Of a stretch of DNA of 61,822 bases, positions 1 through 61,822 are shown in pieces. Each line of letters starts with the position of its first letter. The stretch's first letter is position 1. The stretch covers positions 1 to 61,822 of the IMG/VR virus record IMGVR_UViG_3300032285_001570; one strand, given 5' to 3'. The DNA comes from a virus. Its lineage: Duplodnaviria; Caudoviricetes. The notes beneath the pieces are model-generated. The model had not been told where the DNA came from. It saw nothing but the letters and a program-made list of their open reading frames with translations, and ran no database searches. The translations under genes and the position numbers were made by a program.

Positions 1-76
1 AACTGTCGCAAGCTCAATTGCCTCTTGCTTCTCTTTAGATTTACGCTCGGCGATGTCTTTTTCTAACCGAGCCTGA
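1..76. repeat. Terminal direct repeat identical to 61747-61822 (circular assembly overlap)
   Basis: The 76-nt AACTGTCGCA...GAGCCTGA occurs at both ends. Confidence 0.97.
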
Positions 77-474
77 CGGATTGCTTCACGACGCGCGTCA
101 TCTTCAGCACCGATAATCCGTTGACGTTCTGCGCACAGTTCTTGGTAAAGCGCCAACTCGCCCTTCATCGTGAACATATCTTTTAGCTCACGCTCCATAT
201 CGCGCATTTGTTTGCGCTGCATGACGATGTTGAACGCTTGCTCAAGCGCAGTCTGGTGCGCCTTTGCGCCTTCGGGATCTTCAGGTGCGGGCTTATTTTT
301 AGCGGCTTCGGCTTCAGCAGCGGCCTTTTCAATCTGACCTTGCGCGGTAAAGAATTGGCTTAGTTCGTTGTAGCAGTCCTTGATCTCATGCCCAAGATTG
401 ATTGCCTCTTTAACGTAGGCAACCCCAGTCTTCGCCGCTGCGAACGCTACACCAATTGTGATCGGATCGATCAT
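1..474 (-). CDS. Origin-spanning 177-aa coiled-coil protein with C-terminal TM helix, 5' part (continues 61746..61687); lysis-module neighbour
   Basis: Not in ORF track. ATG at 474 gives MIDPITIGVAFAAAK... open to base 1, continuing VMALMIAVGAILWFMIEVM* after the join. Confidence 0.85.
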   Translation of the reverse strand, partial: MIDPITIGVAFAAAKTGVAYVKEAINLGHEIKDCYNELSQFFTAQGQIEKAAAEAEAAKNKPAPEDPEGAKAHQTALEQAFNIVMQRKQMRDMERELKDMFTMKGELALYQELCAERQRIIGAEDDARREAIRQARLEKDIAERKSKEKQEAIELATV

Positions 475-482
475 TGCTGCAC

Positions 483-1631
483 CTATGTCTTGATGATGTA
501 CGACACGACTAATGCTGGTGGGACGTTAGCGCTGCTACCCGTGCCGGATGAAGCAGTTGTTCCGCTGTATGTATGGGTGTGTGGAGCACTAAAAGCAACA
601 ATCGTGTTTGTCTGAGAGTTACCGCCGTTACCGTTAGCGTATTGATAAGAAACAGAGAACGGGCCTGAGAACGCTCCGCTAGGCCAATTTACGTTTGCAG
701 CCGTTGGAAAGCTACCAGAAATTGTGGTCGAATCAGATGTGCCGCTGTATGTGTGCGTGTGGCTTGCTAATGCTTGGTTACCACCTGAAGCACCCAGCGT
801 TGTACCATCAACACCTGAACCCGCTGTCGTCAAACGACTGGCAGCAGAGCCACCCATATTGTCCTGACCAAATAAAGAGCGACCGCGCAAGTCAGGCACG
901 TTAAACGTAGTTGTCGTATCGCCAGCACCGTATGTGGTTCCGATTGCCGCAAACAAGTCAGAGTACGTTGTGCGCGAAATAGCCTGTCCATAGCACAGTA
1001 ACCAGCCTGACGGAGCAGACGAACCAGCGTATGGCATAAGCATGCCGGAGGCAAATGGATTAGTATTTTGAAATGTCGGTAGAGCACCAGCACCATTGCT
1101 TGTTAGGACTTGACCTGCTGTGCCAACACTAGCCACCGACTGATGTGCGCCAGTAGAAGTTGTGCCGCCGCAAATAACTGCATAGGCAGTAGAAGAAGTC
1201 ACTCCCGTGCCGCCATATGGCACGGTCAAAGTTGAGCCAAGGTTGTTGATCGCGGTAACAACGTCTGTTCCATTGTTCACAAGCACAACTTTTGCAGTAG
1301 CAGGGATGGATACGCCAGTCTGACCGCTGACCTTAACGGTGATCGCGGAAGCCGTGTTGTTGTAAAAGAAGTAAAGCTTTTTGTTAGCAGGGACCTGCAC
1401 CGTGCCGCCGCCCGTGCCGGTCAACTCGATGTACATATTACGAGCCGTGCCTGACGCACCGGATGGGATGGTGATGGTGTCGGTTCCACCTGAGCACGAG
1501 TAAGTCACATAGCCGCTGATGGCTTGCTCAATCAACGTGCCGAGGTTGGTGTTTGTGGTATTACCCCACGTACCAGATTGATCACCTGTGGCAATCAGTT
1601 CAATACCGAGGTTAGTTGAGTATGTAGACAT
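483..1631 (-). CDS. Tail fibre protein with phage tail-collar domain
   Basis: GMLMPYAGSSAPSGWLLCYGQAISRTTYSDLFAAIGTTYG...PDLRGR collar signature. Confidence 0.85.
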   Translation of the reverse strand: MSTYSTNLGIELIATGDQSGTWGNTTNTNLGTLIEQAISGYVTYSCSGGTDTITIPSGASGTARNMYIELTGTGGGTVQVPANKKLYFFYNNTASAITVKVSGQTGVSIPATAKVVLVNNGTDVVTAINNLGSTLTVPYGGTGVTSSTAYAVICGGTTSTGAHQSVASVGTAGQVLTSNGAGALPTFQNTNPFASGMLMPYAGSSAPSGWLLCYGQAISRTTYSDLFAAIGTTYGAGDTTTTFNVPDLRGRSLFGQDNMGGSAASRLTTAGSGVDGTTLGASGGNQALASHTHTYSGTSDSTTISGSFPTAANVNWPSGAFSGPFSVSYQYANGNGGNSQTNTIVAFSAPHTHTYSGTTASSGTGSSANVPPALVVSYIIKT

Positions 1632-1640
1632 GGTTATTCC

Positions 1641-1922
1641 TTACGGTTTCGGGTACTTGGCTTTTACCGCCAAACATGCATCAATATACGCTTGCACCTG
1701 CGCTTGGTCACCTTTAACAATTCCGTCTAAGTAATCATGGACATTAGGGTACTCAAGGGAACGTTTTTGTGCGTACGTAAGGTTAACAACTACAACCTGA
1801 GACGCACGAATGGCATCTGCTTCTTCGTCTGTAATTTGTACGCACTGTGGTAGCCAGACTGCTGGGTCATCCCCTTCGTCCAGCCAATATAGTTTGTTAT
1901 CTGAGTCTTTGAAATGTGGCAT
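1641..1922 (-). CDS. Probable tail fibre assembly chaperone
   Basis: Small gene between fibre genes; C-terminal R..EYP...VKAKYPKP typical of fibre-associated chaperones. Confidence 0.55.
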   Translation of the reverse strand: MPHFKDSDNKLYWLDEGDDPAVWLPQCVQITDEEADAIRASQVVVVNLTYAQKRSLEYPNVHDYLDGIVKGDQAQVQAYIDACLAVKAKYPKP

Positions 1923-1931
1923 GGTAAATCC

Positions 1932-2717
1932 TTATCTCAATTCGTACCAAGCACCAAAACCACCAGTACCAGAAAAAACGTAAGTGGTCCCGTTTGGAAC
2001 AACTGCACTCATAGTCAAGTAATGGTATTCACCGGAGCCGTCGTTATTACCATATTGCTCACAAACTTGGACACCACCCACAGTCAAATACGCAGTGTAT
2101 AAAGTACCAACATAAGCCGAATGCCTTGCAGTAATGTTTACCATTATTGGTTTGCCAGTGCTATTGGTGTATGTCGTACCAGAGGCTCTTGAACTTGTAA
2201 CATCTGACCAAGATTGGCTTATACCAAGACCAGCTGCTGGCGCGGCCTGAAATGTTGGCAAAGCACCTGCGCCATTACTCGTTAATACCTGACCTGACGT
2301 ACCAGCGCTTGCAATCGACTGTAAAGCACCTGTTGAAGTAGTGCCTCCGCACTGAACAGCATATGCCGTGGTTGAAGCTACGCCGGTCCCCCCTGCTGTA
2401 ACAGGCAAAGTACCAGTGGTTAGCGCCGAAGTAGACGTGGCGTAAACCGCACCACCCGAGGTGAATGACGATAAGTTCGTGCCGCCGTTAGCCGTTGGCA
2501 ACGTACCTGAAATACCGCCGGATAAAGACACGCCTGTACAGTTCGATAGGTTGCCGGAGGCAGGAGTGCCAAGCGCCGGTGTTGTTAGCGTCGGGCTAGT
2601 CAGTGTCTTGTTGGTCAGCGTTTGTACGTCATTAATCCCCACGACAGCACTGGTTGGGTTGCCAGTACCACCCGCAGGGAAAGTAACGCCGGAGCTTCCG
2701 TCTATCGTTGTTGGCAT
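1932..2717 (-). CDS. Tail fibre / receptor-binding protein
   Basis: [11 protein letters not shown] and GGT repeats; C-terminal [14 protein letters not shown]...WYELR head domain. Confidence 0.75.
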
Positions 2718-2720
2718 GTG

Positions 2721-5225
2721 TTACCTCGCACGGGCGTATTTAAATGGGTTTTCAGCAAAGGCAGCGTAGATGTATGCGCCACCACTAGCGTTCATGCTTC
2801 CAGCGGCATCTCTTAACTTAAAACCGTTGGACAGCAAGTCAAAATTTTCTGATGTGTCTTCGGCGTTTGTTAAATTTGGGAACAATCTATTTTGGTCTGC
2901 ATTGTATAGCCCACGCACGCTATCAATAATTAACCAGTTGCTAGTCGTGTCTGTGCGTTTGAATAATACAAAACTTGGTCTAAAGCCTGTGTAGATAAAT
3001 GCGCCATCAGCCGAGCCGTTGCCTGTGTACGAACCAAACGCGCTGTATCCAGCGATGGCTGCAAAGCAATAGGCGATATTTGTGCCGGCTTGGTTGGAGT
3101 TAGATGAAGCATTACCAACAGTAAAGACAGTGCTTGTTGGTGCGGTGTTATTCCATTCTTGAGCAGATGTTGTTTGCGCTTGAGTGCTATTCAAAAGCAA
3201 CCAGTTTGTTGCACCAAGTGCTGAATGGTAAACCGCCCACGACCCAACACCGCCACGATACTTTGCAATGACCATTGATGGCGCAACACCCAATCCATGC
3301 CCAACAGTTGCACCAGCGGTAGCGTTACCTGTATATGAAACAACGCTAAATCCAGCCGTGGTATTTGCACTTACAGACGACGTAATGGTGCCGCTAGTGT
3401 TGCTGACCGCTGTGCCACCTGCCTTCCAGTTCCAGCCAACATAGGTTGCGCCAGAGTTGTTGTAGTTTGTGTCTGTACCTAGTGTAAAACCGGTAGAGCC
3501 AAAAGCAGTTAAACCGTTCGTATCGGTTGTTTCAGCACCAGAAGTATCAGAGATCAGACCCTTTGTAACTCCTCTTACCGAGTCAGTTAGCTTGTGATCT
3601 GTAGCAGCAGAGCGAGACTTAACCCACACCAAGTCCGGTTGGAAAGAAAAGTTGTTTACCGTATTAGCAATTGTTTGAGTCGCACTAGTACCCGTATACA
3701 GCGTAGTCGCCATGTAGTTCGCGCCATTGTTGATTGTCGGCACGGATATGTTAGTAGAGCAAAGTGCTTTAAAGCCTGTAGGTGCTGTGTAGCTGAAGGC
3801 GCGTTGCCCGAAGTTGATGCTGAAGTTTGTCGCAGCACCACCGGTCGAGACGGTGATAAATGGAAGCCAATTACCCGCGCTTATTCCTGTGTATGTGCCA
3901 ATTAAAGAACCGTTCTTGTAAAACGCAAGACTATTCGCCGTACCATCATAAGCAAAACCAATTACATCGTTTGCAACATAACTAAATGCTGAACCTGTAT
4001 ATGTTGGGCTACCAGCATTTGAGGAAACGGCTCCGGTATTAAATACAACTGCATATGATGTTGAACCGGGACCGGCAGAGTTAACATCCATTGCCATGTT
4101 TTTGTAATAACCAATCCCAAAACCAGCATTGGTGTCTGTGGGTATCGCCTCCCAATACGATTTTCCGGTACCAAGAAGCATCGTTCCTGCAATGATCATT
4201 CGACCAGCGTTTCCTGCTGATGCAGAGCAAGCGTAGGTTAAGTTTCCGTTGCTTGATGTGTATAACGGCACGTTAGTATTGGAGATTGGATTTAACGTAC
4301 AGTAATTTCCACGCACCTCACCACCAACACCAGTGTCTCCATTCGCAGACTGCGTTGGCGAATCGACCATGCTGTCGTAGGTAACGCCAGCAGTTACGCT
4401 GATATTGTTAGCAGTCCAGTTATTGCTGTTGCCCGAGTAGTCGTAGCCAATCGTCGTGGTGCTAGTTGGGTCTTTGAAGTTGAGATAAAAACCGTTCGTT
4501 CCATACGCGCCAGTGTAAGGCAGCGGTTGCCAAACATTTGATACGGTATCTATGTAGCCAAAGCTAGATGGAGTTAAGGCCTGACCGTCGATAAAGTTAA
4601 TCTCGGTCATGTATCCGTCAAAGTAATACGTCGTGTCATTACGCATCCTTGCGATGTACGCTGCTTGCGTAGAGTTCCATAATGACTGTGTATTTTGAGA
4701 TGGTTGAGTATTGGTAGCAAATGCTGTTACACGAGATCCGTTGAAATACAAACGCAGTCTTTCAGTAGAGGTTGCGTTGCCTGAATCCCAAACCACCACA
4801 ACGTGATACCACGCACCGGGGTCCCTATATACTGGTGTTGTTGTTAATCGACCACGGATTGTGGAAGTATCACGAACAATAATGTCCAGCTGGTCGCCAG
4901 TAGACGCAGGACCAAAGTAACAAATAGTGTCGGCAGCGTTAGTCGCACCACAGCCAAACAGTGCGTAACCGTTGTTTGATAAAATGCCGCGTTTAAACCA
5001 GCAGCTATAAGTCCATGTGGTTCTGTTTCCAGCCGTTGTTGGAGTCCGGCTGAAATAAGCGCTTGCGCTAGTGCGCGTACGTACACTACGGCTAATCTGA
5101 TAACCGGGAGGCCAGATGCCAGCCTTCTGGTATTGCAAAGCATCATCAAGCGTCCACATGCCCGACGCTGCTGTCGGGGATGGTAATACCGGATTCTTGG
5201 TGATGTATCTGCCAATATAGTTCAT
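2721..5225 (-). CDS. Virion adhesin with LamG/ConA-like and SPRY-like lectin domains
   Basis: WTYSCWFKRG...WYHVVVVWD...FDGYMTEINFIDG (LamG); YWEA...DVIGFAYD...FYKNG (SPRY). Confidence 0.75.
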   Translation of the reverse strand: MNYIGRYITKNPVLPSPTAASGMWTLDDALQYQKAGIWPPGYQISRSVRTRTSASAYFSRTPTTAGNRTTWTYSCWFKRGILSNNGYALFGCGATNAADTICYFGPASTGDQLDIIVRDTSTIRGRLTTTPVYRDPGAWYHVVVVWDSGNATSTERLRLYFNGSRVTAFATNTQPSQNTQSLWNSTQAAYIARMRNDTTYYFDGYMTEINFIDGQALTPSSFGYIDTVSNVWQPLPYTGAYGTNGFYLNFKDPTSTTTIGYDYSGNSNNWTANNISVTAGVTYDSMVDSPTQSANGDTGVGGEVRGNYCTLNPISNTNVPLYTSSNGNLTYACSASAGNAGRMIIAGTMLLGTGKSYWEAIPTDTNAGFGIGYYKNMAMDVNSAGPGSTSYAVVFNTGAVSSNAGSPTYTGSAFSYVANDVIGFAYDGTANSLAFYKNGSLIGTYTGISAGNWLPFITVSTGGAATNFSINFGQRAFSYTAPTGFKALCSTNISVPTINNGANYMATTLYTGTSATQTIANTVNNFSFQPDLVWVKSRSAATDHKLTDSVRGVTKGLISDTSGAETTDTNGLTAFGSTGFTLGTDTNYNNSGATYVGWNWKAGGTAVSNTSGTITSSVSANTTAGFSVVSYTGNATAGATVGHGLGVAPSMVIAKYRGGVGSWAVYHSALGATNWLLLNSTQAQTTSAQEWNNTAPTSTVFTVGNASSNSNQAGTNIAYCFAAIAGYSAFGSYTGNGSADGAFIYTGFRPSFVLFKRTDTTSNWLIIDSVRGLYNADQNRLFPNLTNAEDTSENFDLLSNGFKLRDAAGSMNASGGAYIYAAFAENPFKYARAR

Positions 5226-5413
5226 TTTATCTTTGCCATGATCTCGTCAATGGACTCCGACACTTCCCACGTATTGCCATTCAGGGCGTAGGCAATAACA
5301 ACCTTCTCGCCTTCTTCTGTGGTGTGCGGAAAGAACGACATGATCCCATCGGTGTTGATGATCAAACCCTCACCGATACGACCCTTTGTTGCGTTCGTGA
5401 GTTTAATTAACAT
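5222..5413 (-). CDS. 63-aa FlbD/SwrD-like protein (start revised to ATG 5413)
   Basis: MLIKLT...IINTDGI...NGNTWEVSESIDEIMAKI resembles the FlbD pattern. Confidence 0.55.
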   Translation of the reverse strand: MLIKLTNATKGRIGEGLIINTDGIMSFFPHTTEEGEKVVIAYALNGNTWEVSESIDEIMAKIK

Positions 5414-5771
5414 TAGCGATCTCCACCCACGAAGTGGCGGCTTCGTCCCATGTATATGCTTTTCCATCGGTTGGCATTGGTGTCGGCGCACCCCACAAGC
5501 AGGTGTCCTCGTTCAGCACCCAAGAAGCAAAAGGCTTAGGTGGAATGAAGGCATCGCGCTGTGCGTCGTAGCTGTAGCCAAGGCCCGCATAGTTCTTGCG
5601 GAATGGTGTGCCGCCTAAGGCATGAACGCCACCGTGCGTGTTGTAGGAAGTCTGCTTGTAGACATCGCCAGTACGCGCAGTAAGTTCTGCTTCTTTGCCG
5701 TTGTCCTCTTCACGCCCAACGGTGACAAACACCACGATATTGTTTTCATCTAATTTTGCAAAGTGTGCCAT
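5403..5771 (-). CDS. Conserved phage protein accompanying Gly-rich adhesins (possible chaperone)
   Basis: MAHFAKLDENN...QTSYN...RKNYAG.GY.YD...DAFIPPKPF.SW; RBS AGGA. Confidence 0.7.
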   Translation of the reverse strand: MAHFAKLDENNIVVFVTVGREEDNGKEAELTARTGDVYKQTSYNTHGGVHALGGTPFRKNYAGLGYSYDAQRDAFIPPKPFASWVLNEDTCLWGAPTPMPTDGKAYTWDEAATSWVEIANVN

Positions 5772-5779
5772 GTGAAGTC

Positions 5780-8700
5780 CTAGTTAAAGGTTACCGTTTC
5801 AGATGTTGTGGATGTAGCAGTCACTGTGTAGATGTTATACCCAGTAACAGATGTTGATACAGATGAAGTAACGCCGCCAGAGAAGGTTGCAGTTACGGTT
5901 GAAGGCACCTTGATAATCACCACGCCTGAACCTCCAGCACCACCGTTGACACCGCCACCGCTTTGATAAGCCGCGCCCCCACCACCACCGCCGGTGTTAG
6001 CCGTACCCGGACTGCCTACGTTGTTCCCACCCCCAGCACCTGCGTTACCACCACCGCCGGTTCCGCCGCTACCAGCGGTTCCACCTTGGAATGTTCCACC
6101 GCCCCCGCCACCAGCATAAGTTACAGATGATCCGGAGATCGTTGATGCAGTGCCCGCGCCACCGTTACCGCCGTTTGTGGTAGTACCAGCAGATCCAACA
6201 GCAGATGATCCACCACCACCGCCTCGTCCGTAATTACTACTAGCTACGCTATTACCACCAGCATAGCCCTGCACTGGAGTAACAGCGGGGACATTACCTG
6301 CGCCGCCCGTTTCACCACCACCACCTGATCCACCGCTTATGCCGTTATCAGGGTTCCCGTTACCACCTCTACCACCACCAGCAGATGTAACAGAACTAAA
6401 GACTGAGTTTGAGCCGCTTGTTGAAGATGCTCCACCTGCACCAACCGTTACTGTGTAGGCAGACCCAGTCAATAAAGTTAAAGAGGATGTACGGAAACCA
6501 CCTGCACCGCCACCGCCACCGTAAACATTACCGCCACCAGCGCCACCAGCAACCACTAAATATTGCGCTGGGAATGCGCTTGCTGGGACAAAGGCAACCG
6601 TCTCACTCGTCGTGCTAGTTGCAGTCACAGAGTAGATGTTGTATCCGCTAACCGATGTGGAAACGCTGTAGGTAACACCGCTTGAGAATTGAGCGTAGTA
6701 GTTTGATGGGATCTTCATAATGACGATGCCAGACCCACCAGCAGCACCAGCAGTACTTGGATTACCGCCTCCACCCCCACCGCCACCTGTGTTCGCAGTT
6801 CCAGCAACAGCCGCTACCGTTGCAGATGGATAGTCAGAACCATTTCCACCGCCCCCAGTACCGCCTAAAGCTCCTGTACCACCGCCACCGCCAGCATAGG
6901 TTACGCTTGAGCCAGAAATAGAAGATGCTGTTCCTGGGCCACCCTGACTGTTTGGACTACCTCCCGGAGAAGGTTGACCGACACCACCTGCGCCACCACC
7001 GCCAGCGCCAGCATATTGCCCCGCAGTTCCTCCGTTGTTGCCTTGTGATGGACTTGTACTTGGCGTATTCCCCGAACCACCAGCAAAAGTGCTTGCGGTG
7101 TTTGGACCTGAAGCACCACCACCTGAACCACCGTTACCACCAACCCGCTGGTTCCACGCTCCGTAACCACCGCCCGCAGAGGTGATTGAGGCAAGTACAG
7201 AATTGTTGCCCGCGCCACCGCTTGAGCCACCAGCGCCACCAGTGCCAGCTGTTCCACCTGCTCCTACAGTAACAGTGTATGGAGTTCCAATTGCTAATGT
7301 TTGCGTTGTGGCAGACACTCGGAAACCACCCGCCCCGCCACCACCACCAGAAGTAACTGTGGGGTAACCGCCACCGCCACCACCTCCACCACCAACAACG
7401 AGGTAATCAATCTTCACGCCGTTGTAGAAGGTCACTGTCTCCGATGTGGTCGAAGTAGCTGTGACGGAATAGATGTTGTAACCAGTCACCGATGTTGTAT
7501 CGGTTGTGTAAGTTACTCCGCTTGAGAATGTGGCAGTAAAGATTGACGGGATTCTAATGATGACAATGCCTGAGCCGCCAGCGCCGCCGTTCTGATTTGA
7601 AGCGTTTGCTCTACCACCGCCTCCTCCACCACCGGTATTAGCTGTGCCATTAGAACCAACGGTATCGTTTGATGCTCCACCAGCGCCACCACCACCTAGT
7701 CCACCAGAACCAGCTGTAAGACCAGAATTTGTGCCGCCTCCACCACCTCCACCGTAATATGTGCTTGAACCAGAAATTGCTGTTGCTGATCCATTACCAC
7801 CATTACCGCCAGATGTTGATGCAGTTCCGTTGCTACCAATAGCTCCAGCTCCACCGCCACCGCCGCCGACGTTTACGGCACCGGTGCCGCCGTTATTACC
7901 TTGCGATGGGATTGTGCTTGGAGTGTTTCCAGAAGCGCCAGCACCCCCGGCACCACTTGCGCTTCCAGTGCCGCCGCCTCCAGAACCACCGGAAGAAGGT
8001 GCCGCAAAAGTTGAAGAAACGCTACCAGATCCACCACCACCACCGCCTGTTGAGCTTGTGAAGCTAAAAGTTGAGTTGCTTCCAGAGGTGCCAGCAGCTG
8101 ATGCAGATGTACTGCCAGCTCCACCGGCGCCAACAGTCACAGTGTAGGCAGAACCAATTGACAATAATTGAGATGCGAGCAATTGATAACCGCCGCCTCC
8201 ACCACCGCCAGATCCATTTGCTGTTCTTCCTGCGCCGCCACCACCTGCGACGACAAGCACATCAGCGAATAAAGCTCCAGAGTAGAAAGTAACAGTCTCA
8301 CTCGTTGTTGAAGTGGCTGTTACCGAATAAATGTTGTACCCGCTGACAGCGGTACTTAGTGTGTAAGTAACACCAGATGAAAATACTGCTACGCCGGGGT
8401 TTGGTACTTTGAGAACAACGATGCCGGAGCCGCCAGCAGCACCGTTGTTTTGAGTGCCGCCAGTAGTTTGACCTCCACCACCACCACCCCCACCAGTATT
8501 GGCTGTGCCTGCTGTTCCTGCACCGCCGCTGCTTCCTCCAGCACCGCCACCGCCAGAACCACCAGAACCACCGGTAGCAGTATCACTTTGAAAAGATGAA
8601 CCACCACCGCCTCCTGCATAAGTTACAGAAGAACCTGTAATAGTTGATGCAACGCCAGCACCGCCAGAACCGTTAGAACCAGCACCACTATTCCCACCAA

Positions 8701-9292
8701 CCGCAGAAGCACCGCCGCCACCAGCAGCAGTGTTGTTGTTTAAACCACCTGCATAAACTGCGCTACCACCAGCGTAGCCTTGAGATGTTGTTCCACTACC
8801 TCCAGCATGAGTAGCCGAACCCGATTGAGCGCGATTACCGCCACCACCAGAACCGCCGTTGCCACCAATATATGAAGTTGTTGAACCGCCGCCGTAACCA
8901 CCACCAGTGGATGTTATTGACGCAAAAACAGAATTTGAACCGACAGAACCAGATGAGCTTGTACTTCCAGCGCCACCAGAACCTCCAGCACCGACTGTAA
9001 TCGTGTAAGCAATGCCGACAGCTGTACTTAGCGTCGTTTCAGCAGACGCACCGCCACCACTAGTCCCAGCACTTGTGCGATAACCACCAGCACCACCACC
9101 GCCACCGATATTGCCTCCACCCCCGCCACCACCCGCAACAACAAGGTAGTCAACAAAAATGTTTGGAGGCCACACGCCCTGCGCTTGATAGTAAAGCTGA
9201 CGCGCAAGCGTCCACATCCCTGACGCAAAGCTCGCGTTAACAGTGGGCGCAGTGGCGCTAATTACTCCGCCGGAGTATCCGTGGATTGGCAT
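5780..9292 (-). CDS. Glycine-rich virion fibre/adhesin with four tandem Gly-rich domains
   Basis: Four YLVVAGGGGGG...NTGGGGGG...GGSGIVI units joined by a repeated GYNIYSVTATSTTSETVTF linker. Confidence 0.8.
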   Translation of the reverse strand: MPIHGYSGGVISATAPTVNASFASGMWTLARQLYYQAQGVWPPNIFVDYLVVAGGGGGGGNIGGGGGAGGYRTSAGTSGGGASAETTLSTAVGIAYTITVGAGGSGGAGSTSSSGSVGSNSVFASITSTGGGYGGGSTTSYIGGNGGSGGGGNRAQSGSATHAGGSGTTSQGYAGGSAVYAGGLNNNTAAGGGGASAVGGNSGAGSNGSGGAGVASTITGSSVTYAGGGGGSSFQSDTATGGSGGSGGGGAGGSSGGAGTAGTANTGGGGGGGGQTTGGTQNNGAAGGSGIVVLKVPNPGVAVFSSGVTYTLSTAVSGYNIYSVTATSTTSETVTFYSGALFADVLVVAGGGGAGRTANGSGGGGGGGYQLLASQLLSIGSAYTVTVGAGGAGSTSASAAGTSGSNSTFSFTSSTGGGGGGSGSVSSTFAAPSSGGSGGGGTGSASGAGGAGASGNTPSTIPSQGNNGGTGAVNVGGGGGGAGAIGSNGTASTSGGNGGNGSATAISGSSTYYGGGGGGGTNSGLTAGSGGLGGGGAGGASNDTVGSNGTANTGGGGGGGRANASNQNGGAGGSGIVIIRIPSIFTATFSSGVTYTTDTTSVTGYNIYSVTATSTTSETVTFYNGVKIDYLVVGGGGGGGGGYPTVTSGGGGGAGGFRVSATTQTLAIGTPYTVTVGAGGTAGTGGAGGSSGGAGNNSVLASITSAGGGYGAWNQRVGGNGGSGGGASGPNTASTFAGGSGNTPSTSPSQGNNGGTAGQYAGAGGGGAGGVGQPSPGGSPNSQGGPGTASSISGSSVTYAGGGGGTGALGGTGGGGNGSDYPSATVAAVAGTANTGGGGGGGGNPSTAGAAGGSGIVIMKIPSNYYAQFSSGVTYSVSTSVSGYNIYSVTATSTTSETVAFVPASAFPAQYLVVAGGAGGGNVYGGGGGAGGFRTSSLTLLTGSAYTVTVGAGGASSTSGSNSVFSSVTSAGGGRGGNGNPDNGISGGSGGGGETGGAGNVPAVTPVQGYAGGNSVASSNYGRGGGGGSSAVGSAGTTTNGGNGGAGTASTISGSSVTYAGGGGGGTFQGGTAGSGGTGGGGNAGAGGGNNVGSPGTANTGGGGGGAAYQSGGGVNGGAGGSGVVIIKVPSTVTATFSGGVTSSVSTSVTGYNIYTVTATSTTSETVTFN

Positions 9293-9304
9293 TACAGCAC
9301 CTTA

Positions 9305-9709
9305 TTAGGTGATTGCTTCAAACGACGCAACAAAAGTCAGCGCGCTACCTGTGGCCGATGTAACCGCAACCGATTGGTTTTCAGTCACATAAAATGAAGT
9401 TGTTTTATCAACAACAATCAACGATGCATTAGCTGGCACGCTGATCTGATACGCCTGATAGACAGTAACAGTTGCGCTGCCGAAGGTCGCGTTGTTTCCA
9501 ATCGCAACCGTCGCGTTCACCGCTGATGATGTGGTGTTAGACACAACAATACTGTCGATTTTATTTACGGTACCAGCCGCTGGAGTTAACCCAGTTAACG
9601 ATGTCGTGCCGTTATAAGTCCACGAGGTCGTGGCTGTGGTTCCGCTGGGAACAACATAGGCGGTGTTCCCATTGATGGTTGTTACATTAACGATATTGGG
9701 GTTAGCCAT
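9305..9709 (-). CDS. Virion structural protein
   Basis: Thr/Ser-rich beta protein MANPNIVNV... in tail cluster. Confidence 0.6.
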   Translation of the reverse strand: MANPNIVNVTTINGNTAYVVPSGTTATTSWTYNGTTSLTGLTPAAGTVNKIDSIVVSNTTSSAVNATVAIGNNATFGSATVTVYQAYQISVPANASLIVVDKTTSFYVTENQSVAVTSATGSALTFVASFEAIT

Positions 9710-9718
9710 GACTGCTCC

Positions 9719-10315
9719 TTAGAATCCGAAAATCATCGCCATTGCGATTGATTTACCTGTACTGATACCTGTGTTAGCAACCCAAGTCGGTGCTGCGTTT
9801 CCGTTGGATTGCAGAATCTGTCCTGATGTACCGTAAGCAGTTCCAGTAGCGCCGAATGAAATGCCGCCAGCGGTGGTGATACGCATCTTCTCTGCACCGT
9901 TGGTGTAGAACGACAGCGGAAGGTATGTGCCTGAACCGTTAACACCTGACACAAGCTGCACATCCGTTGAACCGTTGGTGGCAATTAAAATTTTGGATGC
10001 GTTAGTTGGGTCGGCAGCATTGGTCGCTTGCCATGACGCAGCGGTTGATGATCCGCTTGGTAACGCATAAATACCAGTCGTGCTATTCACTGTGCTGGTC
10101 TGGAACATGACGCGGCTGGTAACAGTAGCGTTGGTGAAGTCACCCGTGATCCGCTGACCGGTAGCAGGGAAGTTAACGCTCTGATCGGTGCCGATGGAAA
10201 CTGCAGTCGTACCGCCGGAACCAGTATCGTTGGTTTTTAGAACAAGCGTGCCATCCGTATTGCCTGTGATGACAATCGGATTGGTTGTTGCTGTTCCCGC
10301 TGTAATAGTGCTCAT
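9719..10315 (-). CDS. Tail fibre-like protein (likely start MSTITAG)
   Basis: LSFYTNGAEKMRIT and GTSGQILQSNG fibre repeats; C-terminal GKSIAMAMIFG. Confidence 0.65.
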   Translation of the reverse strand: MSTITAGTATTNPIVITGNTDGTLVLKTNDTGSGGTTAVSIGTDQSVNFPATGQRITGDFTNATVTSRVMFQTSTVNSTTGIYALPSGSSTAASWQATNAADPTNASKILIATNGSTDVQLVSGVNGSGTYLPLSFYTNGAEKMRITTAGGISFGATGTAYGTSGQILQSNGNAAPTWVANTGISTGKSIAMAMIFGF

Positions 10316-10785
10316 ATGATCACCCACCTCTGTCCTGAAGATACGGTTACGGCAACGCCGCTATTTACCGTCATCGGTCCAACTGAAAAGCCGTTCGTAC
10401 CAGATGCGATTGTATAACTAGAAGTAACATTTGACTGATTAACAACGATGGCACCTTGCCCGCCACCGCCACCCATGATTGTGCGCTCTGCTGGGTATGT
10501 GACAAACACATCCTTTGTGCCAGCACTGAAGACAACCAAGTTTCCGCTGTTGCTAGAAGCCAACACCGTGTCGCGCGAAAGCGTCGGACCGGTTGAGCTA
10601 TATGTGCCGATACCAACTTCCCATTCGGAAGAGGTCTGTCCGGCGATTGTGTAGTAGGTGGTGTTGCCGTTGCCTATGACTGAAAAGTTCTGGTATCCGG
10701 TCGGCGCAGTGCCGCTCAACGTCACCGTGCCAGTGCTGGTGGTGGTTGTTGAGTCTTTGACGCGATCTGCTAGAACAAGAGCCAT
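10312..10785 (-). CDS. Virion structural protein
   Basis: MALVLADRVK...WEVGIGTY...KDVFVTYPA; in tail cluster. Confidence 0.6.
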   Translation of the reverse strand: MALVLADRVKDSTTTTSTGTVTLSGTAPTGYQNFSVIGNGNTTYYTIAGQTSSEWEVGIGTYSSTGPTLSRDTVLASSNSGNLVVFSAGTKDVFVTYPAERTIMGGGGGQGAIVVNQSNVTSSYTIASGTNGFSVGPMTVNSGVAVTVSSGQRWVII

Positions 10786-12377
10786 TAGTTCACCGTATCA
10801 ATCAATGTCCAGTCGGTTGTTTCTGAGTTATCTATTAACACCCAACCCGAACTCTGCGCCGTATCAATCGCTGTCCAGTTAGCTGTTTCAGAATTATCTA
10901 TCAACCCCCAGCTAGAACTCTGCATATTGTCGATCAACAACCAGTTAGCAACCTGGGAATCGTCAATCAACTTCCAATAAATCGCTACTACTGTTCCTGC
11001 CGAACCGCTTGCAGCTACCCCGCTTAAGCCTACCGTGATCGAGGTTGATACACTTCCAACGCTACCTGTTGCTGCATCGCCGTTGATACCAATCTCGCCT
11101 TGGACCTTGCCAACTTGTCCTGCGGCGCTTACGCCACTTAGCGCGATTGTTATCGCAGATGTTACTGTCCCAACTTCACCAAAAGCTGTATCGCTAAGGA
11201 GTGGTACAGAAACATAACCCACTGCTCCGTTTGCTACCACACCAGTTAAGGCACACGCCTTCTCCGGTGTTACTGCTCCAACCAGACCAGAGCCATTAAC
11301 TCCTGTCAAGGCTACAGTCGCACTGACTGCAACCGTTCCAACTGCACCTGTTGCCACATCCCCTGAAACCATCGGGACGTAAACAACAGTTCCTACGCTT
11401 CCAGATGCACTGACACCGGTAATATCTACAGCCAAGTTAGCTGCAACATCACCGACTAATCCAGATGCAAGCACACCGGTGAGAGCAACCGACACACTCG
11501 GTGTTACAGCACCAACCAATCCAGAGGCTTCAACCCCCGTTAATGCTGCGGTGCTTTCTACCGTTACTGTTCCGACATTACCGCTTGCTACATCACCAGA
11601 GAACGGCAGTGCAACAACAGAGCCAACAGCACCTGATGCAGCAACCCCACTTAACGCAAACGAAGGGCTTGCAACCACTGAGTCAACTGCACCTGACCCA
11701 GCCACTCCAGAAATAGCCACTACCAAACTGGATGTGACTGTTCCTACCGAACCTGTTGCTTCATTACCAAACAGCGTTAGCTGTCGCTCTACTGTGTCTA
11801 CACTTCCGAACGCATCAACGCCCGTTAGGGCAACAACTATTTGAGAGGCTACTGTTCCAACAAGCCCAGAACCATCTACGCCAGTAATAGCAACGTCTTG
11901 CGCTGCCGTTACCGTTCCAACATTTCCTGCTGCAACTACACCGCTTAAAGCTATTGATAGGTTTGCAACCGCCGTACCAACAAACCCTGAAGCAACATCG
12001 CTGGTTAAACTCTCAGACCCTGTGCCTACAACCGTCCCAGCGAAACCTGATGCGTTTACACCAGTTAAAGCAACCGCTGAATTGGCTGCGACAGTTCCTA
12101 CCAATCCACTTGCGTTTACACCACTTAGTGCAACCGACAAGTTTGCTACTACTGTTCCTGCCGAACCACTTGCCTCTACACCAGTTAAAGCAACCGATGC
12201 GTTAACCGTACCAACATTACCAGCACCACTTACACCAGTCAGGGCGACAGTAATCGAACCCGTGACTGTACCTACAGCACCACTAGCCGCATTCCCTGTT
12301 AAAGCTACACTAACAACAGCGTTAGCACCCCCAAGTGATGCAAAAGGTGCTTCCGCGAATGCGGTTATCCCAAACAT
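10785..12377 (-). CDS. Repeat-rich fibrous virion protein (V/A/G/S/T repeats plus six 11-aa Trp repeats)
   Basis: Recurring VALTGVxASGxVGTV; C-terminal WxxIDxx repeats. Confidence 0.7.
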   Translation of the reverse strand: MFGITAFAEAPFASLGGANAVVSVALTGNAASGAVGTVTGSITVALTGVSGAGNVGTVNASVALTGVEASGSAGTVVANLSVALSGVNASGLVGTVAANSAVALTGVNASGFAGTVVGTGSESLTSDVASGFVGTAVANLSIALSGVVAAGNVGTVTAAQDVAITGVDGSGLVGTVASQIVVALTGVDAFGSVDTVERQLTLFGNEATGSVGTVTSSLVVAISGVAGSGAVDSVVASPSFALSGVAASGAVGSVVALPFSGDVASGNVGTVTVESTAALTGVEASGLVGAVTPSVSVALTGVLASGLVGDVAANLAVDITGVSASGSVGTVVYVPMVSGDVATGAVGTVAVSATVALTGVNGSGLVGAVTPEKACALTGVVANGAVGYVSVPLLSDTAFGEVGTVTSAITIALSGVSAAGQVGKVQGEIGINGDAATGSVGSVSTSITVGLSGVAASGSAGTVVAIYWKLIDDSQVANWLLIDNMQSSSWGLIDNSETANWTAIDTAQSSGWVLIDNSETTDWTLIDTVN

Positions 12378-12403
12378 AATTTACGCGGCTATACCGCGCC
12401 CCA

Positions 12404-12904
12404 TTAAGTTGTGGACAGGCGCAATAAAGCTGTAGATGTAGTGTTGCTTGGCATTGTCAGCGTAAAAGTACCGGCAGTAATCGTCTGCGATCCGAAGGTA
12501 TGCACGCTAACAGCGCGGTTGCTTTGAGTCGAGTTGTATAACAAGACCGTATCGAAAGCCGTAGTAACCGTGAGCGCAGTCCACTGGAAGCTTGCAGATG
12601 GGGTCCAGTACGCCACACCAGCAGTAGCCGAAGTGTTGGTCGAAGCCGGAGCGTTCGCGTTAGTCACCGTAACACCACCAGCCGTATAGCCAGTGCCTGA
12701 CGTGTTGGTCACTTCACCAGTCGTCGTGTACGCAGTCGTGCCAGCATTCATCGTTGCCGATGCAAAGTAGAGCGCTGCTTTGAAAGTATCAGTCGTAGGC
12801 GAAGTCAAGCTACCACGCGAGGTGAGAGTAGACGTGCCGAACTGATGCTGACCGAGCATCAATTCCTGCATAAAGCTTGTACACATGCTTTGAGTATTAG
12901 GCAT
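12404..12904 (-). CDS. Virion structural protein (paralogue of 13102..13539)
   Basis: TFKAALY...TTAYTTTGEV...GYTAGG shared with paralogue. Confidence 0.65.
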   Translation of the reverse strand: MPNTQSMCTSFMQELMLGQHQFGTSTLTSRGSLTSPTTDTFKAALYFASATMNAGTTAYTTTGEVTNTSGTGYTAGGVTVTNANAPASTNTSATAGVAYWTPSASFQWTALTVTTAFDTVLLYNSTQSNRAVSVHTFGSQTITAGTFTLTMPSNTTSTALLRLSTT

Positions 12905-12913
12905 AATAATTCC

Positions 12914-13105
12914 TTATCCGAAAAGAGATGTTTCGCCGCCAAGAACAGGCCACTTCTTTAATGTAACGTGAGCGGAACGATGTACTAGCTCACCATCAAG
13001 CCAGTACTCCACCCAAGTGGTCAATTCATTGTCGTCATCGATTGAACCCTCGCGCTTATCGAGCAGGGATTCGTCCATGTCACCTTTAGTAGTCGTAATA
13101 ATCAA
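12914..13105 (-). CDS. Conserved small phage protein
   Basis: Coupled ORF; WVEYWLDGELVHRSAHV. Confidence 0.6.
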   Translation of the reverse strand: MIITTTKGDMDESLLDKREGSIDDDNELTTWVEYWLDGELVHRSAHVTLKKWPVLGGETSLFG

Positions 13106-13539
13106 GAGATCCTCACAATCGCAGAAGTGTTAGTAGCCGAAGGGAATGTAACAGTAAACGTAGACGTTGATGTTTTATCTGAACCGAAATCCAAAACAAT
13201 CATCGCTGGGTTAGCAGACCCATCATATTTGTATATTAACGCACCGCGAGCTGTAAATGCTCCAGTCCATGTTACGTTACTAAAAGAGTAATAAGAAACC
13301 GTGCCAGTCGTACCAGTCGTTGGCACTTGGCTAATCGTTAAAATCTCCCCACCCGCTGAATAACCAGAGGCTGACACTTCGCCAGTCGTCGTATACGCAG
13401 TCGTTTGGTAATCAAGCGTAGCTAAGTTGGTATATAGCGCGATCTTAAATACCTGCGTAGTGCCGGTATTTAGGTTAAACGTGCCGGTATTTAGCCCGTT
13501 TTTATACGTATTCGTCGCGTAATTTCCAGTGAACGCCAT
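13102..13539 (-). CDS. Virion structural protein (paralogue of 12404..12904)
   Basis: VFKIALY...TTAYTTTGEV...GYSAGG. Confidence 0.65.
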   Translation of the reverse strand: MAFTGNYATNTYKNGLNTGTFNLNTGTTQVFKIALYTNLATLDYQTTAYTTTGEVSASGYSAGGEILTISQVPTTGTTGTVSYYSFSNVTWTGAFTARGALIYKYDGSANPAMIVLDFGSDKTSTSTFTVTFPSATNTSAIVRIS

Positions 13540-13543
13540 AGTA

Positions 13544-14266
13544 TTACGTCACTTTCTGCCGGTATTGACCACTGCGGTATGCATCCTGACGCTCCATGCC
13601 ATCGCCGAGGCGTTTAGCAATCGCAAGAGCTTCTTGGTACTTCTTCTCGTACTGAGCAGTGATGTCAACTTCACCCTTCATGTACGTATAGCCTTCTACC
13701 AACGATGCGTACAAGAGGACAGAATCAAGATTATCGCCAAGCCAAGTTTGACCATCAGAAGCGGTTGTAATGCTCTCAGGGTAGTAAAAGTAATGAAGCT
13801 CGACGGTGTAATTAACATCTGGCGTAGGTCCCAAAATAAACGATAGTTCGTCTGAAATTGTGGAGCCTGAAACAGTTGGACCAAACAAAGCGTAGTACTG
13901 CGGAAGATCACGATCCGCAGTTGTGACAGTTGGGAACGACTCTCGTATAAAGTTAACGTCTTTATTAAGCAAGTAATGATATGCGCCCAAACTGTCTACA
14001 ACAGCCATAGAGTACACAGCCAAGAAATCAGTTGGGCAAGACAAATACTTGTTACCAGTGCTTGCTGTACCGGTGACGTTCTTGCGGATTGATGGGAACT
14101 GCACTGCATTGAAGATACGCTGTTCAGCTTGCGTGATGAACGTGTTGATCTGCTGAGTACCAGAAAACGTAGTCGTGCCCGAGCCAGACGTATCTGTCCA
14201 CGTCGAGGTTGGGAAATCGTTTTCGAGGTAACTTTTTAGCGTACTAAACAGTGTCGTGTAGTTCAC
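13544..14266 (-). CDS. Head-tail adaptor protein
   Basis: FITQAEQRI...GPTPD..Y.VELHY...LLYASLVE; podovirus adaptor pattern. Confidence 0.65.
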   Translation of the reverse strand: MNYTTLFSTLKSYLENDFPTSTWTDTSGSGTTTFSGTQQINTFITQAEQRIFNAVQFPSIRKNVTGTASTGNKYLSCPTDFLAVYSMAVVDSLGAYHYLLNKDVNFIRESFPTVTTADRDLPQYYALFGPTVSGSTISDELSFILGPTPDVNYTVELHYFYYPESITTASDGQTWLGDNLDSVLLYASLVEGYTYMKGEVDITAQYEKKYQEALAIAKRLGDGMERQDAYRSGQYRQKVT

Positions 14267-14275
14267 AACGAATCC

Positions 14276-14476
14276 TTACGCCATTGGTCCGCGAGCCATC
14301 TTGCCCTTGGTCTGAGCTTTTCCACCACGCACTTGGATGCCTGATGTTTTCACATCTGTCTCAGGATAACCAGAGCCCTCAGGCAACACGTTCGTGTTTG
14401 GACGAGGCTGTGTGTACTTTCCAATCGGATCTTTCGTTTCGACAGGAAAGAAATCAAATTTGTCATTCGAGTTCAT
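14276..14476 (-). CDS. Small protein with basic C-terminus
   Basis: GIQVRGGKAQTKGKMARGPMA; coupled to neighbours. Confidence 0.6.
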   Translation of the reverse strand: MNSNDKFDFFPVETKDPIGKYTQPRPNTNVLPEGSGYPETDVKTSGIQVRGGKAQTKGKMARGPMA

Positions 14477-14652
14477 TAACGCCCCCGGCTAGATGACTTC
14501 TGATTCATTGCACGAGCAAGATTGCGTCCGTACTTTTTCATTTCTAAAGATGTAACGCCACCTTTTTTCATGCCGTGCATGCGCTTCTCGTGGCTCTTCA
14601 CTTCTTTTTTAGCCTCGACATCAGCAATTTTTTTAACTTGTTTCTTGTCCAT
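14476..14652 (-). CDS. 58-aa basic protein with MKKGG motif (missed by ORF track)
   Basis: GGAG RBS; MDKKQVKKIADVEAKKEVKSHEKRMHGMKKGGVTSLEMKKYGRNLARAMNQKSSSRGR*; TAATG overlap with next gene. Confidence 0.75.
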   Translation of the reverse strand: MDKKQVKKIADVEAKKEVKSHEKRMHGMKKGGVTSLEMKKYGRNLARAMNQKSSSRGR

Positions 14653-14662
14653 TTAATGCTCC

Positions 14663-15088
14663 TTAAGTAACGGATACGGTTACAGTTCCTATTGAAATAC
14701 CCATCGCCAAATTGTTTGGCGTTAGCCCATCATCATTCAATCGGGAACCGCCAACCGGTGCCCATCCCCACTGTATGATTCTACTACCACCCTCTGGTGT
14801 ACCGTTAGCTAAATAGCCAGTACCAGTCTGCGTTATTTGCAATCCGTTATTGCCTGAACTGACGTAGCTAACGTCTGGTCTTGGTTCACGCACAGCCTGC
14901 GGATCATTCACTGGATACAAACCCAACGACAACTGCGGCTGATCCGGTTCCCAGCAAGATGGGCAAACCTTGATAGATACGTTCTTGGTCTTGATGACCA
15001 GGTTCTTTAGTTGAGTGAGCTTATAGCGAAAACCGCAGCGGTCGCACTCTGCGATTGCAAACTTGCCAGATGCAAATCTGCTTGGCAT
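14663..15088 (-). CDS. Zn-ribbon protein of head-tail region
   Basis: CDRC...CPSC pair. Confidence 0.65.
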   Translation of the reverse strand: MPSRFASGKFAIAECDRCGFRYKLTQLKNLVIKTKNVSIKVCPSCWEPDQPQLSLGLYPVNDPQAVREPRPDVSYVSSGNNGLQITQTGTGYLANGTPEGGSRIIQWGWAPVGGSRLNDDGLTPNNLAMGISIGTVTVSVT

Positions 15089-15090
15089 GA

Positions 15091-15825
15091 CTAGCGGATA
15101 AAGCTTTCACGCGGAACAAAACGAACCGGAGCCTTCTCTCGGTCTTCTGTAGCCGCCAACTCCCACTGCTGCTCGTAATCTGCTTTCAGCATTGGGATGC
15201 GATTAGGATCAACTCCTGGTAGCTTCATCGATAAGTTATAGGCAAGCCCAGCCACCATTGCAGGCATCATGCGGAATGGGATGTCCTGACCATTGATACC
15301 GTTGCCTGCATCCTGCATACGGCGCAAACGCCAGTACACAAAGGTATAAGTCTGGCTGTTATCTGGCGTAGGCCAAACGTGAATACGCGGCGGGACGGTT
15401 TGCCCTGTTGAATCTGTAGCGCCAGTGCGGCGCTGAATCCATACCTGAATCGGACGCCCAACAGCATTCTTGTTGGGGATCATGGCGTAGGTTGATTCGC
15501 TGATCCGGCTGATATTGATGTCAGTCTGGTTCTGGTAAGTTCCAGTGCGGATAACGTGATCCAAAAGATCGACTGTATCGACAGGTAAATCGTACGTGAT
15601 CGTTGGCGTGGGGGAAGTGTATGCAAGAGTTATTTGCCCCTGCTCCACCGTCCACATGTTAATCCCACGGTTCGCCCATTCCATCGTAAGCAGGTTTAGG
15701 GATCGACGAGCCGTACGAAGGTCGTAACCAGAACGCAGCTCTTGACCACAGCGTTCAAACGCCTCCTCGACCAGTTGGTTTAGGTCAAGGTTAAATGCAG
15801 TTGTGTCTGTGGTTTTATAGGCCAT
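15091..15825 (-). CDS. Second adaptor/connector-like virion protein
   Basis: ARRSLNLL..EWANRG.N.W, GRP, WPTPD motifs. Confidence 0.6.
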   Translation of the reverse strand: MAYKTTDTTAFNLDLNQLVEEAFERCGQELRSGYDLRTARRSLNLLTMEWANRGINMWTVEQGQITLAYTSPTPTITYDLPVDTVDLLDHVIRTGTYQNQTDINISRISESTYAMIPNKNAVGRPIQVWIQRRTGATDSTGQTVPPRIHVWPTPDNSQTYTFVYWRLRRMQDAGNGINGQDIPFRMMPAMVAGLAYNLSMKLPGVDPNRIPMLKADYEQQWELAATEDREKAPVRFVPRESFIR

Positions 15826-16077
15826 TTATTTCTTCGCAGTCTTAGCCGAATCAATGAAAGCTTGAGCCGTTGGTGCGCCCTTCTGTCCTGGCTTGCGCAT
15901 CTTCTCGCCAGAGCCTTTGGCTATGCGCTTTTGCTTTGCGTGGATATTTGCGTAAAGACCTACGGGGCCACCCTTTTTGTACAGGGTGACATCGTTCGGA
16001 TCATCCTTGCGTTTGATCGTCTTGGCTTTAGGCATCTTGGAGGGGGCAATCGCCCCCATCCCGCGCGAGGCTCTCAC
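15826..16077 (-). CDS. Small basic core-like protein (YKKGG)
   Basis: K/R-rich; GLYANIHAKQKRI. Confidence 0.65.
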   Translation of the reverse strand: MRASRGMGAIAPSKMPKAKTIKRKDDPNDVTLYKKGGPVGLYANIHAKQKRIAKGSGEKMRKPGQKGAPTAQAFIDSAKTAKK

Positions 16078-16737
16078 TTAGCACACTTTCCCGCGAGTAT
16101 GACCCTTGGTCTGGATCGAGTGCTCGCCGTGGGCACGGATTGAACCGCCCTTAGCAAACGACTTGGGACCACCAGCCATTTTTTCCTCAAGAGCGCGAGT
16201 GTGACCACGTTTCTGAATGCCATGCTCGCCATGAGCGAGCTTGACGTTTGAACCCTTCTCAACGTCAGAACCCATGCCACGCGGACCCATCACTTCTTTA
16301 ATGCTGCCGCCTTTTGCCATTTTCAGTCCACCCTTTTTGTATGGAGCCATAGCCATCTGATCTTTCTCGATGTCTTTCTTAGGACGCATCATGCCGCCCT
16401 TTTTCATGCCCTTCATCTCTGCCATCTCATGTTTGATCATGGAGGCAGGAGCACCCTTCTTCTTCATAAAGCCAACTTCTTTTTTAACCATCGCTTTGGA
16501 TTCCACGTTGCCTCCAGTTTTCATACCGGCGAACCGGTTTAGTTTGTTAAACGGCATGTCAACCTTGCCATGCCGGGTATCTTGCTTTGCAATTTTCATT
16601 AAACCACCAGCAGCCTTCTTCAAACCTTCCTTCGACATGCGTTCAGCATCAGCCTGTTTGATGCCACTACTCTTAGCAATCGCAGGGTTGTGCGCTGCCG
16701 CACGGAAAAGCTTTAGCTGTTTGGCGGTCCAAGGCAT
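16078..16737 (-). CDS. Basic Lys/Met-rich core-like protein with multiple xxGG motifs
   Basis: MKTGG, MKKGG, YKKGG, MAKGG, FAKGG; internal repeat AHGEH.IQ..GHTR. Confidence 0.75.
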   Translation of the reverse strand: MPWTAKQLKLFRAAAHNPAIAKSSGIKQADAERMSKEGLKKAAGGLMKIAKQDTRHGKVDMPFNKLNRFAGMKTGGNVESKAMVKKEVGFMKKKGAPASMIKHEMAEMKGMKKGGMMRPKKDIEKDQMAMAPYKKGGLKMAKGGSIKEVMGPRGMGSDVEKGSNVKLAHGEHGIQKRGHTRALEEKMAGGPKSFAKGGSIRAHGEHSIQTKGHTRGKVC

Positions 16738-16910
16738 TACTTCATCTTCTTCAAAGTCTGCGCTAAACGAGCGCGCTGCCCCATGACACCAGGTTTCTTA
16801 GCAGCAGCTGCCAGCTTCTTGGCTGGGATAGTTTTGCCAGCCTTAACACCAAGAGATGAACGCAAAGCGCCTGGTTTCTTAATCGCTTTCTGAATCCATT
16901 TCTCAGCCAT
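16737..16910 (-). CDS. 57-aa basic protein (start revised to MAEKWIQ)
   Basis: Very Lys-rich; ATG overlaps upstream stop. Confidence 0.7.
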   Translation of the reverse strand: MAEKWIQKAIKKPGALRSSLGVKAGKTIPAKKLAAAAKKPGVMGQRARLAQTLKKMK

Positions 16911-17191
16911 TAGATCATCCTGCCTTTTGTTTTGCCGCGCTCTGCACAACCATCAGCACGTTTAGATGCTGAAGATACTGAGCCACCGGCCTTGTATCCA
17001 GCTTGATTATAGGCTTCGACATCGCGCACGTCTTGCGGAACTTTTTTGAAGTCAGCAACGGCACGTTTAAAATCTTTGTCCGCGCCAGCTTTGTATGTCG
17101 TCGATACTTTGCTTAACATGTCATTGCCAGCGTTTGCAGCTTCTTCTGCACGCTTACGCGCATCTTCCATCTTTGCTTTGTAATTAGCCAC
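16910..17191 (-). CDS. Basic core-like protein (YKAGG)
   Basis: GYKAGGSVSSASKRADGCAERGKTKGRMI. Confidence 0.7.
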   Translation of the reverse strand: MANYKAKMEDARKRAEEAANAGNDMLSKVSTTYKAGADKDFKRAVADFKKVPQDVRDVEAYNQAGYKAGGSVSSASKRADGCAERGKTKGRMI

Positions 17192-17200
17192 GTTGACCCT

Positions 17201-17389
17201 TTAAAGTTTTATGGGCACACCTTTGCCCACAAGAAAACCAACGACTAAAGCACCAACAAGTACCAAGAATTTTTCAATAAAAGTCCTGCCAACTTTTTTG
17301 TAAAACTCATCTGATAGCTCTTCGATAGCAATCCTCGCCGCTTCTTTGGCAATCAATCGTTCGCGGTCTGTGAGTTCAATCCCGTTCAT
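17201..17389 (-). CDS. Small protein with C-terminal TM helix
   Basis: FLVLVGALVVGFLVG hydrophobic stretch. Confidence 0.6.
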   Translation of the reverse strand: MNGIELTDRERLIAKEAARIAIEELSDEFYKKVGRTFIEKFLVLVGALVVGFLVGKGVPIKL

Positions 17390-17390
17390 G

Positions 17391-17645
17391 TCAACATTTC
17401 CACGCCCGAAGGCTCTTGTTAATACGAGAATTTGGGTCGTTCGCTGTCTTTGCTGAAGTTAACTTCTTCTTCATACCGCTCATGCGGGCACAGAAGGACG
17501 CCTTTCTTGGGCCTCCCTCCGGTTGTGGTGCTTTGAGTCCAGGCTTTCCAGGATTTGCGCGATTGTACGAGGCTCGACCCTTGGCGTTCAAACCGCCCTT
17601 CGGATTCTTGCCTTCCTTTCGTTGCCATGCTGGAGTCTTAGCCAT
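17391..17645 (-). CDS. Basic conserved phage protein (DUF6321-like)
   Basis: GGLNAKGRASY...RKASFCARMSG...DPNSRINKSLRAWKC. Confidence 0.65.
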   Translation of the reverse strand: MAKTPAWQRKEGKNPKGGLNAKGRASYNRANPGKPGLKAPQPEGGPRKASFCARMSGMKKKLTSAKTANDPNSRINKSLRAWKC

Positions 17646-18400
17646 TACGCCGCATCGCTCAAGGTTTGTTCAACAGGGGTTAGCATCGGATACAAGATGT
17701 CATTACCAAAGTCGCTCAAGTATTCATGCACCCCCATGTGACCAAGCTTGATCGTTGGGTCAATCCAAATGTCGAACCCAGCTGCGCGGGCGCGATCACA
17801 GAATAAAAAGTCTTCACCGATGTAGCCTTGTGGCGTGGTCAGGAAGTCAAAGTAAGCATGAAGGATCTTGTCGCTGTTGGTGTCTTTGTGCGCCCACTCA
17901 GGGTGGTCATCACGCAACTTTTCAAACACCTTGCGCTGAATCATCATAAAACCAGTGGCAATACGGTGAGCTTTGACGTTGCCCATCTGATCCATACTCA
18001 CCGTACCTTCGGTACCATTCACACCTTCACCGCCATCAAGCGAGAGGATGTACACCTTTCCCTCTTTACGAGCTTGGTAAGCGCCGCCAACAATCGCTTT
18101 GCTTTGATTCCACGCCAGCAGACGGATCACTGAATCTGGATCAAACGTCATGTCCGAATCAATGAACATCAGATGATCGCAATCAGACTGCATAAACTCG
18201 TACGCAATAAGGTTCCGCGCACGGGACACAACAGAACAGCCGCAGATGCTGCTGACCTGAATATGAATCCCATGCTCCAACACTTTCTGAGCAAGCTGCA
18301 TTAACGATACCGCCATCTTCAAACCTACTTTATGGTCGTAGGCTGGAAGACCAATCATTATTTTTTTGCCAGCAAGATCGAAACCTTTTTGGTTTTGCAC
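17645..18400 (-). CDS. GT-A fold glycosyltransferase
   Basis: RARN, LMFIDSDM (DxD), TGFMMI, GEDFLFC, LGH motifs. Confidence 0.75.
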   Translation of the reverse strand: MQNQKGFDLAGKKIMIGLPAYDHKVGLKMAVSLMQLAQKVLEHGIHIQVSSICGCSVVSRARNLIAYEFMQSDCDHLMFIDSDMTFDPDSVIRLLAWNQSKAIVGGAYQARKEGKVYILSLDGGEGVNGTEGTVSMDQMGNVKAHRIATGFMMIQRKVFEKLRDDHPEWAHKDTNSDKILHAYFDFLTTPQGYIGEDFLFCDRARAAGFDIWIDPTIKLGHMGVHEYLSDFGNDILYPMLTPVEQTLSDAA

Positions 18401-18403
18401 GAA

Positions 18404-18712
18404 TCACCCGTAGAAAATTGTCACAGAGCCAATACCGGTTACAGTTGCATACACGTTCGTACTGAATCGTACGCCTTCACCCGGCATTAAAAGATACGTT
18501 GGTTGTGTGACGGAACCAACAGTATTGACAGTCATACGCGTAGAACCACTAGAACCACCATCAGTTAAGACGACAGATCCAGCGGATGCACCGGGTACGA
18601 TATAAATAGCTTTAACGCGGCAAGATTGAATATTGCCAGCGCTATTCTGTGCAGCAAATTGCCCTGAAGCTGTGAGCGGTACGCTTGCTAATACATCTGT
18701 TTGCATAGCCAT
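18404..18712 (-). CDS. Small virion/head decoration-like beta protein
   Basis: Beta-rich; in head module. Confidence 0.5.
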   Translation of the reverse strand: MAMQTDVLASVPLTASGQFAAQNSAGNIQSCRVKAIYIVPGASAGSVVLTDGGSSGSTRMTVNTVGSVTQPTYLLMPGEGVRFSTNVYATVTGIGSVTIFYG

Positions 18713-18729
18713 AATTAATCTCCTGAAAA

Positions 18730-18757
18730 GTTAAACAAGGGGGCGCGAGGCCCCCCA
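18730..18757 (-). terminator. Intrinsic terminator-like hairpin
   Basis: GGGGGC-CTCGC-GCCCCC followed by TTGTTT on minus strand. Confidence 0.55.
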
Positions 18758-18765
18758 GAGATTAA

Positions 18766-19236
18766 TTAGTTCTGTAACGATGTTGGGTTAGCTGCACCGT
18801 CAGAGCCACGCACAACGTACGCAATCACAATCGTTCCCGCACCAGTCGTCGCCGAAGCAAGTGTGTAGGTCACAATCGCGTCGGTCGTACCAACGTTATT
18901 GATTAAACCAGCAGCAGTCGTGCTTGCAGCACCGAGCGTAAAAGAAACAACACCAGCAGTGGCAGTTGGAAGCGTCGCAGTGTTTGTGATATCAGTCGCG
19001 CCAATCGAAAGCTTTAACGTGCCAGCGCCATACAGCGTTGTGCAGTTAAAAGATGCTGAAGTAATTTGTGCGCCAGCAGGAAGAACAAAAGCTGTTGCGG
19101 CAGTGCCGCTTGTTCCAATTGCAATGCTTTGGGACACGATGGTCGCGCCCATGTTACGAATCGTTCCAGCAGTAGTGCCGGTCGTGTTTTTAACGGTACC
19201 GAGTAACCACGGTCCAAGATGAGTAGCGAAACCCAT
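18766..19236 (-). CDS. Virion structural protein (head decoration/fibre candidate)
   Basis: T/A/G-rich; LPAGAQI motif; downstream of capsid gene. Confidence 0.6.
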   Translation of the reverse strand: MGFATHLGPWLLGTVKNTTGTTAGTIRNMGATIVSQSIAIGTSGTAATAFVLPAGAQITSASFNCTTLYGAGTLKLSIGATDITNTATLPTATAGVVSFTLGAASTTAAGLINNVGTTDAIVTYTLASATTGAGTIVIAYVVRGSDGAANPTSLQN

Positions 19237-19242
19237 TTAAAT

Positions 19243-19316
19243 CTCCTTATGCACAAGTCGCCATACCATCAGTGCACTGTCCTCTAGGTAGGTTGGTATG
19301 ACTGAAATCCTAGCTA
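19243..19316 (-). ncRNA. Double-pseudoknot leader RNA, probably Mu-gpT-DE-like
   Basis: Interleaved helices CUAGG/CCUAG, GUCAUACCA/UGGUAUGGC, UGCAC/GUGCA ending at the AAGGAG SD; downstream of gpT-like capsid gene. Confidence 0.6.
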
Positions 19317-19335
19317 AGTAAATACTACACTAAAA

Positions 19336-19367
19336 ACTAAATAAAGGGGGTTTTTACACCCCCCTTA
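19336..19367 (-). terminator. Intrinsic terminator after acidic mini-gene
   Basis: AAGGGGG-loop-CCCCCTT plus TATTT. Confidence 0.65.
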
Positions 19368-19375
19368 ATTAATAC

Positions 19376-19564
19376 TTACGCTTCCTCGTACTCTTCCTCT
19401 TCCTCTTCTTCCTCTTCCTCTTCCTCGTCCCAATCCTCGTCTTCGTCTTCATCAACTTCTGGGATTTGCAACGACTCTAAGAAATCACCCAAGCCACTCA
19501 GGTCAAGGTCGTAATCCGATTCAATCGTCAAGGTAACGCCGAAATACTCAATTGTGATGCTCAT
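19376..19564 (-). CDS. Hyper-acidic 62-aa protein (DNA-mimic candidate)
   Basis: GGAG RBS; no K or R; poly-E/D C-terminal half. Confidence 0.7.
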   Translation of the reverse strand: MSITIEYFGVTLTIESDYDLDLSGLGDFLESLQIPEVDEDEDEDWDEEEEEEEEEEEEYEEA

Positions 19565-19663
19565 GTCAGTATCTCCGTAAATTGTTGCGGTAGCACAATT
19601 GCTACCACGCTCATTTTACCGGCCATATATGACACTAAAAATATTATTTAAATCCTTGATTAT

Positions 19664-19694
19664 AAATAAAAAAGGGGGGCTTTTGGCCCCCCTT
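19664..19694 (-). terminator. Intrinsic terminator after major capsid gene
   Basis: AAGGGGGGC-CAAAA-GCCCCCCTT followed by TTTTATTT. Confidence 0.8.
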
Positions 19695-19703
19695 CCGTAC
19701 TAC

Positions 19704-20612
19704 TTACGCACCTTGCGAACCAAAGATTCCAAGGGGATCAGACCAGCCGAAGCTGTAACGCTCACGAGCCTTGTAACGGACGTTACCGGTGTCGAAGTCG
19801 CCGTCCATGCTGTTTTGCAGCGGGGTGCGGACGAAGTGCTTCATACCGTTAGGCACGTCGGTCATCAAGAACCAGCCGTTGGTGTCGGTCAAGAAGTGGT
19901 TAACAGCGTAACCTTCTGGGATCGAAGCCAATGACTTGATCGCGTTGATGTCGTTGTCGGTCGTGCCAACACGCAATTCCGTCTGCAAGAGGCGGGTTGC
20001 GACGAACATCAGGCTTGGAGGAACAATCAACTTGCGTGGTTTAGCAGCGATGAGCAAACCACGTTCGTCGGTCCAGCCAGCGATCTGAATAACGGCGGCT
20101 TCAAGCGAAGTCTCGTTCAGGTCGGCTTGGGTTGCGAAAGTGTTGCTGTTCGTGCCACCCGAAACAAGCGGATGATCCGTAGCGCAGAGAACCTTACCGT
20201 CACCACCGGTGTAACCCGAGGTAAAGGCGTTGTTCAGCACTGCGGCACCCTTAACTTGCTTGGTGTACGCCATAGCGCGAGCCAACGACTTGGTGTAACG
20301 AGCAGACAAGCTGTCGTACAAGTTATCCTCAATCGCTTCTTCAGTGATCGAGAAACCCAAGGCGATGGTTTCGTGCTGGTAACGAGCCGTCCAAGCTTCT
20401 TGGGCGTTGTCATAGGCAATTGCGTTGCCCTCGTTCTTGACAGGAGCGGCGGAGAAACCGGACAGCTTGGTTTCTTCTTCGAACGAACGCTCAGAGCTCT
20501 CGGTTTCATAGATCTCTTTGTGCTCTTCGCCGTAACGAGCATACTCCAAGCCGAACAATGCGTTCAGACCGGGGAGAAGCTCTTTCAGTAGTTGTGCGCG
20601 TGAAATAGCCAT
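19704..20612 (-). CDS. Major capsid protein (Mu gpT-like, HK97 fold)
   Basis: MAISRAQLLKELLPGLNALFGLEY...PRKLIVPP...DFDTGNVRYKARERYSFGWSDP; strong terminator follows. Confidence 0.85.
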   Translation of the reverse strand: MAISRAQLLKELLPGLNALFGLEYARYGEEHKEIYETESSERSFEEETKLSGFSAAPVKNEGNAIAYDNAQEAWTARYQHETIALGFSITEEAIEDNLYDSLSARYTKSLARAMAYTKQVKGAAVLNNAFTSGYTGGDGKVLCATDHPLVSGGTNSNTFATQADLNETSLEAAVIQIAGWTDERGLLIAAKPRKLIVPPSLMFVATRLLQTELRVGTTDNDINAIKSLASIPEGYAVNHFLTDTNGWFLMTDVPNGMKHFVRTPLQNSMDGDFDTGNVRYKARERYSFGWSDPLGIFGSQGA

Positions 20613-20624
20613 TTAAATATCCCC

Positions 20625-21248
20625 TTAGATGCCAGTGGCGCCGCGATAAATATGAACACCCTGAGTCCAAGTCACGAGGACTTCGACAAAGGAACCAGCG
20701 GCAGTTGCTGTGTCAGGCACAACGTCTACCACTTTGAACGTGTAGGTGCTGGTTGTGCCAGCCGCGTTCAGGATTGCTTGCTGCGAATCACCGGTGGTCG
20801 TGCTACCAATGTTGTTCACGAGCTGGGCGTTGCCGCCAACCAATGAAGAACGAGCAGCTTGAGCCACGGTCGTGCCGCTTGACACGATTGCACAACGCAT
20901 CACCAAGTCAGGATCGTCAGCCACGTAAGCTTGGATCGAGTTGGCGCTGTCAGGCGTGCCAGTCGTGCTAGCTGGGTAGTACTGCGCGTAAATGCGCTGA
21001 CCAGCCGAGTTGATGTATGAACAGCCAAGGAACACACCAGCAACTTGCACGGAGGTGGTCGTGTTAACAGTCGTACCGCCGCCAACCACGCAGCCGGAAG
21101 CCGACATCAAAACAACGTCACCGTAGAAAATTGCTGTGCCCCAGCCGCTCTCGATCGGGATTTGACGGGTGGATCCGGCGTAAACCTGACCACCTAGCAA
21201 ATTCACCGGACGAAAGCCGTAAGGCTTGTCGACAGTTGGATATGCCAT
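20625..21248 (-). CDS. Capsid cement/minor head protein
   Basis: PYGFRPV...IFYGD.V...GVF.GC.Y...VADDPD; between scaffold and MCP. Confidence 0.6.
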   Translation of the reverse strand: MAYPTVDKPYGFRPVNLLGGQVYAGSTRQIPIESGWGTAIFYGDVVLMSASGCVVGGGTTVNTTTSVQVAGVFLGCSYINSAGQRIYAQYYPASTTGTPDSANSIQAYVADDPDLVMRCAIVSSGTTVAQAARSSLVGGNAQLVNNIGSTTTGDSQQAILNAAGTTSTYTFKVVDVVPDTATAAGSFVEVLVTWTQGVHIYRGATGI

Positions 21249-21267
21249 TTAAAAAGCTCCTAAAAGG

Positions 21268-21723
21268 TTATTTGGACCCGCGCCCAAATGAAACCGCAGA
21301 TTTGCGTTCATTGAACAACGGCATCCGAGGGTCGTTTGTCTTCATAAAACTATTGTCCACTGCCTCAATTTGAGATTCGGATTGGCGGCCGTAATATGCA
21401 TTACGCTGCTGCACCATCTCAATTGGTGCCTTGCACAACAGCAAACCTCCTACCTCAACATTGTCTTTAAACTTACTGCTGGGGTCGGAGTAAAGGTGCA
21501 TCTCTGGATGGTCTTCTGACTTGCAGGGAACCCATCCTTCTCTAAACTTTGCGGAAGTATTCGTGGGATCAAATTGACCCATGATTGCTGTCCGAATCCA
21601 CCTAAACGCGTAACCATCTTTGGGTTCCGGTGTTGGTAGTGTCTGTGGGGCAACCCACGCTGCAGGTCGCTGTGTAGTTTCTCTACCTTGTAACTCACGA
21701 GCGAGACGAGTATTTTCAGCCAT
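21268..21723 (-). CDS. Conserved head-module protein
   Basis: LPTPEPKDGYAFRWIR...REGWVP...VGGLLLCK. Confidence 0.6.
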   Translation of the reverse strand: MAENTRLARELQGRETTQRPAAWVAPQTLPTPEPKDGYAFRWIRTAIMGQFDPTNTSAKFREGWVPCKSEDHPEMHLYSDPSSKFKDNVEVGGLLLCKAPIEMVQQRNAYYGRQSESQIEAVDNSFMKTNDPRMPLFNERKSAVSFGRGSK

Positions 21724-22684
21724 TTTGTTTCTCCAAGTTAAGAACTGCTTTTGCGTACACTTCCGGTTTTAAGCCCAACTTCTTGGCCAGAGCCATCTGT
21801 GTGTTCGTAAGTCGCACTTGTTTTGGCGCGGTGCTTCGCGTTGCTGGAGCTACAACTGTGGCTGCTTTGCGCGGAGCGGGCTTTTCGTCCACTGCCTCCG
21901 TCGGTTCAGGCTTGGCTTCCTCAAATTGCTCTGGGAAACGTCGCCGTATTGTTTCATCCACTCGGCGGTAGTAGTCATCACTTGTAGGATCTACACCAGA
22001 CCGGACCAGCTTCTCATGCAGGCCAAGAGCGAGGGCAGTCATCTCCTCATCCGCACCGAACCAGGTATTTTTCGCTTTCCAAGCTTCCGCTTTAAGATCG
22101 CGATTTTGCTGCATTTGGCGTGGTTGAACCTGTTCAGTTTTAGTTTCTACTCCAATTTCACTTGCATGTAAAGAGGGTGAATTCACCTCACGTAACCGTA
22201 ACTTGGCATCTGTGAGTTCCTCTTGTGCATCTGTAATCAATGAAGCGTCGCCAGATTCATAGGCTTCCTTCAAGCGCTGCTTGGCAGCCAGCAACTCTGC
22301 ATTTGCGCTCTTGGTTATCTCTTCAGCAATCAGCTTCTTGCCAGCACCAAGCTGCTGTTTCAATTGCCGGTTTTCTTCAAGATACGCCTGCGCTACCCTA
22401 AACGCTTCCTCCCTTTCACGGGCGGCAGAATCTTTGGCTCGGCGCTCGTCATGCCAGACCTTCTTCATCTGGCTCAGACGTTTCTTGACCTTTTCCGAAT
22501 ATTCTTCTAGATCGTCTTTTTCAAGCTCCTCCACAATCTCTGATGGGAGCGGCTCACGCCCACGGTCTTGCGGCGGCGTGTCATCTACTACCTCAAGCTC
22601 AATATCCTCTATGGTTTCTTCAGGAGCAGCTGCTTGAGCTGCTGGAGTTTCATCAATTTCATCTGGAAATTTAAAGCCTGCCAT
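21716..22684 (-). CDS. Capsid scaffolding protein
   Basis: Acidic N-terminus, long coiled coil, AKKLGL..E.YAK C-terminus; position before MCP. Confidence 0.7.
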   Translation of the reverse strand: MAGFKFPDEIDETPAAQAAAPEETIEDIELEVVDDTPPQDRGREPLPSEIVEELEKDDLEEYSEKVKKRLSQMKKVWHDERRAKDSAAREREEAFRVAQAYLEENRQLKQQLGAGKKLIAEEITKSANAELLAAKQRLKEAYESGDASLITDAQEELTDAKLRLREVNSPSLHASEIGVETKTEQVQPRQMQQNRDLKAEAWKAKNTWFGADEEMTALALGLHEKLVRSGVDPTSDDYYRRVDETIRRRFPEQFEEAKPEPTEAVDEKPAPRKAATVVAPATRSTAPKQVRLTNTQMALAKKLGLKPEVYAKAVLNLEKQNG

Positions 22685-22693
22685 GTTTCACCC

Positions 22694-23074
22694 CTATGCG
22701 TTGGTGATGCCGCGTGGATCTTCAACCACGGCTTCAACGGTATCGTCATTAATAATGCGGAACTCTCTGCCATGAATCTTGAATCGCGTACCTGCGTACG
22801 CACGAGTCATCACAAAGTCGCCCTTTTTGCACCAAGGCCCAGAAGGGAAACGTGCTTTGTCGCTGTAGGCCATGTCGCCCAACTCAACAACAAATAACAC
22901 CTTGGTGGTTAGTTCTTCAGTCATGATTGTCGAATCAGCCTTGATCAATCCGCTGTCAAACTCTTCTTCAATCGCTGGAACCATGCACAAAATCCGGTAG
23001 CCTTTTGGAGCTGGGATTTGCTTGGCTTTTGATTCTGCTTCTGCTTGTGTTTCTGCAACGTCAATACTACTCAT
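22694..23074 (-). CDS. groES: Co-chaperonin GroES-like protein (start revised to MSSIDV)
   Basis: P.GYRIL...SGLI...VVELG..AY...KGDFV...YAGT...EFRIINDD.V.AVV. Confidence 0.75.
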   Translation of the reverse strand: MSSIDVAETQAEAESKAKQIPAPKGYRILCMVPAIEEEFDSGLIKADSTIMTEELTTKVLFVVELGDMAYSDKARFPSGPWCKKGDFVMTRAYAGTRFKIHGREFRIINDDTVEAVVEDPRGITNA

Positions 23075-23267
23075 CGTCGTCTTCCTCTGCTTTCTTTGCA
23101 AGGTCTGTTATAAGTTCCTTTGCGTAGGCAAGACCCTGAATGACTCCGCAAAGTTTTTGATACTCAGAATAATCTTCGACTGTTCCTCTAGATAAAAACT
23201 GAGCAATTTCTGCGCGACGTTCATCAATTTTTGCGTTGATGTAGTCAACGGATTTGTCATCTATCAC
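23067..23267 (-). CDS. Small conserved protein after portal
   Basis: DYSEYQKLCGVIQGL; coupled ORF. Confidence 0.6.
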   Translation of the reverse strand: MIDDKSVDYINAKIDERRAEIAQFLSRGTVEDYSEYQKLCGVIQGLAYAKELITDLAKKAEEDDDE

Positions 23268-25729
23268 TGTTGTTTAGCTCCCTTTGGTTGTGCAAGCTGC
23301 GCCTTGTGTTTGGCGATATCAATACCCATGCGAAGACCGTCTTTCTGATCTTCTCTTTGTGCAACATCACGCTCTTTGGCGATTTGCGCGCCAACCTTCA
23401 TCCCCTCAAGCTGCTGCTTGCCTTGAAGCTCCGCTTCTTTGAGACGGATCTCGTCAGCTTTTGCTAGTGCATCAGTCTTGTCCTTCATAATCTTGCGATC
23501 AACGTCTGCTTTCTTAATTGCAAGCTCCTGCATCTGCATCTGAACCAGAGGATCTTGAGCCTGTTGTGCTGCCTGTTGCGCTTGTGCTTCAGCGGTATCT
23601 TTCTGAAGAAGTTTTGCGGCGGCTTGCGCGGCCAGTTGTGATAGCTGCACCTCAACTTCTGGTGGTAGGGTGTGCTCGCCATCCTTCTCAGGCATCGGTG
23701 GCAACGCAGCACCAAGTTGCTTTTCAATTTCTTTGCGATACTGGAATGCGACGTGCTCCATGATGTGCGCCATCGCTGCCTGTTGTATCGACTGCGCCTG
23801 CGGATTTTGACCCATCAACGCAGCAAGTTTTGGATCGCGCATCGCAGACATGTGAACAGCCAAGTGCGCCTCGTGATCCTGATACAGGAAAGCCTTCACA
23901 GGTTTTCCATTCATAATATTCATGTTCTCAGTCACTGGATCCACCGGCCGCATATCAGATGGCAGCGGCACAATCTTGTCGACGTTCTTCACGCCAATTG
24001 TCTCAATCATTTGACGGTGCAAATACGCCAAGTCATACAACTGTGGTGCGCTCGCAGCCAATTGAAGAACAGCCTGGAACTGCACAACCTTTTGACTCAT
24101 GGTCGCTGCGTTCGGATCTCCAACTGGGTAAATATCCGTGTGATCGTAGTCAGACTTTTTGGCCTTGCGATTGCCAACTTCTGGTTCGTAGCTGTATTCC
24201 TCTGGCGTATCGTCACGAATAATTCCAGCCAACAAGCGGAACTCCTGCTTCATGGCATAGTAAATGCGCGCTTGTACTGCGCTCATTACCTTTAATACAC
24301 GCTCTAAAACCGCCAGCGTTGTGCCAACCGGAGCCTGCGCTGACATGTCGCTGATCTTCAAATCAGCCACAGCAGCAAATCGTCTGCCGTCTTCAACCAC
24401 TTGGTTCATCAAGGCCATCAATACTTGGCTTGGTTCCTTATATGGAAGCGGCAAGATGTTGTCTTTGATCGCGCCACTTGGCAGATCCACATCCCTAAAT
24501 TCTCCCGGAGCAATCGGTGTATCGTCGCCCTTAACACGCAACCCACGCGCTTTTAATCCACCCGGCAAATTAGACAGGGTTCCTGCGTCGATCAACTGAC
24601 GCATTAACGATGTACCAGCTTTTGCATGCCCACCAATTAGATGGATCAGGCCAAAGTAATAAAAACCAAAGCCCGGAATGTATCCATAATGCACAAAGTG
24701 TTGGCGACGCTCTTTGAGTTTGTCGTCTTGCAACCAATTACGACGAATGGACAGAATTGTTGATGTACCCTTCTCCATCGTCACAACATATGGCAGCGCA
24801 ATACCAGTGGGCTCACCGTCTTTGTCTTTATCTTCGTAGCCATCAAGATCAAGATTGACGTGCATCTCTAGTAATTGGAAGCGGTTGTCAGCGTTCGCTG
24901 TAAATCCAGTCTCCAACGCTTTTTGCTTTTCAACTTCATCAAGAACCGTCATCGGTTCGCCAAGATCCACGTCTCTATAGAACCCAGCCACCTGCAATTT
25001 GCGTAATTCGTTCTTGGTTTTACGCATGCGATGCGTAATACGATCCGCAGATTCAAGATTCATCGCACCATAAGGCACAACAATGTCCTCTGCTGCGATA
25101 AATACTGAGGCTTGCCGGTCTAAACTTGGGTCAAAATACACTTTCTTGAAAGCATTACCAGATAAACACAGGCTGATTAACATGCGCTCGTGCTCTGGAC
25201 GGTACTCTTTCATCACTTCTGTCAGCTGATAGTTCATATCATCAGCAACACGGATCGATGCATCCTTCTTTTCCGGTGTTTCTTTACCAACAATCTTCGT
25301 TTTCACCGGTCCCATCGCTGGGAACGTCTCCATGATCGTCTCTGACTGAAACTTAACGGCGCTTTCCATCAAGAGCGGGTGATAAACACCGCACGCACCA
25401 GGCCACGGCTCAGTCCGGTCCTCATAATTCAGACCCAAAAGCTTTAATCCCTTCACATACGTATCGAGCCAGTCTTTACGTGCCGTTAAATCTGAATCGT
25501 AATCACCAAGCAAGTCGCCAGCGAGTGAGGCCAGCACCTGATCAGGAATAACTTCTGCTAAGTTTTCACCAAAATCTTCATCCACTTCTTTGGCAATCTG
25601 TAGCTCCATGCCATCCATATGAATATTGACTGCCTCTGGATCCTCGATCTCGATTTCAATATCGGGTTCATCTTGAGCTAGCGCCTCTAAACCTTGAGGG
25701 GCTTCGTACAGTGACTTTTCGACAGCCAT
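23264..25729 (-). CDS. Portal protein
   Basis: 821 aa directly after TerL; PWPGA.GV.HP, GFYYFGLIH, DAGTLSNLP; Gln-rich helical barrel C-terminus. Confidence 0.85.
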   Translation of the reverse strand: MAVEKSLYEAPQGLEALAQDEPDIEIEIEDPEAVNIHMDGMELQIAKEVDEDFGENLAEVIPDQVLASLAGDLLGDYDSDLTARKDWLDTYVKGLKLLGLNYEDRTEPWPGACGVYHPLLMESAVKFQSETIMETFPAMGPVKTKIVGKETPEKKDASIRVADDMNYQLTEVMKEYRPEHERMLISLCLSGNAFKKVYFDPSLDRQASVFIAAEDIVVPYGAMNLESADRITHRMRKTKNELRKLQVAGFYRDVDLGEPMTVLDEVEKQKALETGFTANADNRFQLLEMHVNLDLDGYEDKDKDGEPTGIALPYVVTMEKGTSTILSIRRNWLQDDKLKERRQHFVHYGYIPGFGFYYFGLIHLIGGHAKAGTSLMRQLIDAGTLSNLPGGLKARGLRVKGDDTPIAPGEFRDVDLPSGAIKDNILPLPYKEPSQVLMALMNQVVEDGRRFAAVADLKISDMSAQAPVGTTLAVLERVLKVMSAVQARIYYAMKQEFRLLAGIIRDDTPEEYSYEPEVGNRKAKKSDYDHTDIYPVGDPNAATMSQKVVQFQAVLQLAASAPQLYDLAYLHRQMIETIGVKNVDKIVPLPSDMRPVDPVTENMNIMNGKPVKAFLYQDHEAHLAVHMSAMRDPKLAALMGQNPQAQSIQQAAMAHIMEHVAFQYRKEIEKQLGAALPPMPEKDGEHTLPPEVEVQLSQLAAQAAAKLLQKDTAEAQAQQAAQQAQDPLVQMQMQELAIKKADVDRKIMKDKTDALAKADEIRLKEAELQGKQQLEGMKVGAQIAKERDVAQREDQKDGLRMGIDIAKHKAQLAQPKGAKQQ

Positions 25730-25738
25730 TTAATTCTC

Positions 25739-27295
25739 CTAATAGTACCCAGCGTTCCGATGGGATTTAAATTCTCGTATTGGATCTTCTTCATCCATCT
25801 CAACTCTGATAAAGCCGCCTTTTCTAAAGCGCATCAAAGCCATAGATACCGTATCAACATAATCGTCGTGATCCCCAGCTGGGAAAGAGGCAACTTCATC
25901 CACCACTTCTTCAGCCCAATGCGTATTAGGCGCCCAGACTCTTCCAGATGCAAAGAGATCTGACACCGCATTCAACCTCGTGATTTTATCGTTACCCTTA
26001 GTGGGCGTGAATTCCTGAACAGGAATGCCCATCGCTCGCAACTCATAGATTAATGGAGCCCCAGAGGCTTTCTTCTCAATCACCACAGAATCCGGATTCC
26101 ATTCTTTGTACTCCCTAAAGAACAACCTCTTTAGTTCTGGAAACTCCACCTTGTCACGAATCGCATTCAGCAAAATAATGTTCGCATTACTTCGGCCATC
26201 TTCATCGTCTGTATAAAAAACACCCCAAACCGTACACGCTGAATAGTCCGCTCGCGTCTTTTTCTCAAACGCCGTATCCCAACTCATCAACACATAATCA
26301 CACGGCGGCGGCGTGTCACTATCCCAGATCTTCCACCACTCTCTCTTAACAATAGCTGCCGAATCCGATGTCGGATTCTGTTGATACTGCGCCTGCCACT
26401 TACTATTCGGTAGCTCGTTTCTTAAAGACTCAAGCTCCTCCAACTTCCAAAACTCAGGCCACAACGGTTTCCCAGACGGCAAGATAGCAGGAAATTCAAT
26501 AACTTCCCACTCCTCCCCACCCCTTTGTGCCTCAGCCTTCAACACCTGCGCTGTTAAGTCCCTCTTACTCCACCGAGTCATGACCACTACAATAGCCCCA
26601 CCAGGCTGCAAACGCTGTCTCGGTCCAGAGGTAAACCACTCATACACCTTGTCGTAAACCTCGGGATTTCCCTCAGCTAACGCTGCCTCTTGCTCAGAAT
26701 GCGGGTCATCAATAATCAATAAATCCGCACCCTTTCCCGTCACCGTTCCACCAACACCAATAGCAAAGTATTCCCCGTTCTCGTTCGTCGACCACCGACC
26801 CGCCGCCTTCGAATCGTGCCGCAACGCTACATTCGGAAAAATCCGACTGTAAATATCCCCATCAACTAAGTTCCTCACCTTCCGACCAAAACCCACCGCC
26901 AGTTCCGCAGTATTCGAACTCTGAATAATCTTCCGCTGCGGGAACTTTCCCAAATACCAACTAGGCAATAAATACGAGGCAAACTCACTCTTCGTATGCC
27001 GAGGCGGCATATTAATAATCAACCGCTTCAACTCCCCCTTCGCTACCCGCTCAAACGCATCAGCCATCACCTCATGGTGCCGACCATGTATAAAGTTCGG
27101 CCACATCGCCTTCACATAATCCATAAACCGCTCCTGCCCACGCTCCCGCCGGACAGAATGCATGTACTCCTCAGCCATCAACAACAAATGCTCCCGCTGC
27201 CCCTCCGGCATACAGTCTATAACCTGTACCAACTTATCCTCAGGCAAAGACTTCAACGCCTCAAACAGCCCGTCATCTGTCAAATCCTCAATCAA
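25739..27295 (-). CDS. terL: Terminase large subunit
   Basis: MPPRHTKS Walker A, LLIIDDP Walker B, MTRW, SWDTA nuclease, HDDYVD. Confidence 0.95.
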   Translation of the reverse strand: MIEDLTDDGLFEALKSLPEDKLVQVIDCMPEGQREHLLLMAEEYMHSVRRERGQERFMDYVKAMWPNFIHGRHHEVMADAFERVAKGELKRLIINMPPRHTKSEFASYLLPSWYLGKFPQRKIIQSSNTAELAVGFGRKVRNLVDGDIYSRIFPNVALRHDSKAAGRWSTNENGEYFAIGVGGTVTGKGADLLIIDDPHSEQEAALAEGNPEVYDKVYEWFTSGPRQRLQPGGAIVVVMTRWSKRDLTAQVLKAEAQRGGEEWEVIEFPAILPSGKPLWPEFWKLEELESLRNELPNSKWQAQYQQNPTSDSAAIVKREWWKIWDSDTPPPCDYVLMSWDTAFEKKTRADYSACTVWGVFYTDDEDGRSNANIILLNAIRDKVEFPELKRLFFREYKEWNPDSVVIEKKASGAPLIYELRAMGIPVQEFTPTKGNDKITRLNAVSDLFASGRVWAPNTHWAEEVVDEVASFPAGDHDDYVDTVSMALMRFRKGGFIRVEMDEEDPIREFKSHRNAGYY

Positions 27296-27512
27296 TCTTA
27301 TGCACCCTCAAATAACTCGGCCGTATCGACCTCGCCCTACCCTTCACTCCCTTACATACCCCCAACCGAACCAATGACCACATCTTCCGCGCCACATTCC
27401 CACGACCCTTCTCACCAGTAAAATTCATCACGTCATCTATAGACGGACCAAAACCAAACCGCTTCCACCACTCATCTATAACTAAATAAATCTCCTTCTG
27501 CGCTGGCGTCAT
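27288..27512 (-). CDS. LexA-type winged-HTH DNA-binding protein without peptidase domain (start revised)
   Basis: MTPAQKEIY..I......GFGPSIDDV......G...V......LV.LG......RARSIR. Confidence 0.7.
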   Translation of the reverse strand: MTPAQKEIYLVIDEWWKRFGFGPSIDDVMNFTGEKGRGNVARKMWSLVRLGVCKGVKGRARSIRPSYLRVHKID

Positions 27513-27651
27513 TTCCCTTTTCTCCAAAATATACCCCCCTCCCCCCACCCAATTCCAAAACATAAGGGGGGGGGTTCCTATAAATCATCCCCACCAAAAC
27601 CTGCCAAAAAATCACTTTTCAAGAACAAATCTTTTTAAATCAACAGCTTGC

Positions 27652-27674
27652 CAACTATAACAGTGTTATAGTTG
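27652..27674. promoter_or_regulatory. 23-bp palindrome, copy 1
   Basis: CAACTATAACA-G-TGTTATAGTTG; matches 44075-44097 except the centre base. Confidence 0.75.
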
Positions 27675-28541
27675 ACCCTCAGATGGTTTCAAGTCTTCAA
27701 AGTTGGGCGATCGAGTGTGTGGATTACTAAGCAAGGCTGGAGGCTGAGCTTCGCTCAGATTTGGGGGGTCGGCGGGTGGTGGGGTCGCGCTGTCAACGTT
27801 TTCCGCGTTTTCCTGAGCGTCAATGCATTGACTTTCAACATTGACATGCAACGTTACACGCTCTTGACTTTCAATGCTCGCGTCTGGTTGACTGTCAACA
27901 CTATGCTCGGTGCTTGTTGGCACGGTAACAGCGTCAATTGTTTCAGCGCCCCGCCGCCGCGCTAGCTCAGCAAGTAACGATGCGCCGCCGCTGTTGCCGG
28001 AGTCCGATTGGATCGCCTGCCGCAGGCTGTTGATCAACCGCTCGCGTGCAGTGCCTGCGCTTTCGGTTTTAATTATCTCGCGCCGTTCCGTAAACGCAGC
28101 GACCTCTGTAACCTTGCCGAGCAGTTCTAGCGCGCGTAACTGTTGCGCCGGCTTCACGTCAGGATTGAGCGCTGCTTGAGTAAGGCGATCTATTACTAAA
28201 GCCCTTAGAGCTTCGGGCGTTGCATGTTTTCTCGCTTCCATTGCCACTCTGAAAGCCTCTACCTGCGCCTGAACCGCGCCGATCGCTGCGACCTCTTGAC
28301 CGCGTCGGCTTTGTGTTTCCGGCTTGCCTTTGCTGTTATACGCTGCGCGATATGCTCCGGCTTTGCTTTCGCCCATTGCTAGCGCCTCTGCAAATTTGAC
28401 TTGTTTGTGAGTGAGTTTCTTTTCTTTGCTGTTACTCGCACCAAGCAATAGCGCTTCCATCGGGACGGCTTCTAGTCCCTCTGCTATCTGAGCCCTTGTT
28501 AGCTTTCGAACCTTGGGTATTTTTTGAGTATTGTTTTCCAT
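27666..28541 (-). CDS. terS: Terminase small subunit
   Basis: LTHKQVKFAE...G.S...AYRAAY HTH; LRALELLGK; upstream of terL. Confidence 0.75.
   Translation of the reverse strand: MENNTQKIPKVRKLTRAQIAEGLEAVPMEALLLGASNSKEKKLTHKQVKFAEALAMGESKAGAYRAAYNSKGKPETQSRRGQEVAAIGAVQAQVEAFRVAMEARKHATPEALRALVIDRLTQAALNPDVKPAQQLRALELLGKVTEVAAFTERREIIKTESAGTARERLINSLRQAIQSDSGNSGGASLLAELARRRGAETIDAVTVPTSTEHSVDSQPDASIESQERVTLHVNVESQCIDAQENAENVDSATPPPADPPNLSEAQPPALLSNPHTRSPNFEDLKPSEGQL
27828..27898. repeat. Four copies of an 11-bp TTGAC-NNN-CAA palindromic motif inside terS
   Basis: 27828 TTGACTTTCAA, 27841 TTGACATGCAA, 27864 TTGACTTTCAA, 27888 TTGACTGTCAA. Confidence 0.7.
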
Positions 28542-28705
28542 AGCGTCGGATGGTATCTGTACTCTATTAGATTGTCCACTCTCAACCTGTTGCGCTTCGC
28601 GCGTTAGCCTCGCGCCTGGCGATTTCCTGGCAGCATCGCGCCGCCTTTTTACCGCCCTTTTTCTGCCCTATTACCGCCGCCCCTGAATTCCACTATGCGA
28701 AACAA

Positions 28706-28730
28706 TTGACTTTCAACACTTGACTGTCAA
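28706..28730. promoter_or_regulatory. Two more copies of the 11-bp motif in the divergent terS/early promoter region
   Basis: 28706 TTGACTTTCAA and 28720 TTGACTGTCAA; each begins with a -35-like TTGACT. Confidence 0.65.
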
Positions 28731-28804
28731 CCGATTCGAGCCCACTATCGTTATAGCTACCTGCATGACCGTTGATTCATCTACTAACACCACGTGAGGA
28801 TCAT

Positions 28805-28993
28805 ATGAACAAAGCACAGAAACGCGACCTACTAACACTCTGCACGATGCATAAATTGGGCGGCTATGAGGTGAACATTGCACGCGGATTATCAGCGCTC
28901 ATTCGCTCTGCCATGTCCGAGAAAAGCAAAACGGAATTAATCGAATACGCCGAGATCCTGCAAGTGTCGAAGCACCCCGAATTCCGCATCTAA
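28805..28993 (+). CDS. Early hypothetical protein (start revised)
   Basis: GAGGA RBS before ATG 28805. Confidence 0.65.
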   Translation: MNKAQKRDLLTLCTMHKLGGYEVNIARGLSALIRSAMSEKSKTELIEYAEILQVSKHPEFRI

Positions 28994-29041
28994 AACCAAC
29001 CGCCGGAGCGATCCGGCTTTTCACCCTGAAAGGATAAGCCC

Positions 29042-29218
29042 TTGAAAACATCCACCGCCCTACTGTTCGCAACGCTCGCAGCGATCGCCACCTTCACCGC
29101 GACAGCAATTTTCACCGATGCCGGATATATCGCAGGGCATGCGCCCATCGCGCTGTCCGCTGTCGCGATGGTCACGCTCGCAGCGTGCGCCGTTTTGTCA
29201 AATCGTCTCGGAGATTAA
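29042..29218 (+). CDS. 58-aa two-TM membrane protein (missed by ORF track)
   Basis: AAGGA RBS, TTG start; MKTSTALLFATLAAIATFTATAIFTDAGYIAGHAPIALSAVAMVTLAACAVLSNRLGD. Confidence 0.6.
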   Translation: MKTSTALLFATLAAIATFTATAIFTDAGYIAGHAPIALSAVAMVTLAACAVLSNRLGD

Positions 29219-29276
29219 CCTGAAACACGACCGCCGCCGGTCGGATACCGGCTTCCTAACCTAATCGGAGAATCAA

Positions 29277-29567
29277 ATGGAAAACACTAAATACAACGGA
29301 TGGACAAACTACGCGACATGGCGCGTCAATCTTGAGATTTTTGACGGTTTTGACCCTAATGAGTATTACAGTGCTTTTTGCCCTAATCACGTTTCAGACC
29401 TTGCAGACGGATTGAAGCAATATGCAGAAGAAGTGATTTTTGACTGTGCAGATATTCCAAGCGGCTTGGCAAAAGACTACGCTCTTGCTTTTCTGTCTGA
29501 CGTTAACTGGCACGAAATTGCGGAGCACATAATTGCAGACTGTGCCGAGGAAGCCGAGGCCGCCTAA
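29277..29567 (+). CDS. Early conserved phage protein
   Basis: YNGWTNYATWRVNLE...VNWHEIA; GGAG RBS. Confidence 0.75.
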   Translation: MENTKYNGWTNYATWRVNLEIFDGFDPNEYYSAFCPNHVSDLADGLKQYAEEVIFDCADIPSGLAKDYALAFLSDVNWHEIAEHIIADCAEEAEAA

Positions 29568-29622
29568 TCTAACCAAACCCTGCCGGAGGGTATCCGGCAT
29601 CCCTAACCTTGGAGTGAACACC

Positions 29623-29832
29623 ATGCGATTTTTAGTCTATATCGAAGCCGGCTCAATCGATGCAATTGATAACGCACTGGGATCGGCTGTTGATTCTAAC
29701 GACATCGACAAGTACGCGACGCTAACGATTGACGGCGAACAGCTGCTATACGAACGCGGCTCTGATTCTGCATCCGACAACCTAAACGCTATGGCTGCAG
29801 CCTGCGAAGGCATTACTGAATTCGGGGGCTAG
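29623..29832 (+). CDS. Early acidic hypothetical protein (start revised)
   Basis: GGAG RBS before ATG 29623. Confidence 0.65.
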   Translation: MRFLVYIEAGSIDAIDNALGSAVDSNDIDKYATLTIDGEQLLYERGSDSASDNLNAMAAACEGITEFGG

Positions 29833-29834
29833 CG

Positions 29835-30065
29835 ATGATCCGCGCCGAGCTTATTACGCAGAATTTTAATTTTGAGGCATACGGTCAAACCACGTCCCAC
29901 GCCCTCAATGCCCTAAAACGTGGGTTCGCGGTGCATGCCGAGCAGTATTCGCTGCCTGCGGATTGGTGGCGGGCGCACGAGCAAAACATTGCGCTTCGCT
30001 ACATTAAATTAAACCAAGCATATCGAGACGCTGAACCATTAATCAAACGAAAGGGTATCGAATGA
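29835..30065 (+). CDS. Early hypothetical protein
   Basis: Tightly packed plus-strand operon. Confidence 0.6.
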   Translation: MIRAELITQNFNFEAYGQTTSHALNALKRGFAVHAEQYSLPADWWRAHEQNIALRYIKLNQAYRDAEPLIKRKGIE

Positions 30066-30463
30066 AATTAACGTATATCACCAAAGCGGAAACCGTTTCC
30101 ACTGGCGGCAATTGCATGGTCGACGTGCTGCATCTCAACGACGGACGCGCGCTCATACTGAACGACGAAATGCTGACACTGTACACATCGTTCGACGAAT
30201 TCATGGAACACGGCAGCGAAGATGGTTTGCTCGACTTAATGCCAATTTACCCGCATCCGGCGCGCAGTGAAAACCGCAAATATTTAGCGCACTGGGGCGA
30301 AGGGTTCGGCAAGCCACACATGGAAAACGTCGACCTGTCATTCTTTGGCGACGGCAATGGATACGAAACAGAACAGATTGCCCAAGTGCTGAAACTAAAA
30401 CTCGGCGAGACTGCCGACCTGTCAGACTTAAGCGGCACGCATACCGTGCTTCGCATAGCGTGA
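30062..30463 (+). CDS. Early hypothetical protein
   Basis: ATGA coupling; TGGNCMV motif. Confidence 0.6.
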   Translation: MKLTYITKAETVSTGGNCMVDVLHLNDGRALILNDEMLTLYTSFDEFMEHGSEDGLLDLMPIYPHPARSENRKYLAHWGEGFGKPHMENVDLSFFGDGNGYETEQIAQVLKLKLGETADLSDLSGTHTVLRIA

Positions 30464-30473
30464 AAGGCACACG

Positions 30474-31163
30474 ATGAGAGCACACCTTACACTTAAAAGC
30501 AGCAATGCCAAAACTGGCGCGATACCTGTATCGACCACTTCGCGCACATCATGCCCGACCGCGTGCCCTTTTAAGCGCGCCGGATGCTATGCCGACGACT
30601 ACCACCTGTCGATGCACTGGGACAAAGTAACGGCAGGCGAGCGCGGCGCGTCGTGGGCGCAATTTTGCGCCAGTATTGCATCGCTGCCGGACGGCACACT
30701 GTGGCGACACAATCAAGCAGGCGATCTACCGCACACCAACCAGGCGATCGACCAAACAAAACTGCGCGACCTTGTCGCCGCTAATCACGGCAAGCGCGGA
30801 TTCACTTACACGCACCACACGCTCACACCCCACAATCTAGACTCACTTTTTGAGGCGGCGTGCGGCGGCTTTACGGTCAACCTATCAGCGGACAATCTCG
30901 CGGATGCAGACCGCAAAGCGGCAACTGGCTTGCCTGTCACTGTCGTGCTGCCGACCGAGCAACGCGCAAACACGCTCACGCCACACGGTCGCAAGGTGGT
31001 GGTGTGTCCGGCGATCGTACGCAACGAAGTGACGTGCGCGACGTGTCAACTATGCGCTCGCGGCGATCGCGATGTAATTATCGGTTTTCCCGCGCATGGA
31101 TCACGCGCAAAACGCGCGGATGCTGTTGCACGCCGGACGATCCCGATCAAGGTCGCGGCATGA
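30474..31163 (+). CDS. Cys-rich Gp88-like / radical-SAM-like early protein
   Basis: SCPTACPFKRAGCYA, RHNQAGD, FTYTH, CPA...CATCQLC...FPAHG. Confidence 0.6.
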   Translation: MRAHLTLKSSNAKTGAIPVSTTSRTSCPTACPFKRAGCYADDYHLSMHWDKVTAGERGASWAQFCASIASLPDGTLWRHNQAGDLPHTNQAIDQTKLRDLVAANHGKRGFTYTHHTLTPHNLDSLFEAACGGFTVNLSADNLADADRKAATGLPVTVVLPTEQRANTLTPHGRKVVVCPAIVRNEVTCATCQLCARGDRDVIIGFPAHGSRAKRADAVARRTIPIKVAA

Positions 31164-31351
31164 TTTATCAATTCAAACCACTGCGACGCGACGCGCACCT
31201 ACTGGACGCAACACGGGCACAAGGCGCAATTTCGTACGGCACACGGCTGCGCGTTGTCACTGGCTCGCGCGTCGGCGATACGGTTGAAGTAAAAGATTTG
31301 CAGGGCTCGCTGCGCGTCCGCGTGGCGATTAATTCACTGGAAAGGGTATGA
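31160..31351 (+). CDS. Early hypothetical protein (start revised)
   Basis: ATGA coupling with previous gene. Confidence 0.55.
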   Translation: MIYQFKPLRRDAHLLDATRAQGAISYGTRLRVVTGSRVGDTVEVKDLQGSLRVRVAINSLERV

Positions 31352-31352
31352 C

Positions 31353-31547
31353 ATGAAAACAAAAAACGCCATCAAAAAATACGCTCACGGGCTCGCGGAG
31401 GCGCACTTTTATTCTGATGATAATGTGCCGTGGCAACCATTTGAAGACCAAAACGAGGAATGGCTGCACGAGCACGTCGAATATCTAGCGCACGCGGTCG
31501 AGCGCGCTATGTTATGGGCACGGGGCGATGATGAATTACCGAGTTGA
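31353..31547 (+). CDS. Early hypothetical protein
   Basis: Operon packing. Confidence 0.55.
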   Translation: MKTKNAIKKYAHGLAEAHFYSDDNVPWQPFEDQNEEWLHEHVEYLAHAVERAMLWARGDDELPS

Positions 31548-31707
31548 AGCTCCAAAACGCAAGACGTTCACAGAATCATTCGCTGACAGGCAAAGCGCGG
31601 AGGCGTACGCCGCTGCGCTTTTCTATGCGCTAAAAATCGACACGCGAATCATCCACAACACACCAGCAAAACCATTACCAGCAGCACCATTTTGAAAGGG
31701 GCATGAA

Positions 31708-31893
31708 ATGTCAAAAGCAAAAGATCCGCACGCGCTCGTGTGGGAAACGGTAGACGCTAAACGCATCCTGAAACGGGTCGAGCACCTACTGGAACAGGCA
31801 GAGCAAAACCTGGAAGGCGACAATTTCGATCGCGATTTCGTGCTGGGATGCGTCAGCGCGGCGCACTCACTCGCAGCAGGTCGCACAAAATGA
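31708..31893 (+). CDS. Early hypothetical protein
   Basis: AAGGGG RBS. Confidence 0.55.
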   Translation: MSKAKDPHALVWETVDAKRILKRVEHLLEQAEQNLEGDNFDRDFVLGCVSAAHSLAAGRTK

Positions 31894-32001
31894 CGGGCAA
31901 AATCGCAGGCTGGCTGGCAGATGGGGCGATCGCAATCACGACGTTGCTTGTGATGTGGTTGCTCGTGTGCGTAGTTTTTTCAATTCAATAAAGGGGACAG
32001 C

Positions 32002-32217
32002 ATGAAACCACAAGATATGCAAGAACTGAGCGACAAGGTCACAGCAATGCTGGGACATTTCAAATCAAAAGATGCAGTCACGTTTTTAAGTTTTTACATT
32101 GCGTACGTCTGTCAGCTATGCGGTCATTCTAAAGAAGTGGCAATCAATTTTGTCGCTAGCCGGATGGCAAGTGTGTACGACGAGGACGCACCACCACCCA
32201 AAGAAAAGCAGAACTAA
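32002..32217 (+). CDS. Early hypothetical protein
   Basis: AGGGGA RBS. Confidence 0.55.
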   Translation: MKPQDMQELSDKVTAMLGHFKSKDAVTFLSFYIAYVCQLCGHSKEVAINFVASRMASVYDEDAPPPKEKQN

Positions 32218-32218
32218 A

Positions 32219-32518
32219 ATGAAAAAATTAACGAAAGAGAAAATCGCAGTCCAGACCAAAGACCCTGAGCGTCCAATTATCCTGATCGACTGGCCGGAAC
32301 GCGCCCAGCTTGTCGATATGTATGGCTCACGGGTAAAGGGCGAAAAATTAGACGTCTATTGGAATATGATGATCATGCGCCGAGACGGGGAAACGCTCGA
32401 CACCATAGGACGGTTCTACGGTGTTAGCAAAGAGCGCGTGCGGCAGATTGAGCACGGATTTATCCGGCGGTGTGGGCAGTTTTATCAACGTACAATGACT
32501 GCTTCAAAACTTGGCTAG
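32219..32518 (+). CDS. Sigma-70 region-4-like HTH protein (start revised)
   Basis: ETLDTIGRFYGVSKERVRQIE. Confidence 0.7.
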   Translation: MKKLTKEKIAVQTKDPERPIILIDWPERAQLVDMYGSRVKGEKLDVYWNMMIMRRDGETLDTIGRFYGVSKERVRQIEHGFIRRCGQFYQRTMTASKLG

Positions 32519-33299
32519 CGCGGAAGAGGCCGACCCTGACATGGTAATCGTTGAAGTCTTCGCCCACGGTGTCACTCATCCAATACGGTTTACCTGTGTT
32601 CAGGGCGGCCTGTTTACCGACGCCGTTCGCATCATGGTCGGCGACGATGATCCCGCCGCCGATCTGCCTCGCTACGAACTCCATGTTGCTAGCACTAAAG
32701 CAGACGTGGATTGTGTAGCGAACTTTCATCGCACGCATAACCGCACGAATACTGAGTCCGGTGGCGTAACCCTCGCAGAATATTGGCAGTCCCTTGGCTT
32801 GGATGACATAACTTGCCCCCTTGGAGGATTGACCATAGAGGAACTTCTTGTTCCCTTGTTCATCGATGAGCTGACATCCGACAAGCCGGCCAGCACTACG
32901 CATCGGCACAACTAAGATTCTCTGACCGTCCTTGTGCCATACGTTACCTGCTTCATCTTTGAATCCCTTGCGCTCAAGGTACGGGTGCGTGTCTAGCGTG
33001 GTTTGATGCAGGATCCAAGCAGCTTTATCTGCCGCAGCCTTAGCTGCAGCCTGTCGCTCACGGTCAGCATGCCGCATCTGCTCTCGTGATATGGACGGGC
33101 GAGCGTTGGGGTCGTTGGTTTTCCACATGCTGGGGTTCTGCATCGTTGCCCAGTTTTGCACCCAACCAACATTGCCTAGAAACTTATAGCGCCCATTGCG
33201 TTTGCGCGGATGGTCTTCTGTTGGCGTTGCCACCCAACGGTTGGGTATGACATGGTCAACGATCAATCCATGCGAACGGGCGAAATCTTCAAAGGTCAT
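32460..33299 (-). CDS. TOPRIM-domain primase (P4 alpha/TraC-like)
   Basis: HPYLERKG, LVVPM, CEGYATGLS, VADHD, G.DFND. Confidence 0.8.
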   Translation of the reverse strand: MTFEDFARSHGLIVDHVIPNRWVATPTEDHPRKRNGRYKFLGNVGWVQNWATMQNPSMWKTNDPNARPSISREQMRHADRERQAAAKAAADKAAWILHQTTLDTHPYLERKGFKDEAGNVWHKDGQRILVVPMRSAGRLVGCQLIDEQGNKKFLYGQSSKGASYVIQAKGLPIFCEGYATGLSIRAVMRAMKVRYTIHVCFSASNMEFVARQIGGGIIVADHDANGVGKQAALNTGKPYWMSDTVGEDFNDYHVRVGLFRASQVLKQSLYVDKTAHTAG

Positions 33300-33462
33300 C
33301 GTTCAATCCTTTCGTTGATCCATTCTGCCTGACCACGGCGCGGATCATCCAGGTAGTCATCGAGTGCTGTGCGTCCATAGTCCACAGCGATTGTGTCGTC
33401 ACCCTCACACTGGCCGCTGTTGGGACGGTGTGGGAACAAGTAAGCCTTGCAGTGACAGGGCT

Positions 33463-34959
33463 TCATGGGTATGTCAACGTGGCACGGTTGCGTGCCTTCG
33501 CCCATGCAATGTTGCGTGACTTGATCCAGCGCGCGGTCTTGGAACTCACCTCACTCGCAGGCGCTTCTGACAGGCCGCGTGGCCATGCCCCAAACTTCTC
33601 TCTGTACTTGTGCGCCGCCCACTTCGGGTTGTAATCGCGCTCGCTTGCGTACCGTAAGAGCTCGCTGTAGAAACCCTGACGCTCGTCGGCCTTGGATCGC
33701 AAACCACTGGTTAACTCTTGCAGCTCGCCGGCCACCGACTCAACGCGGCTCTTCTTCTGCCGGACGTGTCCACACACGGTGCATACATCGGATTTTTTAG
33801 GCCACAGATGACCGCATGACGGGCACTTGGATTCTTTTTTCTCGATCTCAGACGGCTCCTTCTTGGCCTTCTCGCCTTGATCGTTCAGCTCACGCACACC
33901 ATCAACGTACAACTGATCCCAGTCATCACGAAAGCGCAAGTAATTGCCGCTGTGATCTAGCCACAAGGCAAACTCTTTCCCCTCACACGGGCGCATGATC
34001 CTGCCCATCTGCTGCACATGGCTCGATAGGGATTTGGAAAATGGACGGGCACTCACACCGATCATCACATCCGGCACGTCGAACCCGCGAGTCAGAATGT
34101 CTGTTGCTATCAGACCGTGGATCTCGGTATCAGGACGTGCAAAATCCTCGATCGCTGCACGCTTAAACTCGTCGTTGTCCTTGTAGCTGATGCTAACAAA
34201 GTTATAACCCTGCTCGGCAAACTGCTGCACAAGGTCTGCGCCATGCGCCACACCGGCACAGAACACGATTGTCTTGCGCGGTCTGCCAAAGATCTCGTGG
34301 GTTTTCTTGATCCATTCCTGCACGATGTCGCCAGTGATCTGCATGCCTCGCTGTGTAGCGATGTCCTGCGACCACTCTCCGGCCACCTTCTTCGCGCCGG
34401 TCATGTCGATTTCCTTGGCGATATAGACACGCAACGGGGTTAGCCAATGGTTGTCTACCAACCAACCGTTTGTAGCGCCGCATACGACGCTCTGATAAAC
34501 GCTAGCGAGCCCTTTGGTAAACGGTGTGGCAGTGAGCCCGATCACCTTGATGTCAGGGTTCGCCTTGATGAACTCGACTGTTTGCTTGCGCGCGATGTGG
34601 CACTCGTCAACGATCAGCAGATCCACCTTCGGCATGTCTTCGCGGCTCTCCAGCGTCTGCGCTGAACAGACCTGCAAGCGTGCGTGTGGATTGAACTTCC
34701 AGTGATCGGCCTGGTAGACACCGTGCTCGATGCCGTATTTGGTGAGGCGCAGACTGGTTTGATCTACTAGAACCAGTCTGTCAAGCACGATGGCTGCGCG
34801 CTTTTGGTTTTGCTCGGTGGCCTGCATCAAGTAAATCGCCACCTCTGTTTTACCGAATCCAGTAGGGGCGTACAGTAACTGACTGTTGTGACCCTGCCTA
34901 AATCCATCCCTCAGAGCATCGATGACGCGCATCTGATGCTCACGCAACTGTAGCTGCAT
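33463..34959 (-). CDS. Superfamily II DNA helicase with Zn ribbon
   Basis: APTGFGKT, IVDECH, GLTATP, RGFDVP, QQMGRIMR; CPSC/CTVC. Confidence 0.9.
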   Translation of the reverse strand: MQLQLREHQMRVIDALRDGFRQGHNSQLLYAPTGFGKTEVAIYLMQATEQNQKRAAIVLDRLVLVDQTSLRLTKYGIEHGVYQADHWKFNPHARLQVCSAQTLESREDMPKVDLLIVDECHIARKQTVEFIKANPDIKVIGLTATPFTKGLASVYQSVVCGATNGWLVDNHWLTPLRVYIAKEIDMTGAKKVAGEWSQDIATQRGMQITGDIVQEWIKKTHEIFGRPRKTIVFCAGVAHGADLVQQFAEQGYNFVSISYKDNDEFKRAAIEDFARPDTEIHGLIATDILTRGFDVPDVMIGVSARPFSKSLSSHVQQMGRIMRPCEGKEFALWLDHSGNYLRFRDDWDQLYVDGVRELNDQGEKAKKEPSEIEKKESKCPSCGHLWPKKSDVCTVCGHVRQKKSRVESVAGELQELTSGLRSKADERQGFYSELLRYASERDYNPKWAAHKYREKFGAWPRGLSEAPASEVSSKTARWIKSRNIAWAKARNRATLTYP

Positions 34960-35012
34960 GACCTTCTCCTATCGTCCGAGATCCGCTCGGTGTCGGCTGG
35001 GCTAACGCCCGT

Positions 35013-35879
35013 TTACTTTTCGTATTTCTTTAGCTTCGCTTGCAGCGTTTTAACCAACTTCATCAACTCTGCATTGCGAGATTGAAACATATCGCGGCTG
35101 TCCCTCAAAGCCTTGTTGTCAATTTCCAAGACGCGGACGTGTTCGCGCAACTGATCCACGACTTCCTGAATATCAATCTTCTCGATTTCACTAGCGTCCC
35201 ACTGACCGATCGCAATTTTATCCCGCAGTAGTTTGTTCTCTCTATCCAACTCGTTGATTGTTTCCACCAGCTCTTCGACTTTGTCATCGTAACCACCTTC
35301 TTCTGGCGCAGCGGATGATGGCTCCTCGATGGTCTGTGACTCTGCGTTCTTTTGCTTTGACTCTGTATTTTTCTTCTTGCCAATGTTCTTTGTTTCCATC
35401 TGAACTTCTTGGCCGTTCTTGCTGTATGTGCGCTTGGTTTCTGCCTGCGGTTCTAGCGCCTTCTTGATGCGACCGACGGTCATCATCGAGACACCAACGT
35501 GGCGAGCAATCTCAGCGTTGCTCCACTTACTCCACTTCGGATGCTTCAGCATTCTGTCAACGATGTTTCTTTTGTCTGCTGCTGATAGCGAAAGACCGCG
35601 TCGTCCGTTGGCTGCATAGGCAAACAGAATCGCATCGTCTTGCGATCCCTCTCGCACCTCTGCTGCAATGTTTTTCTTGCCGATGTCTTTGGTGGCGAAG
35701 TAACGGTGGAACCCGTCAGCCAACCAGTGTGTAGCGCCATCGTAGAACACAACGATGGGAGGGAACTCGTCCCCATCCTGCATGTGCTCGGCGTACTCTG
35801 CAACTACCTCGTAGTCCACAGCCAAGCGAGCCTGCGTACCACCATCAATACGGATGTGATCAAGTCCTAACATTTTCAT
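35013..35879 (-). CDS. ParB/Srx-like protein with HTH and coiled coil
   Basis: FPPIVVF...LADGFHRY; WSNAEIARHVGVS..TV. Confidence 0.75.
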   Translation of the reverse strand: MKMLGLDHIRIDGGTQARLAVDYEVVAEYAEHMQDGDEFPPIVVFYDGATHWLADGFHRYFATKDIGKKNIAAEVREGSQDDAILFAYAANGRRGLSLSAADKRNIVDRMLKHPKWSKWSNAEIARHVGVSMMTVGRIKKALEPQAETKRTYSKNGQEVQMETKNIGKKKNTESKQKNAESQTIEEPSSAAPEEGGYDDKVEELVETINELDRENKLLRDKIAIGQWDASEIEKIDIQEVVDQLREHVRVLEIDNKALRDSRDMFQSRNAELMKLVKTLQAKLKKYEK

Positions 35880-35899
35880 TTTTATCTCCTAGCAAGTTA

Positions 35900-35928
35900 A
35901 GTCTAAATTTATTTTGTACCCATTGCAA
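35900..35928 (-). promoter_or_regulatory. Sigma-70 promoter for parB-helicase-primase operon
   Basis: TTGCAA-17nt-TAGACT. Confidence 0.55.
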
Positions 35929-36660
35929 TCAATCATTGTTGTCCCGTAAGTATTCTCCATGCTGTTGCTGCCACTGCTGGTACTTGTCCGTTTCCAATGG
36001 CTTTAGTCCTGTCCACCCTTGCGGCCACCCCATCATGTACTCCAGTACCGCGACTGGTGGGTACTGCCAGTTGCCGTTGTACGAGAAGTAACTCTTCAAG
36101 TCGTTCCTTTCTCCACGGCCTGCTGCCTTCATCCCCTCTAGACTGCGGCCTCCCTTGTAATCCGAAACCATCGGCGTCGGCAACGATCCAGATTCTTTTT
36201 CTTTTGTGTGGGGCGCCAACGTCGTCTGCTCCCAGCACTCCCCATCGCGCATCAAACCCCATTTCGGCCAAGTCTCCAAGGACTGTTCCGAGTCCCCGAG
36301 TAACGAGCATTGGGGAGTTTTCCAAGAAGACGTATCGCGGTCGTACTTCGCGAATGACGCGCGCCATTTGTCCCCACATTCCACTGCGCTCTCCTTTGAT
36401 GCCGGCTCCTTTACCGATGACGCTGATGTCTTGGCAGGGAAACCCTCCAGATACAACGTCAACAATTCCTCGCCACGGTCTGCCATCAAAGGTTTGCACG
36501 TCATCCCATACTGGGAAAGGCGGGAGAACGCCTTCATTTTGTCGGGCGATAAGTACGCTTGCTGGGTATGGTTCCCACTCGACAGCGCACACTGTTCTCC
36601 ATCCGAGGAGATGCCCTCCGAGTATGCCTCCACCAGCGCCTGCGAAAAGAGCCAGCTCAT
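35929..36660 (-). CDS. C5-MTase beta subunit (TRD/motif IX) in alternative frame
   Basis: 243-codon frame open across alpha; LPTP.VSDYKG and LEYMMGWPQGWT (motif IX-like). Confidence 0.7.
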   Translation of the reverse strand: MSWLFSQALVEAYSEGISSDGEQCALSSGNHTQQAYLSPDKMKAFSRLSQYGMTCKPLMADRGEELLTLYLEGFPAKTSASSVKEPASKESAVECGDKWRASFAKYDRDTSSWKTPQCSLLGDSEQSLETWPKWGLMRDGECWEQTTLAPHTKEKESGSLPTPMVSDYKGGRSLEGMKAAGRGERNDLKSYFSYNGNWQYPPVAVLEYMMGWPQGWTGLKPLETDKYQQWQQQHGEYLRDNND

Positions 36661-36664
36661 TCAC
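35933..36664 (-). CDS. C5-cytosine DNA methyltransferase alpha subunit
   Basis: FAGAGG (I), GGFPCQDIS (IV), ENS (VI), HKRKRIW (VIII), AIGNGQVP (X); lacks motif IX. Confidence 0.9.
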   Translation of the reverse strand: MNELALFAGAGGGILGGHLLGWRTVCAVEWEPYPASVLIARQNEGVLPPFPVWDDVQTFDGRPWRGIVDVVSGGFPCQDISVIGKGAGIKGERSGMWGQMARVIREVRPRYVFLENSPMLVTRGLGTVLGDLAEMGFDARWGVLGADDVGAPHKRKRIWIVADADGFGLQGRPQSRGDEGSRPWRKERLEELLLVQRQLAVPTSRGTGVHDGVAARVDRTKAIGNGQVPAVAATAWRILTGQQ

Positions 36665-36694
36665 AATTTCCCTTCCTGTGATGTCATCAGGTGT

Positions 36695-36724
36695 ATCGTA
36701 TCCCTGTCATCTGCTATATGTCAA
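36695..36724 (-). promoter_or_regulatory. Sigma-70 promoter for MTase
   Basis: TTGACA-18nt-TACGAT. Confidence 0.55.
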
Positions 36725-36984
36725 GTAAAAATAAAATCCCCAAGGGGTGGAAGCAAGCCCACAACCCAACCCAGACAACCCCAACACAACAGGGGGAGCC
36801 CCAGTTACCCATGAGGCAGCGATTCATTCACTAAGCGCCTTGTCCCACCGCTTTGCGCTTAGCTACTCCAGTCCCTCGCTGACAGGCTGGAACCACAACC
36901 GGGGGTGTAACGGCATGGTGTCTTTTCTTCCGAGCCACCGATTCAGGTGCGCTGCTATCGTGCGGAGTACGGCTCAGGAAAAGC
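36725..36984 (-). ncRNA. Candidate structured non-coding RNA with G-tract tail
   Basis: No convincing CDS; several local and long-range helices; four G-tracts at 36758-36782. Confidence 0.45.
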
Positions 36985-37077
36985 AAAACCCCATCACGGC
37001 TGGGCTTCAGGCTGCGGTGGAAGAGACGAATGTAGAACCAGGGGTCTCGACAACCGAAGCCCATGCGTCATGGGGTT
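36985..37077 (-). ncRNA. C4/CI-like antisense RNA
   Basis: Closing stems AACCCCAUGACG/CGUGAUGGGGUU and UGGGCUUC/GAAGCCCA; inner segments complementary to own leader. Confidence 0.6.
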
Positions 37078-37137
37078 CGTGGTTCTTCACATTCATCGCG
37101 CTTCCACACGCGGCCGGTCTTTTTCCCGAACGATTTG

Positions 37138-37167
37138 ATTCTAGGTGATACGTCCTGACAATGTCAA
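37138..37167 (-). promoter_or_regulatory. Sigma-70 promoter for C4-like transcript
   Basis: TTGACA-18nt-TAGAAT directly after a terminator. Confidence 0.65.
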
Positions 37168-37262
37168 CAAAAAAAACCCCCTGATCGCGAAATCAGAGGG
37201 TTAAGGCATCGTAATGCCAAGGAGTAAGCCAGTCCTACAACCACTGCTAGGAGGAATAGGAC
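37168..37262 (-). ncRNA. About 95-nt anti-Shine-Dalgarno sRNA ending in an intrinsic terminator
   Basis: Promoter TTGACT-18nt-TATAAT (37269-37298); hairpin loop with CUCCUAGCAGUGG; terminator CCCUCUGAU-UUCGCG-AUCAGGGGG plus U-run. Confidence 0.65.
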
Positions 37263-37284
37263 AGCCGGATTATAGAAGCCTGTA

Positions 37285-37581
37285 TCAATCACAGTCAATC
37301 TTAAGCAATCCGCGATCAAACAGCCACCCAATCGTGGCTCGATGCCCATCCTCCCAAGCCTGACGGCGCTCATCCTTCGTCATCTTGGAGCCCTGGTCAA
37401 TCTCGTGGTGACACCTGTAACACAGATAAGCCACGCGATAGTCGTGCGCCTTGATACCAAAGCCCTTCCCATCCCGCTGCTGATTTGAATGGGCGGCCAC
37501 AATCGTCTTGTCATCCGCACCACACAGCTGGCACGGCGAGTCCTTGGCTGCACGCAGGATCTTGGCGTTCCGGTAATTCAT
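37285..37581 (-). CDS. DUF1364/HNH-like Zn-binding nuclease-fold protein
   Basis: CQLC...VAAHSN...GKG.GIK..D...AYLCYRCH. Confidence 0.7.
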   Translation of the reverse strand: MNYRNAKILRAAKDSPCQLCGADDKTIVAAHSNQQRDGKGFGIKAHDYRVAYLCYRCHHEIDQGSKMTKDERRQAWEDGHRATIGWLFDRGLLKIDCD

Positions 37582-37763
37582 TTACGAATCTTTTTGGGCA
37601 AGTCATTCTGTTTGTGCCGATTAATCCAAGAGAGCTGCGTCCTGTTGATGCATCCAAGACAGCGCCAGATCTTGCGCTTGCCACGAACTGTAGGCGTCAA
37701 CATAACAGCATCGTTGAACCTGCAGCTAGCGCATTTCTTTGGAGGTGGTTTTATATCCATCAC
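37578..37763 (-). CDS. Small Zn-finger protein
   Basis: CASC...CLGC; ATGA coupling. Confidence 0.5.
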   Translation of the reverse strand: MMDIKPPPKKCASCRFNDAVMLTPTVRGKRKIWRCLGCINRTQLSWINRHKQNDLPKKIRK

Positions 37764-37942
37764 ATGCGCGGCGTAGGATCTTCTAGGTCACCGATGAATC
37801 CCTTCAGCTCATCAGCCGTGTACTCTCCAGCCTCCAAGTAAATGGCGTCAGTTCTTTTCTGCCTAAGCATCGCCTCTTCGCGCTCATCCACCAGCTGCTC
37901 GATGTTCTTAATGGCCTGCATCAATTGATCTCTAGTCATCAT
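37760..37942 (-). CDS. Hypothetical protein
   Basis: AGGAG RBS; coupled. Confidence 0.55.
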   Translation of the reverse strand: MMTRDQLMQAIKNIEQLVDEREEAMLRQKRTDAIYLEAGEYTADELKGFIGDLEDPTPRM

Positions 37943-38324
37943 TCACTCCTATTCCGTGGGATTTTTCAATGGCGCGAGCAAAGTCATACCAAAACTCTGC
38001 GGATGGTCGAACACCGTGCGAGAACAAGCGGCGCAGCGCTTCTTTGCTCATAGGTTTTTGCTTCAGACTTTTGGCAAATGCCATCAGACCCTTGCGATCA
38101 AATGCAAGACCGCCCAGGCTGTGACGCTTGGCCAAAGCAATTAACTCATCTTCATTCATACATTTCCTTTTTGGTGGGGTGGGGGGATATGCAGATTCCA
38201 CGCCCCCCTCGTGGTTGAAAGGATGGCATGCACCCATGAACTTACTATCCCGTGGAGGCACATGCCGCTGTTTGAGATTTACATCTGCAAGGCGCCTCCT
38301 AACAGTTGTATGAATACCACGGGA

Positions 38325-38648
38325 CTAAGACGATGTTCCTCGTTTCGCACATGGGTAAGCCTGCTTCAGCGCGTTGACTACCAAGCTTTCCGCACTTAAG
38401 TGCCGGAGCGTTGGATTTATTTCTAAGTAGATTCGCACAATATCTTTTGTTTGACCAACGGTAATTGTTGACGGTGTGCAAAACAAAATCGTGTCACCCA
38501 TATCATGCACCCCAACAATGTATCCGTTCGCATACGACTGCCACAAATGCTCGTTGTTGTTAATGTGCTGTAGCAGTGTGTTGCCGCTTAAGAATCCGGC
38601 ATGGGCACTGGCTGATACAAGTAGCAATCCGGCGATGTATTTTTTCAT
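38325..38648 (-). CDS. Rap1a-like secreted immunity-family protein
   Basis: Signal peptide; GN.LL, YIVGVHD, FC.P...T.GQ...IV..YL..NP..RH..A..LV..AL..AYPC. Confidence 0.7.
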   Translation of the reverse strand: MKKYIAGLLLVSASAHAGFLSGNTLLQHINNNEHLWQSYANGYIVGVHDMGDTILFCTPSTITVGQTKDIVRIYLEINPTLRHLSAESLVVNALKQAYPCAKRGTSS

Positions 38649-38836
38649 GTGTTCTTATCCCTTGCTTCCATCTCCCTGATGTCGTTAGCAGCGTCAGCCA
38701 CGCCATGCCAATCCTTCTGCTTTACCTTGAGCAGCAGGTAAGCGATCATCACCTCGATGTCAGTCTGTGACGTTATTTTATCAAGCGATTGCTTAAAAAC
38801 TAAATACTCCTCAGCAGACAATTTGTTTTCATCCAC
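38645..38836 (-). CDS. Small conserved phage protein
   Basis: DWHGVADAANDIREME motif; probable GTG start. Confidence 0.55.
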   Translation of the reverse strand: MDENKLSAEEYLVFKQSLDKITSQTDIEVMIAYLLLKVKQKDWHGVADAANDIREMEARDKNT

Positions 38837-39461
38837 CGTTCTTCTCCCGCAGCTTGGCTTCGATGGCATTTATCCAATCAATTGGATCATCCAACAAAAT
38901 CTGTCGTTTTTCCTTCTCCGTCAGCCCAACCCATTCGCGTTTCTGTGGGGTAATGTAGAGAGGGATGTTTTTAGGATCATGCAATTTGATCCCGGTGTAA
39001 TAATGGACTTTTTCTTCTGAGGGTTTATTAAACGACAACAACTTGTCACCGTAGACTGTCAACTGCAACCACGCCACCGGCTCTTGCTTCTCTGCCTCTG
39101 CGATAGCTTGGCGTAAAGATGTGATGGCAGCATCTTGGTCTTGCTGAACCAGTGCGCCGATGATCTGTGACCGACCACGTTCCAAAGCCTCCAATGCTTG
39201 CTTCATTGTTTTGATGCTCATGTGCTTTCCTTTCTCACCCAACCCTTTTAGGTATGCTTGTGCTACGTTGTCAGACAGTTTTTTACCAAGTAAATACGCT
39301 TCTATTGCCGCTTCAGTTGCATAGTCCCATCGGGCTACGATGCGCACTATTTCTTGATGCTCTTGCGGGGTCAACATATCAGGCAAAGTTTTTTTGCCGT
39401 ACTGACATCCTTTGTTTTTAAGGTAACCGCAATCACCTCCGCATGATGGACATTGGCTCAT
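38829..39461 (-). CDS. Mosaic hypothetical protein
   Basis: MKQALEAL, QEPVAW, REWVGLT, AIEAKLREKN modules common in proteobacterial phages. Confidence 0.6.
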   Translation of the reverse strand: MSQCPSCGGDCGYLKNKGCQYGKKTLPDMLTPQEHQEIVRIVARWDYATEAAIEAYLLGKKLSDNVAQAYLKGLGEKGKHMSIKTMKQALEALERGRSQIIGALVQQDQDAAITSLRQAIAEAEKQEPVAWLQLTVYGDKLLSFNKPSEEKVHYYTGIKLHDPKNIPLYITPQKREWVGLTEKEKRQILLDDPIDWINAIEAKLREKNGG

Positions 39462-39723
39462 GTGTTCTCCTTCCTTACCCAACCCATCTTCTCTAACAAC
39501 TCAGGCATGATCATCTGCCGTGTTGATTCAATCTCAGGCGGTGCAGGGAACAACGGCATCGTGCGCTCATCAGACTTCGCCCCCATCGTTACCGTCTCGT
39601 ACACGCCAAATATGTAACCCTGCAACTCTTGCGGGTTGCAGTAGATGATTGGTTCTTTTGCGTTGTTGATCTGTTTGATTGTGCTTTGCATTGGCTTCTT
39701 CCTTTTTCTCCATCCAATGGCTG

Positions 39724-40026
39724 TCATTTAGCTACCCGAAGTACCGACCTTCCTTGCAATACCAAGTACTGGTTCCACGTCTTGCGCACATCCGTCTCAT
39801 CTGCCGGTGTTGGTTTCCACCCACCTATGCGCTGCTCAATGAAATACTTGCCGCGCTTGCGTAGGTACTGGCGGGCATCTTCCATACGTAGCGCATGGCT
39901 CGCGTTGTATACAGTTGGGATGTGCTTGTAATTCAACACGTCAACATAGTCGTTGTTCGGATCAATGTAATTAAAACGCATGAGCAAGTGCTCGATGTTC
40001 ATCTTTAGTTTTTCAAAGAAATTCAT
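39724..40026 (-). CDS. Hypothetical protein
   Basis: AAGGAG RBS. Confidence 0.6.
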   Translation of the reverse strand: MNFFEKLKMNIEHLLMRFNYIDPNNDYVDVLNYKHIPTVYNASHALRMEDARQYLRKRGKYFIEQRIGGWKPTPADETDVRKTWNQYLVLQGRSVLRVAK

Positions 40027-40035
40027 GGTGGCTCC

Positions 40036-40314
40036 TTACTTAAATTTGGGTAGGCAAGTTACCTCAACAATTGTCGGGACAACCTGGTTGTTTACCTTTC
40101 GTTTAGTACTGATCACAATCGGACGCATGCCGGCGCTCTCGCATTCGTTGATGCCAGCAATTACTTCAGCTCTTGATAGTGGCGCGATCTCTTTGTCTAC
40201 CGTAAGCGAGGACGCAGCATCCGGAGAGGCGGCAGTCGTGGTGGCGGCAGGGTTGTTAAGATTGGCACAACCAGCCAGCGTGATGATGCAGATCGTTAAG
40301 ATTACTTTATACAT
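40036..40314 (-). CDS. Lipoprotein (start revised to MYKVIL)
   Basis: Lipobox LAGC after hydrophobic signal. Confidence 0.7.
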   Translation of the reverse strand: MYKVILTICIITLAGCANLNNPAATTTAASPDAASSLTVDKEIAPLSRAEVIAGINECESAGMRPIVISTKRKVNNQVVPTIVEVTCLPKFK

Positions 40315-40845
40315 TTTGATTCCCAAAGTTTGATGGTTTGGTTCAGCTTGTATCGCATGGTGTACAGGATTTCTAAAACGAGCACTGTGTCTGGATTATC
40401 GTTCTGCGCTGTCTTGACGTAATCTTGATACAGGTCAATCAATCCATGCGTATTGCTGTAATACGCGTCTTCGTAATTCATCCTAGTCTCTCCCTGTCGG
40501 CATCAAAGAAATCTAAATCTCGATTGATAAAAAAGTACAGGATGCAGATGAAAATGATGAACGCCCATGCCATGAAACCACTGGCCGCGAAAAACAAAAT
40601 GATGAAGTTAAACAGAACTGTTTCCATGCTCACCTCCAAAATGGTGGGGTACTCGCTGCACTGCCTTTGCATTTCAGCTAACTGGTCAGCATCCGCTTTC
40701 CCACGTAGGTTAAGACTTATTGAATGGCTGCCTGTGTGGATACCCGCCACCTGACTTTGACTGGGGTGGTGATGGCGGTGTGAACCGAGCCTTCCTGCTT
40801 GCCTCTGCTCTATCCTGCTTTGGCAGCTTCCAAATATCAGACCAT

Positions 40846-41250
40846 TTACTTGCCATCTTTGGCCTCAATGATTTTGATGTACTTGTCTAGATAGTGTCTG
40901 GCTTTCTTCAGATCCTCTATACCATTTTTTTCTTTGTGCCGTGCAACGTACTTGATCACGTTGCCGCTGAAGTATCCAAGGCGCCAGTCATGGATGGCGT
41001 CCCACACTTGGATCTGGTTCTTCTTGTAATGATCTCCACCAATTTGGATGTCATCAAAGTTAAGTTCCTTGGGTGCTGCACTCTCAAACACTTCAGCTGA
41101 TGCGTCCTTAAACTTCTCACGGTTCATGGATTTGACTGTGTAAATGTACTGAGGAGAAGTATTAAGTTTCTCGCAAATCTCAAGCGTGCTCGCGCCAGCT
41201 TGAAGCATACGAACGATGCGTTTAGATTTTGAATAACGACGAATTTTCAT
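40846..41250 (-). CDS. HTH plus DUF3310 (T7 gp1.7 nucleotide-kinase-like) protein
   Basis: QIGGDHY...GNVIKYVAR...KNGIEDLKKARHYL. Confidence 0.75.
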   Translation of the reverse strand: MKIRRYSKSKRIVRMLQAGASTLEICEKLNTSPQYIYTVKSMNREKFKDASAEVFESAAPKELNFDDIQIGGDHYKKNQIQVWDAIHDWRLGYFSGNVIKYVARHKEKNGIEDLKKARHYLDKYIKIIEAKDGK

Positions 41251-41259
41251 CTGTAACTC

Positions 41260-41541
41260 CTATTTCATTTCTAGCAGTTGGATTTGTTCGGACAGAATTT
41301 GCCCGATGTCTTTTTTATTTACAGCGACCATCTGTGCTTCTTTGCAGTCATACACAATCTTTGAAGCGTCGCGCACTGCTTTGTTGTAACCACTCTTGAA
41401 TGCGTCGCCACCATCTAAGATCATCATAATTGCATCGCGCACAATGCTTGATGCCTTACGCTCTTTCGCAGCTTCTTTTAATTTGCTGTGATACTCCTGC
41501 GGCAAGTACACAGAGTATGGAACTAGGTTTCGTGTTGCCAT
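41260..41541 (-). CDS. Ribbon-helix-helix-like DNA-binding protein
   Basis: YSVYLP.EY..KLKE.A...ASSIVRDAI. Confidence 0.55.
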   Translation of the reverse strand: MATRNLVPYSVYLPQEYHSKLKEAAKERKASSIVRDAIMMILDGGDAFKSGYNKAVRDASKIVYDCKEAQMVAVNKKDIGQILSEQIQLLEMK

Positions 41542-41947
41542 GTGCTGTATTCCTTATTCAATGAATCCAAGCGAATCCTGGCTTCTTTGTTAGTCTTTAG
41601 CTCCGCGCGTGAAGTCACACCCAAGTACTCGCGTAACCAGCTCGTTGCTTCCTCTTCCTTGGCCTCTAGGATTTGATTGTCTTCATACAAGTATTTCCAG
41701 AACCCCGGATCACGACACAACAGACCGGCAATCTTGATGGACTTCGCTCCCTCAAACTCGACCTCTCGATCCATCGGACGCTCGTTCTGATTGAGGCGCA
41801 CCATCACCACCTGATACCGCGACCCAACGAAATCCCGCAGCAAATCCTCAGGGATATCATCGGGGTGCATATTCAGGGTCAAGACGTAGCCTGTCTTGTC
41901 CTGCTTGATGGCGATCTTCACCGCCTCAAACTGCATGGTCTTCATGT
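41523..41947 (-). CDS. Conserved phage protein of recombination module
   Basis: AG.LCRDP.FW...WLREYLGV.SRAEL. Confidence 0.6.
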
Positions 41948-42231
41948 CAGAATGGGATGTCATCGTCATCAACCTGAGTCTGCTTCACCACCGTCTTCTC
42001 AGGCTTAACGTACGGAACCGAGGCAGCGAGGGTGAGGCACTTCTTGCCTGCGAGCTCTTTAGTCCATCCTGAAACGGCGATGCGGATTAACTCTTCATCC
42101 GAGTCGCGCATCAGATCCTTCAGGAACTGGCGGTCAAGGAACAGATCGCCACGGACGTTTGGCTGACGATCGTTATCCTTGCGGTCGTTTGGCCACAGAG
42201 TGCCGGTGTTTGGTTTGGGTATAAATGCCAT
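41947..42231 (-). CDS. ssDNA-binding-like protein
   Basis: C-terminal DDDIPF SSB tail; follows ERF. Confidence 0.6.
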   Translation of the reverse strand: MAFIPKPNTGTLWPNDRKDNDRQPNVRGDLFLDRQFLKDLMRDSDEELIRIAVSGWTKELAGKKCLTLAASVPYVKPEKTVVKQTQVDDDDIPF

Positions 42232-42239
42232 GCTGCCTC

Positions 42240-42923
42240 CTAAGAAAATTTGTTTTTAACTTCGGTGAACTTAGCCATCAGGGTCTTAAAGAAATCGGGA
42301 TCCACCTTCTTCACCGTGTCGAAGAGGATCTTGTTCTTCTTGAAGATCTGCATTACGTCATCGCTCGATGCGGCGTGTCCCAACGCTAGGTCAGCACCTG
42401 CCTCTACAGCAGCCAACCAACCTGCCTCTTCGCCATCAACGAGCTTGTTAACATTGATCTGCCATTCGCCTTCCATGCCCTCGATGCGGTCAGGGATGAC
42501 AGGTTTTGGCGCTGGCTTGACCTCAGCTTTGGGCTTCACCGGTTCGATAGCCCCTGTGGTTGAATCTAAAGCGTCGTGTTCAACGATTTCAAACGCGTTG
42601 ACCCACAGGTAGCGACGCAGGTAGCTCTGCACAGCGCCGAGATTCTGAACCTCGTGGCAGCCTTTCAGGGCGGCAGATGACATGGGTGATCCAAAGTTAA
42701 TGAACCCCTCGCCATCGGTGTCATAGATTGTCAGGGTGGCGTACTCGTGGTTAAAGCTGACCACGCCGCACAAACCGAGCTCGCCGCAGATCTTTTGAAT
42801 GGCCGGCATGAAGTCGGACAATTCAAAGTACTCGTAGCCGGCAAACTTGTTCTTGCCTGACTTAGTGAGTGGCATAGCCTGTAGTTTCAGGCGTGCCTCT
42901 TGGAGCTTCTTGTATACGTTCAT
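42240..42923 (-). CDS. erf: ERF-family ssDNA annealing protein
   Basis: KNKFAGYEYFELSD...QNLGAVQSYLRRY. Confidence 0.8.
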   Translation of the reverse strand: MNVYKKLQEARLKLQAMPLTKSGKNKFAGYEYFELSDFMPAIQKICGELGLCGVVSFNHEYATLTIYDTDGEGFINFGSPMSSAALKGCHEVQNLGAVQSYLRRYLWVNAFEIVEHDALDSTTGAIEPVKPKAEVKPAPKPVIPDRIEGMEGEWQINVNKLVDGEEAGWLAAVEAGADLALGHAASSDDVMQIFKKNKILFDTVKKVDPDFFKTLMAKFTEVKNKFS

Positions 42924-43798
42924 CAGTTACCTTTCTGTTGAAATTTGGACCACTGCTCGCAGCGGTGCTTGACTGGACAAAAATTAGCGCAGCGGACGCG
43001 CTCGCCTGGGCGCACTTCTATTTCATAGCCCTTGCCTGCTTTCTCTAGTGCATCTTCTGCATCCTCCTGCGTGTAGTGAACGGACTTGGCTCTGAGGCCG
43101 CCGGTCTTCTTGACCGCCCAGCTGGTGGGCTTTTCCCACATCTCCTCTTCCGTGCACAGCGGCATTGGTTGGTCTGTCTCCATCGCGAACTCACACTCGG
43201 AGTGCTTGGAGATCCTGTCCTGCACGAAACGCTGGCGCTCTTCGTACGACCACAGCTTGATCGGCAGCTCTTTGATTGGCGCCTCGGGGTAGCCCTCTTT
43301 ATTAGCGGCATCACGGCGGCTCCAGTCACGGATGATGGCCACGATGCCAACGTCTGTGACCTTGGTTTTCTTCACCGTCTCAACCAACCAAGCGTAGATG
43401 TTGAGCTGCTGCTCCCATTCGACCTTCTCGTTCATCACCGCCCACGCAGACGTGGTCTTGTAGTCGCGGATGGCGATGCCGTCCGCTTGGATGATCTGCA
43501 AGTCAATCGCGCCGGAGATATCCCAGCCATCAATGCTTGCGTGCAGACGCTCCTCGATGCGGTGGTTCTCGTCCTTGCCGTGCTCCAAGACCTTGTGCAC
43601 GGCGGTTCCAAAGATCGACCACACCATGTCGGCAACATCCTGCTCGATCTCGTCTTCAAACACTTTAGTCAACGCCACGATCTTCGGGCTATTGATTAAC
43701 TGTGTTACCGACAAGTGCGCCTTACCCTTGGTATAGGTAGGGCGCTGCAGAATGTTGACGAACGTCTGCGGTATGTTGTGTTTGTTGGTGAGCTTCAT
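42923..43798 (-). CDS. PD-(D/E)XK exonuclease (Cas4-like fold)
   Basis: GTAVH, E.RL, GAID, DYKTT, QLNIY, C..FC.V...C. Confidence 0.8.
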   Translation of the reverse strand: MKLTNKHNIPQTFVNILQRPTYTKGKAHLSVTQLINSPKIVALTKVFEDEIEQDVADMVWSIFGTAVHKVLEHGKDENHRIEERLHASIDGWDISGAIDLQIIQADGIAIRDYKTTSAWAVMNEKVEWEQQLNIYAWLVETVKKTKVTDVGIVAIIRDWSRRDAANKEGYPEAPIKELPIKLWSYEERQRFVQDRISKHSECEFAMETDQPMPLCTEEEMWEKPTSWAVKKTGGLRAKSVHYTQEDAEDALEKAGKGYEIEVRPGERVRCANFCPVKHRCEQWSKFQQKGN

Positions 43799-43980
43799 AG
43801 CGCGGACATGAGCTCATCAGACTCACGCTTGGTCTTCTCGTCCAACAAAGCGTACGCAATGTCGTACGACCAGCGCGCGATCTCGTACTTAGAGCTGCGG
43901 TGTGATTCTTCGTTGGTGACCATAGCCTGTGCTATCTTCATAGCGGCTTCGTCAACCCAAGTGGTTGTATTGACCATCAT
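43795..43980 (-). CDS. First gene of recombination operon, hypothetical
   Basis: AGGAG RBS; A..SY.IA.ALL motif. Confidence 0.6.
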   Translation of the reverse strand: MMVNTTTWVDEAAMKIAQAMVTNEESHRSSKYEIARWSYDIAYALLDEKTKRESDELMSAL

Positions 43981-44010
43981 GTTTTTTCTCCTAGCAGTGG
44001 ATGGGCAAGC

Positions 44011-44039
44011 ATTGTGGCAGGGTTTAAATCATATGTCAA
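44011..44039 (-). promoter_or_regulatory. Sigma-70 promoter for recombination operon
   Basis: TTGACA-17nt-CACAAT. Confidence 0.65.
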
Positions 44040-44074
44040 CAGGTTGTACCCATCTCCTCACACCTGTTGTATCG

Positions 44075-44097
44075 CAACTATAACAATGTTATAGTTG
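44075..44097. promoter_or_regulatory. 23-bp palindrome, copy 2
   Basis: CAACTATAACA-A-TGTTATAGTTG. Confidence 0.75.
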
Positions 44098-44102
44098 GCG
44101 CC

Positions 44103-44453
44103 ATGAAAACCATTGAGTTGCTACTGCCGTGGCCGCCTAGCGTCAACCACTACTGGGGGCAAGCGGGCAACCACCGCTTCATCGGTAAGCGCGGCAAGGA
44201 GTTTCGTAAGGCTGTGGCTGAGGCGTGCATAGAACGCGCTGTAGAGCCGCTAGAGGGGCGGCTGGCTGTGCACGTTAACCTGTTCCCGCCGGATCGCAGG
44301 AAACGCGATATAGACAATATCCTCAAAAGCCTGCTCGATGCCTGCGAGCACGCAGGGTGCTACGAGTCAGACTCTCAGATTGATGAACTGCACATCGTCA
44401 GGAAAGAGCGTCAGGATGGCGGGGCATGCACCATCCTGATCATGGTTCTGTAG
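44103..44453 (+). CDS. rusA: RusA Holliday junction resolvase (start revised)
   Basis: LPWPPSVNHYW...PPDRRKRDIDNILKSLLDA...DSQID. Confidence 0.9.
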   Translation: MKTIELLLPWPPSVNHYWGQAGNHRFIGKRGKEFRKAVAEACIERAVEPLEGRLAVHVNLFPPDRRKRDIDNILKSLLDACEHAGCYESDSQIDELHIVRKERQDGGACTILIMVL

Positions 44454-44464
44454 ATACGGCGTAT

Positions 44465-47400
44465 CTACATCCCAGCCTGTCTGCGTATCTGCTCAATGCC
44501 CTCAAGGATCTCGCCACGTATCTTCTGAAGATCGTTAATTTCCTTGCGCCGCTCACTTGGGGTGATGGTCTTGTCTACAGCGGTGCCGTAGAAGCGGATG
44601 GCCTGGTTGATTTCCTTGAATGCGTTGTCAACTTCATTAACGTAGTCGTGCATAGCAATCAGGTCTTCATTGGCATTGAGGTACTTGTCAAGCTCTTCAT
44701 CTTTTAGACGCTCTGCTTTGATCGTCATTGTTTTATACGCCTGATCAATCTCGCCCTTGAGATCGTAGAACAAGTCCTCGCGACCACGTGGCACTTCTGG
44801 GCGCAGGAACGCACCTATCAATGGATACTCTTTAGCCTGTACATCTGGACGTACGCCTGCCGCCTGACCCATAACATTGCTAGCCCACTGAGCCATAGCA
44901 CCAGCCGATCCAAAGATGGAGCGAACCAGATGGTCTGCCTCTATGGGATTCAGCAAACGATTCTTCTCTGTGCCAGTCAGCGCGGAAATCATTTTGCCAA
45001 ACTCAGATGTGGTCATCGTGTATTGCTCGGCAGGTTCCAGATCCTTCATCCCAGACGGAGTAATTTCTCGTCCGGAGAAGAAGCTATGGTTTAGACCAAT
45101 CTCAATGAACGGCTTGCCGGCAGCGGGAATGGGCTCGGGTCCAAGCAACATATCTCGTGCGGCCTCTGCAAGGGCGCGACGCAAGCGACGGTTATCGATA
45201 GGCGTCTGGGTGCTTTCCTTCATCACCTTGTTATAGATCATCTCAGGAATAGCTTTGAAGAAGTACGCAGCCGATGTGTTCATCGGAAGCATGATCTTCG
45301 TACCAGGAATCATAAAGTTGCGCAGCTTGGTCTGGTCATCCAGCTGGTTGTATTCATCATCGTCGCCAACAAGCATGCAATAAATCAATGTTGCAGACAC
45401 CATCAACGTGCCAGTAACCGCAAGTCTTTGCAGCGCTCTACTACGGCTAATTCCTTTTAGGCCGCCACCAGCTAATGCTTGGAACAGCACGTCAGTTGAG
45501 TTAGCCCATGCACCCATAAATGGGGCAGTCTTGACCAAGAACTGGGCAATCTGTCCAGAACCGTGGCGGTTAAAGTTGATGACGTTTGCTGCTTGATATA
45601 GAGCCTGAGCTTCATCACCAGTTTCTGCGAGCACACGCTTGTACGTGGCCACGCGCTGCGCCATATCTGAGGCATCGCCGATGTGGTCTAAACCGCGCAG
45701 CACAAAGCTAGCAACGTTGCGATTCATGATGCCTAGACGCTGCTTGATCTCAGCCTCTGGAGTGCGCGTTGGAGAGCGGAACCCAGCGATACCTGCAGAG
45801 TGAAGAATGTCTACAACAGGATCTGTTTTTGTCAACGATGTGACGAACCCTTTGTACACACCACCAATTAGCAGCGCTGGATTTTTCACTCCAGTAACGA
45901 TAGCTGCAGTAGGCGCATCTTTAAATACCTGCTTAATTTGGAACGCGCCAGACAGTGTGATGGTGCGACGAGTTAAGTTGGCAGCCGCTGCAAGGATCGG
46001 GATGGTCTTCAGGCCAAGCGTCTCCATGCCAAAGATTGATTCTGCAACCAAAGGATCTTGGATCTCTACGACAATCCTCTTGCCATTAGCGATAAAGTTA
46101 AACCGACCCTTGGCTGGATCAACCTTCGGAACCACCATGAGATTGCCGTTGGGCTCGCGTGTGGCGTAGTCTTTAACAATCCGCATCGCTGCGTACTGGC
46201 GCAATCCATTCATGGTCATACGCATGACGTTACGCGTCATGTTATCGATGACGTTTTCAATCTCTCGGTTGGTGTTAAATACCACCAAGTCTCCAGCTTT
46301 GATCGGCGCATGGATGGTCACTTCACCAGTTGGCGTGATGTCCATCTTGTCAGCAGGCACTGGTTTTCCATTGATCGTAGCCTTGATCACAGACGCAGGC
46401 TGGATCTGAAACTTCTTCTGTCCTGGTTCCGCAACGAAATCTGTAATCACCTTGGGCTTGCCGCGCTTGAATAATTTCTCCAAGCCGATGTTCGTCATCT
46501 TGCGAGTCGTGCTCTGCAATGGTGAATGCACATCTGCCGCGTCATCCATGATGCGGTTCCAAGGCACGTAGTCATCGATGGATGACAGCACTTGGTAGCG
46601 TCCCGGACTTAACAGGCCAACCTGCCTCCAGAAATTAAGCATGTTCTGGTTAACTGCAGTCCAGTTCTCCATGATTTCGCGAAGCTCTGGATGCACTTCC
46701 TCGCGGGCGATGAAGTCTGCAATCTCTTCATCGGACATATTGATCTTGGCATTTGCCACCTTGATTGCATCGAGGTCTTCAGCTGCATCTTCAAGCTCTG
46801 TGGTTACGCGCTTCAATTCTTTTGGATCAGGAGATGCTTGTGCCTTGAGCTTGGCCAACTCAGCATTGAGATCATCATATTGCTGGGTGCGCTTATACAG
46901 TTCATTCTGAATGCTGCGCGAACGCTTGGCCTCTAGGTAGGCTTGTATTAAATCTGTACCAACTTGATCACCAAGCATCTTCTTAAGCTTGATCTCTGCT
47001 TTGTATACGCCAGCCATTCCCTTGTCAGTTTTGACGGCGTTAAACGTCAACGTCTTGGGATCGTACTTGATGCCACCACGGAAGATTACTTCGGTCGCAA
47101 GCTGTGCACCACGAATAGCGTTGTCTAGCGCTACAGATGCAGTGGCGAATCCTTCGCTAGTGCGCAAGGCTCCGTTGTATTGCTTAAAGTCTGCAGCGTT
47201 AAGACCAGAACCAAACCACACATTTTTATTGCGTATGTAAGTAATGCCTTGTAGCAATTGATCCATCGTGTCTTTTGCTGTAGCTACTGGATGCATCACG
47301 GCATCTTTGAACAAGTCCTTGCTATAGCGGCCAGCACGCGTGATCGCAGTCAGCATTGGCGATGTATCTAGCTGCGGCGTATTGGGACGGTTGTACTTAC

Positions 47401-50400
47401 GCAGCATCCTCTCGTCGTCGCCAAGACTTAAGAACTTCTTTCCACGTTGCAGCATTGAGTCAGAAACAAATTGACCGTCTGCTGTGCTGAGGCTATTGAG
47501 GGCTTTGAGAATTGGCGCATCAGATTGCATGCCAAACAATCCCTTGATGCGTTGAGCAAAACTACCAAGCCAATTTTTAAGTCTGGTTAGTACGTTACCA
47601 TGCACAGCGGCATATTTACCTTCAACAATTCTTGAGCCATTCACCGCCCAAAATTCTGATGGGTTGAAGTATTGGTAATTTTGTTCTGCTGAAACATAGC
47701 CATTCGTTAATAGACCTGTGGCAATTTCTAGGCTGGATCTTTTGTCAGCTCCCTCAGGTAGACTCACCAATGTATCAAAGAATATTGCTTTCGCATCTTC
47801 TGGTATATCAAGATAACGATGATCATTTTTACCCAAATGGGCGTCCATTAACATCGCAAAGTACAATTTATCCGCAGGAATTTTTGCTTTTTTCTGAGCT
47901 GATACCAGCTGCTTTAGCCATTCCTTACGAATCGCCTCTTGCACGTTAGCAGGCATCATTCTTTCAAGATGATGCAAAATCTCGTGCACAACGGTATCGC
48001 CAGTATCACGCCCTTTCAACAACATAACAAGCCGAGTGATGGGGTTATATGTGCCAGCCGCAACGCTGCCTTGTCCGGGTTGGCGAATACCAATTCCAAG
48101 ATCATCAAGCAAAGCTGGGTTTTGCTGAATGAACCATTCTGCTAGATCCACTCCGTAGGCATCTAGCTCATCACGACGCTTGGCTTCAAGAAGTTTTTGG
48201 CGAATGTAATCTGCGCCACGCACGCGCGGCTTGACTGGCTTAGTATGCGTTGCTTTGTGCACTGTAAACACGGCTTCGCTAACTTTTGCAATAAACTGCT
48301 CGTTAGTGATCTTGCCAGCATCAAGACGGCGTTCCAGTGTCTCAAGTATGCGCTTAAGTGATGGCGAACGTTTTTGCTCTGTATCGTATGCAGTTGGTTG
48401 CGGTCTACGTATAGAAGCAAACATGTCTGGACCGGCTGGTTCTTCAACCTGTTGCGGCTCTTCAACGGCAGGCTTACGGCCCTCTCTAATCTCGGCAATT
48501 AATTCTGGGTTTGTGGACCATTTATCCCATGCGGACTTGAGTTGCTTCAGCTCATCGATGCGACGCTTAATGGCATCTGGATCTTTAACATCAATGCCTT
48601 CTGCTTTGGCAATCGCTGGGTTCTTAGCTGCGCCGCTGATCGCAGACAGACGTGTTTGAATCTCGCGCTGTTTGCTAGACGCAGCCTTGGCCATGTCATC
48701 TGCCTCACGCATCGCGCTATCGTCAAAGTCAAACATGTCAGTGGTGGTGTCGCTCTCACCAGCAAGCGCCTTCACAGCCTGCATCGTGTTCACGGCCATG
48801 TTCATCGACTTGCCGTCTGCGATTGCTTTTAGTCCAACAGACTGAAGGCGCGCATCGTTCGGAGCATTCAGCGCTACATAGTAGGCGGCTTCATCCCCGA
48901 TTTGGTCGTTACGAACGGCGGCAATGAGTTCGTCGCTGCCTTGATTTGCGATTGTGAAAGACCGCTTTCCCGTAGCCCTTGCCAGAAGTCCTTTTGACTC
49001 GGCTGTGTCGCGGTCGATGCCGGCTTCTTTGAAGTAGTTAACATAGTCTTTTACCTTGCCTTGTCCGTCACGGATGTTTAACTCTGCATCTAAGATGGCA
49101 GCCTGTACTCGGTCAAATCCTTTTGCCTCGTCGTGTATCTGCGCTGGTATGGTTGTTTCTCCACTGCGCTGCGCCAAGTCAAGGCGATGACGCCCAGAGA
49201 TCACCTCTAGCGATCCATCTAAACGACGCCATACTTGGATCGGCGCTACACCTGTGCGCTCAAACTTTCCACCAAGCGGCTCAACAACACCCTTTTCAGA
49301 TGCGCCAAGCTTGAACTGCGGCACATCTTTAGAAAGCTTTAAATCTTGAACAGGCACTTCCTGTATTGGCAGCCCTTGCGCTTCATGCTGTGGCGCTGCT
49401 GGCTCTTGCACTGCAGGCTGCTGGATAGCGGGCGGTGCGGCAGGTGTTGTTGGCAACGCAGCGGCAGCTGGTGTTTCTGTGGGCGCGGCAGGAGCGGCTT
49501 CTGGCTCTGCAAATAAATCAGCTGTGGTCACCATGCCCGGTACAGCCTCGGGCTCCTTCACTGCAGCAGGCGCTGTAGCTGCAGGTTGTTCAGCAGCCTG
49601 GGCGCCAACAACCGTTGGGATCGGTGCGGGTGTTTCTACAGTCTTGCGCTCAAGCGGTGGCCCCGCTTCTTCGCCTTCTGGGCGCGCAAATCCTGCACGC
49701 TCAAGCATCAAACGTGACATGCCTTGATAGCTGGTGTCAGGCTTGTAGCCTTTGCTCTCAAATAACTTCGCTGCTGTCTGCGCTGCCTTTGCTCCACCGG
49801 AAACAGTGGCTGTGGTAACGCCAGCCTGCAACACAGTCTGACGCAGCGTTTCCTCAAGCTCTTTGTACAGATCCACCAAGCTTGGATTGCCCTGCGTCCC
49901 AATACCAGGTAGCGCATCAATCCCATACTGGGTTAACGTGGTGGCCATCTCAGATGGGATCTCTGATGCAATAGACTTTGCAACGTATTCTGGGATTCCA
50001 TCAACGCCATTTTTGGCTACAAATCCCTTGAGCCCAGCTAACGCTTTGGTCATACCAAAACGCTCAAAGAAAACTTCAGCGGCTGCCATAGGCACTGCGC
50101 GTGTGGCGGCAACAGCCCCTGACAATCCTGAGGCACGCCCTTCGCCATACGAGTCGCCAAACTGTTGAAGCGCGGCCTGTGCTAGCACAGGTCCAGCTGT
50201 GCCTGTTAACGCGCTCAAAGCAATTGTTGGCGCCTGACCAGCCAAGCTTGTCATCGCATGTTGCGCTGATCTTTCAAATATCGTATTGCCTTCAGGAATG
50301 GCCTGCTCTCTAGCTCCCTCGATGCGGCGTGCATTACCCAAACGGACGCTCGTCTCTCGGTCACCAAGCAGATCCGCTGTTGCTTGCGCCAACCCAAGAC

Positions 50401-51118
50401 CAGACTTTGCGTATTGCGATGCAGCACCTGCACCAACACGCTCCCAGAATCCTGCGTTCTCAAGTTCCTCGGCGCGCTTCTGTGCTTCAGCCGCCGCCTT
50501 CTCTCCAACAACGTCAGCTTCCATCTGCTGCAGGTCAGGGAACACAGTGCCCGATAGCGCCTGTGTTTGAGCGTAGCTTTCTGCAAACTCTGGGCGTAAG
50601 CCTTGTTTGATAAATCGACGACGCTGTGCCTCTAGTCGCGTATCGGTCGCCTTCTGTATCGTCTCAGGTGCGGCGTTTAACTTTGCATAACGCTGCTCGA
50701 TCACGCGCGCGGCACGTCCGTACGCATCAGGGCTTTGCTTAATCTTTTCTAACGCTGCAGCTCGCTGGTCTGCTGGTAATGAATCCAGTTGCGCTTGCAC
50801 GCTCGTAATGAAGCGAGGATTCAACATCGGATCTTCTGGCACACCAGCGGTCTTCGCCGGCACATTCATCACCGATGGAGCCTCCGGCGTTGCTACCGGA
50901 ACGTCAAGACCAGCAAACGTATTGGTGTCAGGAACGATGGGCGCAGCAGGCTTAGCAATCGCGGGAGCAGCAGGAGTGGCAGCAGCAGGCGCAGCTGTTT
51001 CAGCAGCTGGCGCAGCGGGCTCTTGACTACCTAGATAATTCAGGATTTTTGCTTTTGCTGCCGCCGGATCCGTTTCTGAAAGATCGTAATGTTTACCTTG
51101 GTATTGGTAAATGGGCAT
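44465..51118 (-). CDS. Large polyvalent ejected protein (ParB-like, HExxH metallopeptidase-like, LPD38-like C-terminus)
   Basis: IQVW...ISGRHR; VVHEILHH; INF.R.G...PF; last and largest gene of ejection cluster. Confidence 0.75.
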   Translation of the reverse strand: MPIYQYQGKHYDLSETDPAAAKAKILNYLGSQEPAAPAAETAAPAAATPAAPAIAKPAAPIVPDTNTFAGLDVPVATPEAPSVMNVPAKTAGVPEDPMLNPRFITSVQAQLDSLPADQRAAALEKIKQSPDAYGRAARVIEQRYAKLNAAPETIQKATDTRLEAQRRRFIKQGLRPEFAESYAQTQALSGTVFPDLQQMEADVVGEKAAAEAQKRAEELENAGFWERVGAGAASQYAKSGLGLAQATADLLGDRETSVRLGNARRIEGAREQAIPEGNTIFERSAQHAMTSLAGQAPTIALSALTGTAGPVLAQAALQQFGDSYGEGRASGLSGAVAATRAVPMAAAEVFFERFGMTKALAGLKGFVAKNGVDGIPEYVAKSIASEIPSEMATTLTQYGIDALPGIGTQGNPSLVDLYKELEETLRQTVLQAGVTTATVSGGAKAAQTAAKLFESKGYKPDTSYQGMSRLMLERAGFARPEGEEAGPPLERKTVETPAPIPTVVGAQAAEQPAATAPAAVKEPEAVPGMVTTADLFAEPEAAPAAPTETPAAAALPTTPAAPPAIQQPAVQEPAAPQHEAQGLPIQEVPVQDLKLSKDVPQFKLGASEKGVVEPLGGKFERTGVAPIQVWRRLDGSLEVISGRHRLDLAQRSGETTIPAQIHDEAKGFDRVQAAILDAELNIRDGQGKVKDYVNYFKEAGIDRDTAESKGLLARATGKRSFTIANQGSDELIAAVRNDQIGDEAAYYVALNAPNDARLQSVGLKAIADGKSMNMAVNTMQAVKALAGESDTTTDMFDFDDSAMREADDMAKAASSKQREIQTRLSAISGAAKNPAIAKAEGIDVKDPDAIKRRIDELKQLKSAWDKWSTNPELIAEIREGRKPAVEEPQQVEEPAGPDMFASIRRPQPTAYDTEQKRSPSLKRILETLERRLDAGKITNEQFIAKVSEAVFTVHKATHTKPVKPRVRGADYIRQKLLEAKRRDELDAYGVDLAEWFIQQNPALLDDLGIGIRQPGQGSVAAGTYNPITRLVMLLKGRDTGDTVVHEILHHLERMMPANVQEAIRKEWLKQLVSAQKKAKIPADKLYFAMLMDAHLGKNDHRYLDIPEDAKAIFFDTLVSLPEGADKRSSLEIATGLLTNGYVSAEQNYQYFNPSEFWAVNGSRIVEGKYAAVHGNVLTRLKNWLGSFAQRIKGLFGMQSDAPILKALNSLSTADGQFVSDSMLQRGKKFLSLGDDERMLRKYNRPNTPQLDTSPMLTAITRAGRYSKDLFKDAVMHPVATAKDTMDQLLQGITYIRNKNVWFGSGLNAADFKQYNGALRTSEGFATASVALDNAIRGAQLATEVIFRGGIKYDPKTLTFNAVKTDKGMAGVYKAEIKLKKMLGDQVGTDLIQAYLEAKRSRSIQNELYKRTQQYDDLNAELAKLKAQASPDPKELKRVTTELEDAAEDLDAIKVANAKINMSDEEIADFIAREEVHPELREIMENWTAVNQNMLNFWRQVGLLSPGRYQVLSSIDDYVPWNRIMDDAADVHSPLQSTTRKMTNIGLEKLFKRGKPKVITDFVAEPGQKKFQIQPASVIKATINGKPVPADKMDITPTGEVTIHAPIKAGDLVVFNTNREIENVIDNMTRNVMRMTMNGLRQYAAMRIVKDYATREPNGNLMVVPKVDPAKGRFNFIANGKRIVVEIQDPLVAESIFGMETLGLKTIPILAAAANLTRRTITLSGAFQIKQVFKDAPTAAIVTGVKNPALLIGGVYKGFVTSLTKTDPVVDILHSAGIAGFRSPTRTPEAEIKQRLGIMNRNVASFVLRGLDHIGDASDMAQRVATYKRVLAETGDEAQALYQAANVINFNRHGSGQIAQFLVKTAPFMGAWANSTDVLFQALAGGGLKGISRSRALQRLAVTGTLMVSATLIYCMLVGDDDEYNQLDDQTKLRNFMIPGTKIMLPMNTSAAYFFKAIPEMIYNKVMKESTQTPIDNRRLRRALAEAARDMLLGPEPIPAAGKPFIEIGLNHSFFSGREITPSGMKDLEPAEQYTMTTSEFGKMISALTGTEKNRLLNPIEADHLVRSIFGSAGAMAQWASNVMGQAAGVRPDVQAKEYPLIGAFLRPEVPRGREDLFYDLKGEIDQAYKTMTIKAERLKDEELDKYLNANEDLIAMHDYVNEVDNAFKEINQAIRFYGTAVDKTITPSERRKEINDLQKIRGEILEGIEQIRRQAGM

Positions 51119-51126
51119 AGCAATTC

Positions 51127-52641
51127 TCAGTCAAGTTTTATTGGATTGTCAGCGGTGCCTAGCTGTCCAGTTGAAGACCTTGCGCTCTTAGCTGTTTTCT
51201 GGTTTTGGATCTCTTGTCTAATTAATTCTGTTTTAAATGCTTCCGCTGCAGCTGGATCAGTTTTGAGCAAGCCCTGATATTTACGCCCGGCAGCATTCGA
51301 GTATGGTTTATCTTCCAACCGTTTACTCACTGATGTCGTGGCGGTTTCTACGGCTTTAGCTTCTCGCCGTTCCCTTTCCGTATCGGCGGTCGTCGTAATG
51401 CCAAATGCCCTCACGGGTTCGGCTGCCTTCAGGTTCAAGTACCGCTCACTGCCTTCCTGCAGGATAACTTCATCAGGTCGTTTATCGCCTTTAGCACGCT
51501 TGTCAAGCAAGTAGCTATTAGCAAAAATCTGTAATTCTTTGGGATCACGAGCTGCAGCAGCCACTTCTTTGGCGCCAATCGTTTTAGCCATTTCACTCTT
51601 AACGCCAAGGATCTTCGCATCGTAGTTTTCAATGCGTGCGTCCTCTTTGTCTTTGGTGGCCTGGTCGTATTGACGGCCTGAAAGCACTGCTGCGTAGCGC
51701 TTGTCTTGAATATCTGCAAGTTCCTTGTCTCGATCTGCGGTGAGCTTGCGCAATTCTTTTTGCTCTGCCATGTATTCTGGAGCAGCGCCAGCAGCACCAA
51801 CTGACAGCGGTTGAGTGATCGCACCAAGACCACGAGCGTACGGGTTGCCGGGTCTGCTAGCCTCTGCAGCCATGCGAAAACCTGTGCTCATTAAAAAGTT
51901 ACGCAGAGCATCTGACTTGTCTTCTGCGGCACGCGCCTGCATGGCTTTGATTTGCTGCTCTCTAGCTTCTAATGGCTTGCCAGTGATGCCAGCTCTTTCC
52001 AAAGCGGCTTTATCAGCTGCTTCTCTCGCCTGCGCAATCTCTTCTAGTGTGCGCGGTGTGTATCTGCTTCGAGTATCTTCAAGCTCTGATAACAACCCTT
52101 GAAATAAATTCGCTGCAGTTGGTCTGGTAGTGATAGCTTGACCAAATCTTGAAGCTGGATCTGCTGCCTGCTGTCGATAGATTTCTGCTGCTGCTGCGTC
52201 ATCGCCGCCGATAGCATCTTCACTGCCTTGTGCAAACGCAACAATTCCACCGCGTGCATAGTTCTCTGGTTGGAAGTTGTCTACAGGCAGACTGCCAATA
52301 CCACGCTCAGTCACCTCAGGCGCAGGCTCTTGCGGCATTTGTTGCGGCATCGGCTGCGCTAACTGGCCAAGCCCTTGCTGCTGGCCAACCATCCCTCTGG
52401 TTGCCTGCTGCAGTGCGGCGTTCTTCAGGTCATCGTAGACAGTGGTCGTCGGCATCATGGGGCGGCTTGATAACCGCTCCAACATTCTTTGCAATTGGAA
52501 AATCTCAGCCAACGTCACGTTGTGTTGTGGCGCGAGATTTGGGTTTGCAGATACCGAGCGCACCATCTGCACTGTCGATGGGTCATTCAAATCAAAGCGT
52601 CCGTTCGGACCAGCAATGTTAAGAGAGTTCATGCTGTTCAT
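51127..52641 (-). CDS. Internal virion/ejection protein
   Basis: Helical A/Q-rich; YARGGIVAFAQG; ends GTADNPIKLD. Confidence 0.6.
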   Translation of the reverse strand: MNSMNSLNIAGPNGRFDLNDPSTVQMVRSVSANPNLAPQHNVTLAEIFQLQRMLERLSSRPMMPTTTVYDDLKNAALQQATRGMVGQQQGLGQLAQPMPQQMPQEPAPEVTERGIGSLPVDNFQPENYARGGIVAFAQGSEDAIGGDDAAAAEIYRQQAADPASRFGQAITTRPTAANLFQGLLSELEDTRSRYTPRTLEEIAQAREAADKAALERAGITGKPLEAREQQIKAMQARAAEDKSDALRNFLMSTGFRMAAEASRPGNPYARGLGAITQPLSVGAAGAAPEYMAEQKELRKLTADRDKELADIQDKRYAAVLSGRQYDQATKDKEDARIENYDAKILGVKSEMAKTIGAKEVAAAARDPKELQIFANSYLLDKRAKGDKRPDEVILQEGSERYLNLKAAEPVRAFGITTTADTERERREAKAVETATTSVSKRLEDKPYSNAAGRKYQGLLKTDPAAAEAFKTELIRQEIQNQKTAKSARSSTGQLGTADNPIKLD

Positions 52642-53648
52642 TACCGTCCTCCCATGCCGCTCATTAAGCTACCCAAACCAAGACCCAAGCCTGCCACTTG
52701 ACCCAAGTAGTTTGGCGGCGCCTGATAAACAGACTGTGCCTGCTGTGTCAGCGGCATCCCACGCAGAATGTCAGACATAAAGCCAAGCTGCTTGTACGGG
52801 TAGTTCTGCTGATTGAGGAAGTCCTGATACTGCTGCGATAACTGCTGTTGCTGCAGCGCTTGTTGTTGAGCACCTGCCTGCTGTTGCGCAGACGCAATAC
52901 CTAGTTGCTGTCCATACTGGGTTTGACCAAGCTGACCAAGAGTGCCTGCTAGTTGACCAGCCTGTCCGTAACCTTGCAGACCCAAGTTCGCGCCAAACTG
53001 TTGCGCTTGCATCGCCTTGTCAAATGCTGATTGCGTACCCTGCGCTTGGATGCCGGCCAACTGATTCTGTAAGTTACGCTGTGCTTCTGATTCAACGATG
53101 GCTTGACGCGAGCCACCAAACGCACCCTGACGTGCAGCCGATGCACCAATGCCAGGAAACTGGCGGCTGTAATCCATGATGGCCTGCTGCTTCTGATAGT
53201 CAACCGCGTTCTGCATGTACGGCGACATGTAAGCAGCAACTGCATTTGGATTCGTCGCCTGTGCAGCATAGTTAGAACCAGCGCCTAAGCTGCCAAGACC
53301 AGCAATACCAGCAAGCTGCGAGCCCTGTCCAACCTGCGGTGATACCTGCAAGTTGCCAACATTCTCAAACGCCTGCTGCTGCATCGGTGTGAAGCCAGCA
53401 AGACGCTGACCCTGATACTGCTGATACGGATTCTGGCTGGTGTCGGTGACAGCCTGGGCTTTGCCTAACAGCGTCTCTACATACGGCTTGGCATAGTCAG
53501 GGATCGATGTCTGCGTAACGGTCTGCGTAGTGGGTGCAGCTTGACTCGATGGAGCAGGTGAAGAGCCGCCACCAAAACAAAGCATCATGCCTGTCTTGGT
53601 CATGTAAGCGGTGATCCAGCGATACAGCGTGTCTTTTATCTTTTCCAC
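52641..53648 (-). CDS. Gln-rich ejection (pilot) protein
   Basis: GAFGGSRQ motif, poly-Q, C-terminal GLGLG hydrophobic segment. Confidence 0.65.
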   Translation of the reverse strand: MEKIKDTLYRWITAYMTKTGMMLCFGGGSSPAPSSQAAPTTQTVTQTSIPDYAKPYVETLLGKAQAVTDTSQNPYQQYQGQRLAGFTPMQQQAFENVGNLQVSPQVGQGSQLAGIAGLGSLGAGSNYAAQATNPNAVAAYMSPYMQNAVDYQKQQAIMDYSRQFPGIGASAARQGAFGGSRQAIVESEAQRNLQNQLAGIQAQGTQSAFDKAMQAQQFGANLGLQGYGQAGQLAGTLGQLGQTQYGQQLGIASAQQQAGAQQQALQQQQLSQQYQDFLNQQNYPYKQLGFMSDILRGMPLTQQAQSVYQAPPNYLGQVAGLGLGLGSLMSGMGGR

Positions 53649-53657
53649 AGTCTGCTC

Positions 53658-54110
53658 CTAAAGCAGTTTGGTGAATACTTTGTCAGTGTGTTTGTAGCCA
53701 AGGTACTCAAACAATCTTGAGTTATCTAAGTGAACCTTGGTGCCATAAATAATCCGGTTGATGCCTCGTTCTTTTAACACTCTCTCTGCGTATTGGAACA
53801 GCTTGATACCGATACGCCCGCGCCTGTATTCCTTCTTAATAAAGTAAATATCTTCAAACGCAGTCAAACATGTTTTGTAATGCAAGTGCGGCTGAATGAT
53901 GAACACAACATAACCAATAATTTCTCCATCAATTCGGCACGTAATGAACCGCAACATCTTGGCCTGTATGAGTCGCTCATACTCATCGTAATTTGGATCC
54001 AATTCAAACTCTTTGGTTACGCACAATTCATCGTAGTGCGCATCGAAAAGAGCTTTCATCTCATCGAGTACTTTGGCTCCGTCTTCGTCATGGTATGAAA
54101 GGATTGTCAT
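53658..54110 (-). CDS. GNAT-family acyltransferase
   Basis: EDIYFIKKEYRRGRIGIKLF...LFEYLGY. Confidence 0.7.
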   Translation of the reverse strand: MTILSYHDEDGAKVLDEMKALFDAHYDELCVTKEFELDPNYDEYERLIQAKMLRFITCRIDGEIIGYVVFIIQPHLHYKTCLTAFEDIYFIKKEYRRGRIGIKLFQYAERVLKERGINRIIYGTKVHLDNSRLFEYLGYKHTDKVFTKLL

Positions 54111-56134
54111 GCAGGCATGTATTTTTCAGCTTGTATCTGTTTACCTTGTTTCGGGTTACCAGTACGCGCTTTGCGTACTTTCGACATCATCGAATACAAC
54201 CGCTTTGCCCCAGCTTCAGTTGAGCCGTTACCTAAGTGCGACACAACATCTGCGGGGATTACAAATTCGCCATCAGCCAACGCAGCACGCTGGTTGGTTT
54301 TACCTTTTATCACAGCAGGAATGTCATCTGACATGCCATCCCCAGCGCCACGCAGTAGTTTACCGCCTGCAGCGTATTCTGGGAGAGCAGCCATACCGCC
54401 AGCAGCCATGTGCCTTAAGACTGGATTGCCGTCTTCATCGAGCACGTCATATCCGTAATCCGTATAGGTTTGGTCGCCTTGGTTGTAACCGTACTCGTGG
54501 ATGTTTGAAGGCTGTCCAGCGGGTCCTAATATTTTGGCTAATAATGAGTTTGGACCAATCTCGCCGCCCGTGTACTCACCACCAGAACCACCAATACCTA
54601 AGAACCCACCGCTACCCATTTTGATTTCGGTATCGTCATAGTCTGGAACCGTGCTTGATCGCGCATACTCTTCCTTGACGGCAGCTGCTTGCATCGCAGC
54701 ATTCTTGGCTTTCTTGTAACGAGCCAAGGTGGATGGCGACATCTTCTTAAACTGCGCTTCAAGTCCACGCAGCATATCGGTGCTGGAATATGGACCCACG
54801 CCCTGAGCATCGCTGTACGGACCCGAGCCAGAGGAGTCACTGTAAGGACCCATGCCGGGGTCATCGCTGTAAATCTTGGATGCATCTTGGCTGACCTGAC
54901 CGCCTCCAGCCATACGCTCTTCACCGGTAAATGGGTTGAGCTGTGTGTCGTAATCGCTTGACACAACATCCTGCTGCGTCGGTGCTTGCACCGGGGTGGC
55001 GTAGTAAGGGCGGTGGATGTTGGACTGCGGGTACATGTTGCCAAGATCCGGAACGATGCCAGGCTGGTTGGGAACCAGACCGCCTTCTGCAGCCGCGTAC
55101 ACGGGGAGCGCAGAATAACCTTGGTTGAGGAAGTATGACTCGCCTGGTTTGCCGAAGTTGGGATTGACCGTTCCAGAGGTGTACTGGTACGGACGAATGT
55201 TCCCTCTGTTTGCCGTCAGTCCAGTAACGCCGCTGAGTGTGTTTTGTTTTGCCAGAGCCTGTAGCCCGGCTGAAGCAAATGGAGAAACCGCAGAAATGGC
55301 TGCAGTTGGATTTGCTTTGGCAAACTTGAGCGGATCTCTTAATGCCTCAGAAGTTCCTGCGGACAGCTTATCCATATAAGACTGTTTCGGCGGGGCTTCC
55401 CAAGGCTGCAGTAAATTTGTCTCAGATTTTGGACCAAACAACTCTTGGGTAACAGCACTTTGATTGGTCAAAAGTGCACGGTCATCAACCGGTGGAGTTG
55501 GTGACGCAATCATCTCTTTTAACGGCTGTTGGCTTAGATCAGTCCCACTTTTTGCAGCCTCCCAGGCGTCAAAGCTTTGGTTAGCCAAATCATAAGTAGG
55601 TGTAGGAGCGGCCGCTGATGCCGCATATTCCGCTGGGTTAAAAGAGGCTGTTGCTGCTGGAGGTAAAACTGGGCCATAAGCACCAGTGCCACCATAACCT
55701 AGTGTTTGATAACCAGCAGGCAAGTTGGCTGTGGATGGCTCAAGCAGTCGCGATGCCTCTGAAATTTGTTCTGGTGCCATACCAACTAGTGAGCTGGTCA
55801 ACCCAGCGCCGCCGTACGCTCCTAAACCAGCAGTCAAACCCTTCATCAGGCTACCGCTTTGCAGCGCAGCAATACCGCCAACGCCCAAGCCAGCCATTAG
55901 CGGGCTGATTGCACCGTCTGTCAATATAGTAGCGCCGATGCCAAGAACGGTCGGCAAGAACGAATCCAATAATCCGGCTTCAGGCAAACCAGTCTTGGGG
56001 TTGATGGTTAGCGAACCACCTTGCGCCATAGCCAAAGACTGTAGACCCTGCACCTCGCGTGGGGTCATGTGAACGAGCATTTTGTCGTCGCCTCGACCAA
56101 GCGAAGCAAGACCTTGAGCGGTATGTTGGTACAT
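54107..56134 (-). CDS. Internal virion protein with multiple AxGG motifs and a SD.IPA...DGEFV domain
   Basis: GRGDDKMLVHMTPRE..TINPKTGLPE; GAGDGMSDDIPA...LADGEFVIPADVV. Confidence 0.65.
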   Translation of the reverse strand: MYQHTAQGLASLGRGDDKMLVHMTPREVQGLQSLAMAQGGSLTINPKTGLPEAGLLDSFLPTVLGIGATILTDGAISPLMAGLGVGGIAALQSGSLMKGLTAGLGAYGGAGLTSSLVGMAPEQISEASRLLEPSTANLPAGYQTLGYGGTGAYGPVLPPAATASFNPAEYAASAAAPTPTYDLANQSFDAWEAAKSGTDLSQQPLKEMIASPTPPVDDRALLTNQSAVTQELFGPKSETNLLQPWEAPPKQSYMDKLSAGTSEALRDPLKFAKANPTAAISAVSPFASAGLQALAKQNTLSGVTGLTANRGNIRPYQYTSGTVNPNFGKPGESYFLNQGYSALPVYAAAEGGLVPNQPGIVPDLGNMYPQSNIHRPYYATPVQAPTQQDVVSSDYDTQLNPFTGEERMAGGGQVSQDASKIYSDDPGMGPYSDSSGSGPYSDAQGVGPYSSTDMLRGLEAQFKKMSPSTLARYKKAKNAAMQAAAVKEEYARSSTVPDYDDTEIKMGSGGFLGIGGSGGEYTGGEIGPNSLLAKILGPAGQPSNIHEYGYNQGDQTYTDYGYDVLDEDGNPVLRHMAAGGMAALPEYAAGGKLLRGAGDGMSDDIPAVIKGKTNQRAALADGEFVIPADVVSHLGNGSTEAGAKRLYSMMSKVRKARTGNPKQGKQIQAEKYMPA

Positions 56135-56169
56135 TCAGTGCCCCCAGAAAGTGGGTTTTGTCAATAGTA

Positions 56170-57252
56170 TCATGTGTATAGAGCCGACACAAAGCCGATA
56201 GTAGCGATGACGGATGCTGTCGCTGGGTACGCAGGGCTTGTGCTTTTTGGGAATGTTGCGATGCTGACATCGGTTGCGTTTGATGTGAGCCAAAACAGTT
56301 CTACATAATCACCCGCTTTTAGGTTGATGTAGTAGTTCCAACCAGAAATTAAGTTGTTTGCTACACCCGCACTCTTCCTAGCTAATAACCCAACCTGACC
56401 GGTTGATCCAGCCAGATCCACACCGTTAACACGTATCCAAACGTAAGCAGTTTCAGAGGCATTACTAAGGCTAGAGAATTGCCCTGACCATTGAAAGTTA
56501 TAGGTGCCATCAACTTGCGCCACAATCTTTGATGTAACTCGACCAAGCAAAGACGCACTAGCAATCGTGCCGGATGTAGATGTTGAATATGTACCCACAC
56601 CACCAGCCGTGCCTGTTAATTGGTTAACGATGTGTGTGCCGTAGGCTGTGATTGTGGTGGAGGCTAAACTAATACTGCTTCCGTCTGGCACGTTGATTAA
56701 ATAAGTTCCAGTGCTACCCGTACCGCTAATTAGTTGAGCAATACGCGCACCTGTAACAAGACCCGCTCCGTCAACCAGATACTGACCGACCGCTAATGTG
56801 CCGGAAGATACTGCAGTGACGTTCATCACATTTGCTGTAATGCTGGCAGTAAAAACAGCACTCGCCCAACCGGTGCCAGTCAAGTGCATACCGTTATAGA
56901 TATAACCGGAAGATAACGCCGATACCGTGAGCGTGCTACCTGAACGAGAACCAGTAAATGCAGCTGTTTGGTCAGAAAGAACGAACTGATTTTGATAGTC
57001 GATTTGCGTGTATGAAATTGGCGTGGGATAAGTGGTTGAAGCGTTCTGTAGCGTGTTGTCTTGGAACGAAGCGCTTGGGAACTGCAATAGCGCACCGCTT
57101 AAGCTTGGGTTGAGCAAGCTACCGAAGACGTTATCCAGTTGGTTGAAGTACAAGCGCAGGACGTTACTAAACTGATCCTGATAGCGCTGCTCGTACTCAA
57201 CCGGACCGATAGGCAGGTTGGGCGCTTTTGGGGGGATGAGTCGCTGAACCAT
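56170..57252 (-). CDS. Tail needle/spike-like protein
   Basis: N-terminal helical LRLYFNQL, C-terminal beta-sandwich (G.YNFQ.S.Q..., L.AGDYVEL); follows nozzle. Confidence 0.55.
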   Translation of the reverse strand: MVQRLIPPKAPNLPIGPVEYEQRYQDQFSNVLRLYFNQLDNVFGSLLNPSLSGALLQFPSASFQDNTLQNASTTYPTPISYTQIDYQNQFVLSDQTAAFTGSRSGSTLTVSALSSGYIYNGMHLTGTGWASAVFTASITANVMNVTAVSSGTLAVGQYLVDGAGLVTGARIAQLISGTGSTGTYLINVPDGSSISLASTTITAYGTHIVNQLTGTAGGVGTYSTSTSGTIASASLLGRVTSKIVAQVDGTYNFQWSGQFSSLSNASETAYVWIRVNGVDLAGSTGQVGLLARKSAGVANNLISGWNYYINLKAGDYVELFWLTSNATDVSIATFPKSTSPAYPATASVIATIGFVSALYT

Positions 57253-59354
57253 TAGGTCTTACGTCCGTCAGGTCTGATGTCAATACGCGGTGTGCCTAGC
57301 TGCCATGCAACCCCTAAGTCGGTTGACTCAATACGGAATGACATCTGCCGACCACGCAACCGCGTAAACACTTCGTTCGTATACTGACTAACTGGGACAG
57401 TAGAAGTCTGCACCACCGCAGGAGAGTCGGCGTAACCATACGTAGCACCGGGGAAGGTACGTGGTTTCACAGTTAAGTTAACGTACGGTTGGTTTGCAGT
57501 TGACGAAGTGAAGTTAACGTCAGGAATCATCCGCGTTACAAACCCGTAGTTGTGACCGTCACCAATATCAAAGTCAGAAGACTGAATGTAAGAGTCAATC
57601 GCTACAGGCACGTCATCGTCACCGTTGTCTAAACCATTCTCATGCAAGATGATTGAGTTGTTTACACCTGAAGATACTGGTGTGTAGGCTGTATATGAAG
57701 TAGCGGTTGTGTTGTTAGCACCTCTCGTGCAGCCGGTAAACGTGTTGCCTGTTTTACCTGTGTAGGTAATGTCTTCAGAGCCGATCGTGAGCGTTCCTGT
57801 ATTTGGGAAGCTCGTACCGTCAACGACCACAATCGTCGTGGTGGTGGCTGTGATACTTGAGTTTAAGAACGTGCTCTGTACGCTATACACACCCATCGGG
57901 TTAGTCTGCAACGGACTATCGAGCCACGCTGTACGATTGATCGTGCCGTAATACCAAACGCGCTCTAGGTGGTTATAGATTACATAGCGGTCATTCACGT
58001 CTGAATTAGCAGATGGGTAGAACCACCACACTTCGTTGTAGCCCTCGTTAGACCCGCAGACAATCTGCTGCTGTTGGCTGACGTTGATGTCGCTAAATAC
58101 GTACTGGCGCAACGTGCATGGTAGTGTCTCAACGCGACCGGTATAGCTGTAGAACTTATCCACACCCATCCAGTAGGTCACGTTGTTTACGGTCACCGCA
58201 GCGTTTGGCGAAATGATGGAGATGTTGTCCATCAAAAGCTGGAAGCCCCACACGTACGGCGGTCCAAGATACTGCATGGAATAAATCGCCGCATCCGACC
58301 AGATCAAGATCTCCTGACGTGTAATCAGTGATGTGACCAAATACGAACCAGTTGCAAGGCGTTGTTCGCCTGCTTGATTGGTGGATAGCGGAACCCACTG
58401 GAATGGATTTTCTTGGTCAGACCAACGTACCAACATCGGGTCAAACGTAGTACTTGCATTCGTTGGATCGTATGGGTTAGCACCAATCGCAATCGTGAAG
58501 CGTTGCACGTCTGAGGAGACGATCTGATTGGTTTGGTTGGGCACAAACGTACCGTCGTAACCAGCCGTAGTAGCTGCGGACTCAAGCGTAATAGCGCGAG
58601 TCGTAAAGCCGGTATCGCGCACCCAATAATAAATATCCCCGCCACGCGGAGCGAGAAGCAGGTTGTCACCGTAGTTGTCCTGCGTCCAAAGCCGTAACTG
58701 CTGACCGACACCCACCGTAGCTGCTGAACCCCAACCGCCTCGGCTCCAGCCACCCGCACCCCAGCCTGAACCCGTAACGTAGGTCGCAAGACCCGCAGCC
58801 AAGAGCACACGGATCGTAACCGTGCCGCCGCCAGTAGCATTAGAAGATGCAGCCGTTGGGCTTGCAATTGTGAACGTATTACCGTCAGGCACCGTGACCA
58901 TCTGATATTCACCGCTGATTGTTAGACCGCCAACCGAAGCAGTGGTTGTAATGGTGACAAACGTACCAGCCGTGCCGCCATGACCTGAAGCCGTGACCGT
59001 GACTATCTTGCTGCCTGACGTGGTTGCAAGCGGCGTAGCGCCCAAAGCCACAGCACCTGCCGTATAGCCAGCCGCCCAAGGCGTAATGTCGTTATAAGCA
59101 CCGCCTGATTGGACGTAGTATTTTTGGTTTGTGCCGACTGCGACTAGGTTATAGCCATTCAGCGTGATCCAGTCCCACAAGGTACGGCAAGTACCAGCAA
59201 AATAGTTGGCCGACAAGCGCAGCCAACCGCCGATCTTTTCAGGAAAACCGGAGCGGAAGCGAATCTTGTCGCACTCATAGTAACCACCCTCGTTAGAGTA
59301 GTTCGTGCCTTCGCGGTTCACACCGGGGCGAAACTGTAGTTTTTGTAGTGGCAT
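57252..59354 (-). CDS. Tail nozzle / stabilisation protein
   Basis: 700-aa beta-rich; VRWSDQE, EVWWFYP, R.RGRQ..FRIES. Confidence 0.65.
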   Translation of the reverse strand: MPLQKLQFRPGVNREGTNYSNEGGYYECDKIRFRSGFPEKIGGWLRLSANYFAGTCRTLWDWITLNGYNLVAVGTNQKYYVQSGGAYNDITPWAAGYTAGAVALGATPLATTSGSKIVTVTASGHGGTAGTFVTITTTASVGGLTISGEYQMVTVPDGNTFTIASPTAASSNATGGGTVTIRVLLAAGLATYVTGSGWGAGGWSRGGWGSAATVGVGQQLRLWTQDNYGDNLLLAPRGGDIYYWVRDTGFTTRAITLESAATTAGYDGTFVPNQTNQIVSSDVQRFTIAIGANPYDPTNASTTFDPMLVRWSDQENPFQWVPLSTNQAGEQRLATGSYLVTSLITRQEILIWSDAAIYSMQYLGPPYVWGFQLLMDNISIISPNAAVTVNNVTYWMGVDKFYSYTGRVETLPCTLRQYVFSDINVSQQQQIVCGSNEGYNEVWWFYPSANSDVNDRYVIYNHLERVWYYGTINRTAWLDSPLQTNPMGVYSVQSTFLNSSITATTTTIVVVDGTSFPNTGTLTIGSEDITYTGKTGNTFTGCTRGANNTTATSYTAYTPVSSGVNNSIILHENGLDNGDDDVPVAIDSYIQSSDFDIGDGHNYGFVTRMIPDVNFTSSTANQPYVNLTVKPRTFPGATYGYADSPAVVQTSTVPVSQYTNEVFTRLRGRQMSFRIESTDLGVAWQLGTPRIDIRPDGRKT

Positions 59355-59355
59355 A

Positions 59356-60330
59356 TTACATCTCGCTTACATCAATGATCTGACCCCTAAACTGTACCTG
59401 TTCAGCATCCCACTTATGTACCAATTCGGGCCACATCAAACGCCCTTTGTGCAGGGTCAGGACAGCGAATCCTGAACGCCAGTTAACCGGATTATCCTCT
59501 AAATAATCGATAAATTGTGGACCATCTACTTCAGCAAGAGTGCCCGTGTCAACACCAAACCGAGTCCCGTTATAGTCGCTGTAAGGGGTAACTTTTAGAC
59601 TATGCAGGTGACCGGTGACAAAATGGGTTCCGCTGGTCAGGGTATTGTTGTGGGTAGCGTGGATACCACCCTTATAGCGGTGCTTTACAACCAACCCTTC
59701 CGACACCCAGCAGGACCAGCAAGGTGTCCATTTAGGGAAATGATCCTTCAGGGTAAAACCCTTGACCTTTTCGTACTGCGGCGAAGATTGCGCTAGGCGG
59801 GTTTCAAACCGAGCGTCATGGTTGCCTAGCGTCCAAACTAACTTGCAGCCACGCGGCGCTGCTGCCTCGATCTCTTCCAAAGCAGCCTGGCATGCGTGCA
59901 TTTCATCTATGACAGAAGGCTGGTGTGTCCAGCCAATTCTTGGATAACGGCTGATACTAGCGCCATCAAAGGCGTCGCCGTTGCAGATGATGGCTTTGGG
60001 CTTCAGCGTGCTTATCGCCCATAGTAGACCTTTGAAAGCAGTGGACCTAATCCCGGGCCAAAAATGTGCATCTGAGAAAACAAGAACCACACCATTAAGC
60101 AAGCCCAATTCGATACGAGCTTTATGAATATGGCTGACAGAGAGATGTTGTTTGCTTGTCCCATATACCGACTCTGAACGTAACTCGATTTTGTATTTGT
60201 TTTCAAGCCTTCTGCGCCTTGACATAACAGCACGAACATCTACATTTAGTTCTTTAGCAAGTCTGGTGGGGGATTTCAGCCTGTTCCAAAGATCTATAAA
60301 TCCATCATCATCTATTTTTTTGTTATGCAC
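59356..60330 (-). CDS. Calcineurin-like metallophosphoesterase with N-terminal HTH
   Basis: SDAH, GDAFD, GNHD, GHLH. Confidence 0.8.
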   Translation of the reverse strand: MHNKKIDDDGFIDLWNRLKSPTRLAKELNVDVRAVMSRRRRLENKYKIELRSESVYGTSKQHLSVSHIHKARIELGLLNGVVLVFSDAHFWPGIRSTAFKGLLWAISTLKPKAIICNGDAFDGASISRYPRIGWTHQPSVIDEMHACQAALEEIEAAAPRGCKLVWTLGNHDARFETRLAQSSPQYEKVKGFTLKDHFPKWTPCWSCWVSEGLVVKHRYKGGIHATHNNTLTSGTHFVTGHLHSLKVTPYSDYNGTRFGVDTGTLAEVDGPQFIDYLEDNPVNWRSGFAVLTLHKGRLMWPELVHKWDAEQVQFRGQIIDVSEM

Positions 60331-60340
60331 TTTGTATTCC

Positions 60341-60547
60341 TTAATTGATACTCATATTGGTATAATCAACAAGGCCAATTACAAAGTCTCCGGTGACCAA
60401 TATCAATTGGTCATTATCTAAGCCGATGTTATATCCATCGCTTAATTTTTGCGCCCAAACAATACGCCGACCAACTATGCAATCCGATAGATTTTTCTCT
60501 TCGGATTCAATGTATTTCGGCACAAGCAGTGCGCAGGTTTTTTTCAT
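60341..60547 (-). CDS. Hypothetical protein (start revised)
   Basis: ATGA coupling with lysin. Confidence 0.5.
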   Translation of the reverse strand: MKKTCALLVPKYIESEEKNLSDCIVGRRIVWAQKLSDGYNIGLDNDQLILVTGDFVIGLVDYTNMSIN

Positions 60548-61068
60548 GTCACCATAGACGCGGCAGATGTAAACACATTGTTTACACGATTCAACCACCC
60601 GTTTAAAAACTTTGCTTGGGTAGGATTACGCGCAACAATCGCCCTGTAAAAGTCCCGCTTCTGGTTGCTAAAAGCTTCAAGCATATCGGCGATATGTGTC
60701 GCATCTATTAAAGCCAACGTATTTTTTCCGATAACCCCATCCGCTTCAGCACCTACGGCGCGTTGCAGCAATTTAGCTGCCTGTCCAGTACCGGCATTGA
60801 CCGCAAAGTCAAACACGATGTAGTCCAATCCCGATGGAAGCTCATCGCAGTGGCACTTGTCCCAGTACATTTTCTTGTAGAATGGTTTGACGTCTTCACG
60901 AGTTAGGGCCTTCATTTCGCCATCGTTTATGGGACGCCCCAGATACTCAGACCATGCCGCCTTGGTTACGCCCAAATTTGTCTCGCCGCCGTGATCATGC
61001 GGGTCATTGACGTAGCCACCTTCGTTTTTGATTAGTAACTCAAAAGCGTTATCGTAGTTAGCTTTCAT
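60544..61068 (-). CDS. Endolysin, glycoside hydrolase family 108 with PG-binding domain
   Basis: EGGYVNDPHDHGGETNLGVT; DGVIG..T; FLNGWLNR. Confidence 0.9.
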   Translation of the reverse strand: MKANYDNAFELLIKNEGGYVNDPHDHGGETNLGVTKAAWSEYLGRPINDGEMKALTREDVKPFYKKMYWDKCHCDELPSGLDYIVFDFAVNAGTGQAAKLLQRAVGAEADGVIGKNTLALIDATHIADMLEAFSNQKRDFYRAIVARNPTQAKFLNGWLNRVNNVFTSAASMVT

Positions 61069-61289
61069 TTGTCAATTCTCTCCGTTACTTTTACCGCAGC
61101 CAATATGCCAATAAACCCGCCAACGATGGTTTGAAAGGCTGGTCCAATAATCGGAAAAACATCTTCGTTATTGATAACGCTGTTAGGCAGGAACAGTCCG
61201 TACAAAAAAACGCCAACCATCGCCACCATTACCAAAGACAGCGTGAGGCTGACGAGAATAGTCACAAAGCAAATGGTTTTTTCTCTCAT
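61065..61289 (-). CDS. Two-TM membrane protein (holin/antiholin candidate)
   Basis: Two hydrophobic helices adjacent to lysin. Confidence 0.6.
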   Translation of the reverse strand: MREKTICFVTILVSLTLSLVMVAMVGVFLYGLFLPNSVINNEDVFPIIGPAFQTIVGGFIGILAAVKVTERIDK

Positions 61290-61687
61290 TTCTTGTCCCG
61301 CTTCATGTCCATAATTTTCTCAAGGGTGCGTCCACCAAAGTAGAAGGACATAATCAACATCCCCCACTGACCGAGAAGCTGCACATACTCTGCATTTACC
61401 TCAATCTTTGCGGCAGACAGACCAGCAAAAATAAAGTACCCCGCAAGGATGGCAATCAGCGTCATCGGACGGATGTTCTTGGATAACCAAGAGTCGGAAC
61501 CCATGTCTGCTTTAAGACGGTCCGTTAATTCATGCTGTTCAGATACGTCCGCGTTTAGCTTGGCAAGCTCACCGTTTTGCTGCATTTCAAGAAGCTTGAG
61601 CTTTGCCGCCTCAGCCGCAGCCGGATCAGGAAATACTTTGTCAAGAATCTTGCTACCAATATCTAGTACAGCGCCTAATGGGAACAT
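61286..61687 (-). CDS. GTA-type 3TM holin (start revised to MFPLG)
   Basis: DMGSDSWLSKNIRP...SFYFGGRT.EK. Confidence 0.75.
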   Translation of the reverse strand: MFPLGAVLDIGSKILDKVFPDPAAAEAAKLKLLEMQQNGELAKLNADVSEQHELTDRLKADMGSDSWLSKNIRPMTLIAILAGYFIFAGLSAAKIEVNAEYVQLLGQWGMLIMSFYFGGRTLEKIMDMKRDKK

Positions 61688-61746
61688 TACATCACCTCGA
61701 TCATAAACCAAAGGATTGCACCAACTGCGATCATTAAAGCCATTAC

Positions 61747-61822
61747 AACTGTCGCAAGCTCAATTGCCTCTTGCTTCTCTTTAGATTTACGCTCGGCGAT
61801 GTCTTTTTCTAACCGAGCCTGA
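61747..61822. repeat. Terminal direct repeat identical to 1-76
   Basis: Exact sequence match. Confidence 0.97.

Follow-up and report, generated by a model that had tools for sequence, protein, structure and literature searches.

A Gly-Gly pentapeptide joint shared by small lysine-rich proteins and ejection-type proteins of a tailed phage: a candidate label for virion cargo

Why should one pentapeptide, [M/Y/F]-[A/K]-x-G-G, punctuate a series of small basic proteins encoded beside the capsid gene of a tailed phage, and recur 35–40 kb away in ejection-type proteins? The question is raised by a 61,822-nucleotide stretch of viral DNA (the window; IMG/VR record IMGVR_UViG_3300032285_001570), from an aquatic, probably short-tailed phage of about 62 kb. 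An original prediction, made from the sequence, had taken the motif for a cleavage or encapsidation tag on internal virion cargo. We are highly confident of the descriptive part of the answer: the motif is real, is selected at the protein level, is restricted to certain protein classes and lies at module joints, in a phage with no recognizable prohead or cysteine protease. It seems more likely that the joint is a shared label on virion cargo used in docking than that it is a site of cleavage.

A cassette of small, modular proteins

The interval 14276–17645 is a late-gene cassette flanked by the gene for the capsid protein and those for the head-tail adaptors. Its genes all lie on the minus strand, and their products are small, lysine-rich and largely unfolded, being built of portable mini-modules of 20–40 residues. 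Every motif instance originally listed was found in the sequence. The 58-aa lysine-rich protein (14476–14652), a single mini-module (..KEVKSHEKRMHGMKKGG..), has MKKGG at residue 28 (14557–14571); described earlier as a missed ORF, it matched no Pfam or PHROG family and belongs to a genuine gene family, with 22 BLAST homologues among 80 related loci. The 83-aa basic protein (15826–16077) has YKKGG at residue 33 (15967–15981), followed by a portable C-terminal module (residues 40–83; phrog_16028, 2e-24). In the 219-aa lysine/methionine-rich mosaic protein (16078–16737; C-terminal end ..KGHTRGKVC), the motif occupies five of seven GG sites: MKTGG at residue 72 (16510–16524), MKKGG at 111 (16393–16407), YKKGG at 133 (16327–16341), MAKGG at 140 (16306–16320) and FAKGG at 194 (16144–16158). 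This protein has 2962 database relatives, none with a name, and its Atlas model has a pLDDT of 0.51. The 93-aa protein (16910–17191) consists of a helical-looking N-terminal part, YKAGG at residue 66 (16982–16996) and a portable C-terminal tag (..SKRADGCAERGKTKGRMI).

Among the other members, a 66-aa protein (14276–14476, from the ORF list) has a basic C-terminus (..VRGGKAQTKGKMARGPMA) and no strict motif; it has 31 BLAST homologues among the 80 related loci, and Planktothrix phage Pag-Yong1 has a counterpart in the corresponding position (5928–6098 of locus L001). Also motif-free are a basic protein of about 57 aa (MAEKWIQKAIKKPG..; 16737–16910; PHROG 15706, 8.5e-6), which probably starts at an ATG overlapping the stop codon of the 93-aa gene (TAATG; the longest ORF extends to 16949), and a 62-aa protein (17201–17389) with a hydrophobic C-terminal segment and just two homologues in related loci. 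The 84-aa protein at 17391–17645 (ending ..AWKC) is a stand-alone form of DUF6321 (Pfam PF19846, 2.2e-20). Neighbouring small basic genes are often fused or split. The position usual for a protease gene is occupied by a 322-aa gene whose acidic, coiled-coil-like product may, from its sequence, resemble scaffolding proteins.

Abundance of the motif in the window

Could the motif have arisen by chance, or merely reflect a K/G/M-rich composition or DNA repetition? The proteins are indeed rich in K, G, A and M, and the motif was defined after the sequence had been seen. Expected counts were obtained from residue shuffles of each protein, which preserve composition. The four small proteins pooled have eight copies against 0.19 expected, and none of 50,000 shuffles reached eight (maximum 4); the 219-aa protein alone has five against 0.14. 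In the ejection block, the 675-aa protein has four against 0.18 (P ~1e-4) and the 504-aa protein one against 0.03, which is weak taken alone. A 1170-aa fibre-like protein (5780–9292; 32% glycine) contains three YAGGG sequences overlooked in the original listing (0.83 expected, P ~0.05), which fall within its own Gly_rich_2 repeats. The remaining 82 window ORFs (17,134 aa) have no copy against 1.5 expected; they include capsid, portal and terminase, from which the motif had been said to be absent. Because the definition was post hoc, these P-values are generous; homologues and related loci, the latter with a repeated 10- to 25-fold enrichment, provide the independent support. Moreover, the glycine and lysine codons of the motif differ synonymously from copy to copy, so the motif is selected at the protein level and is not a DNA repeat. 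Shuffles, related loci and codons together refute an origin by chance, composition or DNA repetition, to which we give almost no credence.

Conservation and restriction to particular protein classes

Among 120 homologues of the 219-aa protein, 302 of 499 unique GG sites fit the motif. Position –3 before GG is M, F or Y in 77% (background 12%), and the second residue after GG is V, M or I in 61%, which implies that the footprint covers both flanks of the GG; it is symmetric (hydrophobic-x-x-G-G-x-hydrophobic).

In 80 related phage loci, proteins like the 219-aa protein have 156 motifs (6.2 expected), those like the 93-aa protein 57 in 63 homologues (2.2), those like the 83-aa protein 25 in 27 (1.0), and those like the 58-aa protein 15 in its 22 (0.74). 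The same loci have no motif in capsid (85 GG sites), terminase (65), DUF6321 (88) or adaptor proteins, and there is one in 30 portal ORFs of related loci (53 GG sites). In 54 loci of the ejection block, 675-aa-like proteins have 96 motifs (9.9 expected) and 335-aa-like proteins 23 (3.7), and structural proteins of the 360-aa and 700-aa types have none. Enrichment amounts to 10- to 25-fold for the small basic proteins and to about 6- to 10-fold for two proteins of the ejection type; the shell, terminase, adaptor and tail-side proteins encoded in the window and in 134 related loci yielded no copy. With the motif confined to small basic and ejection-type proteins, its distribution is consistent with a tag on internal virion cargo. 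The motif also extends to further lineages: in 79 loci drawn by the presence of a DUF6321 fusion, small basic ORFs have 38 motifs (2.7 expected) where GC is below 0.40, and 144 (9.0 expected) in the rest.

The ejection block and its polyvalent neighbour

The 675-aa protein (54107–56134, minus strand, as are all genes in this section) comprises a conserved N-terminal box (..LVHMTPxEV..LAMAxGGSLTINPxTGLPEAG), glycine-zipper-like helices, a long disordered middle and a conserved C-terminal box, and carries MAQGG at residue 36, MAGGG at 408, MAAGG at 576 and YAAGG at 587. G39, G579, G580 and G591 do not vary among 29 sequences, the GG pairs being the most conserved columns of an otherwise variable family. 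The original suggestion that this protein supplies an enzyme is not borne out: it is predicted to be almost wholly disordered (AF2 mean pLDDT 45), and the model contains no enzyme-like domain or protease-like fold. The 335-aa Gln/Gly-rich protein (52641–53648; PHROG 4287 'DNA ejection protein', 7.7e-26) ends ..SGMGGR and lacks the strict motif; its relatives may have a further tail of 25–30 residues after F-A-[KER]-G-G. The 504-aa protein (51127–52641) has YARGG at residue 128 (YARGGIVAFAQG), and unlabelled ORFs at its position in related loci have MADGGIAGYADGG or YAGGGIVAFAxGG. The ejection proteins have an acidic variable residue and the small proteins a basic one, so charge is not the feature that is read.

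What might cut such proteins, if they are cut? Pfam and PHROGs revealed no clan-CE, C39 or prohead protease in the window ORFs scanned; in a 151-aa protein one Cys is invariant, and no His. The earlier statement that no canonical prohead protease was recognizable is only half of the answer, in view of the 2217-aa polyvalent protein (44465–51118), which adjoins the ejection genes and has a C-terminal LPD38 domain (Pfam, 1.4e-21), a weak ParB-like stretch (PHROG, 7.7e-4) and no motif copy. About residues 965–1200 (47519–48226) form a zincin-like metallopeptidase domain (HExxH...E), with HEILH at 47972–47986 and the second Glu at about residue 1155; across 26 aligned sequences H, E, H, H, E and a PSEFWAV box do not vary, and in the best 120 of 543 relatives their conservation is at least 90%. 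These 120 often have ART-PolyVal, or the source name GNAT or methylase, and contain 12 motifs against 29 expected. When the modelled domain (AF2 pLDDT 75) was searched against PDB cluster representatives, the best matches were nearly all zincins (Z scores: anthrax lethal factor catalytic domain 8.4, PPEP-2 8.0, PPEP-3 7.9, PprI 6.6); Foldseek gave no significant match and Pfam none, and the Pfam model of the MPTase of Iyer et al. did not match the 2217-aa protein. The zincin motif is present in just three of eight large downstream ORFs of related loci, and the other five include loci that keep motif-rich ejection proteins (e.g. L084, L116, L128, L135): the domain is not co-conserved with the GG motif.

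Arrangement of joints and tags

Each mini-module terminates in the joint (M/F/Y)-[A/K]-x-G-G, and x-(V/I/M) generally comes next; in the ejection-type proteins it is the disordered parts that bear this joint. GG lies within six residues ahead of DUF6321 at 54 of 66 unique junctions, and at exactly four in 46. Stand-alone DUF6321 begins, as MAKTPAW, at the exact spot of GG-x-T-P-A-W in fused forms; one relative has it fused to ART-PolyVal, and in a T4-like cyanophage it is joined without GG. Module order is permuted among 219-aa homologues (AC and CA), and inserts adjoin GG; indel ends lie within two residues of GG in 26% and 18% of cases (13% by chance), and both ends in 9.9%. Tandem copies may be only 2–11 residues apart (YKKGGLKMAKGG, MADGGIAGYADGG, YAGGGQVKAFQEGGPTFVEGG), and others are 3–4 residues from the C-terminus (..KMAYGGKTC, ..MKGGGYC). 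The motif of the 83-aa protein has the look of an insertion within a module (KRKDDPNDVTLYKKGGPVGLYANI, compared with ..KRKDGSTSRRGLWDNI in other phages). The tag at the C-terminus (..ADG[C/I]Ax[R/K]GKT[K/R]G[K/R]-hydrophobic-x), likewise portable, ends 45 of 63 93-aa-like proteins, 9 of 46 219-aa-like proteins, 6 of 46 DUF6321 proteins and four unlabelled ORFs.

Docking, cleavage or passive joint?

From the position of their genes, the small proteins may be virion components, and gene position together with one PHROG name (DNA ejection protein) suggests that the motif-bearing proteins reside inside the virion. The joint might then be a short linear recognition motif, most likely a multivalent docking 'sticker' with its binding site on the scaffold or on the inner face of the capsid, through which these proteins would be drawn into the procapsid; the cargo would subsequently lie alongside the DNA and exit with it, presumably uncut, and the C-terminal tag may act likewise. 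Some partner should accordingly bind the motif. We favour docking without cleavage only tentatively. The closely spaced tandem copies, those next to the C-terminus and the acidic or basic variable residue are easier to reconcile with a multivalent sticker than with a cut site. On the other hand, a cut site would account just as well for the position at module joints, for the start of stand-alone DUF6321 and for the permutations and insertions beside GG. If the small (and perhaps ejection) proteins are precursors cut at or beside GG, with release of short basic peptides and of modules like DUF6321, which we consider rather unlikely, the enzyme could be the virion-associated zincin-like domain encoded beside the ejection genes, an unrecognized phage enzyme or a host protease. 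The optional tails of 335-aa relatives and the excess of indel ends near GG agree with this, and basic core proteins fenced by GG in adenovirus and African swine fever virus (ASFV) are known to be cut, by adenain and pS273R, respectively. Against it are the negative protease searches, including the 675-aa and 151-aa proteins, the patchy occurrence of the zincin motif, the lack of motif enrichment in polyvalent proteins, the cyanophage fusion without GG, the conserved hydrophobic residue after GG, and the useless scraps that the closely spaced and near-terminal copies would yield.

A reader may not be needed at all: the pentapeptide could be a tight turn or hinge, anchored on both sides by a hydrophobic residue, that would allow short basic modules to bend back onto DNA or one another and would tolerate shuffling, with its restriction to cargo due to common descent and to the disordered, recombining nature of the proteins. 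The symmetric footprint, predicted disorder, the apparent insertion in the 83-aa protein, frequent gene fusion and fission, and the conserved GG columns of the 675-aa family are in keeping with this, but a plain linker requires neither a fixed M/F/Y three residues before GG nor strict GG. The motif also recurs in families without detectable common descent (the small basic proteins and three ejection-type proteins) and in lineages of widely different GC content, which points to a shared reader. We regard a passive joint, too, as rather unlikely.

Comparison with known systems

T4 internal proteins are small, diverse, lysine-contacting proteins that are packed with DNA and injected, and share just a short conserved address into the scaffolding core, as described by Rao and Black (2010; PMC3012670). 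Here, as with IPI, IPII, IPIII and Alt, unrelated small basic proteins and one ART-domain fusion share just short portable elements. T4 uses one N-terminal peptide as the address, which the gp21 prohead protease removes, whereas our motif is internal, repeated or C-terminal, in mosaics of mini-modules; no gp21-like protease was found, nor any T4 family among Pfam and PHROG matches or any detectable sequence similarity. In adenovirus and ASFV, basic DNA-associated virion proteins (pVII and pre-mu, cut by adenain; polyproteins, cut by the likewise clan-CE pS273R) are punctuated by sites of hydrophobic-x-G-G type, several sometimes close together. The small basic proteins are similarly punctuated, but their hydrophobic residue stands one position farther from GG (at P5; the consensus for adenain and coronavirus PLpro has it at P4), a further one follows GG, and clan CE was not detected; to call them core-like or DNA-condensing, as originally proposed, is an analogy from composition. 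In encapsulins, short glycine- and hydrophobic-containing peptides on disordered cargo ends, usually one terminal peptide per cargo, dock inside an HK97-fold shell. Our capsid protein matches HK97-fold families (Phage_capsid_4 and Mu gpT-like; Pfam), and capsid docking would be analogous, with many internal copies and no sequence relation.

Metallopeptidase domains embedded in polyvalent proteins have been proposed as their processing enzymes (Iyer, Burroughs, Anand, de Souza and Aravind, 2017; PMC5512222); a word search of that text gave neither 'glycine' nor 'linker', and no mention of the Gly-Gly joint was seen there. Through LPD38, the domains and source names of its relatives, and the fusion of DUF6321 to ART-PolyVal, the 2217-aa neighbour and its surroundings resemble that system, but the small basic proteins are not multidomain enzymes. 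Finally, we know of no Gly-Gly motif shared by the ejection proteins of P22 (gp7, gp16, gp20) or T7 (gp14, gp15, gp16), and no sequence match to them was seen in the ejection block; the likeness lies in three large, partly hydrophobic, partly disordered proteins encoded next to tail genes, one of them carrying the PHROG name already mentioned.

The motif and the proteins that carry it

The window is a phage genome whose late genes, according to ORF calling and family scans, lie almost entirely on the minus strand. Packaging and head genes comprise the small terminase (27666–28541), the large terminase (25739–27295), the portal (23264–25729), a GroES-like protein listed between the portal and a 322-aa protein (21716–22684), and the major capsid protein (19704–20612; Phage_capsid_4 and Mu gpT-like). 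Tail and fibre genes come after two SU10-adaptor-like genes (15091–15825, a weak match, and 13544–14266, 2e-22). A cassette of small basic proteins (14276–17645, minus strand) is located between the capsid and adaptor genes, an arrangement that is syntenic in 80 loci; cultured relatives that retain the cassette include Planktothrix phage Pag-Yong1, Synechococcus phage MinM2 and Pra-JY27. From this position and synteny, the cassette proteins are presumed to reside inside the head and to be injected with the DNA. The opposite end of the window has genes for a holin, an endolysin and two structural proteins (700 aa and 360 aa), then an ejection block (a 675-aa protein, a GNAT protein, a 335-aa protein matching the PHROG ‘DNA ejection protein’ and a 504-aa protein), which is followed by a 2217-aa LPD38 polyvalent protein. 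A short tail is probable, given that scans of the window gave no match to a tail tube, sheath or tape-measure family. The nearest cultured relatives (Pag-Yong1, Synechococcus phage MinM2, phage DSL-LC04, pelagiphage HTVC023P and roseophages CRP-901/902) are distant, matching in the capsid gene only, at 64–71% DNA identity.

The original prediction had drawn attention to a motif, [M/Y/F]-[A/K]-x-G-G, in four proteins of the cassette (58, 83, 219 and 93 aa) and in the 675- and 504-aa ejection proteins, and every copy that it listed is present in the sequence. Pooled, the four small proteins contain eight copies against 0.19 expected from composition-preserving shuffles (eight being reached in 0 of 50 000), and the 675-aa protein has four against 0.18. 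Three overlooked copies, all YAGGG, are found in a fibre-like protein of 1170 aa that is 32% glycine (3 vs. 0.83 expected); the 82 other ORFs of the window have none (1.5 expected). Composition as the source of the motif's frequency, which the original prediction had named as a refuting outcome, is ruled out by these shuffles (8 vs. 0.19), and chance as the origin of the motif is extremely improbable. Synonymous codons differ from copy to copy (GGT GGC, GGA GGC or GGC GGC for the glycines, AAA or AAG for lysine), which indicates that it is the peptide and not the DNA that is conserved, and rules out a repeat, or a recombination hotspot, at the level of the DNA.

Database searching with the 219-aa protein gave 2962 relatives at E ≤ 1e-3 (among 5108 candidates), all of them unnamed and metagenomic or viral. 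In the best 120 of these, 847 GG sites gave 499 unique 14-residue contexts, of which 302 fit [MYF][AK]xGG. Three places before the GG, M (36%), F (22%) and Y (19%) are preferred over a joint background of 12%; two places before it, A (39%) and K (28%) predominate; and the second residue after it is V, M or I in 61%. With preferences on both sides, the full footprint is hydrophobic-[A/K]-x-G-G-x-hydrophobic. A search of 50 697 phage records with the 219-aa protein (tblastn, low-complexity filter on) gave one partial match.

Distribution of the motif across related loci

Genes of related loci were assigned to classes with our own simple ORF caller (longest non-overlapping ORFs of at least 40 aa) and blast to the window's proteins at E ≤ 1e-4, a procedure that misses genes truncated at contig ends; the loci are also non-independent samples. 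Among 80 viral contigs found through the 219-aa protein and syntenic with the window, the motif was strongly over-represented in homologues of the 219-aa protein (156 copies observed, 6.2 expected), the 93-aa protein (57 vs. 2.2), the 83-aa protein (25 vs. 1.0) and the 58-aa protein (15 vs. 0.74). It was absent from capsid proteins (47 ORFs with 85 GG sites, 1.4 expected), large terminases (0.46 expected), both adaptor families (106 ORFs, 1.6 expected) and DUF6321 proteins (46 ORFs with 88 GG sites, 0.9 expected); portals had one copy (30 ORFs with 53 GG sites, 1.1 expected), and 704 unlabelled ORFs had 15 (8.0 expected). The enrichment of presumed internal over other proteins in related phages, which the original prediction had proposed as a check, is borne out, with a 10- to 25-fold excess in small basic proteins, none in capsid, terminase or adaptors, and one copy in portals.

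A second set of 54 contigs, found through the 675-aa protein, gave 96 copies in homologues of that protein (9.9 expected) and 23 in those of the 335-aa protein (3.7 expected), with none in homologues of the 360-aa and 700-aa structural proteins (0.75 and 3.0 expected). At the place of the 504-aa gene, unlabelled ORFs of related loci bear strings like MADGGIAGYADGG and YAGGGIVAFAxGG. In an alignment of 29 members of the otherwise very variable 675-aa family, the GG pairs at 39–40, 351–352, 579–580 and 590–591 are all at least 90% conserved, and G39, G579, G580 and G591 are strictly invariant. The 675-aa protein matched eight of the 50 697 phage records, over its C-terminal box only. The variable residue of the motif is often D, E or S in ejection proteins and K, R or A in the small proteins, so charge is not what is conserved.

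A third set comprised 79 loci drawn with a DUF6321 fusion protein, including 18 with a GC content below 0.40, of which some come from contigs of about 80–118 kb. Small basic ORFs had 38 copies against 2.7 expected in the low-GC loci and 144 against 9.0 in the rest, the corresponding values for other ORFs being 1 against 2.9 and 69 against 14.3. The motif is therefore associated with small basic proteins beyond the lineage of the window's phage, in several aquatic phage lineages; on ejection proteins, the motif was seen in the window's own lineage.

In three loci of the first kind, unlabelled ORFs just after the 219-aa-like gene (L020 10533–11105, L031 10513–11358 and L063 10510–11385) have one or two copies each. 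They start with a hydrophobic, glycine-zipper-like helix (..LAGLAALGALGYM..) and have no blast match to window proteins; such helices raise the idea that some cargo proteins may be membrane-active.

Module joints, DUF6321 and a portable C-terminal tag

Short conserved pieces in series make up the homologues of the 219-aa protein. Each piece ends in the motif; examples are ..INKQDTRHGKxDMPFNKLNRFAGMKxGG, ..ESKAMVKKEVxFMKKKGAPASMIKHExAEMxxMKKGG and ..MRPKKDIxxDQMAMAPYKKGG; a further piece contains ..ARGGGIESRGKTKG.., and there are others besides. Between homologues, pieces may be present, absent, inserted or reversed in order, as between the window's protein and its homologue P0006 (the single-linkage clustering of modules merged several in one class and was used for this AC/CA permutation only). 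The 58-aa protein is a single such piece alone. Indel ends lie within two residues of a GG in 26% and 18% of cases against 13% by chance, and both ends do so in 9.9%. This is only a modest excess, which tells against a strict boundary rule; the events are non-independent, and gap placement is noisy in low-complexity sequence.

The clearest tally comes from DUF6321 (PF19846), matched by the 84-aa ORF at 17391–17645 with 73.5 bits (cut-off 28.5; E 2.2e-20). A database search gave more than 7700 DUF6321 fusions, and 120 longer proteins holding the domain yielded 66 unique internal junctions. At 54 of these a GG occurs at most six residues before a conserved Trp, in 46 exactly four residues before it (GG-[S/K]-T-P-A-W); the strict motif is present at 23 and hydrophobic-x-x-GG at 35. 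Stand-alone DUF6321 proteins, including that of the window, start M-A-K-T-P-A-W, so that their start falls exactly at the GG position of the fusions. In one fusion the partner is the polyvalent-protein ADP-ribosyltransferase, a connection between DUF6321 and injected cargo. Two cases do not fit a strict boundary rule: a T4-like cyanophage fusion joins DUF6321 without GG, and the motif of the 83-aa protein looks inserted within a module. Identity in the domain is 77–98% in 119 of the best 120 fusion proteins listed, and a less similar copy forms the C-terminal end of an 856-aa protein (L136 5977–8547) between T4-like cyanophage terminase genes; conservation of this order suggests that DUF6321 has a universal target. 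We found no literature on DUF6321 and nothing relevant on DUF6496, DUF5872 or DUF3008; for the cultured-relative isolates we found only metagenome-genome work on DSL-LC04.

The window's 93-aa protein ends with a portable C-terminal tag of about 25 residues (16910–17000), with the pattern hydrophobic-[A/K]-x-G-G-x-[V/I]-x(3-8)-(A/R)-D-G-[C/I]-A-x-[R/K]-G-K-T-[K/R]-G-[K/R]-hydrophobic-x. It ends 45 of 63 homologues of the 93-aa protein, nine of 46 of the 219-aa protein, six of 46 DUF6321 ORFs, four unlabelled ORFs and a 308-aa protein of Pag-Yong1. In 51 of the 63 93-aa-like ORFs the tag contains a Walker-A string, GxxxxGK[TS], two to eight residues from the C-terminus. In P-loop NTPases the Walker A loop links a beta strand to a helix, within a domain of at least 150 residues, and these short disordered proteins leave no room for such a fold.

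A different terminal feature is a final cysteine. Although Cys makes up just 0.37% of the residues of 120 homologues of the 219-aa protein, 85 of them end in it, as do 104 of 120 DUF6321 proteins; the window's own 219-aa and 84-aa proteins end ..KVC and ..WKC. That two unrelated families of small basic proteins both end in a thiol suggests a role in cross-linking or in binding metal.

Candidates for a processing enzyme

How might a Gly-Gly site be cut, if it is cut at all? Scans of window ORFs of at least 50 aa against Pfam or PHROGs matched no peptidase family, although very remote homologues may escape such scans and several ORFs match no family. No prohead protease family was matched among the genes between portal and capsid, in agreement with the original prediction that no canonical one is recognizable; by eye, the 322-aa protein encoded there looks like an acidic coiled-coil scaffold. 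A 151-aa protein, with Atlas matches to unnamed viral clusters only, was rejected as a protease, as it has one invariant Cys and no invariant His, and hence no conserved Cys–His pair. The suggestion that the 675-aa protein has protease domains did not hold up: its AF2 model (29 sequences) is mostly disordered, with scattered helices only (mean pLDDT 45) and no enzyme-like domain, and a profile search of the PDB was without match.

There remains the 2217-aa protein, whose LPD38 match (PF18857) scores 77.8 bits, the cut-off being 27. As a very large, multidomain and presumably virion-associated protein with this domain, it belongs to the LPD38 class of polyvalent proteins; relatives combine LPD38 with ART-PolyVal, and some are source-named ‘GNAT superfamily N-acetyltransferase’ or methylase. 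It bears HEILHHLERMMP (residue 1045) and PSEFWAVN (Glu at about 1155) in a zincin-like domain (47519–48226, minus strand). HEILHHLE and PSEFWAV are at least 90% conserved in 120 relatives and invariant in the 26 aligned, and the domain with both elements is common to 543 large polyvalent proteins. No Pfam model covers the domain, and sequence searches of Pfam and the PDB gave no match to it. Residues 950–1260 were modelled with a pLDDT of 75. Foldseek comparison of this model with the PDB gave no match at E ≤ 0.001; in an exhaustive structural search of PDB cluster representatives, the top rows were almost all zincin peptidases, with middling scores. The best match was the catalytic domain of anthrax lethal factor (Z 8.4, rmsd 4.1, 124 residues), followed by PPEP-2 (Z 8.0), PPEP-3 (7.9) and PprI (6.6), with Spartan, Wss1 and minigluzincins lower. 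These fold matches, together with the invariant motif, make it probable that the 2217-aa protein holds a metallopeptidase domain, of the type for which Iyer et al. (2017; PMC5512222) proposed a part in processing polyvalent proteins.

As a dedicated Gly-Gly enzyme, this domain is a poor candidate. HExxH is present in only three of eight large downstream ORFs of related loci, loci without it retain motif-rich ejection proteins, and the motif shows no enrichment in the polyvalent proteins (12 copies against 29 expected in 120 relatives). Motif and HExxH are thus not co-conserved. A complex prediction of the domain with zinc and residues 60–150 of the 219-aa protein, run without controls, scored 0.01, a value that speaks neither for nor against such a role.

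Docking, cleavage or a passive joint

A shared recognition mark on internal cargo is what would give the observed distribution, in which the carriers are all presumed cargo, from unrelated families and lineages, and include no protein of the shell, terminase, adaptors or tail side. Both a docking label and a cut site would be expected in disordered regions at the ends of modules. The reading towards which we lean, while stopping short of calling it probable, is that the motif is an address label by which cargo proteins would dock, staying uncut. It is favoured by the lack of a recognizable maturation protease beside head genes that look scaffold-based, by tandem copies only 2–11 residues apart and copies three or four residues from the C-terminus, by the two-sided footprint and by the existence of a second portable terminal tag. 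Cleavage at the motif seems to us unlikely, even though the start of stand-alone DUF6321 matches the GG of the fusions exactly, relatives of the 335-aa protein have optional tails beyond a GG, a probable zincin is present, and adenovirus and African swine fever virus (ASFV) offer a precedent. That the motif is a passive hinge or joint is unlikely in the same measure; the remaining probability falls to readings outside docking, cleavage, a passive joint and chance.

The resemblance to adenovirus and ASFV core maturation is one of look, and two features that define that system did not hold in the window: its protease, and the spacing of the hydrophobic residue from the GG. In the clan CE system (adenain and pS273R) the virus encodes a papain-like cysteine protease, none of which was matched in scanned ORFs of at least 50 aa. 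Sites of that clan follow the consensus (M/L/I)-x-G-G|x, in which P4 is the hydrophobic position, whereas in the window's motif M, F or Y three places before the GG would be P5 if the cut follows the GG, with A or K at P4. A fuller version of cleavage, somewhat more doubtful again, would have tailed phages of several aquatic lineages make polyprotein-like precursors that a virion-borne protease (the polyvalent zincin or an unrecognized one) cuts at hydrophobic-[A/K]-x-G-G, freeing lysine-rich peptides of 20–40 residues and mini-domains like DUF6321, which would coat the packed DNA and be co-injected, with terminal cysteines cross-linking as in protamines. Such a scheme, if true, would give bacterial viruses an equivalent of core maturation in adenovirus and ASFV.

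The most similar mode of working to the docking of uncut cargo is that of encapsulin cargo-loading peptides, or of T4 internal proteins with their capsid targeting sequence (PMC3012670). The window's proteins are members of neither system and have no sequence relation to them. T4-type proteins share an N-terminal address of about 10 residues, which a gp21-type prohead protease removes, whereas the N-termini of the cassette proteins differ, their shared elements are internal, repeated or C-terminal, and family scans found no gp21-type or other prohead protease.

No part of the phage particle is less well understood than its internal and injected proteins. Here, one simple grammar unites thousands of unnamed proteins: portable mini-modules that end in a Gly-Gly joint, a C-terminal tag that is likewise portable, and a final cysteine. 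Should the joint prove to be an address label, virion cargo would become predictable from sequence, and foreign cargo could be loaded, by a general handle, into the capsids of uncultured phage groups. Should it prove to be a cut site, there would be a parallel to core maturation in eukaryotic viruses and, to our knowledge, the first Gly-Gly maturation system in tailed phages.

Neighbouring genes

Several further genes deserve mention. Within the cassette, the stop codon of the 93-aa gene overlaps the likely start of the next small basic gene (TAATG, 16908–16912), which suggests coupled translation. Directly after the capsid gene, a 62-aa protein (19376–19564, minus strand) has a C-terminal run of about 30 Asp/Glu residues and could be an acidic partner or chaperone of the lysine-rich proteins; it had only one blast homologue in the 80 loci, but others could be masked by its low sequence complexity. 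A family-2-like glycosyltransferase (17645–18400, minus strand; a weak Pfam match, PHROG 1574 at 5e-41) separates the basic cassette from two small Thr/Ser/Gly-rich proteins (18404–18712 and 18766–19236) adjoining the capsid gene, a grouping that may be a sign of virion glycosylation. A 141-aa protein with two CxxC pairs (CDRC..CPSC; 14663–15088, minus strand), encoded between the two adaptor-like genes, has 55 homologues in the 80 loci and a counterpart in Pag-Yong1. The GNAT acetyltransferase gene inside the ejection block (53658–54110, minus strand) was found in two of 54 related loci. Finally, a 107-aa ORF (38325–38648, minus strand) has a Pfam match (2.4e-18) to Rap1a, an immunity protein against type VI secretion effectors, which is unusual for a phage early region.

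Follow-up and report, generated by a model that had tools for sequence, protein, structure and literature searches.

Does the short promoter- and terminator-bearing unit that follows the early gene block of this phage encode a small RNA (sRNA), and would such an RNA act in trans on the phage's own mRNAs? A sequence-only reading of the locus had proposed that it does, with the loop of a hairpin masking the Shine–Dalgarno (SD) sequences of both DNA-metabolism operons. The window, i.e., the whole stretch of DNA that was analysed (61,822 nt), represents an apparent tailed phage of ~60 kb in which nearly every gene lies on the minus strand, and it is laid out as follows.

61.8–44.5 kb: structural genes
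44.0–37.3 kb: early block, comprising orf61, a PD-(D/E)XK exonuclease gene, ERF, small genes and an HNH/YbcO-like gene
42923..43798, minus: PD-(D/E)XK exonuclease
42240..42923, minus: ERF
37285..37581: HNH/YbcO-like gene, the last codons of which contain the −35 box of the sRNA promoter
37.3–36.7 kb: RNA region
36.7–32.4 kb: C5-methylase, ParB-like gene, helicase and primase
35013..35879, minus: ParB-like gene, which heads the helicase/primase module
Beyond the helicase/primase module: a short plus-strand cluster, then terminase and portal

The open reading frames (ORFs) scanned, a subset of those in the window, include no integrase or repressor, and the phage and its relatives are apparently virulent, uncultured and aquatic. 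The closest protein relatives among GenBank phages are distant, with at most 40% identity for the ParB-like protein; TerL is ~55% identical to TerL of Pelagibacter phage HTVC027P. Searches of GenBank phages returned no DNA match to positions 36000–39000, nor to positions 36730–37300 in distant mode.

Anatomy and conservation of the predicted sRNA gene

The promoter, the GUCCUA/UAGGAC hairpin with its loop-displayed seed, the ACUCCUU motif, the small hairpin and the terminator named in the sequence-only reading are all present on the minus strand:

37298..37269, minus: predicted promoter TTGACT-18-TATAAT, with 11 of 12 matches to the sigma-70 consensus
37262..37167, minus: predicted sRNA of ~96 nt with three hairpins, its start placed 7 nt past the −10 box and its end at the U-tract, both by inference
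37262..37232, minus: seed hairpin (predicted fold), a GUCCUA/UAGGAC stem closing the seed loop
37253..37241, minus: seed CUCCUAGCAGUGG, the first 8 nt of which are the family-invariant CUCCUAGC
37225..37219, minus: ACUCCUU, a second CU-rich motif that resembles an anti-SD and is unpaired in the fold
37218..37205, minus: small second hairpin GGCAU-UACG-AUGCC, 5 bp (predicted fold)
37202..37167, minus: intrinsic terminator with a 12-bp stem (37202..37175) and U8 (T8 in the DNA)

Read from 37262, the unit consists of GUCCUAUUCCUCCUAGCAGUGGUUGUAGGAC, a spacer containing ACUCCUU, the 5-bp hairpin and the terminator. The 95-nt unit folds at −33.2 kcal/mol (z = −3.6), and none of 200 shuffled sequences folds as well. 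No Rfam 15 family reaches its gathering score in the window, and a lax Rfam scan of 35800–37400 gave chance-level matches only, the best on the sRNA unit being anti-hemB (E = 1.5) and another, ctRNA RF00489 (E = 0.63; 36163–36207, plus strand), lying off the unit. The ACUCCUU motif, which had been taken for a second anti-SD targeting element, is complementary over 8 nt or more to no RBS in the window and is not retained as such; CU-rich second motifs are nonetheless visible in most relatives of the sRNA.

Relatives were gathered via the ParB-like protein, via the motif of a neighbouring conserved RNA and via a core-plus-terminator pattern, and 16 distinct variants, some only a few bases apart, were obtained from uncultured phages whose ParB-like proteins and helicases are 36–58% and 69–81% identical, respectively, to those of the window. 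In all 16 variants, a promoter with at least 9 of 12 matches and a terminator flank a hairpin that contains the invariant CUCCUAGC. Four different closing stems (GUCC/GGAC, CCAUGA/UCAUGG, UUUCCC/GGGAAA and GACC/GGUC) surround this invariant 8-nt core, indicating that the stem changes are compensatory, and in all nine variants folded, the core is predicted to be unpaired with a probability of 0.63–0.87. When a 9-sequence alignment was analysed with MAFFT/RNAalifold, the seed stem fell out of register and the terminator alone was recovered; the stems given here are those of single-sequence folds. The variants differ by indels and share only the 8-nt core without change, a non-coding pattern, and since the unit follows differing genes in different phages (e.g., L001/L006), it is more than the tail of the HNH gene. 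The earlier proposal of a free-standing small RNA gene with its own promoter, a loop-displayed seed and a terminator is thus supported at the level of consensus matches, and the predicted gene is conserved in 16 sequence variants. Of three sequencing runs with an uncertain RNA label, all contigs and probably DNA, one covers the sRNA locus, by way of a diverged relative.

A scan on the hairpin flanks (GTCC...GGACACCTCCTCG) returned mostly noise; a single one of its 113 new loci, L253, is a genuine family member, and its core is mutated to CUUCUAGC. Other phage groups (L141, L142, L146, L152 and L156) carry CUCCUAGC before a terminator, and no clear targets were found in them.

Two further RNA elements lie downstream of the unit:

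37167..37138: promoter of RNA2
~36974–36741: RNA3, 71–76% identical in relatives

The sequence-only reading had joined these to the sRNA as a three-RNA control island. Both downstream elements are real and conserved, the RNA3 motif occurring in at least 119 viral contigs; a recognisable upstream CUCCUAGC sRNA accompanies it in only 10 of the 80 examined, nothing ties the functions of these RNAs together, and the idea of an island is not upheld. In other phage groups (L016, L021, L035, L038 and others), CU-rich terminator-bearing units were also observed upstream of the third RNA.

Sites complementary to the seed in the window and in related phages

The candidate target sites and the elements around them are listed below.

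44053..44044, minus: conserved element ATGGGTACAA upstream of the early-operon promoter
44039..44011, minus: early-operon promoter TTGACA-17-CACAAT
44000..43988, minus: target 1, CCACUGCUAGGAG, an exact complement of the seed CUCCUAGCAGUGG that covers the SD of orf61 (43795..43980)
35928..35900, minus: promoter-like TTGCAA-17-TAGACT just before target 2, weak (8 of 12 matches)
35923..35914, minus: second copy of ATGGGTACAA, overlapping the promoter-like site before target 2
35894..35886, minus: target 2, UGCUAGGAG, which overlies the ParB-like SD; 9 nt are complementary, or 10 bp with an extra U-G pair

Both complementarities claimed for the seed were recovered. The 13-nt exact complement at the recombination-operon leader (44000–43988) is the RBS of the first gene and ends 7 nt upstream of the ATG of orf61, a 61-codon ORF that precedes the exonuclease and ERF genes, and the 9-nt complement at the parB RBS, TGCTAGGAG (35886–35894, minus strand), lies 6 nt upstream of the ParB-like ATG. 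The heptamer CTAGGAG occurs three times on the two strands of the 61.8-kb window, namely in the sRNA gene and at the two target RBSs, and the 13-mer CCACTGCTAGGAG has exactly two copies, one at 37241–37253 on the plus strand (antisense to the sRNA gene) and one at 43988–44000 on the minus strand. When up to two mismatches are allowed, five matches to the 13-mer are found in the window, compared with a mean of 1.15 in shuffled sequences, none of 100 of which reaches five. In a duplex scan of 85 crudely defined gene starts, the orf61 leader ranks first at −26.6 kcal/mol, ~4 standard deviations below the mean (−12.6; sd 3.4), and the ParB-like start ranks fifth at a modest −18.3 kcal/mol. The sRNA gene shares its strand with both targets, at distances of 1.3 and 6.7 kb.

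The −10 box of the early-operon promoter ends 16 nt before CTAGGAG, which makes for a very short 5′UTR. The 10-mer ATGGGTACAA precedes both target promoters and is found nowhere else in the window. A third near-match, CAACTGTTAGGAG (38296–38308, minus strand), was considered as a target and set aside, as no credible gene start lies behind it. In the plus-strand cluster at 28.7–32.5 kb, the RBSs have no complement to any of the three RNAs of 37.3–36.7 kb.

The target sites were then surveyed in 14 genomes or fragments, among which G004/G001 and G006/G013 are near-duplicates. In each of the 10 genomes that include the start of the early operon, the motif GCUAGGAG lies on the RBS of the gene that opens it. 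The operon opens with orf61 in the window and G011, with a 154-aa gene in G004/G001, and with the exonuclease (290 aa) in G002, G005, G006, G010, G012 and G013; where the exonuclease gene is the second gene of the early operon, it has no motif. The conserved candidate targets follow the position in the operon and not the identity of the gene. The motif is also present on 10 of 13 ParB-like genes (absent in G002, G013 and L253), never on ERF, HNH, primase or TerL genes, and on helicase genes in G002 and G003 only. Across the 14 genomes, with near-duplicates counted, 37 of the 52 CTAGGAG sites are located at an RBS.

The early promoter is conserved as well (ATGGGWA...TTGACA-17-nAnAAT) and ends 10–16 nt before the motif, which would give a very short leader with the sRNA site at its 5′ extremity; before the ParB-like gene, a weaker promoter-like site stands in the same geometry to the motif. 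The combination of the ATGGGTACAA element and the −35 box of the early promoter was found in at least 119 viral contigs. In G004 and G001, six and five small genes, respectively, on the other strand each carry ACCGCUAGGAG right after a terminator-like hairpin. The number of candidate targets ranges from two in the window to nine in G004. The regulon seems to be expanded in these two genomes, and the location of the ACCGCUAGGAG sites behind hairpins fits a site that would be recognised at the level of RNA and not an operator.

Co-variation between leader and sRNA words

The sequence-only reading had named seed–target co-variation in related phages as a check, and the outcome differs between the two targets: at the early leader, the paired words co-vary between lineages, and at the flanks of the ParB-like site, no co-variation with the sRNA was found among relatives. 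The leader base next to GCUAGGAG is U where the sRNA has A (7/7) and C where it has G (3/3), corresponding to ~2 independent switches. In 7 of 10 genomes, the duplex of the early leader with the genome's own sRNA has a better energy than the average over the other sRNAs (worse in G004/G001, tied in G002), and for the ParB-like site this holds in just 4 of 10; G008 has an A-C mismatch at the ParB-like site where its close relative G010 has a pair.

To avoid selection on the core, a further search was anchored on the early promoter alone and covered at least 119 stretches; for each locus, a terminator-bearing unit complementary to its own leader was sought on the same strand at +2.5 to +14 kb. 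The matches listed include 78 distinct leaders, of which 21 have GCUAGGAG, 10 have GCUAGGAA- or GCUAGGGA-type words, and the remaining 47 have other words, some of these being false promoter matches. Also among the matches listed are 13 distinct leader/sRNA pairs, 12 of them credible, with the sRNA unit at +6.0 to +12.5 kb and with promoters of 10–11 matches out of 12. In lineages other than that of the window, the words of the leader and of the sRNA have both changed and the pairing is preserved, as in CCACUGCCAACGGAG with CCUCUUGGCAGUGG. The word types (leader/sRNA) are GCUAGGAG/CUCCUAGC, UGAUUAACUGCUAGGAA/UCCUAGCAGGGUUAAUCA or UUCCUAGCAGUU, and CCACUGCCAACGGAGUCA/UGACCUCUUGGCAGUGG. The leader CUGAUUAACUGCUAGGAA forms 16 bp with a 2-nt bulge with the sRNA UCCUAGCAGGGUUAAUCA (L396 and L339), and 12 bp with the sRNA GGUUCCUAGCAGUU, in which the leader GGAA is matched by UUCC (L361). 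The leader CCACUGCCAACGGAGUCA occurs with the sRNA UGACCUC(U/C)UGGCAGUGG (L314 and L355); this pair is plainly homologous to that of the window, with the inner CUA/UAG swapped for CCAA/UUGG.

The mean duplex energy is −22.8 kcal/mol for a leader with its own sRNA (n = 12), −21.4 kcal/mol with an sRNA of the same type from another genome (n = 50) and −18.2 kcal/mol with an sRNA of a different type (n = 82), and for 8 of 12 leaders the own sRNA is better than every sRNA of a different type. Among representatives of the types, the native assignment is the best of the six permutations (−74.8 versus −65.4 for the next), and when the leaders are shuffled, the native energy is attained in 0, 1 and 0 of 500 trials. 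These comparisons involve word types that share sub-words, several rows that are near-duplicates and few independent events (~2 A/G switches and 3 word types), and the energies lend co-evolution of leader and sRNA a support that is real, if not overwhelming. A separate and ambiguous observation concerns CAACUUGGAGG-type leaders, for which a 9-nt complement is present in a terminator-bearing unit ~456 nt away on the other strand; one change is compensated (L320) and one is uncompensated (L318).

Proposed function, alternatives and relation to known systems

The observed anatomy, complementarity, conservation and co-variation make it fairly probable that the minus-strand segment 37262–37167 encodes a trans-acting anti-RBS sRNA that represses early operons; from them, we infer that the RNA is produced and pairs in vivo, as well as the repressive sign of the effect, its timing and its physiological role. 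In the proposed mechanism, the sigma-70 RNA polymerase of the host would transcribe the sRNA from the near-consensus promoter, and the RNA would fold with an 8–13-nt seed (CUCCUAGC, extended to CUCCUAGCAGUGG in the window) in a hairpin loop and end at the terminator. The seed would then pair with the extreme 5′ end of two phage mRNAs with short leaders and mask their SD, forming 13 bp with the first cistron of the early/recombination operon (orf61, exonuclease, ERF) and 9–10 bp with the ParB-like gene that heads the helicase/primase module. Masking of the SD would block binding of the 30S subunit and lower the translation of the first cistron, and probably also that of coupled downstream genes. 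The sRNA might thereby restrain the early functions in recombination and replication in a dosage-coupled or time-delayed manner, which is plausible because the sRNA gene replicates with the genome. Sigma-70 promoters of the early type precede the sRNA gene and its targets alike, an arrangement in which no simple on/off logic is evident.

That apparent co-expression from early-type promoters speaks for a reading in which the RNA pairs as described but has another outcome or main purpose: protection or processing of the leader (activation, stabilisation), an action directed mainly at mRNAs of the host by means of two or three CU-rich anti-SD motifs, or immunity against co-infecting relatives. 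Most variants do have one or two extra CU-rich motifs, some near the 16S 3′ end (CACCUCCUU in L001), without a specific phage match, and the words of leader and sRNA fall into diverged types, as is the case for immunity specificities. Against this, the SD itself is covered in every target, the simplest consequence of which would be repression, and the invariant part of the seed reaches past an anti-SD (UAGC) and is a specific match to phage leaders; an outcome of this kind is considered unlikely, though to be taken seriously. A bolder extension, which we offer as speculation and rate as less likely again, is that the leader word and the matching sRNA constitute a co-evolving "address code" in a large phage clade, with a common early promoter in at least 119 contigs and no fewer than three word types. 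Once one genome is inside a cell, its sRNA would silence the early recombination and replication operons of relatives that arrive later with the same word, amounting to RNA-based superinfection immunity with heteroimmune types in lytic phages that doubles as a replication-coupled self-brake, and the words would diversify because of escape from cross-inhibition.

The shared word could instead be a DNA operator, bound downstream of three promoters by a DNA-binding protein of the phage or host, with the RNA complementarity as a by-product. All three copies in the window do lie within ~25 bp downstream of promoter-like sites, and the second shared 10-mer, ATGGGTACAA, stands before both target promoters and is unique to them in the window; yet the copy in the sRNA gene is inverted relative to its own transcription in 16/16 variants, whereas the target copies are all in the sense orientation on an SD, and it is displayed in a loop with compensatory stems and followed by a terminator. 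Moreover, the duplexes of other lineages include G-U pairs and a 2-nt bulge, as expected of an RNA duplex and not of a repeated protein site, and in G004/G001 the word is found at internal RBSs behind hairpins and not at promoters, all of which renders an operator improbable. It would be more surprising still if there were no dedicated RNA gene at all, the hairpins and terminator being the 3′UTR end of the upstream early operon and the leader match a product of chance or a relic. Such a reading accommodates the position of the unit directly after the HNH-like gene, the overlap of the −35 box with the end of that gene, and a terminator that would also halt upstream read-through, but it conflicts with the promoter kept at 9 of 12 matches or better in every variant, including the unit behind other genes in L001/L006, with an exact 13-mer that exceeds all shuffles, with a core that is invariant while flanks, stems and neighbouring genes vary, and with leader and sRNA words that change together. 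Two further candidates were rejected: a type I toxin–antitoxin system and a cis-antisense copy-control RNA of the ctRNA/CopA type. In the former, the RNA acts on a small, hydrophobic toxic peptide whose gene usually adjoins or overlaps it, whereas the orf61 product is hydrophilic and acidic, its gene is 6.7 kb distant, and the targeted first gene is a 290-aa exonuclease gene in six relatives. In the latter, the RNA comes from the strand opposite the target leader, whereas the sRNA gene and its targets, 1.3 and 6.7 kb off, share one strand.

On the favoured reading of an anti-RBS sRNA, comparative evidence alone defines a candidate sRNA and its regulon in never-cultured phages, and the parts are small, i.e., a 96-nt RNA and two leaders of ~15–27 nt. 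If the reading is true, apparently lytic environmental phages throttle early recombination and replication genes by means of RNA, beyond proteins such as RegA; a phage regulon can carry an extended SD "word" as its mark; words of this kind diversify jointly with their sRNA; and types A (window), B (L396 or L361) and C (L314) provide a ready set of orthogonal sRNA/leader pairs for synthetic translational control.

Comparable strategies exist outside phages. RsaE/RoxS-type C-rich sRNAs of Firmicutes pair with SD sequences through loop-displayed C/U-rich motifs, and plasmid antisense RNAs (R1 CopA, ctRNAs) act as a dosage-coupled brake on replication by blocking leader translation; these systems are bacterial or plasmid-borne, the plasmid ones being cis-antisense, whereas the window sRNA is phage-borne and would act in trans. 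In phage T4, early mRNAs are shut down at their RBSs by the translational repressor RegA and by the endoribonuclease RegB, which cuts GGAG; these are proteins, whereas in the system proposed here an RNA would do that job. The c4 RNA of P1/P7, a further point of comparison, is cut out of the transcript that it regulates, and a covariance model for it is present in Rfam.

As described in parts of two sources, few phage-encoded regulatory RNAs are known, mostly from temperate coliphages (PMC12197685; bioRxiv 10.1101/2024.10.31.621285). In the first of these, the passages on P1/P7 present c4 (immI) as a trans-acting RNA of ~77 nt whose loop-displayed complements are thought to pair around the target RBS and block translation, and in which sequence differences define specificity types and heteroimmunity (PMC12197685). 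To that extent, c4 resembles the window sRNA in being a phage RNA that acts in trans by loop pairing at an RBS. The window sRNA has no sequence or structural homology to c4 (no Rfam 15 match); moreover, c4 is found in temperate phages, where it regulates an antirepressor, whereas the window sRNA has its own promoter and the orf61/exonuclease/ERF and ParB-like leaders as candidate targets. P22 sar, which interferes with initiation of ant translation, and lambda OOP, an antisense repressor, have their own promoter and terminator according to portions of the same sources (PMC12197685; bioRxiv 10.1101/2024.10.31.621285). They are encoded opposite a single target (a table in PMC12197685 lists sar as trans), whereas the window sRNA is trans-encoded with a short seed and several candidate targets. 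PreS/LPR1 of lambda and VpdS of vibriophage VP882 are portrayed, in sections of the second source, as trans-acting seed sRNAs of the lytic programme, and VpdS is reported there to regulate both host and phage mRNAs (bioRxiv 10.1101/2024.10.31.621285). In those sections, the main targets described for PreS and VpdS are host genes (dnaN, alaS); neither is homologous to the window sRNA, which is instead defined by a word shared with the leaders of its own phage's operons.

No description of the window sRNA was found in the literature searched; a published catalogue of 8,495 candidate structured RNAs from IMG/VR may list it or its neighbours in its supplementary tables (PMC10690425). The statement that no equivalent has been described for this phage type was too strong in view of P1/P7 c4, a trans-acting phage RNA with loops pairing around an RBS in the account cited above (PMC12197685). 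The predicted sRNA is set apart as a new RNA family because it has no Rfam match, comes from uncultured, apparently virulent phages and carries an extended-SD word tied to operon leaders; its proposed type of mechanism is one already known, and P1/P7 c4 is its closest known counterpart.

Non-coding elements downstream of the sRNA

Two further elements lie downstream of the predicted sRNA, between it and the ParB-like gene, and a short repeated sequence lies upstream of both leaders to which the sRNA loop is complementary.

36985-37167, minus strand: RNA2, a small unit with its own promoter and a terminator-like end
36741-36974, minus strand: RNA3, a conserved non-coding element
44044-44053 and 35914-35923, minus strand: the 10-mer ATGGGTACAA, upstream of both sRNA target leaders

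RNA3 was found in related viral contigs at L004 5671-5906, L005 2424-2684 and L001 5501-5706, with copies that are 71-76% identical. Its motif, GCCTGTYAGCGAGGGA, is present in at least 119 IMG/VR contigs, and among the matches listed, 115 full-length copies fall into 88 versions at less than 85% mutual identity. No Rfam family was matched by RNA3, and the consensus structure obtained with RNAalifold from a rough alignment is weak. RNA2 has a promoter of its own, TTGACA-18-TAGAAT (37167..37138, minus strand), and closes with the terminator-like end GGGGTTTTGCTTTT; the corresponding position in relatives is occupied by promoter-to-terminator units of roughly 100-150 nt, which occur in at least two sequence forms and many of which contain a long closing stem, GCCGTTAAG...CTTAACGGC.

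Exactly two copies of ATGGGTACAA are present in the window, one 5′ of each target leader, and the early-operon copy belongs to an element that is kept in relatives directly 5′ of the -35 box. This 10-mer may serve as an UP-like element or as the site of a regulator.

The methylase gene and other genes of the minus strand

35933-36664, minus strand: C5 cytosine methylase gene (PF00145, E = 7e-31)
38325-38648, minus strand: early gene with a Rap1a match (PF18602, E = 2.4e-18)
44465-51118, minus strand: 2217-aa ORF where the structural genes meet the early promoter

In the contigs of relatives, the sequence corresponding to position 35890 is joined to that corresponding to 36681, skipping the methylase gene, which has thus been inserted between the ParB-like gene and the RNA region. 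The window gene may itself be frameshifted or mis-sequenced, because the PF00145 match in its frame covers only profile positions 5-163 of 324, and further methylase-like motifs, as traced by eye, shift to another frame and then come back. The 2217-aa ORF had no PHROG match at E <= 1e-5. Rap1a is a family of type VI secretion immunity proteins, an unusual cargo in a phage early region.

Small-gene clusters on the strand opposite to the early genes

L007 (genome G004) 8700-11330, plus strand: small-gene cluster opposite to the early genes
L010 (genome G001) 7240-9530: small-gene cluster opposite to the early genes
Window 32099-32518, plus strand: ORF with a sigma-70 region 4 match (PF04545, E = 1.8e-6)

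The genes of the G004 and G001 clusters are small (40-191 aa), and in front of every one stands a GC-rich hairpin with a T-run, followed by ACCGCTAGGAG. In the window, the counterpart of these clusters, on the plus strand at 28.7-32.5 kb, carries similar hairpins but different RBS words, such as CCTAACCTAATCGGAGAA. At the end of this cluster stands the ORF at 32099-32518, which, judging by its profile match, may encode a small regulator of the phage, either sigma-like or related to anti-sigma factors.

Similar CU-rich units in other viral contigs

L142 6176, L146 3212, L152 955, L156 6068 and L141 4324: units bearing CUCCUAGC

The RNA3 motif was absent from the stretches of these contigs that were examined, and no clear targets of the units were seen within the short loci. 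In each unit, CUCCUAGC is followed by more CU-rich runs and then by a terminator, and the unit is located directly 3′ of a gene whose product ends in ...VWR.
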